A stretch of 64,000 nucleotides of DNA, from the NCBI GenBank assembly GCA_045534635.1, contig JAZSKB010000014.1, positions 25,941 to 89,940 of the forward strand, in the 5' to 3' direction. Shown here piece by piece: positions 1 through 64,000 of this stretch. The translations under genes were made by a program, and so were the position numbers. How positions within the stretch are numbered: position 1 is the stretch's first letter; every line of letters begins with the position of its first letter. The notes beneath the pieces were generated by a model that saw only the letters and a list, made by a program, of their open reading frames with translations, made no database searches and was not told the DNA's origin. The DNA is from Bacteroidales bacterium. Its GTDB lineage: Bacteria > Bacteroidota > Bacteroidia > Bacteroidales > WCHB1-69.

Positions 1-143
1 TCCCGAAGGATAATATGTTCTTTCGTTCTTTTATTACCCAATAAATCAATATTATAAACAACAAGATTGTTTGCTTTTAAATCTAAAAAGCTAAAAAAAA
101 TAAAAAGAATTAGCAATACTGTTAACAACAGTTTTTTTAACAT
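1..143 (-). CDS. 5' end (window-truncated) of a POTRA/BamA-TamA-like outer-membrane protein gene
   Basis: Not in the ORF track because it runs off the window. The ATG at 143-141 (minus) translates MLKKLLLTVLLILFIFFSFLDLKANNLVVYNIDLLGNKRTKEHIILR. This is a signal/anchor helix followed by the I-x-I-x-GN-x-x-T-x-x-x-I-x-R pattern typical of a first POTRA repeat. Confidence 0.4.
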   Translation of the reverse strand, partial: MLKKLLLTVLLILFIFFSFLDLKANNLVVYNIDLLGNKRTKEHIILR

Positions 144-151
144 AAACAAAT

Positions 152-793
152 CTATTCTTCTTTTTTATCAAAAGAAGCAAGAAATTGGGATAATTGTTTA
201 TAACAAAATATAAGCATAGCAAAAATGCCAATAGTAATCCAAGCATCTGCTAAATTAAAAACAGCAGGAAAAAAACTCATAATTTGTCCACCCAAAAAAG
301 GAAAAGTAGCAGGAAAATGAATAGTAAATAAGTCTAATTGAATCATATCTACAACACGACCTTGAAACCAAGTGGCATAACCTCCTCCTTCAGGAAAAAT
401 AGTTGCTATTGAAGCAAAATAAACGCTTTCAGAGAACATTTTTCCATAAAAAACACAATCTATGATATTGCCAACGGCTCCTGCAAAAATCATCGCGGTA
501 AAAGTAAGCAAAAGCCAAGATACATTTTTCTTTATCATGTGATAACAAATATATGCTATCAATCCTGCGGCAACAATACGAAAACTTGTTAAGAAAAATT
601 TACCCCAAATGCCTCCAAAAGACATTCCAAAAGCCATGCCTTCATTTTCTATAAAATGTAATTTTAACCATTGACCAATAATATTGATTTCTTCTCCCAA
701 ATAAAAATGGGTTTTGATATATATCTTAAATATTTGGTCAACAACGACTAATACAAAAATAAGAACAAGCAGAAAAATTGTTTTCTTTTTCAC
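152..793 (-). CDS. lspA: lipoprotein signal peptidase (signal peptidase II)
   Basis: 213-aa polytopic membrane ORF with a GTG start at 793. It has GNIIDC and FNLADAWITIG motifs of the SPase II family and abuts the DksA/TraR gene. Confidence 0.9.
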   Translation of the reverse strand: MKKKTIFLLVLIFVLVVVDQIFKIYIKTHFYLGEEINIIGQWLKLHFIENEGMAFGMSFGGIWGKFFLTSFRIVAAGLIAYICYHMIKKNVSWLLLTFTAMIFAGAVGNIIDCVFYGKMFSESVYFASIATIFPEGGGYATWFQGRVVDMIQLDLFTIHFPATFPFLGGQIMSFFPAVFNLADAWITIGIFAMLIFCYKQLSQFLASFDKKEE

Positions 794-1192
794 TTACTTC
801 TTCTTTTTTTCGTTAACTTTTGCATCGTATGACAAAGTTGCATGAGGAACGCTCATCAATCTATCTTTAGGTATCAACTCTCCTGTTTCTCTACAAATTC
901 CATAAGTTTTATTTTCAATGCGAACCAATGCTGCTTCCAAATTTTTGATATATTTTTCCAAACGACCAGCCAAACGACTATTTTCTTCTTTTAAAAGCGT
1001 TTGTTGTCCTTCTTCTAACAATTTAAAAGATGGAGAAGTATCTGCTACATCGTTTCCATCAGAGCCATTTATAGCATCGATAAAAACTTTCATATCTTCT
1101 CTTGCTTTTGTTAACTTTTGCAATATCAATTCCTTAAATTCTTGCAATTCCTCATCGGAATATCGTTTTGTTTCAGTACTTTTTTTGCTCAT
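794..1192 (-). CDS. DksA/TraR-family C4-type zinc-finger-like regulator
   Basis: 132 aa with a coiled-coil N-terminus and a C-terminal YGICRETGELIPKDRLMSVPHATLS segment typical of DksA/TraR. The cysteine set looks degenerate. Confidence 0.75.
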   Translation of the reverse strand: MSKKSTETKRYSDEELQEFKELILQKLTKAREDMKVFIDAINGSDGNDVADTSPSFKLLEEGQQTLLKEENSRLAGRLEKYIKNLEAALVRIENKTYGICRETGELIPKDRLMSVPHATLSYDAKVNEKKKK

Positions 1193-1241
1193 TGTTACCT
1201 CCTAATATTTGATTCTTTAATAACAACTAATTTTTAGTTAC

Positions 1242-1249
1242 CAAAAGTA
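1242..1249 (-). promoter_or_regulatory. -7 box TACTTTTG (DksA-lspA operon)
   Basis: TAnnTTTG match 50 nt upstream of the ATG at 1192. Confidence 0.6.
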
Positions 1250-1755
1250 TAAAAAAAAATCAAAAGGAAAGGTAATAAATAAAAAAAATTATAAACAATT
1301 TTCTTTTATTAACTTTTTTGTGATTTTAAACAAAAACATTACCCCTTTTATCATACTTTTTGGAATAAAATATTACAGGGTTTGGGTATTTTTTATTACT
1401 TCTTAGATTGAAATTTTATTATTTGCATTACAAATGTTTAATTTAATGCAGGTAGCTTATAATAACGAGCCTCAAAACAACACACTATAAAATAGCTATT
1501 AATACTACTGTTTATCAGGTAGTTACAAGCAATTTTTTGGTGTGTTTTTTATAAACTCTCATTTTTTAGCATATTGTTATTATTCAACGTTTTATACATA
1601 ACAAATATTGTGCCAAAGTGGTCGATTTTTGATGAAAAAATGAAAAATTTTTTTTCAGTCACTTTTTTCGGTGTCTTCGACAGGCTCAGACACCGAAAAA
1701 ACAAAAAATTAAACTTTTTTGTAGTAAAAACATTTGTTATTAAAAGAAAAGATTG

Positions 1756-1763
1756 TACTTTTG
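1756..1763 (+). promoter_or_regulatory. -7 box TACTTTTG (lptB)
   Basis: TACTTTTGCAAAA, 21 nt before the ATG at 1785. Confidence 0.7.
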
Positions 1764-1784
1764 CAAAAAATGACCAAAAATTAG

Positions 1785-2513
1785 ATGGATATACTTCGTA
1801 CAGAATCAATTTTTAAGAAATACCACAACCGTTTGGTGGTCAACGATGTAAGCATAGAAGTTAAGCAAGGACAAATTGTTGGTTTGCTTGGTCCCAATGG
1901 AGCAGGAAAAACAACATCATTTTATACTATCGTTGGATTAATAAAACCTTTATCAGGAAAAGTTTATCTCAATGATATAGAAATAACCCAAAAACCTATG
2001 TACGAACGTGCGAGAATGGGAATAGGATACCTTGCCCAAGAAGCATCTGTTTTTCGAACTATGACAGTAGAAGACAATATCCGTAGTGTGCTACAATTTA
2101 CCAAACTGAACAAACAAGAACAAGAAAATAAATTAGAAAATCTGCTTGATGAATTTGGTTTACAACATATCAGAAAAAGTCTAGGGCGACAATTATCAGG
2201 AGGAGAACGTCGCAGAACAGAAATTGCTCGTAGTTTAGCAACAGGACCAAATTTTATCCTTTTAGATGAACCTTTTGCTGGTGTTGACCCTATCGCCGTA
2301 GAAGATATTCAATCTATTGTAGCCAAACTCAAAGAAAAAAATATTGGCATACTTATTACCGACCACAATGTAGATGAAACTTTGGCAATTACCGATTATG
2401 CATATATTTTAGTCAATGGTAGTGTTTTTCGTAGTGGAACACCCGAAGAACTTGCTCAAGATGAAAAAGTTAAAAAAGTTTATCTCGGTCAAAATTTTGT
2501 GCTAAAAAAATAA
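1785..2513 (+). CDS. lptB: LPS export ABC transporter ATP-binding protein
   Basis: 242 aa with Walker [10 protein letters not shown], signature LSGGERRR and Walker B ILLDEP. Length and C-terminus are LptB-like. Confidence 0.85.
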
Positions 2514-2581
2514 AAAAGAATTTGTTATAAACAAAACTATCTAATTTCTGTTTTTTCAAGCTTCTGCATTAAAAAAAATGC

Positions 2582-2589
2582 TACCTTTG
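2582..2589 (+). promoter_or_regulatory. -7 box TACCTTTG (mutA)
   Basis: TACCTTTGCAAA, 61 nt before the ATG at 2651. Confidence 0.65.
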
Positions 2590-2650
2590 CAAATATTTGT
2601 TTTTTTTAAAATAAAATAACATTCTATTGATTATTAAATAATATAAACTT

Positions 2651-4507
2651 ATGAGCGATAACATAGAAAAATTGTTCGCAGAATTTAATCCTATTTCGAC
2701 TCAAGAATGGGAAGAAATTATCAACAAAGATTTAAAAGGTGCTGATTACAACAAAAAACTGATATGGAATACCATGGAAGGTTTTTCTGTAAAACCATAT
2801 TACAGAGCAGAAGACCTTCAAGAGTTGGCTTATCTTACACAAATCCCCGGACAAAATCCATTTGTTAGAGGTAGCAAAACCAAAAACAACAATTGGAATA
2901 TCGTTCAAGAAATAGAAGAAACTGACCCACAAAAAGCCAACGCTATAGCCCTTGACGCTTTGAAAAAAGGTGCAGAAGTAGTTAGTTTCAATTGCCAAAC
3001 TATCACTACAGCAGAACAATTGTCAACATTGCTTTGCAATATAGATATTGCTATTTGTGGTGTTCGTTTCCGCCTTGCAAAAGATTTTATTGCTTTTGCT
3101 AAATTATTCGTTGATTATGTCAATAATAACAACATTGACAAAACAAAAGTCCATGGTGCTTTTCATTTTGACCCACTATCATACTTGTTCTTACACGGAA
3201 AATTCCAACATTCTCAACAAGATGATTTGCAACAAGTCTTGATTATGCACCAATTAATGTCAGAATTTACTCATTTTCAATATTTAACAATTAATGCAAC
3301 ATTTTTACACAATTGTGGTGCTACTATTGTTCAAGAATTGGCTTTCGCCTTATCATCTGCTAACGAATATTTAGCATTAATCACTGATAACAATATAAAT
3401 ATCAACGACTTTTTACATAAAATAGGTTTTACATTGTCTATTAGTTCCAACTATTTTATGGAAATTGCCAAATTACGTTCCGCTCGATTGTTATGGGCAA
3501 CTATTGCAAATGCATATCAAGCAGAGCCTGCAAATTGCAAAATGACTATTTTTTCACAATCTTCTTTATGGAACAAAACCATTTACGACCCTTATGTAAA
3601 CATGCTTCGTATAACAACAGAAGGAATGTCTGCTGCTTTAGGTGGTGCCGATAGCATTGCATTATCTCCTTTCGATGTAACATACAAACCCGCTGACGAT
3701 TTTTCGGCAAGAATTGCTCGAAATACACAAATTTTACTTAAAGAAGAATCTTATTTCGATAAAATAGTTGACCCTGCCGCTGGTTCTTATTATATTGAAA
3801 ATCTTACCAATAGCATTGCCGAATCCGTTTGGAACTTATTCCAAGAAATTGAAAAAGAAAATGGTATCATTGCTTTCTGTACTTCTGGTAAACTCAAAAA
3901 TGCTATTGAAACAAGTTGTCAAAAACGTGATTTAGACATTGCCACCCGAAGAACTATTATTTTAGGAACAAATCAATATCCTAACATTAAAGAAGAAATG
4001 TTAGATAAAATTGTTGACAACAAACAAGAAGACAATAATTTGTATTTAAAACCATATCGCGGAGCAATTGCTTTTGAACAATTGCGTTTGGCAACAGAAA
4101 AATGGGCTAAAAACAATGGTCGCCCTAAAGTATTCTTGTTGAAAATTGGAAATATCGCTATGCGACAAGCAAGAGCTGGTTTTATTACCAATTTCTTCGG
4201 TTGTGCTGGTTACGAAATCATAGAAAGTGCTGGTTATAAAACAATCGAAGACGCTCTAAAAGATGCCGTTGCTTCAAAGGCTCACATTGTTGCTATTTGT
4301 AGTTCTGATGAAGAATACGCTGATGTTGCCGCTCCTATTGCTCAATTGTTGAAACAACAATTACCTAATGCAAAATGTATCGTTGCCGGAAATCCTACTG
4401 ACATTGTTGAGCATTTGAAAAACAATGGTGTTGACGATTTCATTCACATAAAAGTAAATCTATTAGACACTTTACGCTCTTACAATAAGTTATTAGGTAT
4501 CTCTTAA
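2651..4507 (+). CDS. mutA: methylmalonyl-CoA mutase small (beta) subunit
   Basis: 618 aa with an N-terminus (STQEWEE...GFSVKPYY...NPFVRG) typical of MCM subunits. The C-terminal B12-domain-like fold lacks the DxHxxG cobalamin motif, as in the small subunit. Confidence 0.8.
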   Translation: MSDNIEKLFAEFNPISTQEWEEIINKDLKGADYNKKLIWNTMEGFSVKPYYRAEDLQELAYLTQIPGQNPFVRGSKTKNNNWNIVQEIEETDPQKANAIALDALKKGAEVVSFNCQTITTAEQLSTLLCNIDIAICGVRFRLAKDFIAFAKLFVDYVNNNNIDKTKVHGAFHFDPLSYLFLHGKFQHSQQDDLQQVLIMHQLMSEFTHFQYLTINATFLHNCGATIVQELAFALSSANEYLALITDNNININDFLHKIGFTLSISSNYFMEIAKLRSARLLWATIANAYQAEPANCKMTIFSQSSLWNKTIYDPYVNMLRITTEGMSAALGGADSIALSPFDVTYKPADDFSARIARNTQILLKEESYFDKIVDPAAGSYYIENLTNSIAESVWNLFQEIEKENGIIAFCTSGKLKNAIETSCQKRDLDIATRRTIILGTNQYPNIKEEMLDKIVDNKQEDNNLYLKPYRGAIAFEQLRLATEKWAKNNGRPKVFLLKIGNIAMRQARAGFITNFFGCAGYEIIESAGYKTIEDALKDAVASKAHIVAICSSDEEYADVAAPIAQLLKQQLPNAKCIVAGNPTDIVEHLKNNGVDDFIHIKVNLLDTLRSYNKLLGIS

Positions 4508-4540
4508 ATAAAATTTGTGTTTTTTTTTATCATAATGAAA

Positions 4541-4565
4541 AGAGGAATAACTTTGTTATTCCTCT
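4541..4565. terminator. bidirectional intrinsic terminator between convergent mutA and the T9SS gene
   Basis: agaggaataac-ttt-gttattcctct is an 11-bp stem. It is followed by tttttcttttt on the plus strand and by a short T-run on the minus strand. Confidence 0.8.
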
Positions 4566-4610
4566 TTTTCTTTTTAAAACATATTAATGAAAAAAATCAA
4601 ATTGAAAACA

Positions 4611-6716
4611 CTATTCTTTTATTATTTTTCTTGTAATTACTTCTTTATTTTCATTAGTAATTACAATTACATAAAATCCTTCTGACAATTTTGATACATC
4701 AAGTTTAACTTTCGATGAATTAACATCTTGATTTACTACTTGAAGACCTATACTATTATATATACTAACATTAAGTATTTTTTGAGTATTTTCTATATTT
4801 AACATTTTGCCAACAGGAGATGGATATATTTTACATGTTGATACCATTTCTTTTTGATTACATTTTACTGCAATCGGTTTGAAAGGTTCTGATGAGCCAT
4901 TTATATCCGTTTGACGCAAACGAAAATAAACATATTTTGTATTTGAATTCTCAACTTCATAAGTATAATTATTCTTTTTTGCTGAAGTTCCTGCCCCTAT
5001 TATACGAGCAATTTCTGTATAATGAATGGCATCATTACTTCCTTCTATTGTAAAGTATTCATTGTTTGTTTCTGTGGCTGTTGTCCATGCAAGTGAAACA
5101 GTTTTTCCAGAACAAACACCAGTAAATGAAAGTAATTCTATTGGCAAAACATCACATACGGCTCCTATATATGCTCCCGCTGTAGTTTTTGAACCACGAC
5201 TATTTCCTGATAAATCAATAATTACATCTTCCAATCTATCACAGCATTCTGTCATTGTTTCGGGAGTATTTAATTTTTGTCTTTTGTTATTTTTTTCATT
5301 TTTTCCTAAAGCATATACATTATTACTATTGTTCTCTGGCTCAAGTAAAACTATTGAATTTCCTTTTGAAGTTTCAGATACTATCCCTTTTAATAGTCTA
5401 AAATCATTCCATTGTGTTTTATTTGCATCTGTGGTAAAAAACAAATTATTGAACCCTCTTATTGATGCTTCCGACAATACTGTACTATCTTCTATAAATA
5501 TTTCTGTTCCTCCGCCTGCTACCGCTATTGAGTTATGATATATTTTTACTGCTGAAGTATTTTTTAAGTTTATAGCACATTTTTCATTATTCTCTTTTAG
5601 ATAAATATCATTGTTTATTATCGAACATTCTCCTTTTAGGAATAATCCATATAAGTATGTTGGAACATCAGTAAAATCATCTGCTACTATTTTATTCCCT
5701 GATATATTGTTCCTTACTATACAATCCGTTCTTGTTGTATCGTATGTAAAAATAGCAGCCCATGTTTCTTCTGGGCTTTTATTTGGTGAAAATGTATTGT
5801 TTACAATATGTAAAGTCATATCATACATTATTGGGTCATATTGTGTTGGATTAGAATATATCACACCCTCCTCTTCCCATTCTTCTGCTTCTTGAAACAT
5901 CATAGAAGGAGAAAGACAAATTGCTGCTTTTGTACTATTTAGAAAAATATTATCTTTTATGGTTAAATCCATATAACATACTTCTCCGTTTGATACGAGA
6001 ATCCAATTACCTGTTTCTGTATCTTCCACCCATTCCATTCCATCTCCAACAAAAGGATTTATATCTATGCTCATTCTTGCTCCATCAAAAATATTATTTC
6101 TAATTTCTACATTTGTAATAAGATTTGATATGTTTATCAAAGATTCTTCTCCTGCATAATAATCATCAGGAGGAGTTGTTCTTGTATATAAAAATTTACA
6201 ATTTTGAACAACAACATTTGAATCTTCTCCTAAAGATAAACAAGAAATATCCCATTCCTCAAAATAGTTGTCTTGTATAAATGTAATATGCTCTACAATA
6301 ACATTATCTGATTCCGATATATTGCAAGGTCCATGAATAACAACAGAATCTGCATTTTTCGATTGAGAACGTATTGTTATTGTATAGGGATTTATATAGG
6401 GATTTCCATCCTCATCTTCTATTCGAGTATAAAACATCTGAAGATATAGAATAGGATAAGGCGTTCCCCATTTAGTAGAAACATAATGCCCATCTAAAAT
6501 TTCAAAAACAATATCTCCTGCTGGAAATATAGGATTCCAATTATTATTTTCAATATCTTCATGAAAAAGGTCATTGGTTGCCTCCATAAAATTTGGATAA
6601 TCGGCACCTTGATTAGTGTCGCCAATAGTGTATGTACCAGAGGCACCTTGCTTTTGTGCAGAAGTATATCCTACACTTATCATCAAAATTACTAAACCTA
6701 ATAACAGTTTTCTCAT
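4611..6716 (-). CDS. T9SS-secreted protein with parallel beta-helix-like repeats
   Basis: 701 aa with a signal peptide (MRKLLLGLVILMISVGYTSAQ). It has repeated NNIF/NNTF/RNNISGN turns and a C-terminal type A sorting domain (KIYPSPVGKMLNI...GFYVIVITNENKEVITRKIIKE). Confidence 0.8.
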   Translation of the reverse strand: MRKLLLGLVILMISVGYTSAQKQGASGTYTIGDTNQGADYPNFMEATNDLFHEDIENNNWNPIFPAGDIVFEILDGHYVSTKWGTPYPILYLQMFYTRIEDEDGNPYINPYTITIRSQSKNADSVVIHGPCNISESDNVIVEHITFIQDNYFEEWDISCLSLGEDSNVVVQNCKFLYTRTTPPDDYYAGEESLINISNLITNVEIRNNIFDGARMSIDINPFVGDGMEWVEDTETGNWILVSNGEVCYMDLTIKDNIFLNSTKAAICLSPSMMFQEAEEWEEEGVIYSNPTQYDPIMYDMTLHIVNNTFSPNKSPEETWAAIFTYDTTRTDCIVRNNISGNKIVADDFTDVPTYLYGLFLKGECSIINNDIYLKENNEKCAINLKNTSAVKIYHNSIAVAGGGTEIFIEDSTVLSEASIRGFNNLFFTTDANKTQWNDFRLLKGIVSETSKGNSIVLLEPENNSNNVYALGKNEKNNKRQKLNTPETMTECCDRLEDVIIDLSGNSRGSKTTAGAYIGAVCDVLPIELLSFTGVCSGKTVSLAWTTATETNNEYFTIEGSNDAIHYTEIARIIGAGTSAKKNNYTYEVENSNTKYVYFRLRQTDINGSSEPFKPIAVKCNQKEMVSTCKIYPSPVGKMLNIENTQKILNVSIYNSIGLQVVNQDVNSSKVKLDVSKLSEGFYVIVITNENKEVITRKIIKE

Positions 6717-6863
6717 AACATATCTCTTTTTTTTCCTCCTGATTCTAAAGGATTTGTTAACATATATTCCAAGAAATTTGAATCAACATACTTCCTTACT
6801 TTTCAAAATAAGTGAAGTATAAACTTCTCATTCCAAGTAAAAAAATTCTTTTTTACCTTTTTG

Positions 6864-6871
6864 CAAAGATA
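6864..6871 (-). promoter_or_regulatory. -7 box TATCTTTG (T9SS beta-helix gene)
   Basis: TATCTTTGCAAA on the minus strand, about 150 nt upstream of the ATG at 6716. Confidence 0.55.
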
Positions 6872-7031
6872 CTTGTTTTTTTATACAAAAAACAGTTTTT
6901 TTTAACTTTTTTTTATTCACAATGTAAATATATATATAAATATCTGTATTACTGTATTTTAATTTTGTTAAAAACAAAAAATAAACATTAGTATTAATAA
7001 AAATCAATTATAAAAAGTTGTAAAAAAATGC

Positions 7032-7039
7032 TATCTTTG
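7032..7039 (+). promoter_or_regulatory. -7 box TATCTTTG (small ORF-mutL-HD operon)
   Basis: TATCTTTGCAAAA, 22 nt before the ATG at 7062. Confidence 0.7.
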
Positions 7040-7061
7040 CAAAATATTTAATATAAAAGTT

Positions 7062-7304
7062 ATGATAGGTACAACCAAAAAAAGAGAAAAACGAGAATTT
7101 AATTATCAGCCACGTTTTTATAACAAAACAGACGAAGATATAAAAAAACAAAAGATATTAAACAGCGAAAATACTAACGTAGATTTTGCAGATAGATTTC
7201 ATCAGAAAATAAACGAAAAACGAACCAACAAAAAAGCTTCCAATAGAAAATTGTTGATAATGTTGGCAATACTTTTTATGTTACTTTATATTTTATTGCA
7301 TTAA
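7062..7304 (+). CDS. small basic protein with a C-terminal transmembrane helix, unknown function
   Basis: 80-aa ORF 22 nt after a TATCTTTG box and 3 nt before mutL. It has a lysine/arginine-rich N-terminus and an LLIMLAILFMLLYILL anchor. Confidence 0.5.
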   Translation: MIGTTKKREKREFNYQPRFYNKTDEDIKKQKILNSENTNVDFADRFHQKINEKRTNKKASNRKLLIMLAILFMLLYILLH

Positions 7305-7307
7305 ACT

Positions 7308-9149
7308 ATGGCAGATATTATCAACGTATTACCCGATAGCGTAGCCAATCAAATAGCGGCAGGAGAAGTAATTCAAAGACCGGCTTCTGTTGTAAAAGAA
7401 TTAATAGAAAATGCTATTGATGCGGGAGCATCTAATATAGAAGTTAATATCAAAAATGCAGGTCGAACACTTATTCAAATCGTTGACAATGGTTCAGGAA
7501 TGAGCGATACCGATGCACGTCTTTGTTTTGAACGTCACGCAACTTCTAAAATAAAAACGGCTGATGATTTATTTCATCTACAAACCAAAGGTTTTCGAGG
7601 AGAAGCATTGGCATCAATTGCTGCAATAGCTCATGTAGAACTTCGTACAAAAAAGGCAGACAAAGAATTGGGAACCCTTTTATTGATGGAAGGTTGTAAA
7701 TGCTTAGAACAAAGTGCTTGCAATTGCGAAAAAGGCTCTTCGTTTATGGTAAAAAATCTATTTTTCAATGTTCCTGCCCGTCGTAACTTTTTAAAATCAG
7801 ATAATGTAGAATTTGGACATATTCAAGAAGAATTTCTTCGTGTGGCTCTTGTTCATCACAATATTTCTTTTACCCTTTATCATAACGAAAAAATAGAATA
7901 TCAACTTGTTGCAAGTTCCTTAAAACAAAGAATTGTTAACATTTTTGGAAAGCATTACCAAGAAAAACTTATTCCGATAAATCAAAATATGAATTTGGTA
8001 AACATTCAAGGATATATTACCAAACCCGAATTTGCCAAAAAAACACGTGGAGAACAATATTTATTTGTTAATCAAAGATTTATAAAACATCCCTACTTTC
8101 ATCACGCTATTATGTCAGCTTTTGAAGAGTTGATACCTTCTGGTACATTTCCAAGTTATTTTATCTACTTTGACATTAACCCAGAAATGATAGATATAAA
8201 TATACATCCCACTAAAACAGAAGTAAAATTTCAAGAAGAACGCAATATTTATAGTATTCTACTTGCAACAATCAAACATAGCATAGGTGTTTTCAATCTC
8301 AATCCATCTTTAGATTTTGAAAATGTATCTCCAATAGAATTTTCTGAAAACAAAAATAATATTATTTCACAACCAACATCATTTTCTAATCCAGATTATA
8401 ACCCATTTGACAAAAAAACTTTTAATTATTCTTCAAAAAATATAAGTCAAAATCAATGGAAAAGCAATAATGAAGGTTGGGAAAAAATATACAGCTCTAT
8501 TCAGGAGAATATTCCAGAAGAAGCAAAAGAAATACAACAATCATTTCTTGAAACTGATACTCAAGAAGATGAATATTTCAACAATCAAGAAAATGTTTTT
8601 CAAGTTTTAGACCAATATATTGTAGGTCAATTAAAATCTGGATTTATTGTTATTGATGTTTTTTCTGCAATGGAACGTATTCTATATGAACGATATTTGG
8701 CAAAATTAGACAATAATCTTGAAAGCAATATTCAAAAATTATTGTTTCCTGAAACACTCAATTTTTCACCACAAAATGCGGAAGTTGTCAAGGAATTACT
8801 GCCTCATTTTTTAGATTTAGGTTTTGAAATAGAAGAATTTGGTAAAAATACTTTTATTTTGAATGGCGTTCCTACCGATTTTCAAAACAAAAATGCACAA
8901 CAAGTAATTGACACACTTTTAGCAGCATACAATAGCAATTTGCTTTCTCTAAAAATTAGCAAGAAAAATAATCTTGCTCATTCTTTTGCTCGTTCTATAA
9001 ATACCGAAAAAAAGAAAAAATTGTCAATGAGTGAAATGCAAAATATTATAAGTGAATTGTTTAAAACGACATCACCTAACATTTCACCAAGTGGGAACCG
9101 CATTTGTTTCTCCTTCAATGACAAAGAATTATTAAGATTATTTCAATAA
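7308..9149 (+). CDS. mutL: DNA mismatch repair protein MutL
   Basis: 613 aa with GHKL ATPase motifs LPDSVANQIAAGEV, ELIENAIDAG, DNGSGM and FRGEAL. Confidence 0.95.
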   Translation: MADIINVLPDSVANQIAAGEVIQRPASVVKELIENAIDAGASNIEVNIKNAGRTLIQIVDNGSGMSDTDARLCFERHATSKIKTADDLFHLQTKGFRGEALASIAAIAHVELRTKKADKELGTLLLMEGCKCLEQSACNCEKGSSFMVKNLFFNVPARRNFLKSDNVEFGHIQEEFLRVALVHHNISFTLYHNEKIEYQLVASSLKQRIVNIFGKHYQEKLIPINQNMNLVNIQGYITKPEFAKKTRGEQYLFVNQRFIKHPYFHHAIMSAFEELIPSGTFPSYFIYFDINPEMIDINIHPTKTEVKFQEERNIYSILLATIKHSIGVFNLNPSLDFENVSPIEFSENKNNIISQPTSFSNPDYNPFDKKTFNYSSKNISQNQWKSNNEGWEKIYSSIQENIPEEAKEIQQSFLETDTQEDEYFNNQENVFQVLDQYIVGQLKSGFIVIDVFSAMERILYERYLAKLDNNLESNIQKLLFPETLNFSPQNAEVVKELLPHFLDLGFEIEEFGKNTFILNGVPTDFQNKNAQQVIDTLLAAYNSNLLSLKISKKNNLAHSFARSINTEKKKKLSMSEMQNIISELFKTTSPNISPSGNRICFSFNDKELLRLFQ

Positions 9150-9155
9150 AATACC

Positions 9156-10379
9156 ATGTCAAATCAAAAAATTATCAACGACCCTGTTTATGGACTTATC
9201 AGTCTCAAAAGCAATCTTGTTTTTGAAATAATACAACATCCTTATTTTCAACGATTGAGAAACATTCATCAATTGGGATTAACACACATGGTATATCCAG
9301 GAGCCACTCATACCAGATTTCAACATTCTATTGGTGCTATGCATTTGATGCAAAATGCATTAGAAATATTATCCAATAAAGGCGTTGATATTTCAGAAGA
9401 AGAAAAAGAAGCAACTCTGGCGGCTATTCTTTTACATGATATCGGACATACTGCTTTTTCTCACGCTTTGGAATATTTTTTTGTTGAAAATTGTTCCCAT
9501 GAAGATTTTACTAATTTGATAATCAATGATTTAAATAATAAATTAGGAAACAAACTTCATTTAACATTACAAATTATTGATAATCATTATCATAAAACAT
9601 TTCTTCATCAATTGGTTTCTGGACAATTAGATGTTGACCGTCTTGATTATCTTAACAGAGATAGTTTTTATACTGGTGTTTCTGAAGGTGTTATCGGTTC
9701 TGAACGTATTATTCAAATGCTCAATGTAAAAGACAATCATTTAGTTGCAGAATCTAAAGCCATTTATTCTATAGAAAAATTTATTATTTCTCGTCGGCTT
9801 ATGTATTGGCAAGTGTATTTACATAAAACTGTACATGCAGCAGAACAAATGCTTGTTTGCACGTTAAATCGAGCAAAATATCTTTATCAACAAGGAAAAA
9901 AAATATTTATGATTCCAGAATTGGCATTTTTCTTTGATAAAAATTATCAATTAGAAGATTTTTTCGACCCAAAATATTTACAAGCATATATAGAAATTGA
10001 TGATAATATCATTTGGTATTGTATCAAGCAATGGCAAAATGCAACAGATATTGTATTATCTACCTTGAGTTATCGTCTTTACAATCGCAATTTGTTTCGC
10101 ATTGAAATTCAAGAACATAAATTTGACAAAGAATATCTTGCAGATAAAAAAAGCCTTGTTTGTCAACATTTCAATATATCAGAAAAAGAGAGTGAATATT
10201 TTGTTGTTTCTGGCGAAATGACCAATCGAGCATACAATGCCAAGGTAGAATCCATTTATATTTTAGATAAAAAAGGAGAACTCCACCGATTGGAAGAATT
10301 ATCCGACCATCTCAATCATCGGACATTATCGGAAAGTGTAAACAAATATTTTATTTGCTATCCTAAAGAAATTCAATAA
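9156..10379 (+). CDS. HD-domain phosphohydrolase (YdhJ/SAMHD1-like)
   Basis: 407 aa with motifs HSIGAMHL, LLHDIGHTAFSH and DVDRLDYLNRDSFYTGV. Confidence 0.85.
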   Translation: MSNQKIINDPVYGLISLKSNLVFEIIQHPYFQRLRNIHQLGLTHMVYPGATHTRFQHSIGAMHLMQNALEILSNKGVDISEEEKEATLAAILLHDIGHTAFSHALEYFFVENCSHEDFTNLIINDLNNKLGNKLHLTLQIIDNHYHKTFLHQLVSGQLDVDRLDYLNRDSFYTGVSEGVIGSERIIQMLNVKDNHLVAESKAIYSIEKFIISRRLMYWQVYLHKTVHAAEQMLVCTLNRAKYLYQQGKKIFMIPELAFFFDKNYQLEDFFDPKYLQAYIEIDDNIIWYCIKQWQNATDIVLSTLSYRLYNRNLFRIEIQEHKFDKEYLADKKSLVCQHFNISEKESEYFVVSGEMTNRAYNAKVESIYILDKKGELHRLEELSDHLNHRTLSESVNKYFICYPKEIQ

Positions 10380-10380
10380 A

Positions 10381-12171
10381 TTACATTTTATCAGGAACAT
10401 CTATTCCCAACAATGACATTGCATGGGCAATGAAACGACCTACCGTTTGTGATAATTGTAAGCGGAACAATCGCAAAAGAGCATTTTCTTCTTTGAAAAT
10501 AGGCGTTGCTTGATAAAATTGATTGTACATTTTTACCAACGAATAAGCATAATTGGCTATCAATGCAGGACTTAAATCTTGACCTGCTTGTTCTAATACA
10601 CCAACATAATCGTACAACAATCTCAACAAACGACGTTCTTCTTTAGGAAGTATATCTATATTTACACAATGCGACAAATCTATATTCTCTGTTTCTGCTT
10701 TACGAGTCAATGAGGCAATACGAGCATGTGTATATTGTATAAATGGTGCTGTATTTCCATTCATATCTATAGATTCTTCAGGATTAAACAACATATTTTT
10801 CCTTGGATCTACTTTCAAAATAAAATATTTCAACGCTCCTAAACCAATCATTGAGGATAATTTCTCAAATTCTTCTTGTGAAAAGTCATCAATTTTTCCC
10901 ATTTGACGCGTATTTTCTGCTGCAATTGCTATCATATTTTGCATTAAATCGTCTGCATCAACAACAGTACCTTCCCTTGATTTCATTTTTCCATTTGGCA
11001 ATTCTACCATTCCGTATGACAAATGATAAATGGTATCTCCCCATGCAAAATTAAGTTTTTTACTTAATATTAATTTTAACACATCAAAATGATAATTTTG
11101 CTCATTACCAACAATATATATCATTTTTTGTGGTTGAAATTCTTTATGTCGTTGTTCAGCCGTACCTAAATCTTGCGTGATATAAACCGAAGTACCATCA
11201 GAACGTAACAAAACTTTTTCATCATAACCTTCATCTGTAAGATTTACACAAACAGCTCCATCAGCACGTTGATAAAATACATTGTTGGTTAACCCAACAT
11301 CTACCAATGATTTTCCCCTTAGGTAAGTATTTGATTCATAATATATTTTATCGAAACTTATACCTAATTGTTGGTAAGTTTGAGCAAAACCATCGTACAC
11401 CCAATTGTTCATTTTGACCCATAATGCACGAACTTGTTCATCGTTGGCTTCCCATTTGCGAAGCATTTCTTGTGCTTCTAACATTATAGGAGCTTGTTTT
11501 TCTGCATCTTCTTTAGTATAGCCTTTCTCTATTAAAGAATTAATTTCTGATTTGTAAAGTTTGTCAAATTCCACATAATAATAACCAACCAATTTATCTC
11601 CTTTCATTTGAGTACTTTCTGGAGTTGCTCCATTGGCAGAATGTAACCATGCGACCATAGATTTACAGATATGTATTCCTCTGTCATTTACCAAATTAAC
11701 TCTTATAACAGGATAACCAACAGCCTCTAAAATATTACACACAGAACAGCCTAATAAATTATTGCGAACATGTCCCAGATGCAATGGTTTGTTGGTATTT
11801 GGTGAAGAAAATTCTACGACAATAGGTTGTGATGATGATTGCGTAAAAAATTTAAAATCAGTAGTATATGCTTCTTTGAAATATTCTAACCATATTTGAG
11901 GAGTCAAAGAAAGATTTAAAAAACCTTTTACAACATTGAAACTTTCAACAAATGGTAATTTTTCCATTAATGCTGTACCAATTTGATTTGCCGTTGCTTC
12001 TGGTGACAATCGAACTATTTTTACTAATGGAAAAATTACTATGGTAAAATCCCCTTCAAATTCTTCTCTTGTTTTGTTTATTTGTAATAAACTTTCATCT
12101 ATATTTTGATTATATACTTCAAATACAACACTTTGTACTGCTTCTTTTATTTTTTGTTCAAAATTTATCAT
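10381..12171 (-). CDS. argS: arginine--tRNA ligase
   Basis: 596 aa with the class I signature SPNTNKPLHLGHVRN, GKMKSREG, and a DALR anticodon-binding C-terminus ending in M. Confidence 0.95.
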   Translation of the reverse strand: MINFEQKIKEAVQSVVFEVYNQNIDESLLQINKTREEFEGDFTIVIFPLVKIVRLSPEATANQIGTALMEKLPFVESFNVVKGFLNLSLTPQIWLEYFKEAYTTDFKFFTQSSSQPIVVEFSSPNTNKPLHLGHVRNNLLGCSVCNILEAVGYPVIRVNLVNDRGIHICKSMVAWLHSANGATPESTQMKGDKLVGYYYVEFDKLYKSEINSLIEKGYTKEDAEKQAPIMLEAQEMLRKWEANDEQVRALWVKMNNWVYDGFAQTYQQLGISFDKIYYESNTYLRGKSLVDVGLTNNVFYQRADGAVCVNLTDEGYDEKVLLRSDGTSVYITQDLGTAEQRHKEFQPQKMIYIVGNEQNYHFDVLKLILSKKLNFAWGDTIYHLSYGMVELPNGKMKSREGTVVDADDLMQNMIAIAAENTRQMGKIDDFSQEEFEKLSSMIGLGALKYFILKVDPRKNMLFNPEESIDMNGNTAPFIQYTHARIASLTRKAETENIDLSHCVNIDILPKEERRLLRLLYDYVGVLEQAGQDLSPALIANYAYSLVKMYNQFYQATPIFKEENALLRLFRLQLSQTVGRFIAHAMSLLGIDVPDKM

Positions 12172-12173
12172 AA

Positions 12174-12854
12174 TTATAAGTTTTTGTAAATCCTTTTTCC
12201 AAAAATTGCACTTCCAATTCTTACCATTGTAGAACCTTCTTGCATAGCAACATCAAAATCGTCGGTCATTCCCATACTAATTTGTGAAAAATATTCATTT
12301 TGAGCAAAATATTTTTCTTTTAGCATATCAAAATAATTTTTCAACAAACGAAATTCTTTTCTTACCATTTCTTTATTGTCAGTAAATGTTGCCATTCCCA
12401 TAACGCCACAAATTCTAACAGATGTTAAATTTTTAAAGTTCTCATTTTCAAGCATTGATATTGCTTCTTGCATATCAAAACCAAATTTTGTTTCTTCTTG
12501 AGCAATATGAAATTGTAATAAAACATCTACAATTCTTTTGTGTTTTGCTGCTTGTTTGTTGACTTCTTGAAGCAATTTTTCGCTATCAATACCTTGAATA
12601 CAAGCAACAAATGGAATAATATATTTTATTTTATTACTTTGCAAATGTCCAATATGATGCCAAAGAATATCTTTAGGTAAATTTGTATATTTTTGTGATA
12701 ATTCTTGGACATAATTTTCTCCAAATAGTCGTTGTCCGGCTTGGTATGCCTGCATAATTTCTTCTTCCGACTTCAATTTTGATACAGCAATCAATTGTAC
12801 ATTTTCATACAATTGTGCTTTTATCGTTTGTAAATTATCTACTATTGTATTCAT
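12174..12854 (-). CDS. yggS: YggS-family pyridoxal-phosphate homeostasis protein
   Basis: The ORF track extends to 12917, but that extension contains the upstream terminator (12913-12942) and a TACTTTTG box (12867-12874). I therefore start at MNTIVDNLQ (ATG at 12854). The protein has AVSKLKS with the PLP lysine and a TIM-barrel YggS pattern. Confidence 0.85.
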   Translation of the reverse strand: MNTIVDNLQTIKAQLYENVQLIAVSKLKSEEEIMQAYQAGQRLFGENYVQELSQKYTNLPKDILWHHIGHLQSNKIKYIIPFVACIQGIDSEKLLQEVNKQAAKHKRIVDVLLQFHIAQEETKFGFDMQEAISMLENENFKNLTSVRICGVMGMATFTDNKEMVRKEFRLLKNYFDMLKEKYFAQNEYFSQISMGMTDDFDVAMQEGSTMVRIGSAIFGKRIYKNL

Positions 12855-12866
12855 CTTATTTTTTTG

Positions 12867-12874
12867 CAAAAGTA
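12867..12874 (-). promoter_or_regulatory. -7 box TACTTTTG (yggS-argS)
   Basis: TACTTTTGCAAAA on the minus strand, 12 nt before the ATG at 12854. Confidence 0.7.
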
Positions 12875-12912
12875 ACATTTTTCTGACAATATTACTCCAT
12901 ACCAACAAAAAA

Positions 12913-12942
12913 AGCAAGATATAATTTAAACCATATCTTGCT
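12913..12942 (-). terminator. intrinsic terminator after the 751-aa T9SS gene
   Basis: agcaagatat-N10-atatcttgct is a 10-bp stem followed by T7 on the minus strand. Confidence 0.7.
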
Positions 12943-12963
12943 CTTTTTGTTAAAAAAATATTT

Positions 12964-15219
12964 TTATTCTTTTATAAACTTTTTAACACTTTTTCCATTT
13001 TGTGTTGTTATTTGTATGATATACATACCTTTAGATAAATTTGCTATATCCACAGAAATATGATTTGTGCTAACATGCAAATCTTTTACTTTTTGTCCCA
13101 TTACATTGTAAATGTTGACTTCTTGTATATTTTCTTCCGATTGAATCGTAAGCATATCTTTTGCTGGATTTGGATATATTTCAATATTTCCTATTTTCAT
13201 TTTTTCTTTTATTGAGGAAGCGGCACCTACTTTTCCTGCTTGAAGAATTTCTTTTGTACTTGTATTTTGTATCCAATAAACGGCATAAATGTTATTAAAA
13301 TTTTCTACAGAATGTTCTGTTCGTATATTAATAGGAGAACTTGCACTTGTGGGCAAACGATACGAACCGGGAAATACATATTCATAAGTTTTTGTAACAG
13401 ATGTTCCTTTCTCCAAAGTAATAGCATCTCCACTTGTTGAAGAAACCATTTTTTTCATAACATGATGCCATACAGTATCCCAACCTTGAGTATATAATTG
13501 TTTATTAGTCAAAGAAACCGCTTGTGGGTGTCTATTGTTGTGAGTTTCTCTTTCTACTAAGGCAACAAACAAAACATGACCTTTAGGGTATGAGTATAAT
13601 GGATTGATTTCCAAGTCTATTTTATATGATTTTTCTCCATTATAAGTAAATGTTGCTTTCATATCAACAAATGCAGGAACTTCGGCTTTGGCTCTAAAAA
13701 TATTAATATTATAATTTCTTGGGTCATTGCCAAATTCTTCACCACTTCCATCTACTTTCAAACTAGGAACAGAACTTATTCCGTAATATGTTCTTCTGGT
13801 TTGTGCTTCTGGGGTAAAATATGGGTCTCCGGGATTCGGCCAATTCATTTGATATTTAATACATACATAATCTTCACTTCCTAAAGTATTAAATATTCTT
13901 GATAAATTAGCATTTCCCACTTTACAAGGGGAGCAAGTTGATGCGGTAAAACCTTCGTGCAAGACAACTCTTGGAACTATTTGGTCGTAAGCAACAATAG
14001 TAAAATAAATCGTATCAGTTGTTGTCCCGTCAATATCATTTAACGAATCTAACCATACTTTTAGTGTGTATTCTCCTGTTTCTGAAGGGATTGTCAATTG
14101 TTCTGTACTTGTTAATTTAACCTCTTTAGTATAACTATTTATAGCAATATTCGATAAAGAACAACTTTTTATTGTTCCCTCTATTTCGTACAACATTTTA
14201 CAAGAAGTAATTGGATTTACTCCTTCCATTTTTGTCAATATAGATACTGAGGTTGTTGTATTAATTTTTTGAAATCTTTCCATTTCTACTGCTGTAATTT
14301 CAACAGCAGTAGAATCCATTTGCATAGCATCTAAATCATACAAAATATGACAATTTGCAGGAAAACCTACACCTAATACATTTTTTTGTACACCATTAAC
14401 TAATAAATTAGGACAAATATAAATAGCATAAGCATAATTATTTATCCATTCTGGTTTATCTTTTCCAACAGAATGGATAGGAGCGACAATTTTACCTGTT
14501 GCAACATTTATTTTAAGCATATCTTGAGGATATCTGTTCAACAACCACAAATATGGACCTCCTTCTGAAATGGTATCATAATCCATTACCCAACATGTTT
14601 CTATTCCTTCATAATTCAATGAAGACAAATTAATACTTTTCAGTTTTGTAAGACTACGACTATATAAATTCAAATTACTTGTTTCTAGTGTTGAAGAACT
14701 TCCTCCTAAAACCCAAAAACCACCTTGACCATTGTCTGCATCGGGAGCATAAGCAATTCCTCTTGCACTTGTTCCTTTGGTAAGTATCATCAAAGAATCT
14801 ACTGATTTTGTTTCTAAGTTGATTCTAAAAATAGTATCTGTAAAGTTGGCTACATACAAATATTGACCATCACTTGTAATGTCCATTGCTTGCATACCTA
14901 TAATTTTATGAGCAACAAGTCCCTTAATTTGGACAGAGTCGATATTTTTTTGAGATACTGGATTAATTGTGTATAATTTCCCGCTAGTACCTCCTATTGC
15001 ATAAACAGTTGAAGAAGAATCTGTTATATGATATACGAACCCTGTTGAGAAATTTGGTTTTGGAGTTATTGTACCACTTGCCACTATATCCCATTCTGTG
15101 GCAGATTTTTGATATTTCATCACTGTAGAAGAATTTATCTTTTCTTCTATTCTAATTTGTGCAACATTTGCACTTATCATTCCGATAACAATCAGATTAA
15201 AAATTAACAACTTTTTCAT
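12964..15219 (-). CDS. T9SS-secreted protein with a beta-propeller-like N-terminal half and a thioredoxin-fold/Omp28-like CxxC region
   Basis: 751 aa with a signal peptide. It carries HEGFTASTCSPCKVGN (CSPC) and a type A sorting domain (IEIYPNPAKDMLTI...KGMYIIQITTQNGKSVKKFIKE). Confidence 0.75.
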   Translation of the reverse strand: MKKLLIFNLIVIGMISANVAQIRIEEKINSSTVMKYQKSATEWDIVASGTITPKPNFSTGFVYHITDSSSTVYAIGGTSGKLYTINPVSQKNIDSVQIKGLVAHKIIGMQAMDITSDGQYLYVANFTDTIFRINLETKSVDSLMILTKGTSARGIAYAPDADNGQGGFWVLGGSSSTLETSNLNLYSRSLTKLKSINLSSLNYEGIETCWVMDYDTISEGGPYLWLLNRYPQDMLKINVATGKIVAPIHSVGKDKPEWINNYAYAIYICPNLLVNGVQKNVLGVGFPANCHILYDLDAMQMDSTAVEITAVEMERFQKINTTTSVSILTKMEGVNPITSCKMLYEIEGTIKSCSLSNIAINSYTKEVKLTSTEQLTIPSETGEYTLKVWLDSLNDIDGTTTDTIYFTIVAYDQIVPRVVLHEGFTASTCSPCKVGNANLSRIFNTLGSEDYVCIKYQMNWPNPGDPYFTPEAQTRRTYYGISSVPSLKVDGSGEEFGNDPRNYNINIFRAKAEVPAFVDMKATFTYNGEKSYKIDLEINPLYSYPKGHVLFVALVERETHNNRHPQAVSLTNKQLYTQGWDTVWHHVMKKMVSSTSGDAITLEKGTSVTKTYEYVFPGSYRLPTSASSPINIRTEHSVENFNNIYAVYWIQNTSTKEILQAGKVGAASSIKEKMKIGNIEIYPNPAKDMLTIQSEENIQEVNIYNVMGQKVKDLHVSTNHISVDIANLSKGMYIIQITTQNGKSVKKFIKE

Positions 15220-15264
15220 ATTTATAAAACATTTTTATTCTATTTATTTTTACTTTTCAATTTG

Positions 15265-15272
15265 CAAAGGTA
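15265..15272 (-). promoter_or_regulatory. -7 box TACCTTTG (751-aa T9SS gene)
   Basis: TACCTTTGCAAA on the minus strand, 45 nt before the ATG at 15219. Confidence 0.65.
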
Positions 15273-15303
15273 CGTTTTTTTTTGATATAACAAAAAATTT
15301 TTT

Positions 15304-17913
15304 TTAAAATTTAATTGCTATAGTACAACTTTTTTTTATTTTATACACTTTTCCTGCTGTATCCCAATACGATATAATTATAATATAGTTTCCAATTGAA
15401 GTTTTAACATTATTTTCTATGGTTCCGTCCCATGTAAAATAACCTTCTGTACCACAAAGTTCATTATTCACTAAATTATGAATTTTTTGTCCATAAATAT
15501 TATAAATATCAACACTTACTCTATTGTCAGCATTTGCAAAAGCATATTTTATCTGCAAAATATCATTGTAACCATCGTTGTCAGGAGAAAAAATTTCTGG
15601 GCTAATAGTTATAATATCATTATTATCTATATTTTCAGAGAAGACAGAATTTTTATATCCGGGAGTTGCAAAGCCAACTGTTGCTGCTGCTGAATGCCAA
15701 TTAGAAGCATCTTGAGTTGGACGATTGTGATTGATACGTTCTAAACTTACCCCTTCTGTTGTTTTCAGCATTGAATAATGCATAGTTTCTGTATAATCAA
15801 ATCTATCTATAATACTACCTTCATATAATAATATTACTGTTCCTGAAGTGTTATTATAAGCAGGAATTGAAGACATTTCCAAAAAATTTTCTGGGTACGG
15901 ACAATTATATTGCGATTGCACTATTTGTGTTGATGTTGAAAGCACCAAATACTGATTTGCTTCTATATATCTTCCATTTAAATCTACAATTTTTCCTGTA
16001 TCTATTTGTCCTTTCGTATTTATATTTGATAAACGCAATCCTTTTAAACTTATTGGTTTATTATTAGGATTGTATATTTCTACAAAATCTACACCTTCAT
16101 TATTTGGATTAAACAAAACTTCATTGATAACAATATCATTAGCACGACTTATTTTTTTTGGATAAACAAAAACAAACGAAGTTGGAACAAGTATTTGATT
16201 ACCAACACAATCAAATATTGTATCGTTAATTGTTAGCCTATATGTTTTTCCTTCTAACAATGGTGTTGACAATATTAATTCTACTTGTTTCCAATTGTTA
16301 TCTATAACATTAACAGATTTAATATTATTATCGGTAATCGTATAAACTTGACAACTTAATCTATTGGTATCCAAAATTTTCTCATTGAAACACAAAGTAA
16401 GTAAAGTATCAGCAACAATAAAAATGTTTTCTATTGTAGGAGCAATATTATCGGGAGCAATTGTTGCTACGGAATTTTGTTGACATGGTGTCCCTCCTGC
16501 TTTTGCTTTTGATGCTGTCCAATTATTTTCTTCTCCACAAGGATTGTTCCAATCTATCATTTCCAAAGACCATCCACCATTTTTTTTCACATTGTCGGCA
16601 TACCAAGTATCTGTAAATTCAATCTCTGAAATCAATTGCTCGTTATCGTCCCATAAGATAAGTTGTTGTCCTGCATCTGTAATTTGAAAACTTGAAAAAC
16701 TATATACATTGCCATAATGTTCGTATGCTGATTTTGCTGTATGAGACACTACCAGTAAATAATCATTGGCGGCAATAGTTACATCTGAAAATATTTTTGT
16801 TGTTTTACCTATTTGCAATTTCCAACCATTTAAATTTATGGGAAAATTTTGTCTGTTATATAACTCAATATATTCATAATTAGGTAATTCTACCATTGGG
16901 GAGGGTTTTGCCATTATTTCATTTATCAACACGTCAAACATTGAAGGAAAATAATACATAAAATCTAAACTTGTATCTTGCAAAATATTTCCTGCTATAT
17001 CCGATATATTGGTTACTTGTAAAGTTAGAATATTATTGATAGGCAATGGCTGAAAAAATATTAATTGTATTTGTTGAGTATTGTTACTATCAACGACTAT
17101 ACTATCTGGATTCCCTACAGAAAAAAGATGAAAATTATTAGTAGTTAACAATTGTGTATTTATTGGCTCTGTAAATTCTAATCCTATTTGTTGACGATTT
17201 TCTTTATCTATTTGCAATTGATTTACCAAAGGTGGAATTGTATCATAGACAATAGCCCCATAATAGATATCATCGAAGAAGAATTTTTTTGCATTTGATG
17301 CGGTATAAACACAAACTAATCCTATATGAGTTGATGTAAGAAAAGTAGAATCATAACAAGAAAATTCTTCTTCCCAATTATCTGTTTCTACAGATGAGGA
17401 GAACACTGTCCATAAAGCATTTGTATCTCGTACGATTTTTATTTTCAAATCGAAAGAAGAAGCGATACGTGCCGCTGGGTCAGAAGCCAAAAGTGTATGT
17501 GTTGTTCCATTTTGACAATACAATTTAATGGCATCGTTGCTACCATTTTCTCCAAAACGCAAATAATATCCTGATATTGAATCAATTAGCAAATTATTCG
17601 TATCTGATACAAGATAAAAACGACTATAATTATTGTCTGATGGGGAAAAAGTTTGTTTAATTCGGAATTGCCATTCTACATTTCCCTCTAAAAAAGTTGA
17701 CGATGTTGATAAATAAGATTTTCCTGCTGCAGAGGCAGACAATTGTAACTCTTTGTTTGTATTTACTTCAAAATCTGCAGTTGTTCCTATCCATGTTGGA
17801 TTATTGATAAAATCTCCATCTGAAAAATCATCATTTACTTGTGCTTGAGTTGTCCAAACAACAAATTGAAATACGGAAAAATAAATTAATTTACGCATCG
17901 TTCTTTTATTCAT
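15304..17913 (-). CDS. lamin-tail-domain protein with a T9SS type B (gliding-motility C-terminal) sorting domain
   Basis: 869 aa with two LTD signatures (VLINEIMAKPSP..YIELYNRQNFPINLNGWKL; IVINEVLFNPNNEGVDFVEIYNPNNKPISLKGLRL). The C-terminus has FSPDNDGYNDIL. Confidence 0.8.
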   Translation of the reverse strand: MNKRTMRKLIYFSVFQFVVWTTQAQVNDDFSDGDFINNPTWIGTTADFEVNTNKELQLSASAAGKSYLSTSSTFLEGNVEWQFRIKQTFSPSDNNYSRFYLVSDTNNLLIDSISGYYLRFGENGSNDAIKLYCQNGTTHTLLASDPAARIASSFDLKIKIVRDTNALWTVFSSSVETDNWEEEFSCYDSTFLTSTHIGLVCVYTASNAKKFFFDDIYYGAIVYDTIPPLVNQLQIDKENRQQIGLEFTEPINTQLLTTNNFHLFSVGNPDSIVVDSNNTQQIQLIFFQPLPINNILTLQVTNISDIAGNILQDTSLDFMYYFPSMFDVLINEIMAKPSPMVELPNYEYIELYNRQNFPINLNGWKLQIGKTTKIFSDVTIAANDYLLVVSHTAKSAYEHYGNVYSFSSFQITDAGQQLILWDDNEQLISEIEFTDTWYADNVKKNGGWSLEMIDWNNPCGEENNWTASKAKAGGTPCQQNSVATIAPDNIAPTIENIFIVADTLLTLCFNEKILDTNRLSCQVYTITDNNIKSVNVIDNNWKQVELILSTPLLEGKTYRLTINDTIFDCVGNQILVPTSFVFVYPKKISRANDIVINEVLFNPNNEGVDFVEIYNPNNKPISLKGLRLSNINTKGQIDTGKIVDLNGRYIEANQYLVLSTSTQIVQSQYNCPYPENFLEMSSIPAYNNTSGTVILLYEGSIIDRFDYTETMHYSMLKTTEGVSLERINHNRPTQDASNWHSAAATVGFATPGYKNSVFSENIDNNDIITISPEIFSPDNDGYNDILQIKYAFANADNRVSVDIYNIYGQKIHNLVNNELCGTEGYFTWDGTIENNVKTSIGNYIIIISYWDTAGKVYKIKKSCTIAIKF

Positions 17914-18030
17914 ATTGTATTTTTTTTATCAACTATTTTAATAAACTTTCTTCTTTATTTTTTTTTACAAAATTATCATTTATTTTTTTATTTTCCAATT
18001 ATTCCCTAAAAAATATATAAATTCAACAAG

Positions 18031-18038
18031 CAAAGTTA
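18031..18038 (-). promoter_or_regulatory. -7 box TAACTTTG (LTD gene)
   Basis: TAACTTTGC on the minus strand, about 118 nt before the ATG at 17913. Confidence 0.5.
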
Positions 18039-18129
18039 TAAAAAAAATCGTTTCAAAAAGTAGAAATTTGTATTTTTTCCTTTTTTACAATTTTCAAAAT
18101 ATATTTTTCGTTTTTTTACAAAAAAATGC

Positions 18130-18137
18130 TAATTTTG
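18130..18137 (+). promoter_or_regulatory. -7 box TAATTTTG (deaminase-era-recO)
   Basis: TAATTTTGCAAAA, 6 nt before the ATG at 18144, so a very short or absent leader. Confidence 0.65.
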
Positions 18138-18143
18138 CAAAAT

Positions 18144-18626
18144 ATGTTACAAGAAGAAAGAGATAGATTATTTATAAAAAAGACCATTCTATTGGCATTG
18201 CAAAATGTCCAAGAGAAAAAAGGTGGTCCTTTTGCTGCTATTGTCACAAAGGGAAATGAAATCATTGCCGAAGGAACAAATATAGTAACAACAAGCAATG
18301 ACCCTACTGCACATGCAGAAATCACAGCAATAAGAAATGCTTGTAATCAATTAAATAGTTTTCAATTGGAAGGTTGCACTATTTATTCGAGTTGTGAACC
18401 ATGTCCAATGTGTTTGGGTGCTATTTATTGGGCAAGACCATCACGACTTATTTTTGCAGCAAATAAACATCAAGCAGCAAAAGCAGGTTTTGACGATGCT
18501 TTTATTTACAATGAAATAACATTGCCTTATATCGAAAGGCATCTTGAAACGGTTCATTACAATGATACGGATAGTGAAAAACCTTTCGATTTATGGAAAA
18601 TGTCAAACGATAAAATCAACTATTAA
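18144..18626 (+). CDS. CDA-fold nucleoside/guanine deaminase
   Basis: Has the HAE...CEPCPMC zinc motifs and GuaD-like AGFDDAFIYNEI. The ORF track starts at 18126, but a TAATTTTG box (18130-18137) lies inside that extension, so the ATG at 18144 is preferred. Confidence 0.8.
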   Translation: MLQEERDRLFIKKTILLALQNVQEKKGGPFAAIVTKGNEIIAEGTNIVTTSNDPTAHAEITAIRNACNQLNSFQLEGCTIYSSCEPCPMCLGAIYWARPSRLIFAANKHQAAKAGFDDAFIYNEITLPYIERHLETVHYNDTDSEKPFDLWKMSNDKINY

Positions 18627-19517
18627 ATGGAAATAACAGAAAAGCATAAAGCAGGTTTTGTTAGTCTTTTGGGCAATCCCAATGTAGGTAAATCAACATT
18701 GATGAATACTTTAGTTGGGGAAAAATTATCTATAATTTCAGCAAAAGCACAGACAACAAGACATCGTATTATGGGAATTGTCAATGGAGAAGATTTTCAA
18801 ATTGTTTATTCAGACACTCCCGGTGTTTTGGAACCAAACTACAAAATGCAAGAATATATGATGCAATATGTAGAATTGGCTCTTCAAGATAGTGATATTT
18901 TGCTTTATATGGTTGAAGTTGGTGAAACAAAATACAATGAAAATGTTATCAATACTATTTTGCAAGCAAAAACAAAAATAGTATTAATAATCAACAAAAT
19001 AGATAAATTTAGTGAAGAACAAATTGTTGTTACCAAACAATATTGGGAAAATTTGTTGAAACCGAATACTACTTGTTGTATTTCTGCTCTTGAACGAACA
19101 AATGTTTTGTCGGTAGTAGATTCCGTTGTAGATTTATTGCCATACGCTCCACCTTATTTCGATAAAGATGAACTTACCGATAGGTCAATGCGATTTTTTG
19201 TTTCGGAAATTATTCGTGAAAAAATATTATTGCTTTACAAAAAAGAAATTCCATACAGTGTAGAAGTGGAAGTTACCGCTTATAAAGAACAACCCAATTT
19301 TGTTCATATAGATGCAATGATTTATGTTGAAAGAGAAAGTCAAAAAGCAATAATACTTGGACATAAAGGGCTTGCAATAAAAGAGTTAGGAATTCAAGCA
19401 AGATTGGCAATAGAAGAATTTATTGAAAGCAAAGTATATTTATCGTTAAGTTTGAAAGTGCAAAAAAATTGGCGTAACGATGATAGTAGATTGAAAAAAT
19501 TTGGTTATGGTAACTAA
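18627..19517 (+). CDS. era: GTPase Era
   Basis: 296 aa with G1 GNPNVGKST, G3 DTPG, G4 NKID and a C-terminal KH domain. Confidence 0.95.
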   Translation: MEITEKHKAGFVSLLGNPNVGKSTLMNTLVGEKLSIISAKAQTTRHRIMGIVNGEDFQIVYSDTPGVLEPNYKMQEYMMQYVELALQDSDILLYMVEVGETKYNENVINTILQAKTKIVLIINKIDKFSEEQIVVTKQYWENLLKPNTTCCISALERTNVLSVVDSVVDLLPYAPPYFDKDELTDRSMRFFVSEIIREKILLLYKKEIPYSVEVEVTAYKEQPNFVHIDAMIYVERESQKAIILGHKGLAIKELGIQARLAIEEFIESKVYLSLSLKVQKNWRNDDSRLKKFGYGN

Positions 19518-19519
19518 TT

Positions 19520-20260
19520 ATGATTGAAAAGGTTAAAGGTATTGTTTTACAAAGAATTGCTTATACGGATAACAAAAATATCGTAAAAATTTACACAGAA
19601 ACTGGAAGTAATTCTTATATGTGTTTTCGGAAGTCCAAAAACACACACGATGCCTTACAGCCAATGACTTTAGTACAATTTTGCAGTGAAAAACGACAAG
19701 GAACATCTTTAAGTTTTCTGCGAGATGTACAATATTTAAATTCGGTAGCAATAAGTGATTATCAATTGCCAAAAGCAACCATTAATATGTTTCTTAATGA
19801 AATACTTTATAAATTGTTGGGCAATGCTGGCGAAGATTCCGAATTATTTGATTTTGTTTTTAATACATTACACCAATTTTATAATTCTCCTTATTTACAA
19901 GATTTTCATTTGCGTTTTTTGATTCATTGTGCCATACAAATGGGTTCTGCTCCAAAAGATAATTATCAAGAAGGCTGTATTTTTGATGTGTTGTCGGCTA
20001 ACTTTGTAACAAAAAAAACAATTGCTGTAACTAATTCAATGCAAAAAAATGACAAATTTTCTGAAGATATAAATGTTCAAGTTGCACAATACTTATATGC
20101 GTTAATGCAAGAACCTTTGTTTCCTCAAACGCCTACAATTGCTCCTTTTGTTGTTCGTAACGCATTGTTGAATTTACTTATAGAATATTATACTATTCAT
20201 ATCATAGATTTGTCGGGATTACAATCTTTGGAAGTTTTACAAACAATATTGCATGAATAA
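19520..20260 (+). CDS. recO: DNA repair protein RecO
   Basis: 246 aa immediately after era, the conserved era-recO pairing. It shows an N-terminal OB-fold pattern (KGIVLQRIAYTDNKNIVKIYT). Confidence 0.8.
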   Translation: MIEKVKGIVLQRIAYTDNKNIVKIYTETGSNSYMCFRKSKNTHDALQPMTLVQFCSEKRQGTSLSFLRDVQYLNSVAISDYQLPKATINMFLNEILYKLLGNAGEDSELFDFVFNTLHQFYNSPYLQDFHLRFLIHCAIQMGSAPKDNYQEGCIFDVLSANFVTKKTIAVTNSMQKNDKFSEDINVQVAQYLYALMQEPLFPQTPTIAPFVVRNALLNLLIEYYTIHIIDLSGLQSLEVLQTILHE

Positions 20261-20278
20261 ATATTATTTTTGTAAATA

Positions 20279-21700
20279 TCAATTTTTAGGATTTAGTCCT
20301 AATTTTTTTGCCTCTTGAAGCATAAATTGATAACAACTATCATATTGATTTTCAATAATTCCATCTAAAATTGCCTCTCGAATAGCATTTTTTATAATCC
20401 CTACTTCTTTACAAGGAGGTAAATTGAATAGTTGCATAATCAATTCGCCACTAATAGGTGGCTGAAAATTACGAATACGGTCTTTTTCCTCTATTTCTTT
20501 CATTTTTTGCCGAACAAGTTCAAAATTTTTTAAGTATTTTAATACTTTTGTTTGATTTTTTGAAGTAATATCGGCTTCACAAAGTAACATTAAATCATCT
20601 ATATCATCTCCTGCATCAAAAAGAAGACGACGTATTGCGGAATCGGTAACTTCTTCTTCTACCAAAGCGATAGGTCGTAAATGCAATGAAACAAGTTTTT
20701 TAACATAATCCAATTTTTCGTTAAGTGGTAACTTTAAACTACGAAAAATTTTAACAACCATTTTAGAACCTATAAATTCATGTTGATGAAAACTCCAACC
20801 TATCCCTTTTATGTATTTTTTTGTAACTGGTTTACCTACATCGTGCAATAGTGCTGCCCATCGTAACCATAAATTGTTACTATTTATGGCAACTTTGTCC
20901 AAAACTTCCATAGTGTGATTGAATATTTCTTTATGTCCTTGTCCATCAATAACATCAACACCTTTTAATTGCGAAATCCATGGTAAAATTCTTTGTAAAA
21001 TATTACATTTATCCATAAGCATATAGCCTATAGATGGTTTTGATGAAAGCATTATTTTACGTAATTCATCTGAAATACGTTCTTTGGAGACAATATCTAT
21101 TCTATCGGCAACTTGTAAAATTCCTTTGAAAGATTCTGGGGCTATTGTAAAATGCAATTGTGTTGCAAATCGTATCGCTCTCATGATACGCAAAGGGTCA
21201 TCGGAAAAGGTTATCGCTGGGTCGAGAGGGGTACGAATAATCTTACGTTGTAAATCCTCTATGCCATTGAATGGGTCTATCAATTCTCCATAATGGTCTT
21301 GTGTTAAAGAAATTGCCATTGCGTTAATCGTAAAATCCCGTCGATTTTGGTCATCGGTAAGGGTGCCTTGTTCTACTTGCGGATTGCGGGAATTGTGGGA
21401 ATATGATTCTTTTCTTGCTCCTACAAATTCTATTTCGGCTCCTTGATAATGAAACATTGCTGTGCCAAAATTTTTAAAAAAAGACACTTGTTCTTTGTGT
21501 AGCCCTACCTTTTCCGCTACTGCTAATGCAAATTCTATACCTTTTCCTATAACAACTATATCTATGTCATTGTTATTTCTGTGCAAGAATATATCTCGAA
21601 CAAATCCGCCTACTACGTAAGCGTCTATATTAAGTTCACAACTCACTTGAGAGATGTGCTTAAAAATTGGGTGCCGAAGCCTATTTGCCAAATTCTGCAT
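20279..21700 (-). CDS. cca: CCA tRNA nucleotidyltransferase / poly(A) polymerase-family protein with HD domain
   Basis: 473 aa with the nucleotidyltransferase head GGFVRD..NDIDIV, the RRDFTINAMA motif, and HD (LLHDVGKP). Confidence 0.85.
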   Translation of the reverse strand: MQNLANRLRHPIFKHISQVSCELNIDAYVVGGFVRDIFLHRNNNDIDIVVIGKGIEFALAVAEKVGLHKEQVSFFKNFGTAMFHYQGAEIEFVGARKESYSHNSRNPQVEQGTLTDDQNRRDFTINAMAISLTQDHYGELIDPFNGIEDLQRKIIRTPLDPAITFSDDPLRIMRAIRFATQLHFTIAPESFKGILQVADRIDIVSKERISDELRKIMLSSKPSIGYMLMDKCNILQRILPWISQLKGVDVIDGQGHKEIFNHTMEVLDKVAINSNNLWLRWAALLHDVGKPVTKKYIKGIGWSFHQHEFIGSKMVVKIFRSLKLPLNEKLDYVKKLVSLHLRPIALVEEEVTDSAIRRLLFDAGDDIDDLMLLCEADITSKNQTKVLKYLKNFELVRQKMKEIEEKDRIRNFQPPISGELIMQLFNLPPCKEVGIIKNAIREAILDGIIENQYDSCYQFMLQEAKKLGLNPKN

Positions 21701-21711
21701 TCGTTTTTCTG

Positions 21712-21719
21712 CAAAGATA
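21712..21719 (-). promoter_or_regulatory. -7 box TATCTTTG (cca)
   Basis: TATCTTTGCAGAA on the minus strand, 11 nt before the ATG at 21700. Confidence 0.7.
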
Positions 21720-21756
21720 TAAAAAAATATTTAAATAAAGATAACTATATTTTATT

Positions 21757-21778
21757 AAAAAATTGTATTTTTGCAAAA
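21757..21778 (+). repeat. 22-bp direct repeat (duplicated promoter segment), left boundary of the accessory island
   Basis: aaaaaattgtatttttgcaaaa is identical to 25580-25601. Similarity continues (taaaaa) after a 4-A indel. Confidence 0.6.
21766..21773 (+). promoter_or_regulatory. -7 box TATTTTTG at the left edge of the accessory island
   Basis: TATTTTTGCAAAA inside the 22-bp direct repeat, pointing into the island. Confidence 0.55.
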
Positions 21779-21936
21779 TAAAAATTAACAGACTTGTATT
21801 TAACAAACAATAAATCACAACTATAGATATTTTGAAAATTAATACGAAAATAGCGGCGGAAGAAATGGTTTTGGAAAAATATGAGAAGGTGATGAAGGGG
21901 TTGATGGAGAGGTTGTTGGAAGAATAATATGGAATT

Positions 21937-22941
21937 ATGAATTTAAATGATGTAAAAATGTATCCGATTCACAAATTAGATGGAAATATCACACGTATTT
22001 TACAAAAGATTGTAAGTGCTGATATTAAAACAAATGTACTAAAAGGACTTCATAATGAAATAAAATATATTGACGAATGTTCTCATATCTCGGATGTTGC
22101 ATATATTAACGGAAATGGTAATAATGCACAAGTATATTTGTCTTCAGCGTTTTGTCAGTTTTTATGGCTTATTGATGATATTGCTTTAAAACAAATTGAT
22201 TTTAATATAATACAAGAAGAATGTTATAAAAACAACATTGATGTTGCTACATATAATAAAAGCACAAAATATCTTATAAAGAATCCAGAAGTTTTAAAAG
22301 TGTTAGCAAATAGATATGGGGTTGATTTCAACCAGTATTATGAATATTTGAAAAGAACCGTTCAACTTTTAGAAAAAAGTGAGTTTGAGAAAAGCATTAA
22401 AGACGATTTTAGTCTTGCTGGTTCTTTGCTTGATCCCAATAGTACTATCAACATGGCTGATTTTAATAAGATAAACATCAATGGCCTATATGAACAATTA
22501 GTAAATTCCGTTTATTGTTATGGAATATCTTTTATTCTTTTGCATGAATTGTCTCATTTCGAATTAGGGCATCTTGATAAAGATGAGCAAGAAATACAGG
22601 ATGAGGAAAATGCTGACTATGCTGCGTTTTGGAATATTTATAATGATTTAAAAGGCAGGGAATTATTTTCTGCAAATATTGGGATTCTTTGTGCATTATT
22701 TTCCTTATTGATGTTGAACCCTAAAATGGAAGATGATGGTGTTCACCCTAAAGAAAGTGACAGAATTTTTTCCATTCTTGATCAAGTTGGTTTTGATAAT
22801 TACAAGTATTCGGTGTTAGTGGATAAATTGTTTAAAATGTGGGCGATGTTCTATAAAATTCAAAACTTTCCAAATGTTGAGGATGATGTTGATAAATCTT
22901 TGAAACAAATTCGCTTATTTATGAATAATTATAGGGGTTGA
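21937..22941 (+). CDS. HExxH zinc-metallopeptidase-like protein (M78 ImmA/IrrE-like or Lit/U49-like)
   Basis: 334 aa with no signal peptide. Its single recognisable motif is ISFILLHELSHFELGHL followed by ENADYAAF. It lies inside the accessory island. Confidence 0.5.
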   Translation: MNLNDVKMYPIHKLDGNITRILQKIVSADIKTNVLKGLHNEIKYIDECSHISDVAYINGNGNNAQVYLSSAFCQFLWLIDDIALKQIDFNIIQEECYKNNIDVATYNKSTKYLIKNPEVLKVLANRYGVDFNQYYEYLKRTVQLLEKSEFEKSIKDDFSLAGSLLDPNSTINMADFNKININGLYEQLVNSVYCYGISFILLHELSHFELGHLDKDEQEIQDEENADYAAFWNIYNDLKGRELFSANIGILCALFSLLMLNPKMEDDGVHPKESDRIFSILDQVGFDNYKYSVLVDKLFKMWAMFYKIQNFPNVEDDVDKSLKQIRLFMNNYRG

Positions 22942-23032
22942 AGTGAAAAAAGATTACGTTGCCCAAATATATCAACATTGAGTATCTTTTTTAGAAAGAT
23001 ATCGCAAGATAAAGAGGTTAGTTAGCAAATAA

Positions 23033-24322
23033 TTGAGTATTAATTTTATTAAAGATATGAACGGAGTAAGTGACAAACGAGTCGAATTCTTAGACAACAT
23101 AATAACAGAGTACATTACTGCAATTTGTTGCATAAACGATTCTTTTTCGGAAATAAGCACTATTTTGACGCAAAAGAAGAATACTGCAAATAAAAGTATG
23201 GACTCTTTCATATTTAATTTGAAACCTGCGAATTCTGAAGATTTCTTTAATAAGCTTAGAAACAAGCCAAGTTATATCAAAAGGTACAAAACTTTTAGCA
23301 AAGATATAGAACGCTCGGAACAAGCGTCTAACATATTACCTCAAAGTCTTTTTATTTCTATCGTTTCTCAATTTGATGTGCTTATAGCACAATTGATTAA
23401 ATTTATATATTTGTATTCTGAAAACAAATTGTTAGAATCTGAAAGTCAAATATCTTTTAGAGAAGTGCTTCAGATAGGTGATATTGAGAAAATCAAAGAA
23501 AAATTCATTAATGATAGGATTGATTCTGTGCTGAGAGATTCTCATTCTGAACAAATCAAAACTTTAAGTAAATTAATAGGTGATGTCTCGTTAGACAAAG
23601 TTGATTTTTGGGGAGATTTTATTGAAATGACACAGCGTCGAAATTTGTTTGTTCATAGCAAAGGGGTTGTGTCTTCGCAATACATTAGCGAATGTAAAAA
23701 AGCTAATAAAAGCTTTGATATGCCAATTGGCTCCATGTTGAAGGTGGATGAAGAGTATTTCTATCATGCATTCTATGTATTTTTTTGTATGGGTGTTATG
23801 TTGTCACAAGTTATTTCAAGAGTGGTGTTGGGAGAACAATTGTTAGGAGAGATAGATAGTGTATTGAATAACGTAATATATGAAACAATTTGTGAAGGAA
23901 AGTATGATATTTCTATCAGATTATCACAATTTGCTACAGATAATACCACTAAGCACAGCAATAAACTAGATGAAAAGTATTTTATTTTGAACTATGCCCA
24001 AGCATATAAATGGAAAGGGGATAATAAAAAGTGTATAGAAATAATAGGCAAATATGACTTTAGTGAGACAAAAGAAGACATCCTCGTTGCTAAATACGCA
24101 TTAGAAGATGATATTGAAAATGTTGTAAAGTCTATGAAAACTATTGGAAATACTAGTGATATTATGAATGAAGTGGCTTATGCCACATGGGAGATATTCA
24201 AAGAAATGAGGCTGAAAGAAGAGTTTCAAAACGCTTTTGAAGAAATATTTCAAAAACCATTATATGATTCTGATGCAACAAGTATTGTAGAACAAACAAA
24301 AGATAAAATTGAAAAGTCATAA
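23033..24322 (+). CDS. HEPN-domain protein (predicted RNase/Abi-like) with a helical-repeat C-terminal extension
   Basis: 429 aa. The Rx4-6H motif is in the context FIEMTQRRNLFVHSKGVV, preceded by the SQFDVLIAQLIKFI helix typical of MAE_28990/Swt1-type HEPN. The start may be the ATG at 23057 (MNGVSDKR). Confidence 0.55.
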   Translation: MSINFIKDMNGVSDKRVEFLDNIITEYITAICCINDSFSEISTILTQKKNTANKSMDSFIFNLKPANSEDFFNKLRNKPSYIKRYKTFSKDIERSEQASNILPQSLFISIVSQFDVLIAQLIKFIYLYSENKLLESESQISFREVLQIGDIEKIKEKFINDRIDSVLRDSHSEQIKTLSKLIGDVSLDKVDFWGDFIEMTQRRNLFVHSKGVVSSQYISECKKANKSFDMPIGSMLKVDEEYFYHAFYVFFCMGVMLSQVISRVVLGEQLLGEIDSVLNNVIYETICEGKYDISIRLSQFATDNTTKHSNKLDEKYFILNYAQAYKWKGDNKKCIEIIGKYDFSETKEDILVAKYALEDDIENVVKSMKTIGNTSDIMNEVAYATWEIFKEMRLKEEFQNAFEEIFQKPLYDSDATSIVEQTKDKIEKS

Positions 24323-24326
24323 TTAC

Positions 24327-24367
24327 ATGTCTGAATACACCAACGTTGAACACCCCTTTCTCGAAAA
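24327..24367 (+). repeat. 41-bp direct repeat, left copy (ATG-initiated stub MSEYTNVEHPFLE..)
   Basis: atgtctgaatacaccaacgttgaacacccctttctcgaaaa matches 25527-25567 at 39 of 41 positions. Confidence 0.9.
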
Positions 24368-24388
24368 TTTCATTTCATCTGAAAAGTG

Positions 24389-24396
24389 TAATTTTG
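24389..24396 (+). promoter_or_regulatory. -7 box TAATTTTG (yhcG)
   Basis: TAATTTTGCAAAG, 37 nt before the ATG at 24434. Confidence 0.6.
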
Positions 24397-24433
24397 CAAA
24401 GTGAAAGAAGAGAATAAAATGTAAATCAGAAAA

Positions 24434-25507
24434 ATGAACCCAATAGACTCTGATAATAAAATTGTGTCACCGCTGTTGTCAAAATCTTTGGTAGAAGATT
24501 TGCGGCAGATTATAGAGCAGGCACGTGGGTGTGTGGCCGCAACGGTCAACAGCGAACTAACTATGATGTACTGGCACATTGGCGAGCGCATCAACCGCGA
24601 AGTACTTGGCAACCAACGAGCTGAGTACGGAAAGCAGATAGTCGCGACAGTGTCTCGACAATTGCAAGAAGAATATGGAAAGAAAGGATTTGAAGAGAGA
24701 ACAATCCGCCGAATGATGCAGTTTGCGGAAATCTTCCCCGACTTTCAAATTGTGTCAACACTGTTGTCAAAATTGTCGTGGTCTCATTTCTTGATAGTTA
24801 TGACAATCAAAGACGAATTGCAACGTGAATTTTATATTACGATGGCAGCATCGGAAAAATGGAGTGTGAGAACGCTTCAGGAGAAAATCGACGGTATGCT
24901 CTACGAGCGCACAGCCATCAGCAGCAAGCCCGATACACTTATCAAGCAAGAACTTTCGCAACTGCGCGATGAAAATGTACTCTCGCCCGATTTGGTTTTC
25001 AAAAGCCCCTACTTCCTTGAATTCACAGGTTTGAAAGGAATGTACAGCGAGAAGAGTTTGGAAGACAGTCTTGTGACTCATTTGGAGCAGTTTATCATTG
25101 AGTTGGGCAACGGCTTCAGTTTTGTCGCTCGTCAGAAACGGATGATTATCGACGGGGAAGACTTTTATCTTGATTTGTTGTTCTATCATCGTCGTCTGCA
25201 CCGTTTGATTGCTATCGATTTGAAGCTTGGCAGATTCAAGGCTCAATACAAGGGTCAGATGGAACTTTATCTGCGTTGGCTGGAGCAAAACGAGATGGAA
25301 CCAGGCGAGGAAACACCGCTTGGCTTGTTGCTCTGCACTGAAGGCGGCGAAGAACAGATTGAACTTCTGCAACTCGACAAGTCTGGAATCAAGGTCGCCC
25401 GATATATGACCGAACTACCGCCAAGAGAGGTTCTGCTGCGTCAAATTCAAAAATCATTGGAATCAGCAAAACTTCGAATTGAAAATAAAATCGATGCCGA
25501 AGAATAG
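24434..25507 (+). CDS. yhcG: PDDEXK nuclease-domain protein, YhcG/DUF1016 family
   Basis: 357 aa with an N-terminus (ARGCVAATVNSELTMMYWHIGERI) and C-terminal core (DLLFYHRRLHRLIAIDLKLGRF..GQMELYL) matching DUF1016. It is markedly more GC-rich than its neighbours. Confidence 0.8.
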   Translation: MNPIDSDNKIVSPLLSKSLVEDLRQIIEQARGCVAATVNSELTMMYWHIGERINREVLGNQRAEYGKQIVATVSRQLQEEYGKKGFEERTIRRMMQFAEIFPDFQIVSTLLSKLSWSHFLIVMTIKDELQREFYITMAASEKWSVRTLQEKIDGMLYERTAISSKPDTLIKQELSQLRDENVLSPDLVFKSPYFLEFTGLKGMYSEKSLEDSLVTHLEQFIIELGNGFSFVARQKRMIIDGEDFYLDLLFYHRRLHRLIAIDLKLGRFKAQYKGQMELYLRWLEQNEMEPGEETPLGLLLCTEGGEEQIELLQLDKSGIKVARYMTELPPREVLLRQIQKSLESAKLRIENKIDAEE

Positions 25508-25526
25508 TATTAATTGTACATTGCTT

Positions 25527-25567
25527 ATGTCCGAATACACCAACGTTGAAGACCCCTTTCTCGAAAA
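25527..25567 (+). repeat. 41-bp direct repeat, right copy (stub MSEYTNVEDPFLEKHNS*)
   Basis: atgtccgaatacaccaacgttgaagacccctttctcgaaaa lies exactly 1200 bp from the left copy. Confidence 0.9.
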
Positions 25568-25579
25568 ACACAATTCATA

Positions 25580-25601
25580 AAAAAATTGTATTTTTGCAAA
25601 A
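25580..25601 (+). repeat. 22-bp direct repeat, right boundary of the accessory island
   Basis: Identical to 21757-21778. It contains the TATTTTTG box serving the gene at 25613. Confidence 0.6.
25589..25596 (+). promoter_or_regulatory. -7 box TATTTTTG (secreted protein gene)
   Basis: TATTTTTGCAAAA, 16 nt before the ATG at 25613. Confidence 0.7.
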
Positions 25602-25612
25602 AAAATAAAAAA

Positions 25613-26485
25613 ATGAATAAGGTACTAACTATTTTGGTTATAATTTTAGGTTTATCATCTACGTTTGCCAATGAAAATAAACAGAAAAAATCACGAATGA
25701 TAGACAGATTTCGTTATGAAAAATATATTGACAAACCATTAAAAGAGGCTTCTTATGATATTAGTTCTGGAACAATAAAATTTAAATTATCTCTTTGGCA
25801 GGACAAAACCGCACAACCTAAAGAGTATAATTGTCAAATGGAATTTTCTCGCTGGCCAAATTATGATTGTTTATTGCCTCAGATTGCACTTACAATTGAA
25901 GATTCTATTCAGGTGATAATGGAAAAAGATTCTATTTATATATTTGATTCACAGAAAAATAAAATTAAATCAGGAGGATTTATAGACGCTTGTGATTTTC
26001 TTACAAAAAATCAATTTATTTCTTTCTATGCTTATTGGTATGAGTTTGTATATGGAACCGTTACAAATACAAATATTGTGAAAGATAAAAATTTTATTTC
26101 GACACATTTTGAAGTATTAGATGGAAATAAAAAGAAATCTTCTCTTAATCATACAGGTATTTATAATATTAATTATCATATAAATACATATTTCAATACT
26201 CCATTATTGCAAAAATACACATACGAACCATCCGCAAAAATGAAAGACAAATACAATTGCGAGAAAATACAATATGAACTAATCGCTTTTACTCCAAATG
26301 ACCTTTTAACAACATGGGCAAATGAAGACAAAGATAAAAAAAGAACTGTAATTATTTTGTTTAAATCCTTTACAAGATTACATACAATATGCAATAGTCG
26401 CACATATCATGAAACGATAACAGGATGTAATGATATGATACTTTTAGTTTTTGGAGAAAATCAATATCCAAAATTGCGACAATAA
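25613..26485 (+). CDS. secreted hypothetical protein
   Basis: The track ORF begins at TTG 25586, inside the TATTTTTG promoter box. The ATG at 25613 gives MNKVLTILVIILGLSSTFA, a signal peptide. No recognisable domain. Confidence 0.6.
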   Translation: MNKVLTILVIILGLSSTFANENKQKKSRMIDRFRYEKYIDKPLKEASYDISSGTIKFKLSLWQDKTAQPKEYNCQMEFSRWPNYDCLLPQIALTIEDSIQVIMEKDSIYIFDSQKNKIKSGGFIDACDFLTKNQFISFYAYWYEFVYGTVTNTNIVKDKNFISTHFEVLDGNKKKSSLNHTGIYNINYHINTYFNTPLLQKYTYEPSAKMKDKYNCEKIQYELIAFTPNDLLTTWANEDKDKKRTVIILFKSFTRLHTICNSRTYHETITGCNDMILLVFGENQYPKLRQ

Positions 26486-26498
26486 GAAATCTTTAATT

Positions 26499-28643
26499 CT
26501 ATTTTTTTATCTCCTCATCATCAAAAACTCTTGATAAAGAAATACGTTTTCTTCGTTCATCAACATCATCAATACGAACTTTAATTTTCTGATTGATTTT
26601 CATTATTTGATGAGGGTCTTTAATAAATTTTTTCCCCATTTTGCTCACATGCAACAATCCTTCTTGATGAACCCCAATATCTACAAAACAACCAAATGCG
26701 GCAATATTTACAACAACACCTTGTAAAATCATACCAATTTTAAGGTCGCTAATATCACGAATAGAATTGTCAAATTCAAAAAGATTGAATTGTTGTCGAG
26801 GGTCTCTTCCGGGCTTATCTAATTCGCTCATAATGTCGGTTAAAGTTGGCATACCGATTGTATCAGAAACAAAATCAGATAGTTTAACTTGTTGTCGGAG
26901 TTCTTTATTTTTTATAAGTTCACCAATAGTACAATGTACCGAAGTTGCCATTTTTTCTACAACGTAATAACTTTCAGGGTGAACAGCAGAAGTATCTAAT
27001 GGATTTTTTGCTCCAGCGATACGCAAAAAGCCTGCAGCCTGTTCAAATGCTTTATCTCCAAATCGTTTTACTTTTTTTAGTTCCGATTTTGAACGAAAAG
27101 CACCATTTTCACAACGATAATCAATAATATTTTTTGCTAACACAGGACCAATACCAGAAACGTATGCCAACAATTCTTTACTTGCCGTATTAATTTCAAC
27201 ACCAACAGCATTTACGCAACTGGAAACTGTTTCTGTTAGACATTCTTGCAATTTTTTTTGATTCACATCGTGTTGATATTGTCCAACACCAATAGATTTT
27301 GGGTCTATTTTTATCAATTCAGAAAGAGGGTCTATTAATCGGCGACCGATAGAAACAGCACCTCTAACTGTAATATCGTGATTAGGAAATTCTTCTCGAG
27401 CAATTTCGGAGGCAGAATAAACAGAAGCCCCATTTTCGTTGACCATAACAATAATAGGTTTTTGTTCAAAATCAACGTGTTTAATAAAATCTTCGGTTTC
27501 TCTTCCTGCCGTTCCGTTACCGATAGCGATTGCTTCGACAGCATATTTTTTTGCCAATTCACGAACGGTAGCATTGGCTTGAAAAACTTCAACTTGAGGA
27601 GGATGAGGAAATATTGCAGTATGTTCTAAAAGTTCTCCATGTTGATTCAAAACTACTACTTTGCAACCAGTACGAAAACCGGGGTCTATAGCCATAATAA
27701 CTTTTTCACCCAAAGGCGGAGCCAATAAAAGTTGACGAACATTATTAGAAAAAACGCGAATTGCTTCTTCGTCAGCTTTTTCTTTTGCTTGTTGTCGCAT
27801 TTCGGTTTCCATTTGAGGTTGTAGCAAGCGATGATAAGCATCTTCGATAGCGTCTGCCACTTGGTCTGTTGCTGCATTATCTCCTTTTAGATGAATACTA
27901 TCAATAAGTTCTAATGCCGTAATTTCGTCGGGAGCAATTTTAAGTTTAAGAAAACCTTCTTCTTCCCCACGAAACATTGCAAGAATACGATGCGAAGAAA
28001 CTTTTTTTAGCAATTCATTATTATTGAAATAGATAGTATATTTTTCACCTTCTTCTTCTTTTCCTGCAATTATTTTTGATGAAATTTCTCCTTTTGAAGA
28101 AAACAATTTACGCAATTTCGACCTTGTAAATTCATCTTCACAAATATTTTCGGCAATAATATCTCTTGCACCACTGAGAGCCTCCTCAACAGAATTGACA
28201 TTTTTTTCAGTATCAACAAATTGTTGAGCCAATTGCTCTACATTGATATTTTTTTGTTTGTAGATTTCTATGGCTAAAGGTTCCAATCCTTTTTGTCGTG
28301 CGATACTTGCTCTTGTTTTACGTTTTGGTTTGTATGGAAGATAAATATCTTCTAATTCTGACAAAGTAAGAGCATTTTCTATTTTGGCTCTTAATTCTGG
28401 GGTAAGTTTCCCTTGTTCGTGAATAGAATTAATGATAACAACTCGACGATTTTCTATATCCATCAGTTGTTTAAACCTATCTCTGATAGCAGTAATTTTA
28501 ACTTCATCCATACTGCCAGTTACTTCTTTGCGATAACGTGCAATAAATGGAATTGTAGCGTTATCGGCAAGTAAATCAAGAACATTCTTTACATGAATTT
28601 CTTGAAGGTTCAGTTCTTGTGCTATTATTTTTGCAAAATCCAT
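26499..28643 (-). CDS. tex: Tex-like transcription accessory protein (S1 RNA-binding)
   Basis: 714 aa with a Tex N-terminus (IAQELNLQEIHVKNVLDLL..ATIPFIARYRKE). It has a YqgF-like core, HhH motifs and a C-terminal S1 domain (GMILQGVVVNIAAFGCFVDIG). Confidence 0.9.
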   Translation of the reverse strand: MDFAKIIAQELNLQEIHVKNVLDLLADNATIPFIARYRKEVTGSMDEVKITAIRDRFKQLMDIENRRVVIINSIHEQGKLTPELRAKIENALTLSELEDIYLPYKPKRKTRASIARQKGLEPLAIEIYKQKNINVEQLAQQFVDTEKNVNSVEEALSGARDIIAENICEDEFTRSKLRKLFSSKGEISSKIIAGKEEEGEKYTIYFNNNELLKKVSSHRILAMFRGEEEGFLKLKIAPDEITALELIDSIHLKGDNAATDQVADAIEDAYHRLLQPQMETEMRQQAKEKADEEAIRVFSNNVRQLLLAPPLGEKVIMAIDPGFRTGCKVVVLNQHGELLEHTAIFPHPPQVEVFQANATVRELAKKYAVEAIAIGNGTAGRETEDFIKHVDFEQKPIIVMVNENGASVYSASEIAREEFPNHDITVRGAVSIGRRLIDPLSELIKIDPKSIGVGQYQHDVNQKKLQECLTETVSSCVNAVGVEINTASKELLAYVSGIGPVLAKNIIDYRCENGAFRSKSELKKVKRFGDKAFEQAAGFLRIAGAKNPLDTSAVHPESYYVVEKMATSVHCTIGELIKNKELRQQVKLSDFVSDTIGMPTLTDIMSELDKPGRDPRQQFNLFEFDNSIRDISDLKIGMILQGVVVNIAAFGCFVDIGVHQEGLLHVSKMGKKFIKDPHQIMKINQKIKVRIDDVDERRKRISLSRVFDDEEIKK

Positions 28644-28645
28644 TT

Positions 28646-30877
28646 TTATTCTTTTCCAGAGTCAATAATTTCGTCGGTAGGTGTATTGTTTACCGTAAAT
28701 TTAAATGTATTTTTTATAGATTTATTATTTGTATTTTCTTCGTTAGAAATCGTATTAAAACTTATTTTATCTGTTGAAAATTTGTATGTTTCATAAAAAA
28801 AGTTTTTCATAATTAGCTCTTTGTTTTCAATACCACGTTGTACAAAACTGTATAGTTGTTCGTGAGAATGCAATGCAAATGCTTTTTGATAAATATCTCC
28901 TTCTGTTTTTGAAACATTGTTCAAATAAGTAATAAAATCATTGTTATCGTTTTTGATTTGAGAAATAATTTTAATATCTTCAGCATTAATATTTTGTTTA
29001 TTTTTTTCAGGATACAAACTAAAATAATAATTTTGTTTCGCTAAAAACAAAGCAAGGTCTTTTGTGGCTTGTTCTGTATTGACAAAATGGTCAACAACCA
29101 AAGAAAGATTTTCTTTATCTTGTAAAGAAAGAGCAATATTTTTGAGTTGTTCATATTGTTCTGAAGAAAAATCATGGTCGAATACATTGTACGAAATATC
29201 TTTAAAATCATCAGCGACAAGACCAAAAGTATTGGATAATAAATCGATAGGAGCCGTTGCAACTTTTACAATTAAATTCAAAAAGGCTTTGAAAATCAAT
29301 TTACGGAATGAAAATTCTGGAGAAGTAACTTTTCCAGAAATAGGCAATGCAAATTGAATATTTTTATTTCTATCTTCAAGGACAAAAATACCTGCACGTA
29401 ATGGAATATTGTATTCAGGATTAATGTCTTTAAGTTTACGTTCTATTGTACAATTATGAATATCTATTTCGTTAGTACTTGTTAAATTAGAATTTTTTAT
29501 TTTGAATACACTTGAAAAAGCAAAAATACCATCGCTGATAGGATAACCAAAGTAATGTTCACAATATGGAGATACTTGAGAAAGATTGAAATTGGAAATA
29601 TGAACCATTAAATTATGAGAATCCCAATTGGTAGAAAGTAAACCTTTCCAATTGGCTATGATTTTTCCTCCATTGTTGAAATTTGCGGTAATACCAATTT
29701 TTGTTAATGTCTCCAAATTAATATTTTCTCCTTTAATATTGATATTGTTTATTGGAATTTCTACTTTATGAGCAAGTGTTGCATCGGTGTAAGACACTGA
29801 AGCATTGTTTAAATAAAAATTATTTATAACGAAATCCAAATCGTTTGATTCTGAATTATTTTCTGATTCTGATACAACTTCTTCACTTGTTTCTTCTTGT
29901 GATTTCAACAAATTAGAAAATGTATTTCTATTTTCTAAAAGAGTATAATCAACATTTAAACCATTTATGCTTATACTATCGAAATAAAATTGTTTAGAAT
30001 GTAAGTCTATTTTATCAATATAAATAGATAACTCATCAAAACGGGCTATTTGTTCCTCATAACTATTATTTGCTTGTACTTGATTGAGATGAATATTACC
30101 AATTGCAACAATATCAGTAAGATGTTCTGTATTTCCTTGAATTTGCAATTGAGTTGAAAGTTTACCATCAAGATTGTTAATATTTAAAAATTCTTGTAGA
30201 TAAGGCTCCACCGAAGAGATTGCAAAATTTTGTAAATCAATATTTAAATCAAAAGTATTGCTATTTAATCCATAAAGAAGTTTTACGCCAAGTGCACCTC
30301 CATCATCGAATTTAAGATGTAGTCCAACATTGGTATTTTGTGGTCCAAAATAAATTCCCGGAATAAATAAAGATAATTCTTTCATATTGAAACCTGTTTC
30401 TCTTGGAATATCTTTGTAAATGATATGTCCATTTCTCAAGGTAATATTTCTCAAATTGATAGCCCATTGAGACGGTGTTGTATCGGGTTCTTCTTTTTTA
30501 AAATGAGTAATAATATCGCTAAAATTGAATGTACTACTATCTTGCAAAATAGGCACATTGGGTGTTATCAATCGAATTTCATTGATACAAACTTCTTTTG
30601 CTAACAAACGAAATAAATTGATTTTTACCGATAATGTGTCAAAAGTAAGAAAAGTATCTTTATCATTGGCTTCTAATGATTTAAAATCAATAATTTTTGC
30701 TTTTCCTGTAAAGAGATTTACTTTAAGTTTGTCCATTGTTACAATTCTTCCACAAATGTCTTTACTATGTTTTTCTATATAACGATGAGCAATAGGAGGA
30801 GCAATCAACGAAATAAGAAAAACAAGAGCAAAAATGCTTAAAATTACAATTGAGAATATTTTTAAAAATTTTTTCAT
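28646..30877 (-). CDS. DUF748/AsmA-like membrane-anchored protein
   Basis: 743 aa with an N-terminal TM helix. The repetitive beta-rich body has the DUF748 pattern (KLKVNLFTGKAKIIDFK...). Confidence 0.65.
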   Translation of the reverse strand: MKKFLKIFSIVILSIFALVFLISLIAPPIAHRYIEKHSKDICGRIVTMDKLKVNLFTGKAKIIDFKSLEANDKDTFLTFDTLSVKINLFRLLAKEVCINEIRLITPNVPILQDSSTFNFSDIITHFKKEEPDTTPSQWAINLRNITLRNGHIIYKDIPRETGFNMKELSLFIPGIYFGPQNTNVGLHLKFDDGGALGVKLLYGLNSNTFDLNIDLQNFAISSVEPYLQEFLNINNLDGKLSTQLQIQGNTEHLTDIVAIGNIHLNQVQANNSYEEQIARFDELSIYIDKIDLHSKQFYFDSISINGLNVDYTLLENRNTFSNLLKSQEETSEEVVSESENNSESNDLDFVINNFYLNNASVSYTDATLAHKVEIPINNINIKGENINLETLTKIGITANFNNGGKIIANWKGLLSTNWDSHNLMVHISNFNLSQVSPYCEHYFGYPISDGIFAFSSVFKIKNSNLTSTNEIDIHNCTIERKLKDINPEYNIPLRAGIFVLEDRNKNIQFALPISGKVTSPEFSFRKLIFKAFLNLIVKVATAPIDLLSNTFGLVADDFKDISYNVFDHDFSSEQYEQLKNIALSLQDKENLSLVVDHFVNTEQATKDLALFLAKQNYYFSLYPEKNKQNINAEDIKIISQIKNDNNDFITYLNNVSKTEGDIYQKAFALHSHEQLYSFVQRGIENKELIMKNFFYETYKFSTDKISFNTISNEENTNNKSIKNTFKFTVNNTPTDEIIDSGKE

Positions 30878-30890
30878 GATAAATACATTG

Positions 30891-32846
30891 TTATCTACCT
30901 AAATTACTAAAAGCATGAATAATTGTTCTAATATCGTTAGTTAAACGATAGTCTTTGGCATAAAAACTATTTATTTGAACAAGTAAATTTTTGTCGTATG
31001 TTTGCAAATTGATATTATCACTAGGATAAAGTACACCTTTTTTTAGCGGAGGCAAATGAGGGTCATCTTCTTTAAGAAGTGGACAATAGGTTACCCAAGT
31101 TTTTTTACCAATCAAACAAAGAAAAATATTGCGAATATACATTTTTTTACGATGAACTGCCCATATATTTATTGGTAAAGTGAGCAATAAAACAATAGCA
31201 ATAACAATATCTCCAAAACGTTTTTTTCGTCTATTTTCTTTTTTTCCAATAGAATTTATATCCATTGTATAAAATCCGCTTGCAAGATTTACCGAATTGC
31301 TTCCAATGATAAAAGAACTTTCATCGGGGGCTATTTTATATTCCAAACCGTTCATATCTTCCATAAGGTTGATAATGGTTTTTACATCGAAATTTTTTCC
31401 ACAAAATATTATTTCTCTTACACGATAAATATGAACAATATCTTTTAATTGATTGATATTGCCGATAAAATTTTTATCTGGCTCTTGTTCTTGAGGATAA
31501 ACAAATCCAATAAATTCTGTTTTGTGATATGTATAATTGAGAAGCGTTGCTACTCGTTTTGTTTCGGTTTCGTCTCCAACGATAATTATTCTTTGACGAT
31601 TGTTTTCTCCGACAGGATATTGCTTAAAATTCATAAAAGAAACAATATATCGTAGAATATTTACGCAGAAAAATGTCCACGCTGTTCCAAGCAAAATTAC
31701 CGCTCGTGAAAATCGAATATCTTCGCTTAAAAGAGAATAAATCAATAAAAGAATGATTGTTCCGATAGTAATTCCTTTGTTAATATTTGATATGGCAATA
31801 GGAATTTTGTATCCTTTGGAAAAATAAATAGACAAACTCCAAATCAATGTATAAAGTGGCAAAACAAGATAGAAATAAATATCAGGAAAACTGCTATCGT
31901 GTGTTGCCAATACTGTGTTTTGCCAATACAAAGCAATGAAAAATATTCCTACATAAATAAAGAGAAAATCTAAAAATGGAAAAATCAATCTTTGTAAAAT
32001 ACGTTTTATTATTGACAATGATGCCCTCAACCAAATTGCCACATTGATAATAAGATTGAAAATAAAAGCATTTTTTTGAGAAAAATGTTTTTTGGCAAAA
32101 ATTTGCATTGCTCGATAAAACACTAAAACATAGTTGAGACTACTTTTTTTTGTACTTTCTCCTTTGTAATGAATAATTCTTGTTTCGGGAAAATAATAAT
32201 TTTTGTATCCGCCTTGTGTTATTCTATACGAAAGGTCAATATCTTCACCGTACATAAAATAATCTTCATCGAGAAGACCTATTTTATCTAATGTTGTTTT
32301 GCGTAACAACATAAATGCTCCAGAAAGTACTTCTACCTCATTGACTTCGTTTTCATCTAAATAAGTAAGATGATAACGTCCAAAACGTTTAGATTTTTTG
32401 AATACTTTCGACAAGCCAAATATTTTATAAAAGGCAACACTTGGAATAGGTAAACTGCGTTTAGATTCTGGGAGAAAAACGCCTCGACCGTCCACCATGC
32501 GAACACCAAGACCTCCTCCTTCGGGGTGACTATCCATAAATGCTATTGCTTTTGAGAAGGTATCAGATTCTACCACTGTATCTGGATTGAGCAATAATAC
32601 ATATTCGCCACAAGATAAGCGTATTGCTTGATTGTTTGCCTTAGAAAACCCTAAATTTTCTTTGTTTGCTATTAGACGAACTTGCGGAAATTTTTCTTGA
32701 ACCATTTCCACCGATTTGTCAATAGAGTTATTATCAACAACAAACACTTCTGCTTCTATGTTGTCAAGAGCAGCATAGACAGATTGTAAACATTGTTCCA
32801 AAAAGTGAACAACATTGTAATTAACAATAACGATACTTAATTTCAT
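30891..32846 (-). CDS. GT2 glycosyltransferase fused to a polytopic membrane region and a WbaP-like Rossmann/sugar-transferase remnant
   Basis: 651 aa. The GT2 part has IVIVNYN, VVDNNSIDKS, NLGFSKANN, LLLNPDT and GEDIDLS. Multiple TM helices follow, then RIIIVGDETETKRVATLL and KRFGDIVIAIVLLLTLPI. Confidence 0.7.
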   Translation of the reverse strand: MKLSIVIVNYNVVHFLEQCLQSVYAALDNIEAEVFVVDNNSIDKSVEMVQEKFPQVRLIANKENLGFSKANNQAIRLSCGEYVLLLNPDTVVESDTFSKAIAFMDSHPEGGGLGVRMVDGRGVFLPESKRSLPIPSVAFYKIFGLSKVFKKSKRFGRYHLTYLDENEVNEVEVLSGAFMLLRKTTLDKIGLLDEDYFMYGEDIDLSYRITQGGYKNYYFPETRIIHYKGESTKKSSLNYVLVFYRAMQIFAKKHFSQKNAFIFNLIINVAIWLRASLSIIKRILQRLIFPFLDFLFIYVGIFFIALYWQNTVLATHDSSFPDIYFYLVLPLYTLIWSLSIYFSKGYKIPIAISNINKGITIGTIILLLIYSLLSEDIRFSRAVILLGTAWTFFCVNILRYIVSFMNFKQYPVGENNRQRIIIVGDETETKRVATLLNYTYHKTEFIGFVYPQEQEPDKNFIGNINQLKDIVHIYRVREIIFCGKNFDVKTIINLMEDMNGLEYKIAPDESSFIIGSNSVNLASGFYTMDINSIGKKENRRKKRFGDIVIAIVLLLTLPINIWAVHRKKMYIRNIFLCLIGKKTWVTYCPLLKEDDPHLPPLKKGVLYPSDNINLQTYDKNLLVQINSFYAKDYRLTNDIRTIIHAFSNLGR

Positions 32847-32867
32847 CGAAGATGTAAATACAAGTTA

Positions 32868-32875
32868 CAAAGATA
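32868..32875 (-). promoter_or_regulatory. -7 box TATCTTTG (GT2-DUF748-tex block)
   Basis: TATCTTTGTAAC on the minus strand, 21 nt before the ATG at 32846. Confidence 0.65.
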
Positions 32876-32930
32876 GCATTTTTTTTTATATAAATAATTT
32901 GAAATATACAAATCAATAATAAAAATAAAA

Positions 32931-32950
32931 AGGGGTGCGAAATCGCACCC
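32931..32950 (-). terminator. intrinsic terminator of the giant LRR gene
   Basis: GGGGTGCG-ATTT-CGCACCCC followed by TTTTTATTTT on the minus strand, 30 nt after the stop codon. Confidence 0.85.
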
Positions 32951-32979
32951 CTCGGAATAAATATGTTAAAAAATTCTTT

Positions 32980-35900
32980 TTATTGTTTAACAAATTTAGC
33001 AGTTGTATTATCTATTTTAATGTAATACATACCTTTAGCAAGTTCAGAAACATTGATAGTAACTATTTCATCGCCGTTAGTTGGAACTGTTAATATCAAA
33101 CGACCTGTAATATCGTAGATGTCAACATGTTCAGCGGTAACACCTGTAATATTGATAGTAGTATTAGCAGGGTTAGGATAAACGGTGATTTGTTCTGTTT
33201 CTACTTCATCTAAACCTGTGAAACAATCGTATTTACCTCTTGTTTCAGGGATATTTACATTAACGCTATAGTATAATACGTCCCAATTTTTGTTTATTGC
33301 AGTATTAGAGTTTGCTGCCATAAATTGAGTGTAATTAGGGTCTGAAGATGCACGTAATGGGAAGAATTTACCAATTACAGAATCAATTTGGTTCATAGAG
33401 CACATTAATAAATCATAATCTTTTGAAGTGAAATTGTTTCCGTAGCAAGCGAGGTAATTCAACGCTGTATTTGCACTCAAATCTAAACTTGTCAATGCGT
33501 TGTTGTTACAAGCAAGGATTTCCAATTGAGTATTGTTAGCAACATCTAATGTTGTTAAGTTGTTGTTATTACAATACAAGGAAGTCAATGCCAAGTTTTT
33601 GCTAACATCTAAGTTGCTTAATTGTGTTGAATTTGTAAACAATGTATTCAAAGCGGTGTTATTAGCAACATTCAAGTTTGAAATATTGTTACTGCTACAA
33701 TTCAAATAAGTCAAGATAGTGTTGTTGTCAACATTGATAGCATTGATAGAAAGACCATTGTTGGAGCAATCAAATTTTTCTAAATCACCATAGATAATCA
33801 TAGCATTATCATCTGATAAGAAAGTTAGATATGTCCAAGTAGTGTCAAGGAATAGAATAGTATCTGTAGTACCAGAAATTACTCTAACAACTGCATCGAA
33901 GTAATTTCCTGTGAAACCGATATTGATACGTGCATTAGGAGCGATGTCCACTGTAATAAATTGGTTCATATTCAAGTTACAAGAGAACTTACCATTAGTA
34001 GCAGGAACATCTGTAGCATTTGCGTAAATTACATTCCAATTTTTGGTCAAGGCTATTGAAGAGTTGGCTGCCATAAATTGAGTATAATTAGCATCAACAT
34101 CATCGAACAATGGAGTGAATATACCTACGTTGTTTACAACTGTTGGCATAGAACACATAAGGTCGTCGAATGCTTGAGTTGTGAATGGATTGTTGTAACA
34201 AATCAATGTATTCAAAGCGTTATTAGCAGCAACATCTAAAGTAGTTAGATAGTTGTCGGTACAATTCAACACTTCGAGAGCAGTATTTTGACTAAGTGTT
34301 AAGCCTGCCAAATTATTGTTAGCACAATTCAATTCTTTAAGAGCGATATTGTTATTAATATCGAGTGTTGATAAATTGTTGTTAGCACAATTCAACACAT
34401 TAAGAGCAGCATTTTGTGACAAATCCAATGAAGTTTGAGCACTATTAGAACAATCTAAATAAGCCAAACCGGTATTATTGCTGATATTTATGCTTAATAT
34501 TTCGGTATTGTTAGCACAATCGAAACTTTCTACATTACCATAGATAGTTATAGTGTTCATATCAGCGATATAAGATGTTTTACCATACCAAGTATTACCT
34601 ATGTAAACAATTGTATCGAAAGATCCATTTACAATTTTAACTGCGGTAGTCAATTGTGAATGAATATCGAAAGCGATAGGTTCATTTGGTGTTACATTAA
34701 GAGTAATGAAATTATTGGTATCAACAGGACAAATCCAAACACCTATTGTAGAGATAACATCATTTGTACTGAAATAAGCGACATTCCAATTCTTAATGTT
34801 TGCAGTATTTGCATTAGCATTGTTGAATATAGTATCGTTTACATCGTTGATATCGTACAATGGGAAGAAGTTTCCTGTATTGTTAACTGCGAATGGCATA
34901 GAACACATTAAGTCGTCGTATGTTTGAGTTGTAAATGGGTTGTTGTAACAAATTAATGTATTCAAAGCGATATTGTTATTAACATCTAAGATAGCCAAAT
35001 TGTTACCAGAGCAATCCAATACTTCAAGAGCAACATTTTGAGACAAGTCTAAATCTGACAATGTATTGTTTGCACAATTCAACTCAACGAGAGCAGAACT
35101 ATTGTTAAGGTTCAAGTTCAATAGTTGGTTACTTGCACAATTCAATGATTCCAAAGTTGCATTTTGAGGTAATATCAATGAAGAGATTGCATTGCTTTCA
35201 CAATTCAATTCAGTGATTTGAGCATTGCTTGCATCGATAGCGATAATATTATCGGCATTGTTTGCACAATTCAAAGCGATGAAATCACCATAAACTGTCA
35301 TAATAGTATCTTCTGATGTATAGTTGATGATACCAGACCAATTGTTACTAATATAGATAGTAGTATCATATCTTCCGCTAATAACTCTAATAGGAGCGAT
35401 TGCTAAATTAGACATTACATCAATAGCGATAGGTTCATTTTGTTTAACATTCATTGTAACAAAATTGTTCATATTAGCAGGACAAACATAAGTACCATTG
35501 GTATAGATTGGGTCGAATGCACTATAATAAGCAACATCCCAATTTTTAGCCATTGCGGTAATAGCGTTTGCTTCTTTGAACAAACTATCATTGTTATCGT
35601 AAGTATCGTTCAATGGGAAGAACAAACCAATACCATTGGATACGATAGGCATAGAACACATTAAATCATCGAAAGCTTGAGTTGAGAACAAGTTGTTGAA
35701 ACATGCAACTCTAACAATAGATGGATTATAACTGAGGTCTAATGAAGTCAATTGGTTTGAACTACAATTCAACGCGGTCAATCGGCTATTGTTGGTAATA
35801 TCTAAATCTTGTAAATTATTGTTTGAACAATCCAAGGTATGCAATTCAACGTTTGGAACAACAACAAGTTCTTCCAAATTATTGTTAGCACAATTCAAGG

Positions 35901-38900
35901 TATGTAATTTCAAGTTTTGTTTTACAAGTAAATTAGAGATATTGTTGTTAGCACAATTCAAGTTTTCTAACAATGGAGTTGGACTTACGTCTAAACTATC
36001 CAAATTATTGAATGAGCAATTCAACAATGTTAATTGAGCATTTTCATCAACATTTAGATTAGTGATAACATTATTGTGGCAATCTAATTCTATCAACGCT
36101 GGGTTGTTGTTTACGTTCAAGGTTGACAAATTATTGTTTGCACAATATAGATATGTTAACATAGGAGCCTTATCAACATTCAATGTATAGAGGCTATCGT
36201 CGCTACAATTCAAATATGTTAAAACGTCATTAGTAACAGAAACGCCTAAAATATTTTCTGCATTTTGTTCGCAGTGCATACCTACAACGTTACCATAAAC
36301 GACAACCATATCGCTAAGGGTTGTAAAGTTAAGAACATTGGTCCAAGCGGTATCAACGATTATAGTTGTATCATTTTTACCATTGATATTTACGCCTACA
36401 ATCATAACAGCAGTATTTGGAACTTCACCTTTAACCATAAAGTTGATTTGTCCACCTTGAGGAACATCGAAAATTGTATAACGGTTCATATTTGCTGGAC
36501 AAACATAATTTTCGTCGGTTGTATTAGGAATAGTAACATTTTTGTCTGCATAATTCACTGTCCAATTTTTATTTTTAGCGAGAGTTGAATTTGTTGCGAT
36601 AAATTCTGAATAGTTGTTATCATTTTTATCGTACAATGGGTAGAATGTACCTGTTTCATTGCCTAAGAATGGCATAGAACACATTACATCGTTGTAATTT
36701 AAGGTTGTGAATGCGTTACCATAGATAGATAAGTATCTCAAACCTCTATTGCGGCTTACATCTAAACTTGCCAAAAGATTGTCGTTACAAGATAATTTTT
36801 CCAATGCGATATTGAAAGTAACATCTAAAGTGTTCAATTTGTTGTTATCGCAAGCGATTTCTACCAATGCTTCATTGTTTATAAGGTTCAATGAGGTCAA
36901 TTGGTTTTTATTTAATGACAAGTTTGTCAATGCGGTATTGTTACTTAAATCTATAGATGTCAAGTTGTTTATATTGCAGTTCAAGTTTTCTAAAGCAACA
37001 TTTGAGTTCAAGTTCAATTGGTCTAATTGGTTAGAAGAACAATCTAATATTCTTAAAACGCTATCGTTATTAACATTCAAACTTGTCAAATTGTTGGTGT
37101 AGCAATAAACTTCTTGTAAATTAGTATTTGTACTCAAATCTAAACTTGTCAAGAGGTTGTTATAGCAATGTAATATTGTCAAAGACTCTGCTCCGCCTGT
37201 GGTCAAAGTGTTCAAAGTATTGAATTGACAATATACTTCTTGTAAGTTTACATTTTGAGATAAATCTAAGTCATTTAAATTATTTTTAGAGCAGAACAAT
37301 TCTTCCAAAGATGTATTGGTACTTAAATTGAAGCCTACTAAATTGTTTTCTTCACAATGTAAAGATTTCAAATCGCTTAAGTAATCTATGTTCAATGATG
37401 TTAAGCGGTTAGCGTTAGCATTTAAGTATTCCAAAGATGTATTTTGAGTTAAATCCAAAGTTGCAATACTATTGTTATTACATATCAATGTATTCAACGC
37501 TGGGCTTTGGCTTACGTCTAAGGAAAGAATATTGTTGTTGTTACATGTTAAGTTCACTAATGATGTTGCTGTACTCAAATCTAAACTACTGATACTGTTG
37601 TCGTTGCATACTAAATTTTCTAAAGTAGCATTATTTACAACAGTCAAGCCTAAGATATTGGTATTATTTGAGTTACAATCGAATGATTGAACATCACCAT
37701 AAATATGCATAGTATCAGCATCTGAAATGTAAGATATTACACCTGTTGAGTTAAGACCAACATAAACTATAGTATCTAAAGAACCGCTTACAACATTAAC
37801 AGCACTATTGTTAGTAGAAGCGTTCAATTTGAATTTAATTTCTTGATTTTTTTGAACGTTCAAAGCGATAATGCTTGTAGTATCGATAACAGGACAAGCG
37901 TAAGTACCATTAGTGCTTGCTATTGGGGTATTGTTGCTATAAAGCACGTTCCACAATTTTCCTGAAGCGATAGTTGAGTTTGAACTCATAAATGCGGTAT
38001 CGTTATTGCTATTGTACATTGGATAGAAATTTCCTTTACCTACTGTAATAATAGGCATAGAACACATTAACTCGTTGTATGCTTGACTTGTAAAGTAATT
38101 GCTATAACAAGTAAGTGTTCTCAATTGAGTATTGGCTCTTACATCTAATGCTTTCAAGATGTTGTCGTTACAGATTAATGTTTCAAGAAGTTTATTCTTG
38201 CTAACATTCAAACGAGTAAGACTATTTTTAGCACAATTCAAATGTTTCAAATTAGCATTATTGAATACTTCTATATTAGAGATGTTAGCACCATTTTCTG
38301 AACAATCTAAACCAGAAGCATCTCCATAGATATACAATATATCATCATCTGCTGCATAGAATGGCATTGCATCTGACCAAGTGTCATTGATTGCGAAAGT
38401 TGTATCAAGAGAACCACAAGATACTCTTACGTAAGTTTCTGCGGTGTCTGCCAATAATTTCAAATTGATTTGACGACCTTGTTTAGTTTTCAATGTCATT
38501 ACATTAGAATTATTTACAAATGGACAAATATAATCACCTGTTGTGAAAGGGATTGTCGTATTATCGTTGTAAATTACATTCCAAGATTTTTCGGTTGCGA
38601 TATTTGAGTTTGCACTACCGAATACATAAGCAAGCATATCTGATGGGTTGTACAATGGTACAAATGTTGCTTGAGTGCCTACTATTGTTGGCAATGAACA
38701 CATTATATCATTGAATTTGGAGAATGTAAACAAGTTGCCATAAACTCTTACATCGGTTAGAGCGACATTGTTGTTACAATTCAATGATTTCAATTTATTA
38801 TTGAAGCAATGCAAGGTTTCTAATGCGATATTGCTATTGATATTCAATAATGTTAAATTATTGTCATTGCAATACAATTCTCTTAAGAAATTGAATTTCT

Positions 38901-41900
38901 TTATGGTCAAACTTGGAATACTGTTGAATGAACAATTGATTACTTGGAGATATTTATTGTTATCAATGAAAATATCTTTGATTTCATTGTTATTACACAA
39001 CAATGTTTCTAACAATGTATCATTATAGAATATAAGAGATGCTATTTTATTGAAAGAACAATCTAAATATTTCAAACTTCTCTTACCTGTTGCATCTGGA
39101 GACAAGTCTAAAGAAGAAATTGCATTGTGAGAACAATCTAAATATCTCAAAGAATGAGCGTTTTTGATTTCTATACCTGTTATTTTGTCTCCATTGTTAG
39201 AACAATCTAAAGCGGATAACAATCCAGTTATTGTTACAATAGCGTCATCAGCGATAAAGGTTTGGAAATCGGTGAATGTAGTATCTGCGGTTACTAAGTT
39301 ATCGATTCCACCAGAAGTTACTCTTATCAATGAATTTGGTAAACTTGCTCCCATACGAAGTTTTACACTTTCACCTTGTTTAACATAAAGGATTACTTCG
39401 GTTTCTGGGGCTATTTGTGGACAAATATAAGTTCCTTCGGTTTCTGAGATAGCAGTTTGAGAATTGAAATAATTTACATTCCATTTTTTCACTTTAGCAA
39501 TGTTTGAGTTTGCTAAATGGAAGATAGAACTATCTGCATCTTTGTTATCTTTCAATGGATAGAAGTTTCCTGAGCCTTTTGACATCATTGGAAGACCACA
39601 CATCAAATTGTCGAAATCTACTGTTGAAAATCTGTTTTCAAAACATACCAAATAATTTATTGATTTGCTGTTGTTTACATTTATAGATTTCAATTGATTT
39701 TGTTGACAAGATAATGCGTTCAAACTTGAACAGCCGTTCATATCAAGTTCGGTCAACGCATTGTTTGAACAATCTAAATCTACCAAAGTGGTACAAAGTG
39801 ATACATTCAATGTTGCTATATGATTGTTTCTACAAATCAATTGTTCTAAAGATGCACATGTGTTTACATCTAAAGATGTCAATTCATTGTATTCACAATC
39901 TAAGGATGTTAGGGCTTGAGCCTCTGTTAAATCCAATGATTGTAATTTGTTGTTTGCACAACGAAGTTCTTTCAAATTTGGACATGATGAAATATCGAGA
40001 TAAGATAGTTTGTTGCTATAACAATCTAAATATTCCAATGAGAAACAAGAAGATAAATCTAATCCTGTCAATGAATCATCGTTACAACGCAAACGTTTCA
40101 ACGCTGGGGTGTTTGCCAAATTCAAATCATGAATTTTGTTTTGGAAACAATACAAATCGGTTAATGATAAACAATTGCTAACATCTAAAGATGTCAAGTT
40201 GTTTCTGTCACAATAAAGGGTACAAATACTACGATTGTGAGAAACGTTTATATCTGAAATATTTTCATAGTTACCGCCACAATCAAGACCATTTACATCA
40301 CCATATATTTGAATATTTGGTGCTCCTGCGGTGATATTGATTACTTTTGACCAGCCTGTTGTTGCAAAAACAAAAGTATCAAGTGCACCACTTATCACTC
40401 TTACTTGAATAGATGATGGAGCCATCAATTTAAATTTTATAGTTTCTCCTTGGGCTACGTCCATTTGGATATAACTTGAAGTATTAACCGTTGGACATGT
40501 GTAAGTTCCTGTTGTGGTTATGTTGGTGTTTATAGAGTTTCCAAAACCTACTTTCCAGCCTTTATTTTTTGCTATATTTGCATTTGCTGCCATAAATGCT
40601 TTATAATCTGCATTAGTGGTTGTGGTATTATAAACTGGTAAGAAGCGGCAATTTTCTGAACCGGGAACAGATACAATATTACACATCATTTGATTGTAAC
40701 TTTCGGTAGTAAATAGGTTGTTTCCGCAAGAGATATATTTCAATGCGGTATTGCGGGAAATATCAAGGTCTAATAGATAGTTGCTATCACACATCAAGGT
40801 ACACAATGCCGTATTTAAGGTTACTGACAACGATTGTAATCTATTGTTTACACAACTTAAGTTCTTCAATACGGTATTTGTTCCTAAGTTTAAGGTAGTT
40901 ATTTTATTTCTTGTACATATCAATTCTTCTAATGCAAGGTTTTTACTTACATCTAAGGTTTTGAGTTCATTGGCATGACATTTTAAGTTTACCAAACTTG
41001 TTAAAGTTGAAACATCTAAGGTTGTTAATTTGTTGCTGTAACAATACAATTGTTCCAATGCTGTATTTTGACCAACGGTCAATGTTGCAATTTGGTTCTC
41101 CATAGCATTGCATAATTTCAATTTGGTATTGTTGGAGATATCCAAAGATGTAAGTTTATTAATTGAACAATAAAGCGAATCCAAATTAGGTAAATTGCTA
41201 ATATTCAATGATGTTAAATCATTTGTATAACAGTTTAAGTAAGTAAGTTTAGCATTGTTGCCTAATGTTAGCGATGTTAATTTATTTCTACCACAATTCA
41301 AAGAAGTAAGTCTTGTGTTTTTGCTAACATTTAAACCTGTTATAAATGTTGAATTGTTAGAACAATCTAAGGTTGCTATTTTTCCGTAGATAGTCATTGT
41401 TGTTGCATCTGCATAGAAATACAATGGTGTAGATTGGTTAGGATTTACAAGTGTAAAAGTAGTATCGTAACCACCAGAAACAACACTAACAACGGTAAAT
41501 GCACTATCTGCTGAGAAGTCTAATTTTATCCATTTGCCTTGTGTTACTGTTAAAGATACAGAAGTGGTAGTATCTAAAACAGGACATGGATAAGGAATAC
41601 CAGAAGTAAAGTTAGGTTGAACACCTTCGTCTATTGTTGCTACAGACCAACCTTTACTCATTGCGTTCATTACGTTTGCTTCTACAAATCTTTGGTAGCA
41701 TGGGTCTAAGGTTGTGTTGGTATTTGTACGGAATGGACGGATATAAGCGTATGCTTGATTTGCTGGTTTAGGACAAATTCCGCACATCATATCGTTGTAA
41801 CTTTGAGTTGTAAATGGACAATCGGCTATTCCGATATCCATTAATTTTGGATTTTGGCTTACGTTCAACGATTTGATAGAAGTTCCACTACAATTAAATA

Positions 41901-44900
41901 CTTGTAAATCTGGGTTATTTGCCAACAATACTTTGGTTATAGAGGTATTTCCGCTACAATTTACTGCATTGATATCTCCGTAGATAATTATTGTATTATT
42001 TGCTGAATCAGATGACATTATTAATTGATATGTGCCCACTTGGTTTTTCCATTGTTTATTTACGATTTGATAAATACTCTTCTGTCCATTAACGATAAGA
42101 ACAGGAGTATTGTTGCTATCTGCACGTAAATCTAAATTAAGAATAGAATCCGCTCTAATACCTTGAAGGGTTATATATTTGTTCATATTTACCTTCTCTT
42201 GACCGCACATAAAGGTTCCATTTCCATTATAAGGTCCTGTGCCCCAATTTTTAGATTGGGCAATAGAGATATTTGTATTATAAAATGGAAAAGATGAATT
42301 ATAAGTAGAAGAAGTTAGTGTGTATAAAAAACACATACCTTGACTTCTTCCAATTCTTTCTGGTATTTGACAGAAAATATTATTTATTTCTTCGGTAGAA
42401 AATTTATTATTACGAGCATACAATAGACGCAATGAGTCACAACCAGAAACATCTAATGTTGTTAAATTATTAGAATCTAAATAAATACAATCTAACACAG
42501 GACAATTAGAAATGAATGCACTTGTTAAAGTTCTGGTTGCAGCAGAACTACTTCCACTTAAATATACAGTTCTAAGTTTACCCATTTTTCTTAAATCTAT
42601 CGTTTTCAAACGGTGGTCGTTTACACGCAACCATTCTAAATTAGAACAGTTATAGATATTTAAATAGGTTACATTAGCATTATTTAAATCTAAGTGAACC
42701 ATATAAGGCATGAGATTAGCATCAAGACCTGTTATATTTGCATTGGTATTAGAAATATAGAATCTGCGAATATCTCCAAAAACAGTGATACTGTCGGTTT
42801 TTGTTTTGTAATTAAATGATGTAATTTCGTCTCCATTAGAAACAACTATTGTTGTATCAAAATTACCGTCTTTAATAAGGACTGCTCTACCTGCATTTAC
42901 ATTAATTCTATAAAATGGCAATACAACATCTTTTTTCGTTTTAATACCTATATAATAATCCATAACAGGATATTCACAATTGAAAGTACCTACTGTAGTA
43001 ACCGCTTTACCGCTCCAATTCCAGTTTTTCGCTGTTGCAATAGAAGCATTGGTATTTCTAAAACGAGTACTATCATCTGAAGTTGAAACCAATTTTATTG
43101 TTCCTTTATTGTTAGTAGGTCTTTGTGGCAAAGCACACATTATAGAGTCAAATCCTACTGTTGTATATTTATTTTCATCGGCTATTAAGTAGCGTAAATT
43201 AGGACAATTGTTAATATTTAAGTAAGTTTTTGTTGCAGATAAATATTGTTGTCTGATATTTGCTGTGTAGAAAGTTTTACCTCCGTAACTTGCATAATAT
43301 TTATCAGATGTTTGTATTGTTGTTACATTAGGCAATTTATTAAAACCATAAGAATTACAAGTAAGTTCTTCCAAAGCAGGCAAGCCTTTACTTAAATCTA
43401 AATTAGCCAACCAATGCTTACCAAGATTAAGACGTTTTAACTTAGGACAATTTTCAATTTGAGCATTGTAAATATTGAGCATATCACCTAAATTTATGGT
43501 ATGCAAGTTTTCACATTGAATAATATTAACATAACAGGGCTCCCATTGCGGATAGAAGTCTGTACCAGAATATTGTTGTTCTCCTTCTACCTCACGGTCA
43601 TTGCAAACATAGATTTCTTCAAGCGATGAGTTAGAGTAAACCTTAATAGAATCTATATATCGGAAATAAACATCTAATTTTTTAATATTCCCATAGAAAT
43701 AGAAAACAGAGTCTGAACCTGCAGGCCATGTTATACCACTTTCACCTATATATACATTCAAAGTCGGAGAATTTTGACCAACTATGTTTCTATGTCCACC
43801 CCATTGTATAACAATATCAGGATATTGTGTATTTTCTCCTTTTTGTATTCTCCAACTAAAATATCCTGTTGGATCATAAGGACGTTTTGTTCTTATTTCT
43901 ACACAACTAGAAAAATCTACCTTTGAATATAACTGCATATCATTACAAGTTACTGTATATATAGGACTTGCAAGAAGAGGAATATTATTTCCATTAGAAT
44001 ATTTATATGTCCAATTTTTATTTGTTCCTAAAGTAAAGCAACAACTTCGGATTGCAGCTACATCTTCATTTGTATTATAGGCATATATTGTCGCATTATT
44101 ACTAGCAGATCTTGAAGGTAAGGCACAGAAAAACATATCCCATGAAGCAGAATTGAACCTATTTCCTGCCATCCATATAGTCACAAGTTGTGACCTGTTA
44201 GATGGTGGCAATTTTATATCTGCTATACCATTACCATCTATTTCTAAATCTGTTAAATTGATTTGATTAGTTATATCTAACTTAACAATTTTATTATTCT
44301 TAAGGTTAAGATATTTCAAATTTTGACACTTTGCTAAATCTATTTGAGTAAGTCCTAATTCACGAAGATTAAGCCTTTCTAAATCAACACTTTTTATTTC
44401 TATATCTTTAATACCATTTTGGTTTTCCAATGCAAAAACTCTAAAGTCACCATAAATGGTAACAATAGTATCTGTTGCAGGAATTCGATAAGTAGAAGAA
44501 TAAGTACCTGACATAGTAGTATATCCATATCCAGCAGGACGAACCAAAGTGTCCATATCTCCACAAATAATTCTTACCCATTCTTTTTTTCCATTAGCAA
44601 TATATCCAAGGTTTACCGTTACCATAGAATCTTTTGCTACCGTTATTTTTGCATAATTATCAGAAATAAAAGAACAAGGTTCTTGTCCGTTTGTTTTAAT
44701 ATTACTATTAATAGCAGTAGCAGCGACAATTCTCCATTTTTTTGCATTCAAATCTACTGTTGACATATTGAGAACCGTATAATAATCTGGGTCTGAAGGG
44801 GTGTTGCTATATATTGGAACAAATCTTTTATCACTCGTGACGTTGTTGTCAGGGAAAGCACACACTATTTTATTGAGTTCTTCTGTGGTAAAGGCATTTT

Positions 44901-46677
44901 TATAACAATACAAATATTTTAATTTTGTAGCCTTAGAAACATCTAAAGAAGCAATCTCATTGTTGAAACAGAACAAAGATGTAAGTTCAGTATTGTGAGT
45001 AATATCTAAACCATACAATTTTTGTTGGTTATCGCTACAAGTAAAAGAAACAATATCTCCATAAATAGTAATATTATCAGAACGAGGAACGATATTGATA
45101 GCCATCCCAATATTGTTAGCGGTAAAAACAGTATCAAAAGCACCAGAGATAACACGTATAGGTGTTCCTACCGCGACTACATCAAAAGATAAATTGATAC
45201 GCTCTCCGCGGATAACATCTAATGAAATATATCTGTCTAAATTAGCACAATTGTGATTACCTGTTGTCGCAGGAATATCTATAGCACCAGTATATGTCCT
45301 CACTGTCCAATTTTTATTTTTTGCTATATTGGAATTTGTTTTAATAAATTCATTGTAATCAGTATTACCAATACTACCAATAGGGTAGAAAGATCCTTTA
45401 GAATTAGCAGGACATGTAGGCAACGCACACATTATTTTATCGTATGTAATAGCCGATAAAGATATATCATTAGCACAATTAACGTAATTTAAGTCTGGAA
45501 GATTTCCCAAGGTTACATCCGTTAACTTAGACAAGTCATTAATATACAATGTTTTAAGGTTTTTAAAATTAGAAACATCTACACTATAGATATATTGATT
45601 GTTGTTGCTATGATAAAGGCAAAAGGTTTGTACTTCACCATAAATAGTTAAAATGGTATCGCCAGCTTTTATTGTTCTCCAAGCGCCATTACCTTTAGGA
45701 ACTAAAGTATTATAAGTTTCATTACCAGAAACAGCGTAAATATATATATCTTTGTCATTATTTCTTGCAACAAAGGATATGTCTTTCCCTTTCTCAACAC
45801 GGAGGGTAGCGTATTGGTATAAATTAACACCATCACATTCGTATGTTCCTATAGAGTTAAATTCTTGTCCAGAATAGAATACTACGTTCCAATTTTTGGC
45901 TTTTGCAGTAGAAAAATTAGCGTTATAGAAATTATCATAATAAGAGGTCGTGTTATTTACAACTGTAATTTTTCCTTTCGCATTTATAGTACGTACTGGT
46001 AATTTACATATCAAATTATCAATATCAGCAGTAGATAAATTAGAAGCGTAAGTAGTGATGTCTTTTAAATTAGGAGCAAAGTTAGTATCAGGAAGAATCA
46101 ATGAGGTTAAATTATAATTATTGTGTAGAAACAATGCTTCCAATTTTTCGTGACAAGTAGATAAATCTAATGTAGAAATAGAATTGTACGATAGATTAAG
46201 AGTTTTCAAATTAGAAAGATTGTTAAGTGTTACCGTTTCTATACCAGTATAGCCACCAGAACCGACGGATAAATACGTTAAATATGGATTGTTAACAATA
46301 TTAACAGACTTCATATTGTATTGGTTATTTAAAAAAACTTGTGTTACTTGAGAGTTTTGCAAATTAAAATCCAATATCACATAGCCTGAGGGGGTATAAA
46401 TATAATTTATATTTCCATAAATTCTTAATATCGTATCAGTAGATACTATCTTATTAAAAGATCTATTCCCCGCAGAAATTGTGCTACTATATTGGTTTTG
46501 TCCACCAACAATCAGAACTGGAGTATTCGCTGCTTTTGCAGCCAAGGTTATGTATGAAATGGTATCCCCTGGCTTAACTTTAAAGGTAATGTAATTGTTC
46601 ATGTCTTGTCCCCAAGCGGCATTAAAGCACAGCAAAATCAGGGACACTAACGTAATAAATTTTCTAAATCTTTTCAT
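32980..46677 (-). CDS. giant (4565 aa) modular leucine-rich-repeat surface protein with T9SS type A sorting domain (BspA-like)
   Basis: Uninterrupted 13.7-kb ORF with a signal peptide (MKRFRKFITLVSLILLCFNAAWGQ). I count 16 modules, each with a beta-sandwich-like segment (..IYGD..LDCS.N), 22-23-aa LRRs (L..L.C..N.LT.LDLS.N) and a cap motif (FTTQAFDDLMCSMP...G.F.PL). The C-terminus reads ITVYPNPANTTINI...KGMYYIKIDNTTAKFVKQ. Confidence 0.9.
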   Translation of the reverse strand: MKRFRKFITLVSLILLCFNAAWGQDMNNYITFKVKPGDTISYITLAAKAANTPVLIVGGQNQYSSTISAGNRSFNKIVSTDTILRIYGNINYIYTPSGYVILDFNLQNSQVTQVFLNNQYNMKSVNIVNNPYLTYLSVGSGGYTGIETVTLNNLSNLKTLNLSYNSISTLDLSTCHEKLEALFLHNNYNLTSLILPDTNFAPNLKDITTYASNLSTADIDNLICKLPVRTINAKGKITVVNNTTSYYDNFYNANFSTAKAKNWNVVFYSGQEFNSIGTYECDGVNLYQYATLRVEKGKDISFVARNNDKDIYIYAVSGNETYNTLVPKGNGAWRTIKAGDTILTIYGEVQTFCLYHSNNNQYIYSVDVSNFKNLKTLYINDLSKLTDVTLGNLPDLNYVNCANDISLSAITYDKIMCALPTCPANSKGSFYPIGSIGNTDYNEFIKTNSNIAKNKNWTVRTYTGAIDIPATTGNHNCANLDRYISLDVIRGERINLSFDVVAVGTPIRVISGAFDTVFTANNIGMAINIVPRSDNITIYGDIVSFTCSDNQQKLYGLDITHNTELTSLFCFNNEIASLDVSKATKLKYLYCYKNAFTTEELNKIVCAFPDNNVTSDKRFVPIYSNTPSDPDYYTVLNMSTVDLNAKKWRIVAATAINSNIKTNGQEPCSFISDNYAKITVAKDSMVTVNLGYIANGKKEWVRIICGDMDTLVRPAGYGYTTMSGTYSSTYRIPATDTIVTIYGDFRVFALENQNGIKDIEIKSVDLERLNLRELGLTQIDLAKCQNLKYLNLKNNKIVKLDITNQINLTDLEIDGNGIADIKLPPSNRSQLVTIWMAGNRFNSASWDMFFCALPSRSASNNATIYAYNTNEDVAAIRSCCFTLGTNKNWTYKYSNGNNIPLLASPIYTVTCNDMQLYSKVDFSSCVEIRTKRPYDPTGYFSWRIQKGENTQYPDIVIQWGGHRNIVGQNSPTLNVYIGESGITWPAGSDSVFYFYGNIKKLDVYFRYIDSIKVYSNSSLEEIYVCNDREVEGEQQYSGTDFYPQWEPCYVNIIQCENLHTINLGDMLNIYNAQIENCPKLKRLNLGKHWLANLDLSKGLPALEELTCNSYGFNKLPNVTTIQTSDKYYASYGGKTFYTANIRQQYLSATKTYLNINNCPNLRYLIADENKYTTVGFDSIMCALPQRPTNNKGTIKLVSTSDDSTRFRNTNASIATAKNWNWSGKAVTTVGTFNCEYPVMDYYIGIKTKKDVVLPFYRINVNAGRAVLIKDGNFDTTIVVSNGDEITSFNYKTKTDSITVFGDIRRFYISNTNANITGLDANLMPYMVHLDLNNANVTYLNIYNCSNLEWLRVNDHRLKTIDLRKMGKLRTVYLSGSSSAATRTLTSAFISNCPVLDCIYLDSNNLTTLDVSGCDSLRLLYARNNKFSTEEINNIFCQIPERIGRSQGMCFLYTLTSSTYNSSFPFYNTNISIAQSKNWGTGPYNGNGTFMCGQEKVNMNKYITLQGIRADSILNLDLRADSNNTPVLIVNGQKSIYQIVNKQWKNQVGTYQLIMSSDSANNTIIIYGDINAVNCSGNTSITKVLLANNPDLQVFNCSGTSIKSLNVSQNPKLMDIGIADCPFTTQSYNDMMCGICPKPANQAYAYIRPFRTNTNTTLDPCYQRFVEANVMNAMSKGWSVATIDEGVQPNFTSGIPYPCPVLDTTTSVSLTVTQGKWIKLDFSADSAFTVVSVVSGGYDTTFTLVNPNQSTPLYFYADATTMTIYGKIATLDCSNNSTFITGLNVSKNTRLTSLNCGRNKLTSLTLGNNAKLTYLNCYTNDLTSLNISNLPNLDSLYCSINKLTSLDISNNTKLKLCNAMENQIATLTVGQNTALEQLYCYSNKLTTLDVSTLTSLVNLKCHANELKTLDVSKNLALEELICTRNKITTLNLGTNTVLKNLSCVNNRLQSLSVTLNTALCTLMCDSNYLLDLDISRNTALKYISCGNNLFTTESYNQMMCNIVSVPGSENCRFLPVYNTTTTNADYKAFMAANANIAKNKGWKVGFGNSINTNITTTGTYTCPTVNTSSYIQMDVAQGETIKFKLMAPSSIQVRVISGALDTFVFATTGWSKVINITAGAPNIQIYGDVNGLDCGGNYENISDINVSHNRSICTLYCDRNNLTSLDVSNCLSLTDLYCFQNKIHDLNLANTPALKRLRCNDDSLTGLDLSSCFSLEYLDCYSNKLSYLDISSCPNLKELRCANNKLQSLDLTEAQALTSLDCEYNELTSLDVNTCASLEQLICRNNHIATLNVSLCTTLVDLDCSNNALTELDMNGCSSLNALSCQQNQLKSINVNNSKSINYLVCFENRFSTVDFDNLMCGLPMMSKGSGNFYPLKDNKDADSSIFHLANSNIAKVKKWNVNYFNSQTAISETEGTYICPQIAPETEVILYVKQGESVKLRMGASLPNSLIRVTSGGIDNLVTADTTFTDFQTFIADDAIVTITGLLSALDCSNNGDKITGIEIKNAHSLRYLDCSHNAISSLDLSPDATGKRSLKYLDCSFNKIASLIFYNDTLLETLLCNNNEIKDIFIDNNKYLQVINCSFNSIPSLTIKKFNFLRELYCNDNNLTLLNINSNIALETLHCFNNKLKSLNCNNNVALTDVRVYGNLFTFSKFNDIMCSLPTIVGTQATFVPLYNPSDMLAYVFGSANSNIATEKSWNVIYNDNTTIPFTTGDYICPFVNNSNVMTLKTKQGRQINLKLLADTAETYVRVSCGSLDTTFAINDTWSDAMPFYAADDDILYIYGDASGLDCSENGANISNIEVFNNANLKHLNCAKNSLTRLNVSKNKLLETLICNDNILKALDVRANTQLRTLTCYSNYFTSQAYNELMCSMPIITVGKGNFYPMYNSNNDTAFMSSNSTIASGKLWNVLYSNNTPIASTNGTYACPVIDTTSIIALNVQKNQEIKFKLNASTNNSAVNVVSGSLDTIVYVGLNSTGVISYISDADTMHIYGDVQSFDCNSNNTNILGLTVVNNATLENLVCNDNSISSLDLSTATSLVNLTCNNNNILSLDVSQSPALNTLICNNNSIATLDLTQNTSLEYLNANANRLTSLNIDYLSDLKSLHCEENNLVGFNLSTNTSLEELFCSKNNLNDLDLSQNVNLQEVYCQFNTLNTLTTGGAESLTILHCYNNLLTSLDLSTNTNLQEVYCYTNNLTSLNVNNDSVLRILDCSSNQLDQLNLNSNVALENLNCNINNLTSIDLSNNTALTNLSLNKNQLTSLNLINNEALVEIACDNNKLNTLDVTFNIALEKLSCNDNLLASLDVSRNRGLRYLSIYGNAFTTLNYNDVMCSMPFLGNETGTFYPLYDKNDNNYSEFIATNSTLAKNKNWTVNYADKNVTIPNTTDENYVCPANMNRYTIFDVPQGGQINFMVKGEVPNTAVMIVGVNINGKNDTTIIVDTAWTNVLNFTTLSDMVVVYGNVVGMHCEQNAENILGVSVTNDVLTYLNCSDDSLYTLNVDKAPMLTYLYCANNNLSTLNVNNNPALIELDCHNNVITNLNVDENAQLTLLNCSFNNLDSLDVSPTPLLENLNCANNNISNLLVKQNLKLHTLNCANNNLEELVVVPNVELHTLDCSNNNLQDLDITNNSRLTALNCSSNQLTSLDLSYNPSIVRVACFNNLFSTQAFDDLMCSMPIVSNGIGLFFPLNDTYDNNDSLFKEANAITAMAKNWDVAYYSAFDPIYTNGTYVCPANMNNFVTMNVKQNEPIAIDVMSNLAIAPIRVISGRYDTTIYISNNWSGIINYTSEDTIMTVYGDFIALNCANNADNIIAIDASNAQITELNCESNAISSLILPQNATLESLNCASNQLLNLNLNNSSALVELNCANNTLSDLDLSQNVALEVLDCSGNNLAILDVNNNIALNTLICYNNPFTTQTYDDLMCSMPFAVNNTGNFFPLYDINDVNDTIFNNANANTANIKNWNVAYFSTNDVISTIGVWICPVDTNNFITLNVTPNEPIAFDIHSQLTTAVKIVNGSFDTIVYIGNTWYGKTSYIADMNTITIYGNVESFDCANNTEILSINISNNTGLAYLDCSNSAQTSLDLSQNAALNVLNCANNNLSTLDINNNIALKELNCANNNLAGLTLSQNTALEVLNCTDNYLTTLDVAANNALNTLICYNNPFTTQAFDDLMCSMPTVVNNVGIFTPLFDDVDANYTQFMAANSSIALTKNWNVIYANATDVPATNGKFSCNLNMNQFITVDIAPNARINIGFTGNYFDAVVRVISGTTDTILFLDTTWTYLTFLSDDNAMIIYGDLEKFDCSNNGLSINAINVDNNTILTYLNCSSNNISNLNVANNTALNTLFTNSTQLSNLDVSKNLALTSLYCNNNNLTTLDVANNTQLEILACNNNALTSLDLSANTALNYLACYGNNFTSKDYDLLMCSMNQIDSVIGKFFPLRASSDPNYTQFMAANSNTAINKNWDVLYYSVNVNIPETRGKYDCFTGLDEVETEQITVYPNPANTTINITGVTAEHVDIYDITGRLILTVPTNGDEIVTINVSELAKGMYYIKIDNTTAKFVKQ

Positions 46678-46730
46678 ATTTGCAATATAATTTTAAATTA
46701 ATAATTCTTTTTTTTTACTTTCTACATTAA

Positions 46731-46744
46731 TATATATATATATA
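46731..46744. repeat. (TA)7 dinucleotide microsatellite in the leader of the giant LRR gene
   Basis: tatatatatatata lies 54-67 nt upstream of the ATG at 46677. Confidence 0.9.
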
Positions 46745-46949
46745 AGCGTTATCGCTTATCGTTTGGAGTTGCCCTTTTTGTTTTTCAACAACAGGCATTG
46801 AGGTTAAAGAACAATGTTTGTAAACAAACCTCTTATATGGAGGCGTTTTACTAATGTCAAAAAATACTTTTTTCTTCATACGTGATAAATTTTTATTTAT
46901 ATTAATATTCTATTTCTTCTATTTCTATTTCTCATTTTTCAGCAAATTC

Positions 46950-47040
46950 AGTGATAACCCCGCAAAGTTGTAAGTACCCCCTACGTAATGCTCTACGAGT
47001 ACATACAGCCTGCGTTCACACCTAAAGTGCTAATACTTAA
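46950..47040 (-). other. GC-rich, imperfectly self-complementary element in the leader of the giant gene (candidate cis-regulatory RNA structure)
   Basis: The minus strand reads AGCACUUUAGGUGUGAACGCAGGCUGUAUGUACUCGUAGAGCAUUACGUAGGGGGUACUUACAACUUUGCGGGGUUAUCACUGAAUUUGCU. Outer arms AGCA/UGCU, GUGA/UCAC and CGCAGG/CUUUGCG pair, as do the inner arms CGUA/UACG. It stands out from a surrounding spacer that is about 20% GC by eye. Confidence 0.3.
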
Positions 47041-47122
47041 TTGATTTTAATGTTAATAAATATGTTCATAAATAGTTTAAACTTTTTTACTTAATAAAAA
47101 ACTAACGTTATATTTCAGCCAG

Positions 47123-47130
47123 CAAAGATA
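47123..47130 (-). promoter_or_regulatory. -7 box TATCTTTG, distal promoter candidate for the giant LRR gene
   Basis: GTTATCTTTGCTGG on the minus strand, about 445 nt upstream of the ATG at 46677. It is the only exact TAnnTTTG I see between the array and the gene. Next to the ATG there is only the near-miss TATATTGCAAA. Confidence 0.5.
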
Positions 47131-47260
47131 ACACTTTTTTTTATACAAAACAACATTTTACAAAAAAAAGTGCAAAAAGTGCAAAATTTTTCTTCTTCAA
47201 TGAAATTTTTCAAAAAACTCTTGCTCCAAATGTGTTCTATTGAAATTCGTTTTTGTCTCA

Positions 47261-48273
47261 AAAAAAAGGCTACTTGGAAAGTAGCCCAAAAATTATATTA
47301 ACTAAATTAAATAAAATAAAATCGTGCTACCTTTCGTAGCATACTTATAACGTAAGAAAATACAAATTATTGTATGCGTGAAAAAAAATTGTTTCACTTG
47401 TTTTCATCAAAAAAAAAGGGCTACTTGGGAGGTAGCCCCGAAAAAAAACAAGATTTGCTGAATTATCAGCAATAAATACTGCATTGTTTATAACGTAAGA
47501 AAGTACAAATTATTGTATGCGTATAAAAAAAGGGGCTACTTAGAAAGTAGCCCATAATTAAAATATTTAAAAACATAAAATGCTGTAGGAATAACAACAA
47601 CATTATTTGTAAAAGAACGTAAAAAATTACAAAATATTGTATGCGTAAAAAAAGGGGCTACTTGTATGTAACCCCCTATCATGAAAAAAATAATTTTTAA
47701 GCTGTAGGAATAACAACAAAAACATATTTATAACGTGAGAAAATACAATTTATTGTATGTGTGTAAAAAAATAGGACCACCTGAGAAGTGGTCCCGAAAC
47801 CATAAAAGAAACTGCTATAATTATATAGCAACAATTACTGCATTGTTTATAACGTAAGAAATTACAAATTATTGTATACGTACAAAAAAAGGGGCTACTT
47901 GTATGTAACCCCTATTATGAAAAAGCTTATTATAATAATAGCTACGTTTTTATAACGTAAAAAATTACAAATTATTGTATGCGTATAAAAAAAGGGCTAC
48001 TTAGAAAGTAGCCCCCGAAAATTAATCAAAACAATAATTCATTTTTTTCAGATAAATATGAAAATCTTAGTAATATAGCAATATTACTTGTAATGATAAC
48101 GTAACAAATAAAAAAATATTGTTATAAGTACAAAAAAAAAGGGCTACTTGGAAAGTAGCCCCGAAAAATATTAAATTAAATTCAAGAATTAAGAATTCTG
48201 CAATTATAATAACAACATTGTTTATAAAAAAACGTAAAAAAGTACAAATTATTGTATCTGTGTAAAAAAAATC
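47261..48273 (-). repeat. tandem array of 8 units (period 103-150 bp), each a conserved ~40-nt box, a variable hairpin and a terminator-like GC hairpin; candidate multicopy sRNA genes
   Basis: GC hairpins are at 47268-47287, 47418-47439, 47532-47553, 47654-47675, 47774-47794, 47891-47912, 47994-48014 and 48141-48161. Each is preceded on the plus strand by A7-9, which reads as a U-tract after the hairpin on the minus strand. Boxes are at 47344-47380, 47482-47523, 47601-47647, 47723-47765, 47841-47883, 47945-47985, 48092-48131 and 48216-48264. Confidence 0.75.
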
Positions 48274-48292
48274 AAACACCAATAAGCAAAAA

Positions 48293-48385
48293 AAATACGC
48301 TCAGAGGTGTTTTTGATAAAAAAGATTTTACGCTGGGAGGTGTTTTTTGCAAAAAAGATTTTACGCTCAGAGTAATTTTTTTTTG
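48293..48385. repeat. 33-bp tandem repeat, 3 copies (ACGCT[CAG/GGG]AGGTGTTTTTTG-AAAAAAGATTTT)
   Basis: ACGCT anchors at 48297, 48330 and 48363 give an exact 33-bp period. The cluster lies immediately upstream of the ATPase promoter. Confidence 0.85.
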
Positions 48386-48403
48386 TAATTAAATAATTTT
48401 TAG

Positions 48404-48411
48404 TATCTTTG
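48404..48411 (+). promoter_or_regulatory. -7 box TATCTTTG (AAA ATPase)
   Basis: TATCTTTGCAAAA, 17 nt before the ATG at 48429. Confidence 0.7.
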
Positions 48412-48428
48412 CAAAAAAATAAAATGTT

Positions 48429-49769
48429 ATGCAAAAAATAAAATTTAAACGTAAAGCCTATAAGCAATTGCAACAATGGAAAAATGAATCCAGTGGCAAA
48501 ACAGCATTATTGGTAGAAGGAGCCCGCCGTATAGGAAAATCAACCTTGGTAGAAGAATTTGCAAAAAAAGAATATAAATCGTATATACTAATAGATTTCG
48601 CCAACGCCCCAAAAGAAATAAACACCTTGATAGAAACTTATATAAACGATTTGGATTATTTCTTTTTGCAATTGCAATTTATCTATAAAGTACAACTGTA
48701 CAAACGCCAATCGTTGATAATCTTCGATGAAGTACAAAAACAACCCTTGGCCCGCCAAGCAATAAAATATTTGGTAAAAGATGGAAGATACGATTATATA
48801 GAAACCGGCTCATTAATCAGTATCCGCAAAAATATAAAAGATATAGTAATCCCCAGCGAAGAAGACCGCATACAAATGTACCCCATGGATTATGAAGAAT
48901 ATCTATGGGCATTGGGAGATACAAGCACTATTCCCCTATTAAAAGAAATCTATCATCGTCAAGAAAAATTAGGAGAAGAAACCCATCGAAGATTGATGCG
49001 AGATTTTCGACTATATATGCTAATAGGCGGAATGCCTCAAGCCGTAGCCGAATACCTATCAACCAACAATCTACAAAAAGTAGATAAAGTTAAACGCCGT
49101 ATTTTAACCCTTTACGCCGATGATTTGCGAAAAATAGATAATAGCGACCGCTTGCGAACACTATTCTGGTCTATCCCCGCAGAACTACACAAAAATATAT
49201 CTCGCTACCAAATGACCACAATAGTAGAAAATACAACCACAGAAAAACGCCAAGAACTATTGGAATCGTTGCGAGAAAGTATGATAGCCAATGTCGCCTA
49301 TCGCTCCAACGACCCCAATGTCGGTCTGCATCTTACCGCAGACAAATCAAAATATAAAATGTATTTAGCCGATACCGGCTTGTTTGTTACTCTCGCATTC
49401 TGGGATAAAGATTTTACAGAAAATATCATTTATCAAAAATTACTTAACGATAAATTGTCTGTAAACCTTGGTTATGTTTATGAAAATGCTATCGCCCAAA
49501 TGATTCGCAGTTCAGGCAATGAATTGTATTATTATAGTTTCACCAATGAAAATAGAAATCAATACGAAATAGATTTCTTGCTCTCTCGCGGAAATAAAAT
49601 CATACCAGTAGAAGTAAAATCTTCAAACTATAAAACACATAAATCATTAGACCTCTTTTGCGAAAAATTTTCTTCTCGTATCAGCGACCGTATTTTGCTT
49701 TACTCTAAAGATTATAAAAAAATTGGAGCCATAAAATGCCTGCCAATGTATTTGGCTTCGTTTTTATAA
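48429..49769 (+). CDS. AAA-family ATPase of the AAA_14/DUF4143 type
   Basis: 446 aa with Walker A GARRIGKST and Walker B LIIFDEVQ. The C-terminal part (YEIDFLLSRGNKIIPVEVKSS) resembles the DUF4143 nuclease-like fold. Confidence 0.8.
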   Translation: MQKIKFKRKAYKQLQQWKNESSGKTALLVEGARRIGKSTLVEEFAKKEYKSYILIDFANAPKEINTLIETYINDLDYFFLQLQFIYKVQLYKRQSLIIFDEVQKQPLARQAIKYLVKDGRYDYIETGSLISIRKNIKDIVIPSEEDRIQMYPMDYEEYLWALGDTSTIPLLKEIYHRQEKLGEETHRRLMRDFRLYMLIGGMPQAVAEYLSTNNLQKVDKVKRRILTLYADDLRKIDNSDRLRTLFWSIPAELHKNISRYQMTTIVENTTTEKRQELLESLRESMIANVAYRSNDPNVGLHLTADKSKYKMYLADTGLFVTLAFWDKDFTENIIYQKLLNDKLSVNLGYVYENAIAQMIRSSGNELYYYSFTNENRNQYEIDFLLSRGNKIIPVEVKSSNYKTHKSLDLFCEKFSSRISDRILLYSKDYKKIGAIKCLPMYLASFL

Positions 49770-49775
49770 TTATAA

Positions 49776-49837
49776 AAATACGCTCAGAGGTATTTTTGAT
49801 AAAAAAGATTTTACGCTCAGAGTATATTTTTTTTTGT
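49776..49837. repeat. 33-bp tandem repeat, 2 copies
   Basis: ACGCT anchors at 49780 and 49813. The cluster starts 7 nt after the ATPase stop codon. Confidence 0.85.
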
Positions 49838-49915
49838 TTTTATTTGTAAATCAGTTTGTTAAAAAAAATAAAAATAAACAACATTTTTTTGTTGTTTTTG
49901 GGCAGTTTTTGTTGT
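49826..49915. repeat. ~90-bp duplicated segment, copy 1
   Basis: The sequence tttttttttgtttttatttgtaaatcagtttgttaaaaaaaataaaaataaacaacatttttttgttgtttttgggcagtttttgttgt recurs at 50059-50148. It contains the hairpin aaacaaca-tttttt-tgttgttt. Confidence 0.85.
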
Positions 49916-49943
49916 CAAAAATAAACATCAATAAGCATAAAAA

Positions 49944-50070
49944 AAATACGCTCAGAGGTATTTTTGATAAAAAAGATTTTACGCTGGGAGGTGTTTTTTG
50001 AAAAAAAGATTTTACGCTGGGAGGTGTTTTTTGAAAAAAAGATTTTACGCTCAGAGTAATTTTTTTTTGT
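49944..50070. repeat. 33-bp tandem repeat, 4 copies
   Basis: ACGCT anchors at 49948, 49981, 50014 and 50047. The two middle units are identical (gattttacgctgggaggtgttttttgaaaaaaa). Confidence 0.9.
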
Positions 50071-50148
50071 TTTTATTTGTAAATCAGTTTGTTAAAAAAA
50101 ATAAAAATAAACAACATTTTTTTGTTGTTTTTGGGCAGTTTTTGTTGT
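50059..50148. repeat. ~90-bp duplicated segment, copy 2
   Basis: Near-identical to 49826-49915. Both copies follow a 33-bp repeat cluster. Confidence 0.85.
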
Positions 50149-50156
50149 AAAAAAAA

Positions 50157-50277
50157 GGCTACTTAGAAAGTAGCCCTAAAAAAATAATAATGTCAAAAAC
50201 AAAAAATATGCTACAATAATAATAACAACATTGTTTATAAAAAAACGTAAAAAAATACAAATTATTGTATCTGTGTA
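50157..50277 (-). repeat. ninth, isolated copy of the box + hairpin unit
   Basis: The hairpin ggctacttagaaagtagcc is at 50157-50175 after an A-run. The box at 50229-50277 is nearly identical to the copy at 48216-48264. It lies directly downstream (minus strand) of the serA terminator. Confidence 0.75.
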
Positions 50278-50285
50278 AAAAAAAA

Positions 50286-50309
50286 TCAGACACCGCAAGC
50301 AGTGTCTGA
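50286..50309 (-). terminator. intrinsic terminator of serA
   Basis: TCAGACAC-TGCTTGCG-GTGTCTGA followed by T10 on the minus strand, 30 nt after the stop codon. Confidence 0.85.
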
Positions 50310-50338
50310 AATATTATTTTAATTAAACTAAAAGCCTA

Positions 50339-51259
50339 TTAAAAAGGATTAACTTGGAATTTTTTGTTGCCATTATTGATAAAATCAACAATTTGATTAG
50401 CGGCAGCAATACCCGCGTTAATATTTGCTTCTTCTGTTTGAGCACCCATTTTTTTAGGAGTAGCGAAGAAACGACCTTCAAATTTATTAAACTCTTCAAT
50501 ATTGTCAGGAGCAATATCTGAAATGTATTTCAAATCAGTTCTTTCGTTCATCAATTTGATTAATTCCTCTTCGTTGATAACTTCTTTACGAGCAGTATTA
50601 ACAACGATACCACCTTTTTTCAATTTGTTAACAAGTTGATAATCAATGCTTTTTTTGGTTTCAGCGGTAGCAGGAATATGTAAAGAAACGATGTCACAAA
50701 TTTCAAACAATTGTTCTTTAGAGTCAACAGGAGTAACGCCTTCTGCTTTGATGGCATCAGCCGAACAAAAAGCATCGTAAGCGTAAATATCCATACCAAA
50801 GCCTTTAGCAATACGAGCAACATTTTTACCAACATTACCAAAAGCCAAAAGCCCAATTTTTTTGCCCATCAATTCAGAACCAGATTTACCATTGAAGAAA
50901 TTTCTAACACCATAAACCAACATACCCATTACCAATTCAGCAACAGCGTTAGAGTTTTGTCCTGGAGTATTCATAGCAACAATGCCTTTTGCCGTACAAG
51001 CGTCAAGGTCTAAATTGTCAAAACCAGCACCTGCTCTAACAACAATTTTTAAATTGTTAGCATGTTCAATAACTTCTTTTGTAACTTTATCAGAACGAAC
51101 GATTAAAGCATCAGCATCAGCAACGGCTTTGTATAAATCGTTAACGTCAGTATATTTTTCAAGTAATGCTAATTCAAAACCAGCATTTTCAACAACATTT
51201 CTAATACCGTCAACGGCAACTTTAGCAAAAGGTTTTTCAGTGGCAACTAAAACTTTCAT
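50339..51259 (-). CDS. serA: D-3-phosphoglycerate dehydrogenase (short form)
   Basis: 306 aa D-isomer 2-hydroxyacid dehydrogenase with an NAD fold (IGLLAFGNVGKNVA). It lies downstream of serC. Confidence 0.85.
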   Translation of the reverse strand: MKVLVATEKPFAKVAVDGIRNVVENAGFELALLEKYTDVNDLYKAVADADALIVRSDKVTKEVIEHANNLKIVVRAGAGFDNLDLDACTAKGIVAMNTPGQNSNAVAELVMGMLVYGVRNFFNGKSGSELMGKKIGLLAFGNVGKNVARIAKGFGMDIYAYDAFCSADAIKAEGVTPVDSKEQLFEICDIVSLHIPATAETKKSIDYQLVNKLKKGGIVVNTARKEVINEEELIKLMNERTDLKYISDIAPDNIEEFNKFEGRFFATPKKMGAQTEEANINAGIAAANQIVDFINNGNKKFQVNPF

Positions 51260-51276
51260 ATATATAAAATTTAAAA

Positions 51277-51304
51277 GACATTGTAGCCTTACGGCTACAA
51301 TGTC
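51277..51304 (-). terminator. strong hairpin between serC and serA (partial terminator or processing site)
   Basis: gacattgtagcc-ttac-ggctacaatgtc is a 12-bp perfect stem followed by TTTTAAATTTT on the minus strand. Confidence 0.6.
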
Positions 51305-51316
51305 GAGTTATTAGTA

Positions 51317-52420
51317 TTATTTATTTAATTTTTCAAAACTTTGCATACAATCAACCAATGCTTCAACATCTTCCAAAGAACAAGAGTTGTACAAAGATGC
51401 TCTAAAACCACCAACAGAACGGTGTCCTTTGATACCTACCATACCTCTTTCTTTAGCAAAAGCCATAAAAGCATCTTGTTTGTCTTCATATCCTGGAGCC
51501 ATTACCCAGCAATGATTCATAATAGAACGGTCTTCTTTGTCAGCAACAGTACCAACAAACATCGCATTTCTATCGATTTCATCGTACAACAAGTTAGATT
51601 TCTTAATATTGATTTTGTTCATTTGTTCAACACCACCAATGGTATCTTTTACCCATTTCAAAGTTTCGTGCATAACGAAAATAGGCAATACAGGAGGAGT
51701 ATTAAACATAGAAATATTTTTTGCTTCTTCTACAGCGTGAGTACGATAGTCAACCATAGTAGGAAGCGGATTCATGTATTGACGGTCGGTAATTTTACCA
51801 AGAATGTCTTTGCGAACAATTACAAAAGTAACACCAGCAGGACCAACATTTTTTTGAGCACCACCGTAAATCAAACCATATTTTTTAACATCAACAGGAC
51901 GACTCATAATGTCAGAAGACATATCAGCCACCAACAAAACAGGAGAATCCATATCGTATTTGATTTCAGTACCATAAATGGTATTGTTTGTAGTAATATG
52001 GAAATAATCAGCATCCGTAGGAATAGTATATCCCTTAGGAATATAATTGTAAGTTTTATCTTCAGAAGAAGCAACGATTTCAACATTACCAAACAATTTT
52101 GCTTCTTTTGCTGCTTTTTTAGCCCAAACACCAGTTTGTAAATAAGCGGCTTTTTTGTTTAAAAGGTTTGCAGGAACAGCAAAAAATTGAGTGCTTGCCC
52201 CACCACCTAAAAACAAAACTTCGTATTCAGCAGGAATATTGAGAAGGTCTCTCCACAATTGACGAGTTTCTTCCATGATACGTTCCCAACCCGGAGTACG
52301 GTGAGAAATTTCCATTAATCCAATACCTGTGTTGTCAAAATTGCGAATAGCATTGATTGTTGATTCAACGGCTTCTTTTGGAAGGACACATGGTCCTGCA
52401 TTAAAATTATGTGCTTTCAT
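51317..52420 (-). CDS. serC: 3-phosphoserine aminotransferase
   Basis: 367 aa with the HNFNAGP start motif, [11 protein letters not shown] (PLP lysine) and GGFRASLYN. Confidence 0.95.
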
Positions 52421-52503
52421 ACTTTATTTTAATTATATATTTATTATTATTAAATTCTATTATAGATAGTTATAAAAAATTAAAGAACATTATTTTACTT
52501 TTA

Positions 52504-52511
52504 CAAAGGTA
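52504..52511 (-). promoter_or_regulatory. -7 box TACCTTTG (serC-serA)
   Basis: TACCTTTGTAAA on the minus strand, 83 nt before the ATG at 52420. Confidence 0.6.
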
Positions 52512-52594
52512 GTAAAAAAAATATCAAAAATCGATAAAAAATCATCTTTTTTTATAATTTTTGTTTTTCTTGCAAAACAATAGAAATTAAAGCG

Positions 52595-54610
52595 TTATTG
52601 TTTTGTGATAACAAATACAGTTCTACGATTGAGAGCCCTACCCTCTTCTGTTTTATTGTCGGCAATCGGGTTCTTATCGGCATAACCTTTGAAAGATAAT
52701 CTGTTGCTATCAATAAAATTTTCAATTAAATAATCATAAACCGCTTTAGCACGATTGTTCGATAAAGTAAGATTATCTTCGTATTTACCAATATTGTCTG
52801 TATGCCCTTGTATCTCAATATGAATATTAGGATTGTCGTTGAGAAAATCAATAAGCACATCTAAAACAATCTCTGAAGTATTTGTAAGTTCCCAAGAATT
52901 GGTAGCAAAGTATATATCATTGATTTTGTAAGCATTACCTTGTTCTATTTCTTTCATGGTAAAATCAACATCATTTAAAATAGGTTGCCCTTCGCTCAAA
53001 ATAGCAAAAGCATCAATATATCTTGCTTCGTAATTGTAATTGTTTTGTTTTACAGTAATCAAATAATTGCCGTTGATGTCGTTGACAATAGCCGCATATT
53101 TACCATTTTCTTGATTAACCCTAATTTCAGTGATTTGTTTTGTAGAAATATTTTTAAGTTCTACTTTAGCCGTAGAACCATCGTCATTTGTTTCTAAATT
53201 ATTGATAGTTCCTTTAATAAGTAAAACTTTTTGTGGTCTTGCTTCTTCGTATAAATCAAATTGACAAATATCAAAATTTCCCGTAATGGTATTGGTACCA
53301 AAAAATGCTTTATCACCAGAAGTATTGACAAAAAATCCAACTTCATCGGCTTCAGAATTAATAGGGTGACCAATATTTTGCGGTTTTTGCCATGTGCCTT
53401 TATCCGAAAGTCGAGAATAATAAATATCATAACCACCTAACCCTTTTAAACCATTGGAAGAAAAATACAAAGTTCGTCCATCACTATGTAAAAAAGGTGC
53501 TTTTTCGTTGCCTTCGGTATTGATAACTGCTCCTGCATTGACCGCTTTTTGCCAATTGCCATTGGCATCGCGTAAAGAATAGTAAATGTCAATATCTCCG
53601 TCACCATGTCCTCCAGGACGATTGCTGGCAAAAAATAATATTTTCCCATCAGGGCTAATGCTTGCTTGTGCTTCCCAAGAGTCAGGTTGATTGATAGCAG
53701 GACCTAAATTTTTTATAGTAGTCCATTCTCCATTGATATATTCGGTGTAATATAAATCGCAATTGTAATAAGTGGCCCCGGAACCTTCCACAGGAACATT
53801 GGCACAACGCGTTAATACCATATAAGCATTATCTAATGTAATGGTAGGACTTCCTTCGTTGGTCGTCATATTGAAAGGAGGTGTCGGCATAGGCTCTCCA
53901 ACAGAAAAAGAACCATCGCTTTGTCGTTGACTAACAGAAAATATTTCGTCAATACTTGTTTTTTGTTGTCCATAAACATTTTTTGAGGTAATTTGTCTTC
54001 TGGTAAAAAACATTAACTCTTCATCAGGAGAAATTCTTGCTAAATATTCGTCATCTTTGGTAGATATGCCCGGAATTGGTTTTGGGTCGTAAGCAACAGG
54101 GTTACCATAAATTTTTTCGTATTCTATAGCAAAAGTAAGAAAATAATCGGCTTCTTCGTGCAAACGAGAAGGAATACGGTCAGGGTCCTCAATATATTTT
54201 TCTAAATATTGAATCGTTTTATCGTATTTTCCAATGTTGAAATTGAGTTTTCCTAAATGTAGATAAGCCTCTAATTTAAAGTCAGGACAAAGTTCAATCG
54301 TTTTTTCAAAATAATCAATAGCCCGTAAAGTGATAGCCTCAGAATTACCCTCACCACGTTCCAGTTGTCGAATAGCCTGCAAACCTAAAGAATAATAAGG
54401 TTCTGCCCAATCTTCTTGTTCGGCAATAATTTCTTTATACAAAGCCGTTGCTTTGTTTCTATCTCCTTTATTTTGTGCCGTTTTTGCTTGTTGATACAAT
54501 TTTAATGCTTTTTTGCTCAATTCTATTTCGCAAGGATAGTCTTTTTGTGCCATTGAAGTTGATAAACTCAATGTAAAGCATAACCAAAAAACAATTTTTC
54601 GTGTATTCAT
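52595..54610 (-). CDS. OmpA-family protein with TPR and TolB-like beta-propeller repeats
   Basis: 671 aa with a signal peptide and TPR-like N-terminus. It has PD40/WD40-like repeats (ISPDGKILFFASNRPGGHG) and an OmpA C-terminal domain (IEIQGHTDNIG..NNRAKAV..NRRTVFVI). Confidence 0.85.
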   Translation of the reverse strand: MNTRKIVFWLCFTLSLSTSMAQKDYPCEIELSKKALKLYQQAKTAQNKGDRNKATALYKEIIAEQEDWAEPYYSLGLQAIRQLERGEGNSEAITLRAIDYFEKTIELCPDFKLEAYLHLGKLNFNIGKYDKTIQYLEKYIEDPDRIPSRLHEEADYFLTFAIEYEKIYGNPVAYDPKPIPGISTKDDEYLARISPDEELMFFTRRQITSKNVYGQQKTSIDEIFSVSQRQSDGSFSVGEPMPTPPFNMTTNEGSPTITLDNAYMVLTRCANVPVEGSGATYYNCDLYYTEYINGEWTTIKNLGPAINQPDSWEAQASISPDGKILFFASNRPGGHGDGDIDIYYSLRDANGNWQKAVNAGAVINTEGNEKAPFLHSDGRTLYFSSNGLKGLGGYDIYYSRLSDKGTWQKPQNIGHPINSEADEVGFFVNTSGDKAFFGTNTITGNFDICQFDLYEEARPQKVLLIKGTINNLETNDDGSTAKVELKNISTKQITEIRVNQENGKYAAIVNDINGNYLITVKQNNYNYEARYIDAFAILSEGQPILNDVDFTMKEIEQGNAYKINDIYFATNSWELTNTSEIVLDVLIDFLNDNPNIHIEIQGHTDNIGKYEDNLTLSNNRAKAVYDYLIENFIDSNRLSFKGYADKNPIADNKTEEGRALNRRTVFVITKQ

Positions 54611-54633
54611 ATTACAACAAATATAAATTCAAA

Positions 54634-55056
54634 CTAATTGTAAACACGTAATGTAATATCGTTGATAAGGCTTGCATTGTAAATTCTAAGCGGTCGATTG
54701 CTAAGCCCATCAATAGGATAACCATTAAGAATATTGAAAGTTGACCCACATTTATAATCAATTAAAGTAAATTTGTCAATACTATCAACTTCAACACGTC
54801 CGCCTTCTTGCCAATCAAAAGGACATGCTCTATCGTAAGCATAAAAAGTATTCATATCCAATCGGTAAATGATAATTCCAGAAATACCTCCACTAAAATA
54901 TTCATAACCACCGATATGTATTAGATTGTTGGTGTGAATATTAACATTGAAATCTACTTTTGTATAAGGAATAGGCGTATCTTCTTCGCATGATGTGAAA
55001 CATACAGCAAACAACGCAATAGTGATAGCCAAAATCCAAGGTTTTACTATTTTCAT
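54634..55056 (-). CDS. small lipoprotein, unknown function
   Basis: The track ORF extends to 55080, over TATCTTTG boxes at 55078-55085 and 55060-55067. The ATG at 55056 gives MKIVKPWILAITIALFAVCFTSC with a lipobox cysteine. Confidence 0.6.
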   Translation of the reverse strand: MKIVKPWILAITIALFAVCFTSCEEDTPIPYTKVDFNVNIHTNNLIHIGGYEYFSGGISGIIIYRLDMNTFYAYDRACPFDWQEGGRVEVDSIDKFTLIDYKCGSTFNILNGYPIDGLSNRPLRIYNASLINDITLRVYN

Positions 55057-55077
55057 ATTCAAAGATACTTTTTTTTG

Positions 55078-55085
55078 CAAAGATA
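55078..55085 (-). promoter_or_regulatory. -7 box TATCTTTG (lipoprotein-OmpA genes)
   Basis: TATCTTTGCAAAA on the minus strand, 21 nt before the ATG at 55056. A second TATCTTTG lies at 55060-55067. Confidence 0.65.
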
Positions 55086-55133
55086 GTAATTTTTTTTTAA
55101 ATCAGATACATATTTTTATTATAAAGAAAATGT

Positions 55134-55141
55134 TATCTTTG
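55134..55141 (+). promoter_or_regulatory. -7 box TATCTTTG (DUF4293-uvrB)
   Basis: TATCTTTGCAAAA, 35 nt before the ATG at 55177. Confidence 0.7.
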
Positions 55142-55176
55142 CAAAATTAAAAAATATAACAACAAAAAAATTAATT

Positions 55177-55644
55177 ATGATACAACGTCTTCAAACTTTG
55201 TTATTGTTAATAGCCGCAATATGTTTTGCGACAGCATGTTTTATGCCATTAGGAACTATTACCACATTCGATATGCAATATTTGTTTACTCCTTGGACAA
55301 TCAAATTAAATATCGCAGATGGTCAAATCATTCGTTATACATATTATATAGGCATTATGCAAGTGGTTTTGGCAATATGGTCTTTGATAACAATATTTAT
55401 GTATAAAAAACGTCCATTACAATCAAAAATGTGTCTTGCAATGTTATTTTTAAATTTGATATTGATATTGTTAGTCTGTTGGATTTATCCTGACGTAATT
55501 ATCAAAAAAACATTTACAGGATTTGAAACAAGTATGTCGTTATGGTCATTGTTGTCAGTGATACCAATAGCAATGTTTTATTTCTCAAATAAACTTATCA
55601 ATAATGATGAGAAAAAAGTTCGTGCAGCAGATAGATTGCGATAA
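55177..55644 (+). CDS. DUF4293-like integral membrane protein
   Basis: 155 aa with four predicted TM helices and an MIQRLQTLLLLIAAICF start typical of the DUF4293 family. Confidence 0.65.
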   Translation: MIQRLQTLLLLIAAICFATACFMPLGTITTFDMQYLFTPWTIKLNIADGQIIRYTYYIGIMQVVLAIWSLITIFMYKKRPLQSKMCLAMLFLNLILILLVCWIYPDVIIKKTFTGFETSMSLWSLLSVIPIAMFYFSNKLINNDEKKVRAADRLR

Positions 55645-55646
55645 TC

Positions 55647-57671
55647 ATGAAATTTAAATTGCAAGCTCCATTCCCACCAGCAGGCGACCAACCTGAAGCC
55701 ATTCAATTGTTGGTAAATGGGTTAAATAAAGGCGATTTACATCAAACATTGTTAGGTGTAACCGGTTCAGGAAAAACATTTACCATTGCCAATGTTATCA
55801 ATCAAATCAATCGCCCTGTTTTGGTATTGAGTCACAATAAAACACTTGCCGCTCAATTGTATGGAGAATTTAAAGATTTTTTCCCAGAAAATGCTGTAGA
55901 ATATTTTGTATCTTATTACGATTATTATCAACCAGAAGCCTATTTGCCAACAACAAATACTTATATAGAAAAAGATTTATCTATCAATGAAGAATTGGAT
56001 AAATTGCGACTAAAAGCAACTTCTGCATTACTATCAGGACGCAGAGATGTAATTGTAGTTTCTTCAGTATCATGTATTTATGGCATAGGCAATCCTGATG
56101 AATTTGCAAGTAATACACAAAATTTAAAAGTAAATCAATCAATAGTACGAAATAAACTATTGCGAAATTTAGTCAATGCTCTCTATTCAAGAACAGAAGT
56201 CAATTTGGAACGTGGCAAATTTCGAGTTCAAGGAGATACATTGGATATTTTTCCAGCATACGGCGATTGGGCATATAGATTGATGTTTTGGGGTGATACC
56301 ATAGAAGAAATTGCTGTATTAGACCCTTCAAACAACGCTATTATAGAAAAAATAAATGAATTAACTATCTATCCAGCAAATATTTTTGTAACATCTCAAG
56401 CAGGAATCAATCAGGCAGTTCACGAAATTCAAGTTGACCTTAAAGAAAGAGTAGAATATTTTAAAGAAATAGGCAAACATTTAGAAGCTAAACGATTAGA
56501 AGAGCGTGTGGTGTACGATGTTGAAATGATAAAAGAATTGGGCTATTGTTCAGGAATAGAAAATTATTCTCGATATTTTGACCGCCGACCGCCCAATAGT
56601 CGTCCATTCTGTCTTTTGGATTATTTCCCCGAAGATTTTGTTACTATAATAGATGAAAGTCATGTTACAATACCACAAATAGGAGCAATGTACGGAGGAG
56701 ACCATTATCGCAAAACCAATCTTATAGAATATGGCTTTCGTTTACCATCGGCTTGGGATAATCGTCCACTGAAATTTGAAGAATTTCAAAAATTGACAGG
56801 TCAAACTATTTATATATCAGCCACTCCCGCCGATTATGAATTGGAAAAATCGCATGGAGTTGTTGTAGAACAAGTTGTTCGTCCAACAGGTTTGCTCGAC
56901 CCATTGATAGAAGTGCGACCTTGTGTCAATCAAGTTGATGATTTATTGGAAGAAATAGATAAAATAGTTTCTAAAGGTGAGCGTGTTTTGGTAACAACAC
57001 TTACTAAACGAATGGCAGAAGAATTGACAAAATATCTTATTCGCTTAGATATTCGCACACAATATATTCATTCAGAAGTAGATACAATGGAAAGAGTGGA
57101 AATATTACAGCAATTGCGAGATGGAGTAATAGATGTTTTGGTCGGGGTAAATTTGTTGCGAGAAGGTTTGGATTTGCCAGAAGTTTCTTTGGTTGCAATA
57201 TTAGATGCCGATAAAGAAGGGTTCCTGCGTTCAGAGCGTTCATTGACACAAACCGCAGGTCGAGCGGCTCGCAATGCAAACGGACGAGTGATATTTTATG
57301 CTGATAAAATCACCAAATCAATGCAAGCAACAATGGAAACGACAGAAAAAAGACGTGCCAAACAAATAAAATACAATGAAGAACACAATATAGTGCCAAA
57401 AACAATTCAAAGAAATAGAAATGTATCTGTTTTTGCTAATGAAATAGAAAATAAAATATTGGATTCTGAAAAACAATTGTCTCTAACAAAACCTTCAAAA
57501 CCAGAAAAAGAAATACATTTGATATTAGATGCTAAAGAATTAGATAAACTGATACGTTCAAAACACAAAGCAATGAACAATGCTGTTAAAGAATTGGATT
57601 TTATTTTGGCAGCACAATTGCGAGATGAAATAGAACAATTAAAAAAACAAGGAGATAACATTAGAAAATAA
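55647..57671 (+). CDS. uvrB: excinuclease ABC subunit B
   Basis: 674 aa with Walker A GVTGSGKT, YYDYYQPEAY, helicase motifs and a C-terminal UVR domain (AAQLRDEIEQLK). Confidence 0.97.
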   Translation: MKFKLQAPFPPAGDQPEAIQLLVNGLNKGDLHQTLLGVTGSGKTFTIANVINQINRPVLVLSHNKTLAAQLYGEFKDFFPENAVEYFVSYYDYYQPEAYLPTTNTYIEKDLSINEELDKLRLKATSALLSGRRDVIVVSSVSCIYGIGNPDEFASNTQNLKVNQSIVRNKLLRNLVNALYSRTEVNLERGKFRVQGDTLDIFPAYGDWAYRLMFWGDTIEEIAVLDPSNNAIIEKINELTIYPANIFVTSQAGINQAVHEIQVDLKERVEYFKEIGKHLEAKRLEERVVYDVEMIKELGYCSGIENYSRYFDRRPPNSRPFCLLDYFPEDFVTIIDESHVTIPQIGAMYGGDHYRKTNLIEYGFRLPSAWDNRPLKFEEFQKLTGQTIYISATPADYELEKSHGVVVEQVVRPTGLLDPLIEVRPCVNQVDDLLEEIDKIVSKGERVLVTTLTKRMAEELTKYLIRLDIRTQYIHSEVDTMERVEILQQLRDGVIDVLVGVNLLREGLDLPEVSLVAILDADKEGFLRSERSLTQTAGRAARNANGRVIFYADKITKSMQATMETTEKRRAKQIKYNEEHNIVPKTIQRNRNVSVFANEIENKILDSEKQLSLTKPSKPEKEIHLILDAKELDKLIRSKHKAMNNAVKELDFILAAQLRDEIEQLKKQGDNIRK

Positions 57672-57715
57672 TGTTATCTCTCTCATTATTATGAAAAAAA
57701 AGAATCTTTTACAAA

Positions 57716-59155
57716 TTATGAATTTTTAAGAATTTTGTCAATTTCGTCGAGTTGTTCTTTGAAATTGCGGTCAGTAGTGCGTAAATTATCAACAGTACGA
57801 CAAGCATGTAAAACAGTTGCATGGTCTTTTTTGCCACATTGTTCTCCAATTTGAGCCAAAGATAGTTCTGTATATTTTTTTGCAAAAAACATAGAAACTT
57901 GACGAACTTGTACAACATCTCTTTTACGAGAAGCAGAAAACAAATCATTGACAGGTGTTTTGAAGAAATCACAAACAACTTTTTGTATATAATCTATCGA
58001 AATTTCATGAGAAGTATTGCGAACAAATTTATCAATCATTTGCTTAGCTAAATCAATAGTAATTTTACGTTGATTAAGAGTTGCTTGTGCCAAAATAGAA
58101 ATGATAGCACCTTCAATTTCACGAATATTGGTAACAATACGGCAAGAAAGATATTCTATAACTTCTTCAGGAATATCATTGATACCACTTTGATAAAGTT
58201 TATTGCGAATAATTTTAATACGTGTCTCTTTATCAGGGGCTTGCAAATCTGCTGAAAGTCCCCATTTGAAACGAGATAATAATCGTTGTTCAAAGCCGAC
58301 AATTTCCGCAGGAGATTTATCAGAGGTAATAATGATTTGTTTGTTTTTTTGGTGATAATAATTAAAAATATGGAAAAAAACTTCTTGTGTTTTGGTTTTT
58401 GAAGATAAAAATTGAATATCATCAATAATCAGCATATCTAACATTTGGTAGAAATGCACAAAATCATTGATATTATTGCCTCTTGCTGCTTCTACATATT
58501 GTTGAATAAAAGTATCAGCATCTACATACAAAACAGTTGCTTCTGGATGATTGATTTTTGTTTGTAAGCCAATAGCATGTGCAAGGTGAGTTTTGCCAAG
58601 ACCAACTCCCGAATACAAAAATAATGGATTGAAAGCTGTTTTACCTGGGTCCTTAGCAATAGCATAACCAGCAGCTCTTGCCAATTGATTGCAATTCCCT
58701 TCTATAAAGTTCTCAAAATTGTAATCTTTTTTCAATTGAGATTGAATATTCATTTTTCTCAATCCAGGTAAAACAAATGGATTCGGAAGTTCTTTTTGCT
58801 CAATATCTTCATCTATCGGAAGATTCATATTAGCATTTTGACTTTCTATTATGTTTGCTCCACCAGTAGGCAATGTCATTGATTTTTGGGTGGTAACCAT
58901 AATTTGATACTCTATTTTACCTTGTGCACCTAATATGCGATTAACTGCAGATTTTAGCACTTGCCAATAATGCCCTTCTATCCATTCGTAGAAATAGACG
59001 CTCGGAACTTTTAACGTTAAAACATTTTCTGCAAGACTTATTGGTCTAATAGGTTCAAACCATGTTTTAAAACTATCAAGAGAAATATTGTCTTTGATAA
59101 TGTCCAAACATTTGTTCCATACGATTTCAAAATCTTCGTTATTTTTTTCTAACAT
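57716..59155 (-). CDS. dnaA: chromosomal replication initiator protein DnaA
   Basis: 479 aa with Walker A GVGLGKTHL, Walker B LIIDDIQ and C-terminal domain IV (KKDHATVLHA). Confidence 0.97.
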   Translation of the reverse strand: MLEKNNEDFEIVWNKCLDIIKDNISLDSFKTWFEPIRPISLAENVLTLKVPSVYFYEWIEGHYWQVLKSAVNRILGAQGKIEYQIMVTTQKSMTLPTGGANIIESQNANMNLPIDEDIEQKELPNPFVLPGLRKMNIQSQLKKDYNFENFIEGNCNQLARAAGYAIAKDPGKTAFNPLFLYSGVGLGKTHLAHAIGLQTKINHPEATVLYVDADTFIQQYVEAARGNNINDFVHFYQMLDMLIIDDIQFLSSKTKTQEVFFHIFNYYHQKNKQIIITSDKSPAEIVGFEQRLLSRFKWGLSADLQAPDKETRIKIIRNKLYQSGINDIPEEVIEYLSCRIVTNIREIEGAIISILAQATLNQRKITIDLAKQMIDKFVRNTSHEISIDYIQKVVCDFFKTPVNDLFSASRKRDVVQVRQVSMFFAKKYTELSLAQIGEQCGKKDHATVLHACRTVDNLRTTDRNFKEQLDEIDKILKNS

Positions 59156-59267
59156 TTAGTGATATGGTACTTAATCATTAATAAAAAAATTTTTTAGTAG
59201 TAAACATATTATAAACAACTGTTTAATAAATATTTAATACAAGAATAAAATTTTGATTTTTATTTTG

Positions 59268-59275
59268 CAAAGGTA
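59268..59275 (-). promoter_or_regulatory. -7 box TACCTTTG (dnaA)
   Basis: TACCTTTGCAAAA on the minus strand, 112 nt before the ATG at 59155. Confidence 0.6.
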
Positions 59276-59376
59276 ACAAAAAAAAGTTTGCAAAAAAAAT
59301 TTTTTTTACTTGTTTTTTTATAAAAAAAATGTATAAAAGAAAAAAAATATAATAACAAAACATTATTAAATTATTG

Positions 59377-60189
59377 TTAATCAACTGATAATAAAATTTT
59401 ACCAATTTTTCTTCCTTTGGATTCTGTAGCAAACAACAAAACAGGCTTGTTATTTATATTGTTAATATATACGTTGGTATCAATGTGAGAATGTCCCGAT
59501 AAAACAATGTCAATGTTTGATGTATTTTGAATCAATTCAACATCGCAAATGTTAGCAGTTTCTTTTTTGCTTCCCAAATGCGAAAGTACAATAATCGCAT
59601 TACAATTGAAAAAATGTTTTAAACTATCTGCATATAAATTGACACAAGCAATCGGATTTTGGTATGTGATTTTTTGAATATTTTCATCAGCAACAAAATC
59701 TTCCAAATTGACACCAAGCCCAATAATTCCTATTTTTTTCTGTCCAATATTCTTTATAATATACGGCTGAATGCAATTTTGAAGACATGTATCATTTATA
59801 ATATAGTTGGCACAAACAATAGGCGTATTTGTATGTAAAATATTTTCTTTCAACTTGTTAATTCCGTTATCAAAATTATGATTTCCCAAAGTAATTGCAT
59901 CGTAAGTTAGAAATTTAGTTATCAAAAATTCCAAATTGCCATCGTAAATATTGTAATAGATACTTCCTTGAACATTGTCTCCAGCATCTAAAAGTAACAT
60001 ATTTTCACCATATTGCTGGCGATATTCTTGAACGATACTTGCAATTTTGTTTAATCCTCCTTCACCTTTTTCGTTGGCATCTATTTGACTATGAATATCT
60101 GTGGTAAAAATAAGCAATATTTCTTCTTTTTCAGAACAAGAAACAAAGAAAAGCAAACAACAATAGACAATTAAATATTTTATTTTCAT
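59377..60189 (-). CDS. metallophosphoesterase (5'-nucleotidase/UshA N-terminal domain type), lipoprotein
   Basis: 270 aa with lipobox FFVSC. Phosphoesterase motifs are FTTDIHS, DAGDNVQG, GNHNFD, LSHLG and SGHSH. Confidence 0.8.
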   Translation of the reverse strand: MKIKYLIVYCCLLFFVSCSEKEEILLIFTTDIHSQIDANEKGEGGLNKIASIVQEYRQQYGENMLLLDAGDNVQGSIYYNIYDGNLEFLITKFLTYDAITLGNHNFDNGINKLKENILHTNTPIVCANYIINDTCLQNCIQPYIIKNIGQKKIGIIGLGVNLEDFVADENIQKITYQNPIACVNLYADSLKHFFNCNAIIVLSHLGSKKETANICDVELIQNTSNIDIVLSGHSHIDTNVYINNINNKPVLLFATESKGRKIGKILLSVD

Positions 60190-60875
60190 TGTTTTAATGG
60201 ATATTTTTTTGGAAGAATATCAAATAAAATCTTATCAGAAAAAATAGAACTTTCTTCAATTACTTGTGAAGGATTAAAAAAATGAAAATTATCTTTTCCT
60301 TCTGATAAATAATTTGTAGTAAGTACTTTATACGTATTTGCTTCATCAATACCAACAAAGGAAGTATTCCACTGATTGTTCGTATCTATTAGAATACAAC
60401 GATTTAGGTCAGCAAAAGCATGATTATTCTTTTCTTGAGCAAGAAAGAGAATTAACTCTTTGACTTCTTTTCCCGAAAGAGCAAGAATTACAAATTTATT
60501 GTTAAAAGGAGAGAATGCTATCAAATCGGAATAAGTAACAATACCTTCGTTCAGTCCTGTTCTCAAACTTCCAGCGTTGAAAACTGCTATATCAAAAGAA
60601 AGACTATCTTGCAAATAATCGGCAATAAGTTCTGCATAAAACAATGCCAATTCTTTACTTTCTGGCGGATAAGATGTTGACAATTGAGCAATAGGCAATT
60701 GAGCAACTATCTGCGATGTAGCCCGATATGGTTGTATAAAACTATCGAAACAACTGTCAATGGAAATATTATTGTCAATAGTAATCAATTTGCTTTCTAT
60801 CACTTCAACAGAAACGCGATGGCAAGCAAAAATAGTTAACATCAACAAAAGTAAAATAAAACCTATTTTGTTCAA
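60186..60875 (-). CDS. 5'-nucleotidase C-terminal (substrate-binding) domain protein, lipoprotein
   Basis: The track ORF runs to 60920, across the tilS promoter. I prefer the TTG at 60875 (NKIGFILLLLMLTIFAC lipobox), 20 nt after a TACTTTTG box. It has an NAGSLR-type motif and overlaps the next gene by 4 nt. Confidence 0.7.
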   Translation of the reverse strand: MNKIGFILLLLMLTIFACHRVSVEVIESKLITIDNNISIDSCFDSFIQPYRATSQIVAQLPIAQLSTSYPPESKELALFYAELIADYLQDSLSFDIAVFNAGSLRTGLNEGIVTYSDLIAFSPFNNKFVILALSGKEVKELILFLAQEKNNHAFADLNRCILIDTNNQWNTSFVGIDEANTYKVLTTNYLSEGKDNFHFFNPSQVIEESSIFSDKILFDILPKKYPLKQ

Positions 60876-60894
60876 ATTTGTAAATTTTATTGTG

Positions 60895-60902
60895 CAAAAG
60901 TA
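60895..60902 (-). promoter_or_regulatory. -7 box TACTTTTG (split 5'-nucleotidase genes)
   Basis: TACTTTTGCACAA on the minus strand, 19 nt before the TTG at 60875. Confidence 0.6.
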
Positions 60903-60934
60903 TAAAAAAAAGAAATGCAAACATTAAAAAATGT

Positions 60935-60942
60935 TATCTTTG
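60935..60942 (+). promoter_or_regulatory. -7 box TATCTTTG (tilS)
   Basis: TATCTTTGCAGCA followed directly by the ATG at 60948, so an apparently leaderless or near-leaderless mRNA. Confidence 0.65.
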
Positions 60943-60947
60943 CAGCA

Positions 60948-62273
60948 ATGATAACAAGATTTTGTAAATTTATAGAGGAAAATCAACTTTTAGAATCCGA
61001 TAGTAAGGTGCTTTTAGCAATCAGTGGAGGTCGTGATTCTATGGTAATGCTTCATTTATTTGAGCAAGCAAAGATAGATATTGCCATTGCTCATTGTAAT
61101 TTTCATTTACGAGGAGAAGAATCAAACAGAGATGAAAAATTTGTGCTTGATTATGCAAAAAATCATAAAATTACTTGTTTTCATAAATCATTTTCTACTG
61201 AAGAATATTGTAAAGAAAAAGGATTATCTATTGAAATGGGAGCCAGAGAATTACGCTATCAATGGTTTATTCAATTATGTGAAAAATATGCTTTTTCTCG
61301 TTTGGCAACGGCTCATCATCAAGACGACCAAATAGAAACCTTTTTTTTAAATGCTATTCGTAAAACAGGAATAGCAGGATTGAAAGGAATTCAACCTCGT
61401 TCGGAAAATATTATTCGACCAATGTTGTTTTGCAATCGTGCTGAAATAACACAATATGCAAAAATACACAATATTGATTATCAAGACGATAAAACAAATT
61501 CTGACGACAAATATCTTAGAAATTATATTCGTTTGCATATTTCTCCAGCATTGGAATCATTGAAACCTGATGCGAAAAGTAATTTGCTAAATACAATATC
61601 AATTATTGGTAAACAAGAAAAATTATATCGAAATCATATAAAACAAGTTGCAAAAATGTTGATAGAGCATTATTCAGATTATGATGCAATCTCAATAGAA
61701 AAATTACAACAATTGCCAGAAAGTCAAACATATTTGTACGAAATATTGGCTTCGTATGGTGTTAATTACAGTCAAGTAAAAAATATTTTTATGGCATTAT
61801 CACACAAAGAAGAAAAAAAAATTACAACACTTTCGTATGTGATAATTAAAACAAGAAATGAAATACAAATTCATAAACAAATCGATGATAATCAACATAT
61901 TGAACAAATAATATCATTAGAAGAAAAATCATTTGCAAATTGTGGATTAACTATTGAAATACAAGACAATAACAAAGATTTTCAGTTTGATAAATCTTCT
62001 AAAGTGGCATATATAGATTTGCAAAAAATAGTTTTTCCGCTCACTTTGCGTTCGTGGAAAAAAGGAGATTATTTTTTTCCAATACATGGAAAAGGAAAAA
62101 AGAAAATAAGTGATTTTTTTACAAATTTGAAATTAAGTAGTGTAGAAAAACAAAAAATTCGTTTGCTTTTCAATGCAAATGGCGATTTATTGTGGGTGGT
62201 TGGCTATCGAAGCGATAATCGTTATTCTGTTCAAGCAAATACAAATAAAATATTGATAATTAGAGAAAAATAA
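60948..62273 (+). CDS. tilS: tRNA(Ile)-lysidine synthetase
   Basis: PP-loop LLAISGGRDS. The track start at 60915 precedes the TATCTTTG box (60935-60942), so the ATG at 60948 (MITRFCKF) is preferred. Confidence 0.9.
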   Translation: MITRFCKFIEENQLLESDSKVLLAISGGRDSMVMLHLFEQAKIDIAIAHCNFHLRGEESNRDEKFVLDYAKNHKITCFHKSFSTEEYCKEKGLSIEMGARELRYQWFIQLCEKYAFSRLATAHHQDDQIETFFLNAIRKTGIAGLKGIQPRSENIIRPMLFCNRAEITQYAKIHNIDYQDDKTNSDDKYLRNYIRLHISPALESLKPDAKSNLLNTISIIGKQEKLYRNHIKQVAKMLIEHYSDYDAISIEKLQQLPESQTYLYEILASYGVNYSQVKNIFMALSHKEEKKITTLSYVIIKTRNEIQIHKQIDDNQHIEQIISLEEKSFANCGLTIEIQDNNKDFQFDKSSKVAYIDLQKIVFPLTLRSWKKGDYFFPIHGKGKKKISDFFTNLKLSSVEKQKIRLLFNANGDLLWVVGYRSDNRYSVQANTNKILIIREK

Positions 62274-62693
62274 TTATAATTTTTCAATAATCAAATTAAA
62301 TTGTTTGTTCAAAGCAGATTTAAATTTTGATAACAAAAAATAGTAAATAGCAACAATTGCAATTGCAATAATGGCTTGCATTAATTCATTGTTGGAAAGC
62401 ATACGTGTGATTAAAAATCCTGCAAAAAATAACAACAGCGGAAAAATATAAACAAAAACAACGGCTTTCAATCCTATTTGAGTGTTGATTCCAACACGAA
62501 CAATTTCACCAATAGCAAAAGTATTACTCTTTGATGATTCTATTGTATAAACAACTTCTTTTTTGTCTGCGATAGCACAAGCTCCTTTGTTGTAACAAGA
62601 TGCACATGCAGAACTTTTTTCTATCAAAACAGTAATATTTTCACCATCGATAGAAAGAATTTTTGCTTGATGAAATACTGTATTTGAAGGCAT
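62274..62693 (-). CDS. RseC/MucC-family (SoxR-reducing system) membrane protein
   Basis: 139 aa with the cysteine cluster ACASCYNKGACA followed by two TM helices. Confidence 0.7.
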   Translation of the reverse strand: MPSNTVFHQAKILSIDGENITVLIEKSSACASCYNKGACAIADKKEVVYTIESSKSNTFAIGEIVRVGINTQIGLKAVVFVYIFPLLLFFAGFLITRMLSNNELMQAIIAIAIVAIYYFLLSKFKSALNKQFNLIIEKL

Positions 62694-62695
62694 TA

Positions 62696-63217
62696 CTATT
62701 GAATTAACCTATCTAATTGTTGACGAAGTTGTTCTTCGGATTGTGCTCCCAAAAGTGTCATTGTAGTTTTAGAATTGCAAAAAATAAATGTTGGCATTCC
62801 TTGAATATTCCATCTGATACACAAATCTTTAAGTTTATCAACATCAACTTTATAGAAAAATATTTTTCCTGCATATTCTTTTGCAAGTTGTTGATATAAA
62901 GGGTCCATCATTTTACAAGGTTGACACCAAGTCGCATAAAAATCTATAACACAAGGTAATGAACCTTTATATTGCCAATTGCGAATATCGTTATCTGCTG
63001 CAATTAAATCTATAAATTGTTTTTCATTTTGAATATAAATAGGCGTATCAACAATAGTCGCTATGGTCAAATTTTCCTCTTGAGAAGTTACAACCGTTTG
63101 TTCTTCTTCGGTAATTGTGGTATTATTTACAATCTTTTCTTCTGTGTTAGATTGATTGTTGCAAGAAATAAGAAAAACAGAACTTGCAAGTAATAGTGAA
63201 AACAAAAATCGTTGCAT
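62696..63217 (-). CDS. thioredoxin-family lipoprotein
   Basis: 173 aa with a signal peptide and lipobox (FLISC) and the active site WCQPCK. Confidence 0.85.
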   Translation of the reverse strand: MQRFLFSLLLASSVFLISCNNQSNTEEKIVNNTTITEEEQTVVTSQEENLTIATIVDTPIYIQNEKQFIDLIAADNDIRNWQYKGSLPCVIDFYATWCQPCKMMDPLYQQLAKEYAGKIFFYKVDVDKLKDLCIRWNIQGMPTFIFCNSKTTMTLLGAQSEEQLRQQLDRLIQ

Positions 63218-63246
63218 ATAGTTTAAATTTTAAAATTAGTAATTTG

Positions 63247-63254
63247 CAAAGATA
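63247..63254 (-). promoter_or_regulatory. -7 box TATCTTTG (thioredoxin-rseC)
   Basis: TATCTTTGCAAAT on the minus strand, 29 nt before the ATG at 63217. Confidence 0.65.
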
Positions 63255-63297
63255 ACATTTTTTTATAACTTTTCAAATTGATTTTATAATTTTTTTG

Positions 63298-63305
63298 TAC
63301 TTTTG
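63298..63305 (+). promoter_or_regulatory. -7 box TACTTTTG (pepD)
   Basis: TACTTTTGCAAAA, 20 nt before the ATG at 63326. Confidence 0.7.
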
Positions 63306-63325
63306 CAAAATAAAAAAATATAAAT

Positions 63326-64000
63326 ATGGAACAAGATATTTTAGCATTAAAACCGACAAATGTATGGAAATATTTTCATGAAATTTGTCAACACCCACAT
63401 CCTTCTAAAAAGGAAAAAAGGATTGCTGCTTATTTAGTAGAAACGGGAAATAAATTAGGTTTGGAAACATTGCAAGACAAAGCAGGTAACGTTTTGATTC
63501 GCAAACCAGCAACTGCTGGAAAAGAAAATATTACTCCTGTCGTTTTTCAGTCTCACATGGATATGGTATGCGAAAAAAACGCAGATGTTGACTTTGATTT
63601 TGAAAAAGATGCTATCCAACCATATATTGATGGACAATGGGTAAAAGCCAAAGGAACTACACTTGGTGCAGACGATGGTATTGGTATGGCTATTGCTTTG
63701 GCATTGCTCGAAGACAAAACATTAGAACATGGTCCTATCGAATGTTTGTTTACCGTTGACGAAGAAACAGGACTTACAGGAGCTTTCGCTTTAGAACCTA
63801 ATTGGTTAAAAGGAAAAATGTTGCTTAATTTGGACTCTGAAGATGAAGGTCAATTTTTTATTGGCTGTGCTGGTGGCAAAGACACTATTATTAAAATAGA
63901 ATATCAAAAAGAAGAAGCCAGTCAATATATGCTTCCTTACAAAGTATCGGTAAAAGGACTAAAAGGAGGTCATAGTGGTGATGATATTAATAAAAATTTG
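63326..64000 (+). CDS. pepD: aminoacyl-histidine dipeptidase (M20C, PepD), 3'-truncated by the window
   Basis: Not in the ORF track because there is no stop in the window. The ATG at 63326, 21 nt after TACTTTTG, translates MEQDILALKPTNVWKYFHEICQHPHPSKKEKRIA...HMDMV...GADDGIGMA...FTVDEETGLTGA, which is PepD-typical. Confidence 0.85.
   Translation, partial: MEQDILALKPTNVWKYFHEICQHPHPSKKEKRIAAYLVETGNKLGLETLQDKAGNVLIRKPATAGKENITPVVFQSHMDMVCEKNADVDFDFEKDAIQPYIDGQWVKAKGTTLGADDGIGMAIALALLEDKTLEHGPIECLFTVDEETGLTGAFALEPNWLKGKMLLNLDSEDEGQFFIGCAGGKDTIIKIEYQKEEASQYMLPYKVSVKGLKGGHSGDDINKNL

Follow-up and report, generated by a model that had tools for sequence, protein, structure and literature searches.

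What is encoded, if anything, in a 1-kb non-coding stretch of DNA from an uncultured rumen Bacteroidales bacterium in which eight units follow one another head to tail, each with a conserved box followed by a variable middle and then a strong transcription terminator, and of which a ninth copy is found 2 kb away? The window that contains this locus (the whole stretch of DNA analysed, 64,000 nucleotides) had been interpreted earlier without database searches, and this sequence-only reading proposed a tandem array of small RNA (sRNA) genes. The proposal was sustained in so far as strand-specific terminators, mosaic conservation, a predicted unpaired 5' segment and the lack of an open reading frame (ORF) agree with it, while the lack of a canonical promoter and the restriction of the unit to a single species do not. 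In our estimation, the chances are about even that the array represents a tandem sRNA gene family with eight paralogous members which, together with a ninth behind serA, all lie on the minus strand.

Layout of the array

Eight boxes alternate with eight minus-strand intrinsic terminators between positions 47259 and 48264. Spacings between successive boxes are 143, 124, 116, 119, 103, 144 and 133 nt, in agreement with the module recurring eight times at 103-150 bp that had been described. A ninth complete unit (u9), additional to the eight-unit array, is 85% identical to u8. The units are listed below in their order on the minus strand, followed by u9, the giant gene and its candidate promoter.

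48131-48264, minus strand: u8, the first unit on this strand; box 48216-48264, variable segment 48163-48215, terminator hairpin and U-run 48131-48162 (hairpin 48140-48162)
47986-48131, minus strand: u7; box 48086-48131, degenerate and lacking TTTG in the usual position, variable segment 48017-48085, AU hairpin 48069-48088, terminator 47986-48016 (hairpin 47992-48016)
47883-47987, minus strand: u6, the shortest unit; box 47945-47987, variable segment 47914-47944, terminator 47883-47913 (hairpin 47890-47913)
47766-47884, minus strand: u5; box 47841-47884, variable segment 47796-47840 with hairpin UGCUAUAUAAUUAUAGCA, terminator 47766-47795 (hairpin 47773-47795)
47646-47765, minus strand: u4; box 47723-47765, variable segment 47678-47722, terminator 47646-47677 (hairpin 47652-47677)
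47525-47649, minus strand: u3; box 47599-47649 with a 5-nt insert past ACGTT, variable segment 47554-47598, terminator 47525-47553 (hairpin 47533-47553)
47409-47525, minus strand: u2 (score, 117.5 bits); box 47482-47525, variable segment 47440-47481 with hairpin UUGCUGAUAAUUCAGCAA, terminator 47409-47439 (hairpin 47417-47439)
47259-47382, minus strand: u1, the last unit and the one closest to the giant gene; box 47339-47382, variable segment 47288-47338, which contains hairpin GCUACGAAAGGUAGC, terminator 47259-47287 (hairpin 47267-47287)
50148-50277, minus strand: u9; box 50229-50277 directly past the serA terminator (50286-50309), variable segment 50178-50228, terminator 50148-50177
47123-47130, minus strand: candidate promoter of the giant gene, a perfect TAnnTTTG (TATCTTTG)
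32980-46677, minus strand: giant gene for a 4565-aa leucine-rich repeat (LRR) protein, a type IX secretion cargo

In most units there is no gap between the box and the T-run of the terminator before it; a 28-nt insert (47381-47408) lies between the u1 box and the u2 terminator, and the only terminator upstream of the u8 box is a decayed copy of that of serA (48267-48290). Matches to AACGTAAGAAANTACAAATTATTGTA with three or fewer mismatches were located at 47349, 47492, 47616, 47732, 47851, 47954 and 48231 and, outside the array, at 50244, as compared with an expectation of 0 from shuffled sequence. The seventh box (48098-48123) is degenerate, with seven mismatches and a score of 19.5 bits as opposed to 30-36 bits for the other boxes. 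Within the 64-kb window, no box was found upstream of protein genes.

Terminators and mosaic conservation

Twelve terminator-like sites were noted between 46500 and 48600, compared with 1.0 ± 0.9 in shuffled sequence. The earlier identification of the GC hairpins as intrinsic terminators of the minus strand was confirmed, as eight of these 12 sites are homologous and each is followed by T7-9, which places eight homologous strong terminators on one strand within 900 nt. With u9 included, nine of nine units have, on the minus strand, a GC hairpin of 8-11 bp and then T7-9. Chains of three or more terminators on the same strand were seen only twice in 3.6 Mb of other DNA, both of them consisting of weak, non-homologous hairpins, and no terminator clusters were found in 80 serA loci of relatives. 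Intrinsic terminators are present at genuine gene ends in the host organism.

The terminators of the array are strand-specific and structurally maintained. Thus, the hairpin is more stable as minus-strand than as plus-strand RNA in seven of the nine units, with calculated energies for u4 of -14.9 and -9.9 kcal/mol, respectively, and a G-U pair that is specific to the minus-strand RNA. Similarly, a G-U pair in the u6 terminator would become a C-A mismatch in plus-strand RNA, and the u5 terminator contains two compensatory double substitutions, although covariation is confined to one unit.

Between units, the boxes have a mean pairwise identity of 0.77 and the terminators one of 0.79, but the middles one of only 0.54, which is close to the value of 0.51 for shuffled sequence and in keeping with the earlier description of the middles as not conserved in sequence. 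The middles range in length from 31 to 69 nt and are shared between u2 and u5, between u3 and u4 and between u8 and u9. The further claim that they usually fold into hairpins of their own held for u2 (z -2.8) and u5 (z -2.2), the hairpins of which differ from one another by paired changes, but not for u6, u8 and u9, which were indistinguishable from shuffled sequence. When folded alone, the middles of u3 and u4 were marginal relative to shuffles (z -1.6), and hairpins of u1 and u7 appeared in folds of whole units, both having been severed by the cuts that defined the segments. The predicted 5' segment was unpaired in most minimum-energy folds. The mosaic of conserved box and terminator and divergent middle is, by analogy, the pattern of sRNA paralogue families.

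Hairpin, T-run and box together form the conserved part of the unit, a single uninterrupted block of about 75 nt, the conservation of which could equally be explained by homogenisation through gene conversion. By this account, which we consider unlikely, the array would be a neutral or selfish tandem duplication (i.e., a macrosatellite) that arose from a terminator segment or an ancestral sRNA gene like u9 by unequal crossing-over, its boxes and hairpins being homogenised by gene conversion. Recent duplication is indicated by the similarity between sub-arrays 47340-47890 and 47723-48270 as well as by the pairs of units that share middles, and exchange between copies is suggested by u8-like bases in a Logan variant of u9 (L086); the decay of u7 and the restriction of the family to one species would also fit. 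Gene conversion leaves unexplained, however, how middles of 31-69 nt came to differ at the level of random sequence between flanks that are 77-79% identical, and neither the compensatory changes nor the G-U pairs that preserve the minus-strand hairpins would be expected from it. That the locus is retained across 15 or more public runs and assemblies likewise argues against neutral amplification.

Alternatively, the terminator hairpin, U-run and box may together constitute the functional repeat and the 31-69-nt middles its payload, so that the array would specify a diversified battery of RNAs joined to a common handle (the 5' box segment and 3' hairpin), an arrangement undescribed in Bacteroidota that we regard as quite improbable. 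A battery of this kind, through its variable recognition segments, might control the giant type IX secretion LRR adhesin or other surface genes.

Box, promoter and coding potential

For a tandem sRNA family, the argument that each unit has a transcription start of its own comes from the terminators. A terminator can be selected only if RNA polymerase arrives at it, and because another terminator precedes each one in the array, every unit would need its own start, which the box, as the sole conserved sequence available, would supply. Thus, the upkeep of terminators every ~120 nt suggests that the units are transcribed independently of one another.

The upstream half of the box (ACGCATACAATAATTTGTA) would then act as a non-canonical or weak promoter of the sigma-ABfr type and the palindrome TACAA-N4-TTGTA possibly as an operator, with transcription probably starting near TTACG. 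The predicted RNA, of about 78-119 nt, would begin with the conserved, single-stranded sequence UUACGUU followed, either directly or after 5-6 nt, by UUAUAAACAAUG, would continue through a fast-diverging middle with a small hairpin in some copies and would end in the strong Rho-independent terminator. The conserved 5' segment may serve as a seed for base-pairing, or for protein binding, on targets encoded elsewhere, and the presence of multiple copies may provide dosage or allow sub-specialisation. A 5-6-nt indel occurs within this proposed seed in four of the nine units.

The -7 motif in the box had been described as a near-miss, and this was found to be correct, the sequence TAATTTG being one base short of TAnnTTTG. 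No TAnnTTTG occurs on either strand between 47131 and 48403, so that no unit carries a canonical -7 motif, and no recognisable -33 element was found in the units. Perfect copies of TAnnTTTG flank this interval at 47130-47123 (minus strand) and 48404-48411 (plus strand), and the motif precedes most operon-first genes in the 64-kb window. One housekeeping operon, cdd-era-recO (18126), lacks TAnnTTTG; its sole upstream TTTG lies within GAAATTTGTATTTTTTC, which is identical to ATAATTTGTATTTTCTT of the box at 13 of 17 positions. From this box-like context, it appears that a TTTG element of the box type may be a usable promoter. The box was also considered as a promoter of the ECF-sigma type on the basis of its sequence, with ACAATA as a putative -35 and ACGTTA as a putative -10 element.

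The units have no conserved ORF. Frames that open at a conserved ATG vary from 2 to 45 codons and are absent from u6 and u7, and no entry resembling translations of the module was found in the protein database. Three small ORFs of the array are without a record in the assembly index. The Leu codons that follow the conserved ATG in u3, u4, u8 and u9, and the common orientation of the units and the giant gene, could be taken as signs of a single long leader of that gene with eight successive attenuators, at which control would come from ribosomes stalling on a Leu-rich mini-ORF (MLLL...) or else from factor-dependent antitermination at the box. We consider such a leader extremely improbable, as the mini-ORFs are not conserved, there is no antiterminator segment complementary to the 5' arm of the hairpin, the array is followed downstream by a perfect promoter motif and u9 is not upstream of the giant gene. 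Ribosome-mediated attenuation was rejected for want of both a conserved leader ORF and an alternative antiterminator segment.

Genomic context, known families and distribution

All cassettes had been said to point towards the promoter of the giant gene. Their orientation and the perfect motif at 47123-47130 agreed with this statement, but the implied regulatory link comes down to adjacency and orientation. The position of the array, directly upstream of this candidate promoter and in the same orientation, is one of several features that would be expected if the array acted in cis as DNA, i.e., if the box bound a dimeric regulator or nucleoid protein and the terminators insulated the giant LRR gene, tuning or silencing its promoter region. 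In addition, a 5-6-bp inverted repeat (ATACAA-TAAT-TTGTAT; core TACAA-N4-TTGTA) is invariant in eight of the nine boxes, and the box lacks a canonical promoter. Such a role in cis nevertheless seems distinctly unlikely, since one terminator would be enough as an insulator, conservation of the box reaches about 25 nt past the palindrome (ACGTT...TTATAAACAATG), the boxes lie from ~210 nt (nearest) to ~1100 nt (farthest) from the -7 motif of the giant gene and no regulator gene adjoins the array. Moreover, u9 behind serA is 3 kb from the giant-gene promoter, with the ATPase gene in between.

Predicted pairing of the conserved 5' segment with the giant-gene leader was not in excess of that seen with shuffled sequence (-9.8 compared with a shuffled mean of -10.0 kcal/mol). 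Among the 36 genes of the window, the best duplexes with translation-start regions were weak (about -11 kcal/mol) and no target stood out above shuffles by duplex energy. A search for homologues of the N-terminus of the giant protein found none. The presence of dnaA at 57716-59155, 10 kb from the array, prompted a reading of the repeats as part of oriC, which was rejected as no TTATCCACA-like site occurs in 46678-48428 and the total for the window (27) is near that expected (24).

The study of RNA-based regulation in Bacteroidota was opened recently by work on GibS, FopS and RbpB in B. thetaiotaomicron. FopS denotes a group of paralogous sRNAs (with GibS) of Bacteroides thetaiotaomicron, in which 14 copies occur (PMC11697453, PMC7366714). 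There are 12-15 such genes per genome, and each RNA has a single-stranded 5' segment, which is the seed, and a terminator, copies differing chiefly outside the seed (PMC11697453). The FopS genes are dispersed, 65-70 nt long, preceded by canonical sigma-ABfr promoters and conserved across Bacteroidaceae, and they were validated by Northern blot, CLIP and genetics (PMC11697453). GibS has a PM2 promoter and a length of 145 nt (PMC11697453, PMC7366714), and a FopS model was deposited in Rfam according to its authors (PMC11697453). The array described here has in common with FopS its occurrence in the order Bacteroidales, multiple copies, a conserved 5' segment and variation elsewhere, but differs in being tandem, in predicted lengths of 78-119 nt with an extra variable middle, in lacking a canonical promoter and in being known from a single species. 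Membership in the FopS/GibS family was rejected on the basis of these lengths, the absence of TAnnTTTG and the lack of a match in Rfam 15, in which the FopS model is perhaps not included.

In Listeria monocytogenes (Firmicutes), LhrC1-4 are four tandem sRNA genes, each with its own promoter and terminator; LisRK controls their RNAs, the loops of which contain CU-rich UCCC motifs. Both LhrC1-4 and the present array consist of near-identical head-to-tail units next to a surface- or virulence-related locus. No Rfam LhrC match and no recurring UCCC motif were found in the units, and membership was rejected. The CcsR1-4 or 'cuckoo' RNAs of Alphaproteobacteria are, like the array, tandem short hairpin-containing units in one intergenic region, in their case downstream of a gene with which they are co-transcribed before being processed, and have a common CCUCCUCCC loop motif. 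Each unit of the array ends in a full terminator, which makes co-transcription unlikely, unlike in CcsR.

The array resembles CRISPR and REP/BIME elements in that a hairpin repeat alternates with non-conserved segments. The sequence-only reading had set these elements and IS ends aside, and rightly, as none of their features is present. Thus, the repeat is ~75 nt rather than 23-50 nt long, the 'spacers' of 31-69 nt occur in related pairs and there is no cas gene in the window, which argues against CRISPR; a dispersed REP/BIME/MITE repeat was rejected because the nine copies are all confined to one strand of a 3-kb stretch, the rest of the 64 kb being free of them. It is correspondingly very improbable that hairpin and box form a small intergenic element, mobile or REP/MITE-like, that has inserted repeatedly. 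Although the ~75-nt module with its stable hairpin resembles REP/BIME, Correia and RUP-type elements, and short-read assemblies break at the locus, all copies have one orientation, the other 61 kb (~35 intergenic regions) contain none, terminal inverted repeats and target duplications are lacking and no copies were found in the other genomes, phages and plasmids searched. The motifs GGA-N5-TCC and CTAA-N5-TTAG, which are LexA-like sites of Bacteroidota (PMC8565304), do not match the box, and this candidate was also rejected.

In keeping with the earlier remark that no described Bacteroidota RNA family with this box is known, a search of the whole window against Rfam 15 produced no hit at the gathering score. 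With E values up to 10, only unrelated sRNA models were found for 46600-48500, all of them far below threshold and driven by the terminators. The same reading had named absence of the unit from related genomes in advance as grounds for rejection; the unit was absent from all those searched. Outside its own species, the unit was not found in genome, metagenome, viral, phage or plasmid searches, the last two by BLAST. The box and module, as well as terminator clusters, were lacking from 80 serA and 80 ATPase loci of relatives, the closest of which had protein identities of 82-85% (serA) and 77% (ATPase), and nothing was found in these loci with nhmmer or BLAST. A covariance model (R1) likewise found no match in 1.48 Mb of related loci. 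As a homologous unit was not found in other species, there is no cross-species conservation or covariation.

Within its own species, the unit is present in contigs that include Logan and ENA contigs with u9, and contigs assembled from short reads, which come from 15 or more public runs and assemblies, break at the repeats of the array. The species is carried by SRR24653756/61, the SRR334790xx series, DRR7738xx and ERZ28653856, among others. Families of this kind are invisible in short-read metagenome assemblies because these break exactly at the repeats. If the units are transcribed, the array would rank with the largest known tandem arrays of sRNA genes, having eight in succession and one apart, and would be the first reported from the uncultured, AT-rich rumen Bacteroidales, and the locus would show the birth of an sRNA family by unequal crossing-over of a whole gene from promoter to terminator. 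If not, it would be a lineage-specific tandem repeat of a terminator region, of little wider interest.

Searches with short patterns gave a similar picture. Exact box patterns had 0 matches in genome, metagenome and viral contigs, and the hairpin pattern GGGCTACTTNNNAAGTAGCCC matched 39 unrelated single terminators, none with an adjoining box. The degenerate pattern ACAATA-N14-ACGTT occurred as 75 singletons in genome contigs and at least 120 in metagenome contigs, all of the matches listed being at chance level when compared with the module profile. Several of the Bacteroidota matches to this last pattern lie 11-40 nt upstream of start codons, a proximity that was attributed to T-rich promoter regions and discounted as evidence.

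Genomic setting and layout of the array

The window has a G+C content of 31% and a gene content typical of Bacteroidales, with several type IX secretion cargo proteins carrying Por_Secre_tail or CHU_C domains as well as dnaA, uvrB, mutL, argS, a Tex-like gene, serC and serA. Since the identity of the SerA-like protein tops out at 82–85%, to rumen/hindgut Bacteroidales MAGs (Candidatus Limimorpha, RGIG and RUG bins), the source organism is, to judge by this protein, an uncultured ruminant-gut Bacteroidales to which nothing in the genome collection is closely related. From the position of dnaA near the array, the window is probably close to the replication origin; no DnaA-box cluster above chance was found in the window (27 found vs 24 expected) and the GC-skew profile was not decisive on origin location.

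Features around the array
32980-46677, minus strand, giant gene (4565-aa LRR / type IX secretion), one side of the gap
46678-48428, non-coding gap of 1751 bp that holds the array
48429-49769, plus strand, AAA_14/DUF4143 ATPase gene, other side of the gap
50339-51259, minus strand, gene for the SerA-like protein
57716-59155, dnaA, 10 kb from the array

The repeated box-hairpin pattern in the gap was confirmed as genuine and statistically solid. A promoter/terminator scan of 46500-48600 returned 12 terminator-like sites where 1.0 ± 0.9 were expected. Eight are homologous hairpins of the form GGGGCTACTT-loop-AAGTAGCCCC that run into T7-9 on the minus strand, and the box pattern, with up to three mismatches, matched eight times in the window (seven in the array, one at 50244) and not at all in shuffles. 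With the seventh array box (48098), which is more degenerate than the others, these sites bear out the eight units (u8 to u1 on the minus strand, u1 nearest the giant gene) described in the sequence-only reading, and box start-to-start distances of 143, 124, 116, 119, 103, 144 and 133 nt agree with the 103–150 bp proposed there. A ninth complete unit (u9), for which that reading gave no position, lies at 50148-50277 directly after the serA terminator; no further copy of the box or array hairpin sequence was found elsewhere in the 64-kb window.

Elements of one unit
Element 1, minus strand: ACGCAT-ACAATAATTTGTA-nTTTyTT-ACGTT
Element 2: optional 5-6-nt insert, in u3, u7, u8 and u9
Element 3, minus strand: TTATAAACAATG
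Element 4: non-conserved sequence, 31-69 nt
Element 5: GC hairpin, 8-11 bp
Element 6: U7-9

Because the next box usually begins 0–3 nt past the U-run, hairpin, U-run and box form one physical conserved block of about 75 nt, with variable segments between blocks. This close packing has two exceptions: between the u2 terminator and the u1 box lies a 28-nt insert, and ahead of the first box (u8) stands a decayed serA-terminator copy. Since u8 and u9 are 85% identical, this remnant included, the array and the serA-proximal unit are related by segmental duplication; the ATPase gene plus its flanking repeats lies between them.

Terminators, mosaic conservation and related systems

There is evidence that the array hairpins would act as terminators of minus-strand RNA. 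Greater stability as minus-strand than as plus-strand RNA was noted for seven of the nine, and u4, u5 and u6 each contain a G-U pair as minus-strand RNA, the counterpart of which would be a C-A mismatch in plus-strand RNA (−14.9 vs −9.9, −14.7 vs −11.5 and −14.7 vs −11.5 kcal/mol, respectively, minus vs plus). In u5, two double substitutions (G-C to A-U, U-A to C-G) leave the stem intact, and paired changes also distinguish the middle hairpins of u2 and u5, which are homologous. The genes serC, serA and the giant gene end with the same kind of terminator hairpin and U-run as the array units. Runs of at least three same-strand terminators were absent from 80 loci of relatives, and elsewhere (3.6 Mb) amounted to two chains, both weak and made of non-homologous hairpins.

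Mean pairwise identity among the nine units
Box: 0.77 observed, 0.53 shuffled
Terminator: 0.79 observed, 0.45 shuffled
Middle (variable segment before the terminator hairpin): 0.54 observed, 0.51 shuffled

Related middles were still visible in only three pairs (u2/u5, u3/u4 and u8/u9). On these comparisons, a neutral tandem duplication that decayed uniformly would not be expected to leave such mosaic conservation; it is, by analogy, the pattern of paralogous sRNA families with a common seed and terminator. Exchange between units is hinted at by a variant of u9 (locus L086) with u8-like bases in its variable part. One of the two main rival readings, a non-functional tandem repeat homogenised by conversion, we consider unlikely. 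The units have no coding potential: a conserved ATG, missing in two of them, opens frames of 2, 4, 6, 11, 25, 32 and 45 codons, and module translations had no relatives among 5.8 billion proteins.

The most likely reading of the array is a lineage-specific tandem sRNA gene family, to which we give about an even chance. One complete promoter-to-terminator unit would have been multiplied by unequal crossing-over, one copy being left behind serA, its probable ancestral position. Terminators, strand and mosaic conservation speak for the tandem sRNA array originally proposed, whereas a canonical promoter, above-chance target pairing in the window, copies in the other species searched and cross-species covariation were not found. 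If true, this reading would make the array unusually large, in a phylum with young sRNA biology; against wider interest stand its single uncultured species, the prediction of the candidate sRNAs from sequence and the missing covariation.

The closest functional analogue would be the FopS family of B. thetaiotaomicron, 14 paralogous sRNAs of 65–70 nt with a single-stranded 5' seed and then a terminator, which repress mRNAs for SusC-type transporters and also bind RbpB (PMC11697453); a related sRNA, GibS, is present in single copy (PMC7366714). In outline, the predicted architecture of the array units agrees with that of FopS, but FopS genes are dispersed and have a canonical promoter, whereas the array units are tandem, longer and without one. 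The unit had no match in Rfam and no detectable sequence in common with any of its models. The classical tandem arrays, LhrC1-4 of Listeria and CcsR1-4 of Rhodobacter, differ from the array units in motif and phylum, and CcsR is also co-transcribed. Readings as CRISPR (like REP, already dismissed in the sequence-only reading), as REP/MITE, as a leader-attenuator or as oriC all lack one or more of the features that define those classes.

Promoters, predicted RNAs and targets

The promoter is the weakest link of the small-RNA-gene reading. The Bacteroidota −7 motif TAnnTTTG was present 5' of most operon-first genes in the window and, by this measure, is clearly used by the organism. It occurs as TATCTTTG 5' of the giant gene (47130-47123) and of the ATPase gene (48404-48411), and between these two sites it was found on neither strand. 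The box holds TAATTTG (i.e., TAnnTTTG minus one base), the near miss recognised earlier, and no −33 TTTG. Not every promoter of the organism fits the canonical motif: the cdd-era-recO operon (18126; adjoining upstream segment 18040-18125) had no TAnnTTTG within 220 nt upstream, and the sole TTTG there lies in GAAATTTGTATTTTTTC, identical to ATAATTTGTATTTTCTT of the box at 13 of 17 positions; some promoters of the organism may carry a shortened −7 element. Another possible reading takes ACAATA and ACGTT, invariant box blocks at a distance of 20 nt, as the two halves of a promoter used by an alternative sigma factor. Since each terminator is shielded by the one before, selection on every terminator argues, indirectly, for a start site in each unit and hence independent initiation. 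The other main rival reading, in which protein-binding sites and terminators would form an array that acts in cis, we regard as quite improbable.

With TTACG taken as the start of each sRNA, predicted lengths were 97, 90, 98, 93, 92, 78, 119, 107 and 103 nt, and each RNA was predicted to open with a conserved 5' segment that is mostly unpaired, followed in some cases by a small hairpin, then by a U-rich linker and finally the terminator. Because only the u2 and u5 middles, folded alone, were more structured than shuffles (u3 and u4 being marginal, and u6, u8 and u9 indistinguishable), the variable stem-loop ascribed earlier to the cassettes is, in these models, a trait of some copies and not of the family; the middle hairpins of u1 and u7, cut through by segment boundaries in stand-alone folds, were visible in whole-unit folds.

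Pairing of the conserved 5' segment with the 520-nt giant-gene leader was not beyond chance (−9.8 kcal/mol; shuffled mean −10.0), and its best duplexes with 36 translation start regions in the window were weak; an 8-bp match between ACGUUAUA and UAUAACGU, located where the giant-gene mRNA is presumed to begin, was not significant. A functional tie between array and giant gene is therefore unsupported, and their adjacency may only reflect the site of duplication.

The candidate giant-gene promoter would give an unusually long predicted leader (~440 nt). Ahead of this promoter lie an A/T-rich inverted repeat of 17 bp (47132-47148 / 47156-47172) and 2.4 copies of AAAAAGTGC (47165-47186). The giant LRR protein carries a type IX secretion C-terminal sorting domain, and no homologue of its N-terminal 300 residues was detected among 5.8 billion proteins (E ≤ 1e-10).

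Distribution of the unit and repeats around the ATPase gene

Searches for the unit in related genomes yielded no copies. Exact patterns had no match in the species-representative genome collection, JGI metagenomes or IMG/VR, degenerate patterns in these collections gave, among the matches listed, scores at chance level, and BLAST, nhmmer and a covariance model built from all nine units detected no unit in 1.5 Mb of related Bacteroidales sequence from serA and ATPase loci. It was likewise absent from phage and plasmid records. The unit was present in Logan and ENA contigs encoding identical SerA or ATPase, which come from no fewer than 15 sequencing runs or assemblies; these contigs (L081-L100 included) were all shorter than 2.4 kb and ended within box, hairpin or 33-bp repeats, many of L081-L100 stopping exactly 114 nt past the serA stop. 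Such arrays are missing from short-read MAGs because short-read contigs end inside repeats.

The 33-bp tandem repeat (TACGCTCAGAGGTGTTTTTGATAAAAAAGATTT, 2–4 copies) lies just upstream of the ATPase gene and recurs as follows.

Sites of the 33-bp repeat
48296-48372, window
49774-49832, window
49942-50065, window
~3820-3985, relatives' loci L176, L179-L186, L190 and L195

In at least 11 other Bacteroidales MAGs, repeat DNA at the same position was 68–77% conserved over ~85–125 nt, upstream of ATPase homologues with 63–77% amino acid identity. The repeat looks like an upstream element specific to this gene family, an operator or a leader perhaps, and is not known to us from any description. Downstream of the ATPase gene, a 143-bp direct repeat of 94% identity (49779-49921 and 50013-50154) comprises 33-bp repeats and a ~90-nt A/T-rich segment with no gene after it, and its copies look like orphaned ATPase upstream regions. 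Together with the u8/u9 duplication, these suggest an older serA-sRNA-giant gene arrangement into which the ATPase gene was inserted, or within which it was rearranged. Close ATPase homologues with 57–65% amino acid identity were also noted on contigs assigned to E. coli, Clostridia, Oscillospiraceae, Synergistaceae and other bins (loci L209-L213, L220, L227 and L250), which reflect either mis-binned Bacteroidales contigs or horizontal mobility of the gene family.
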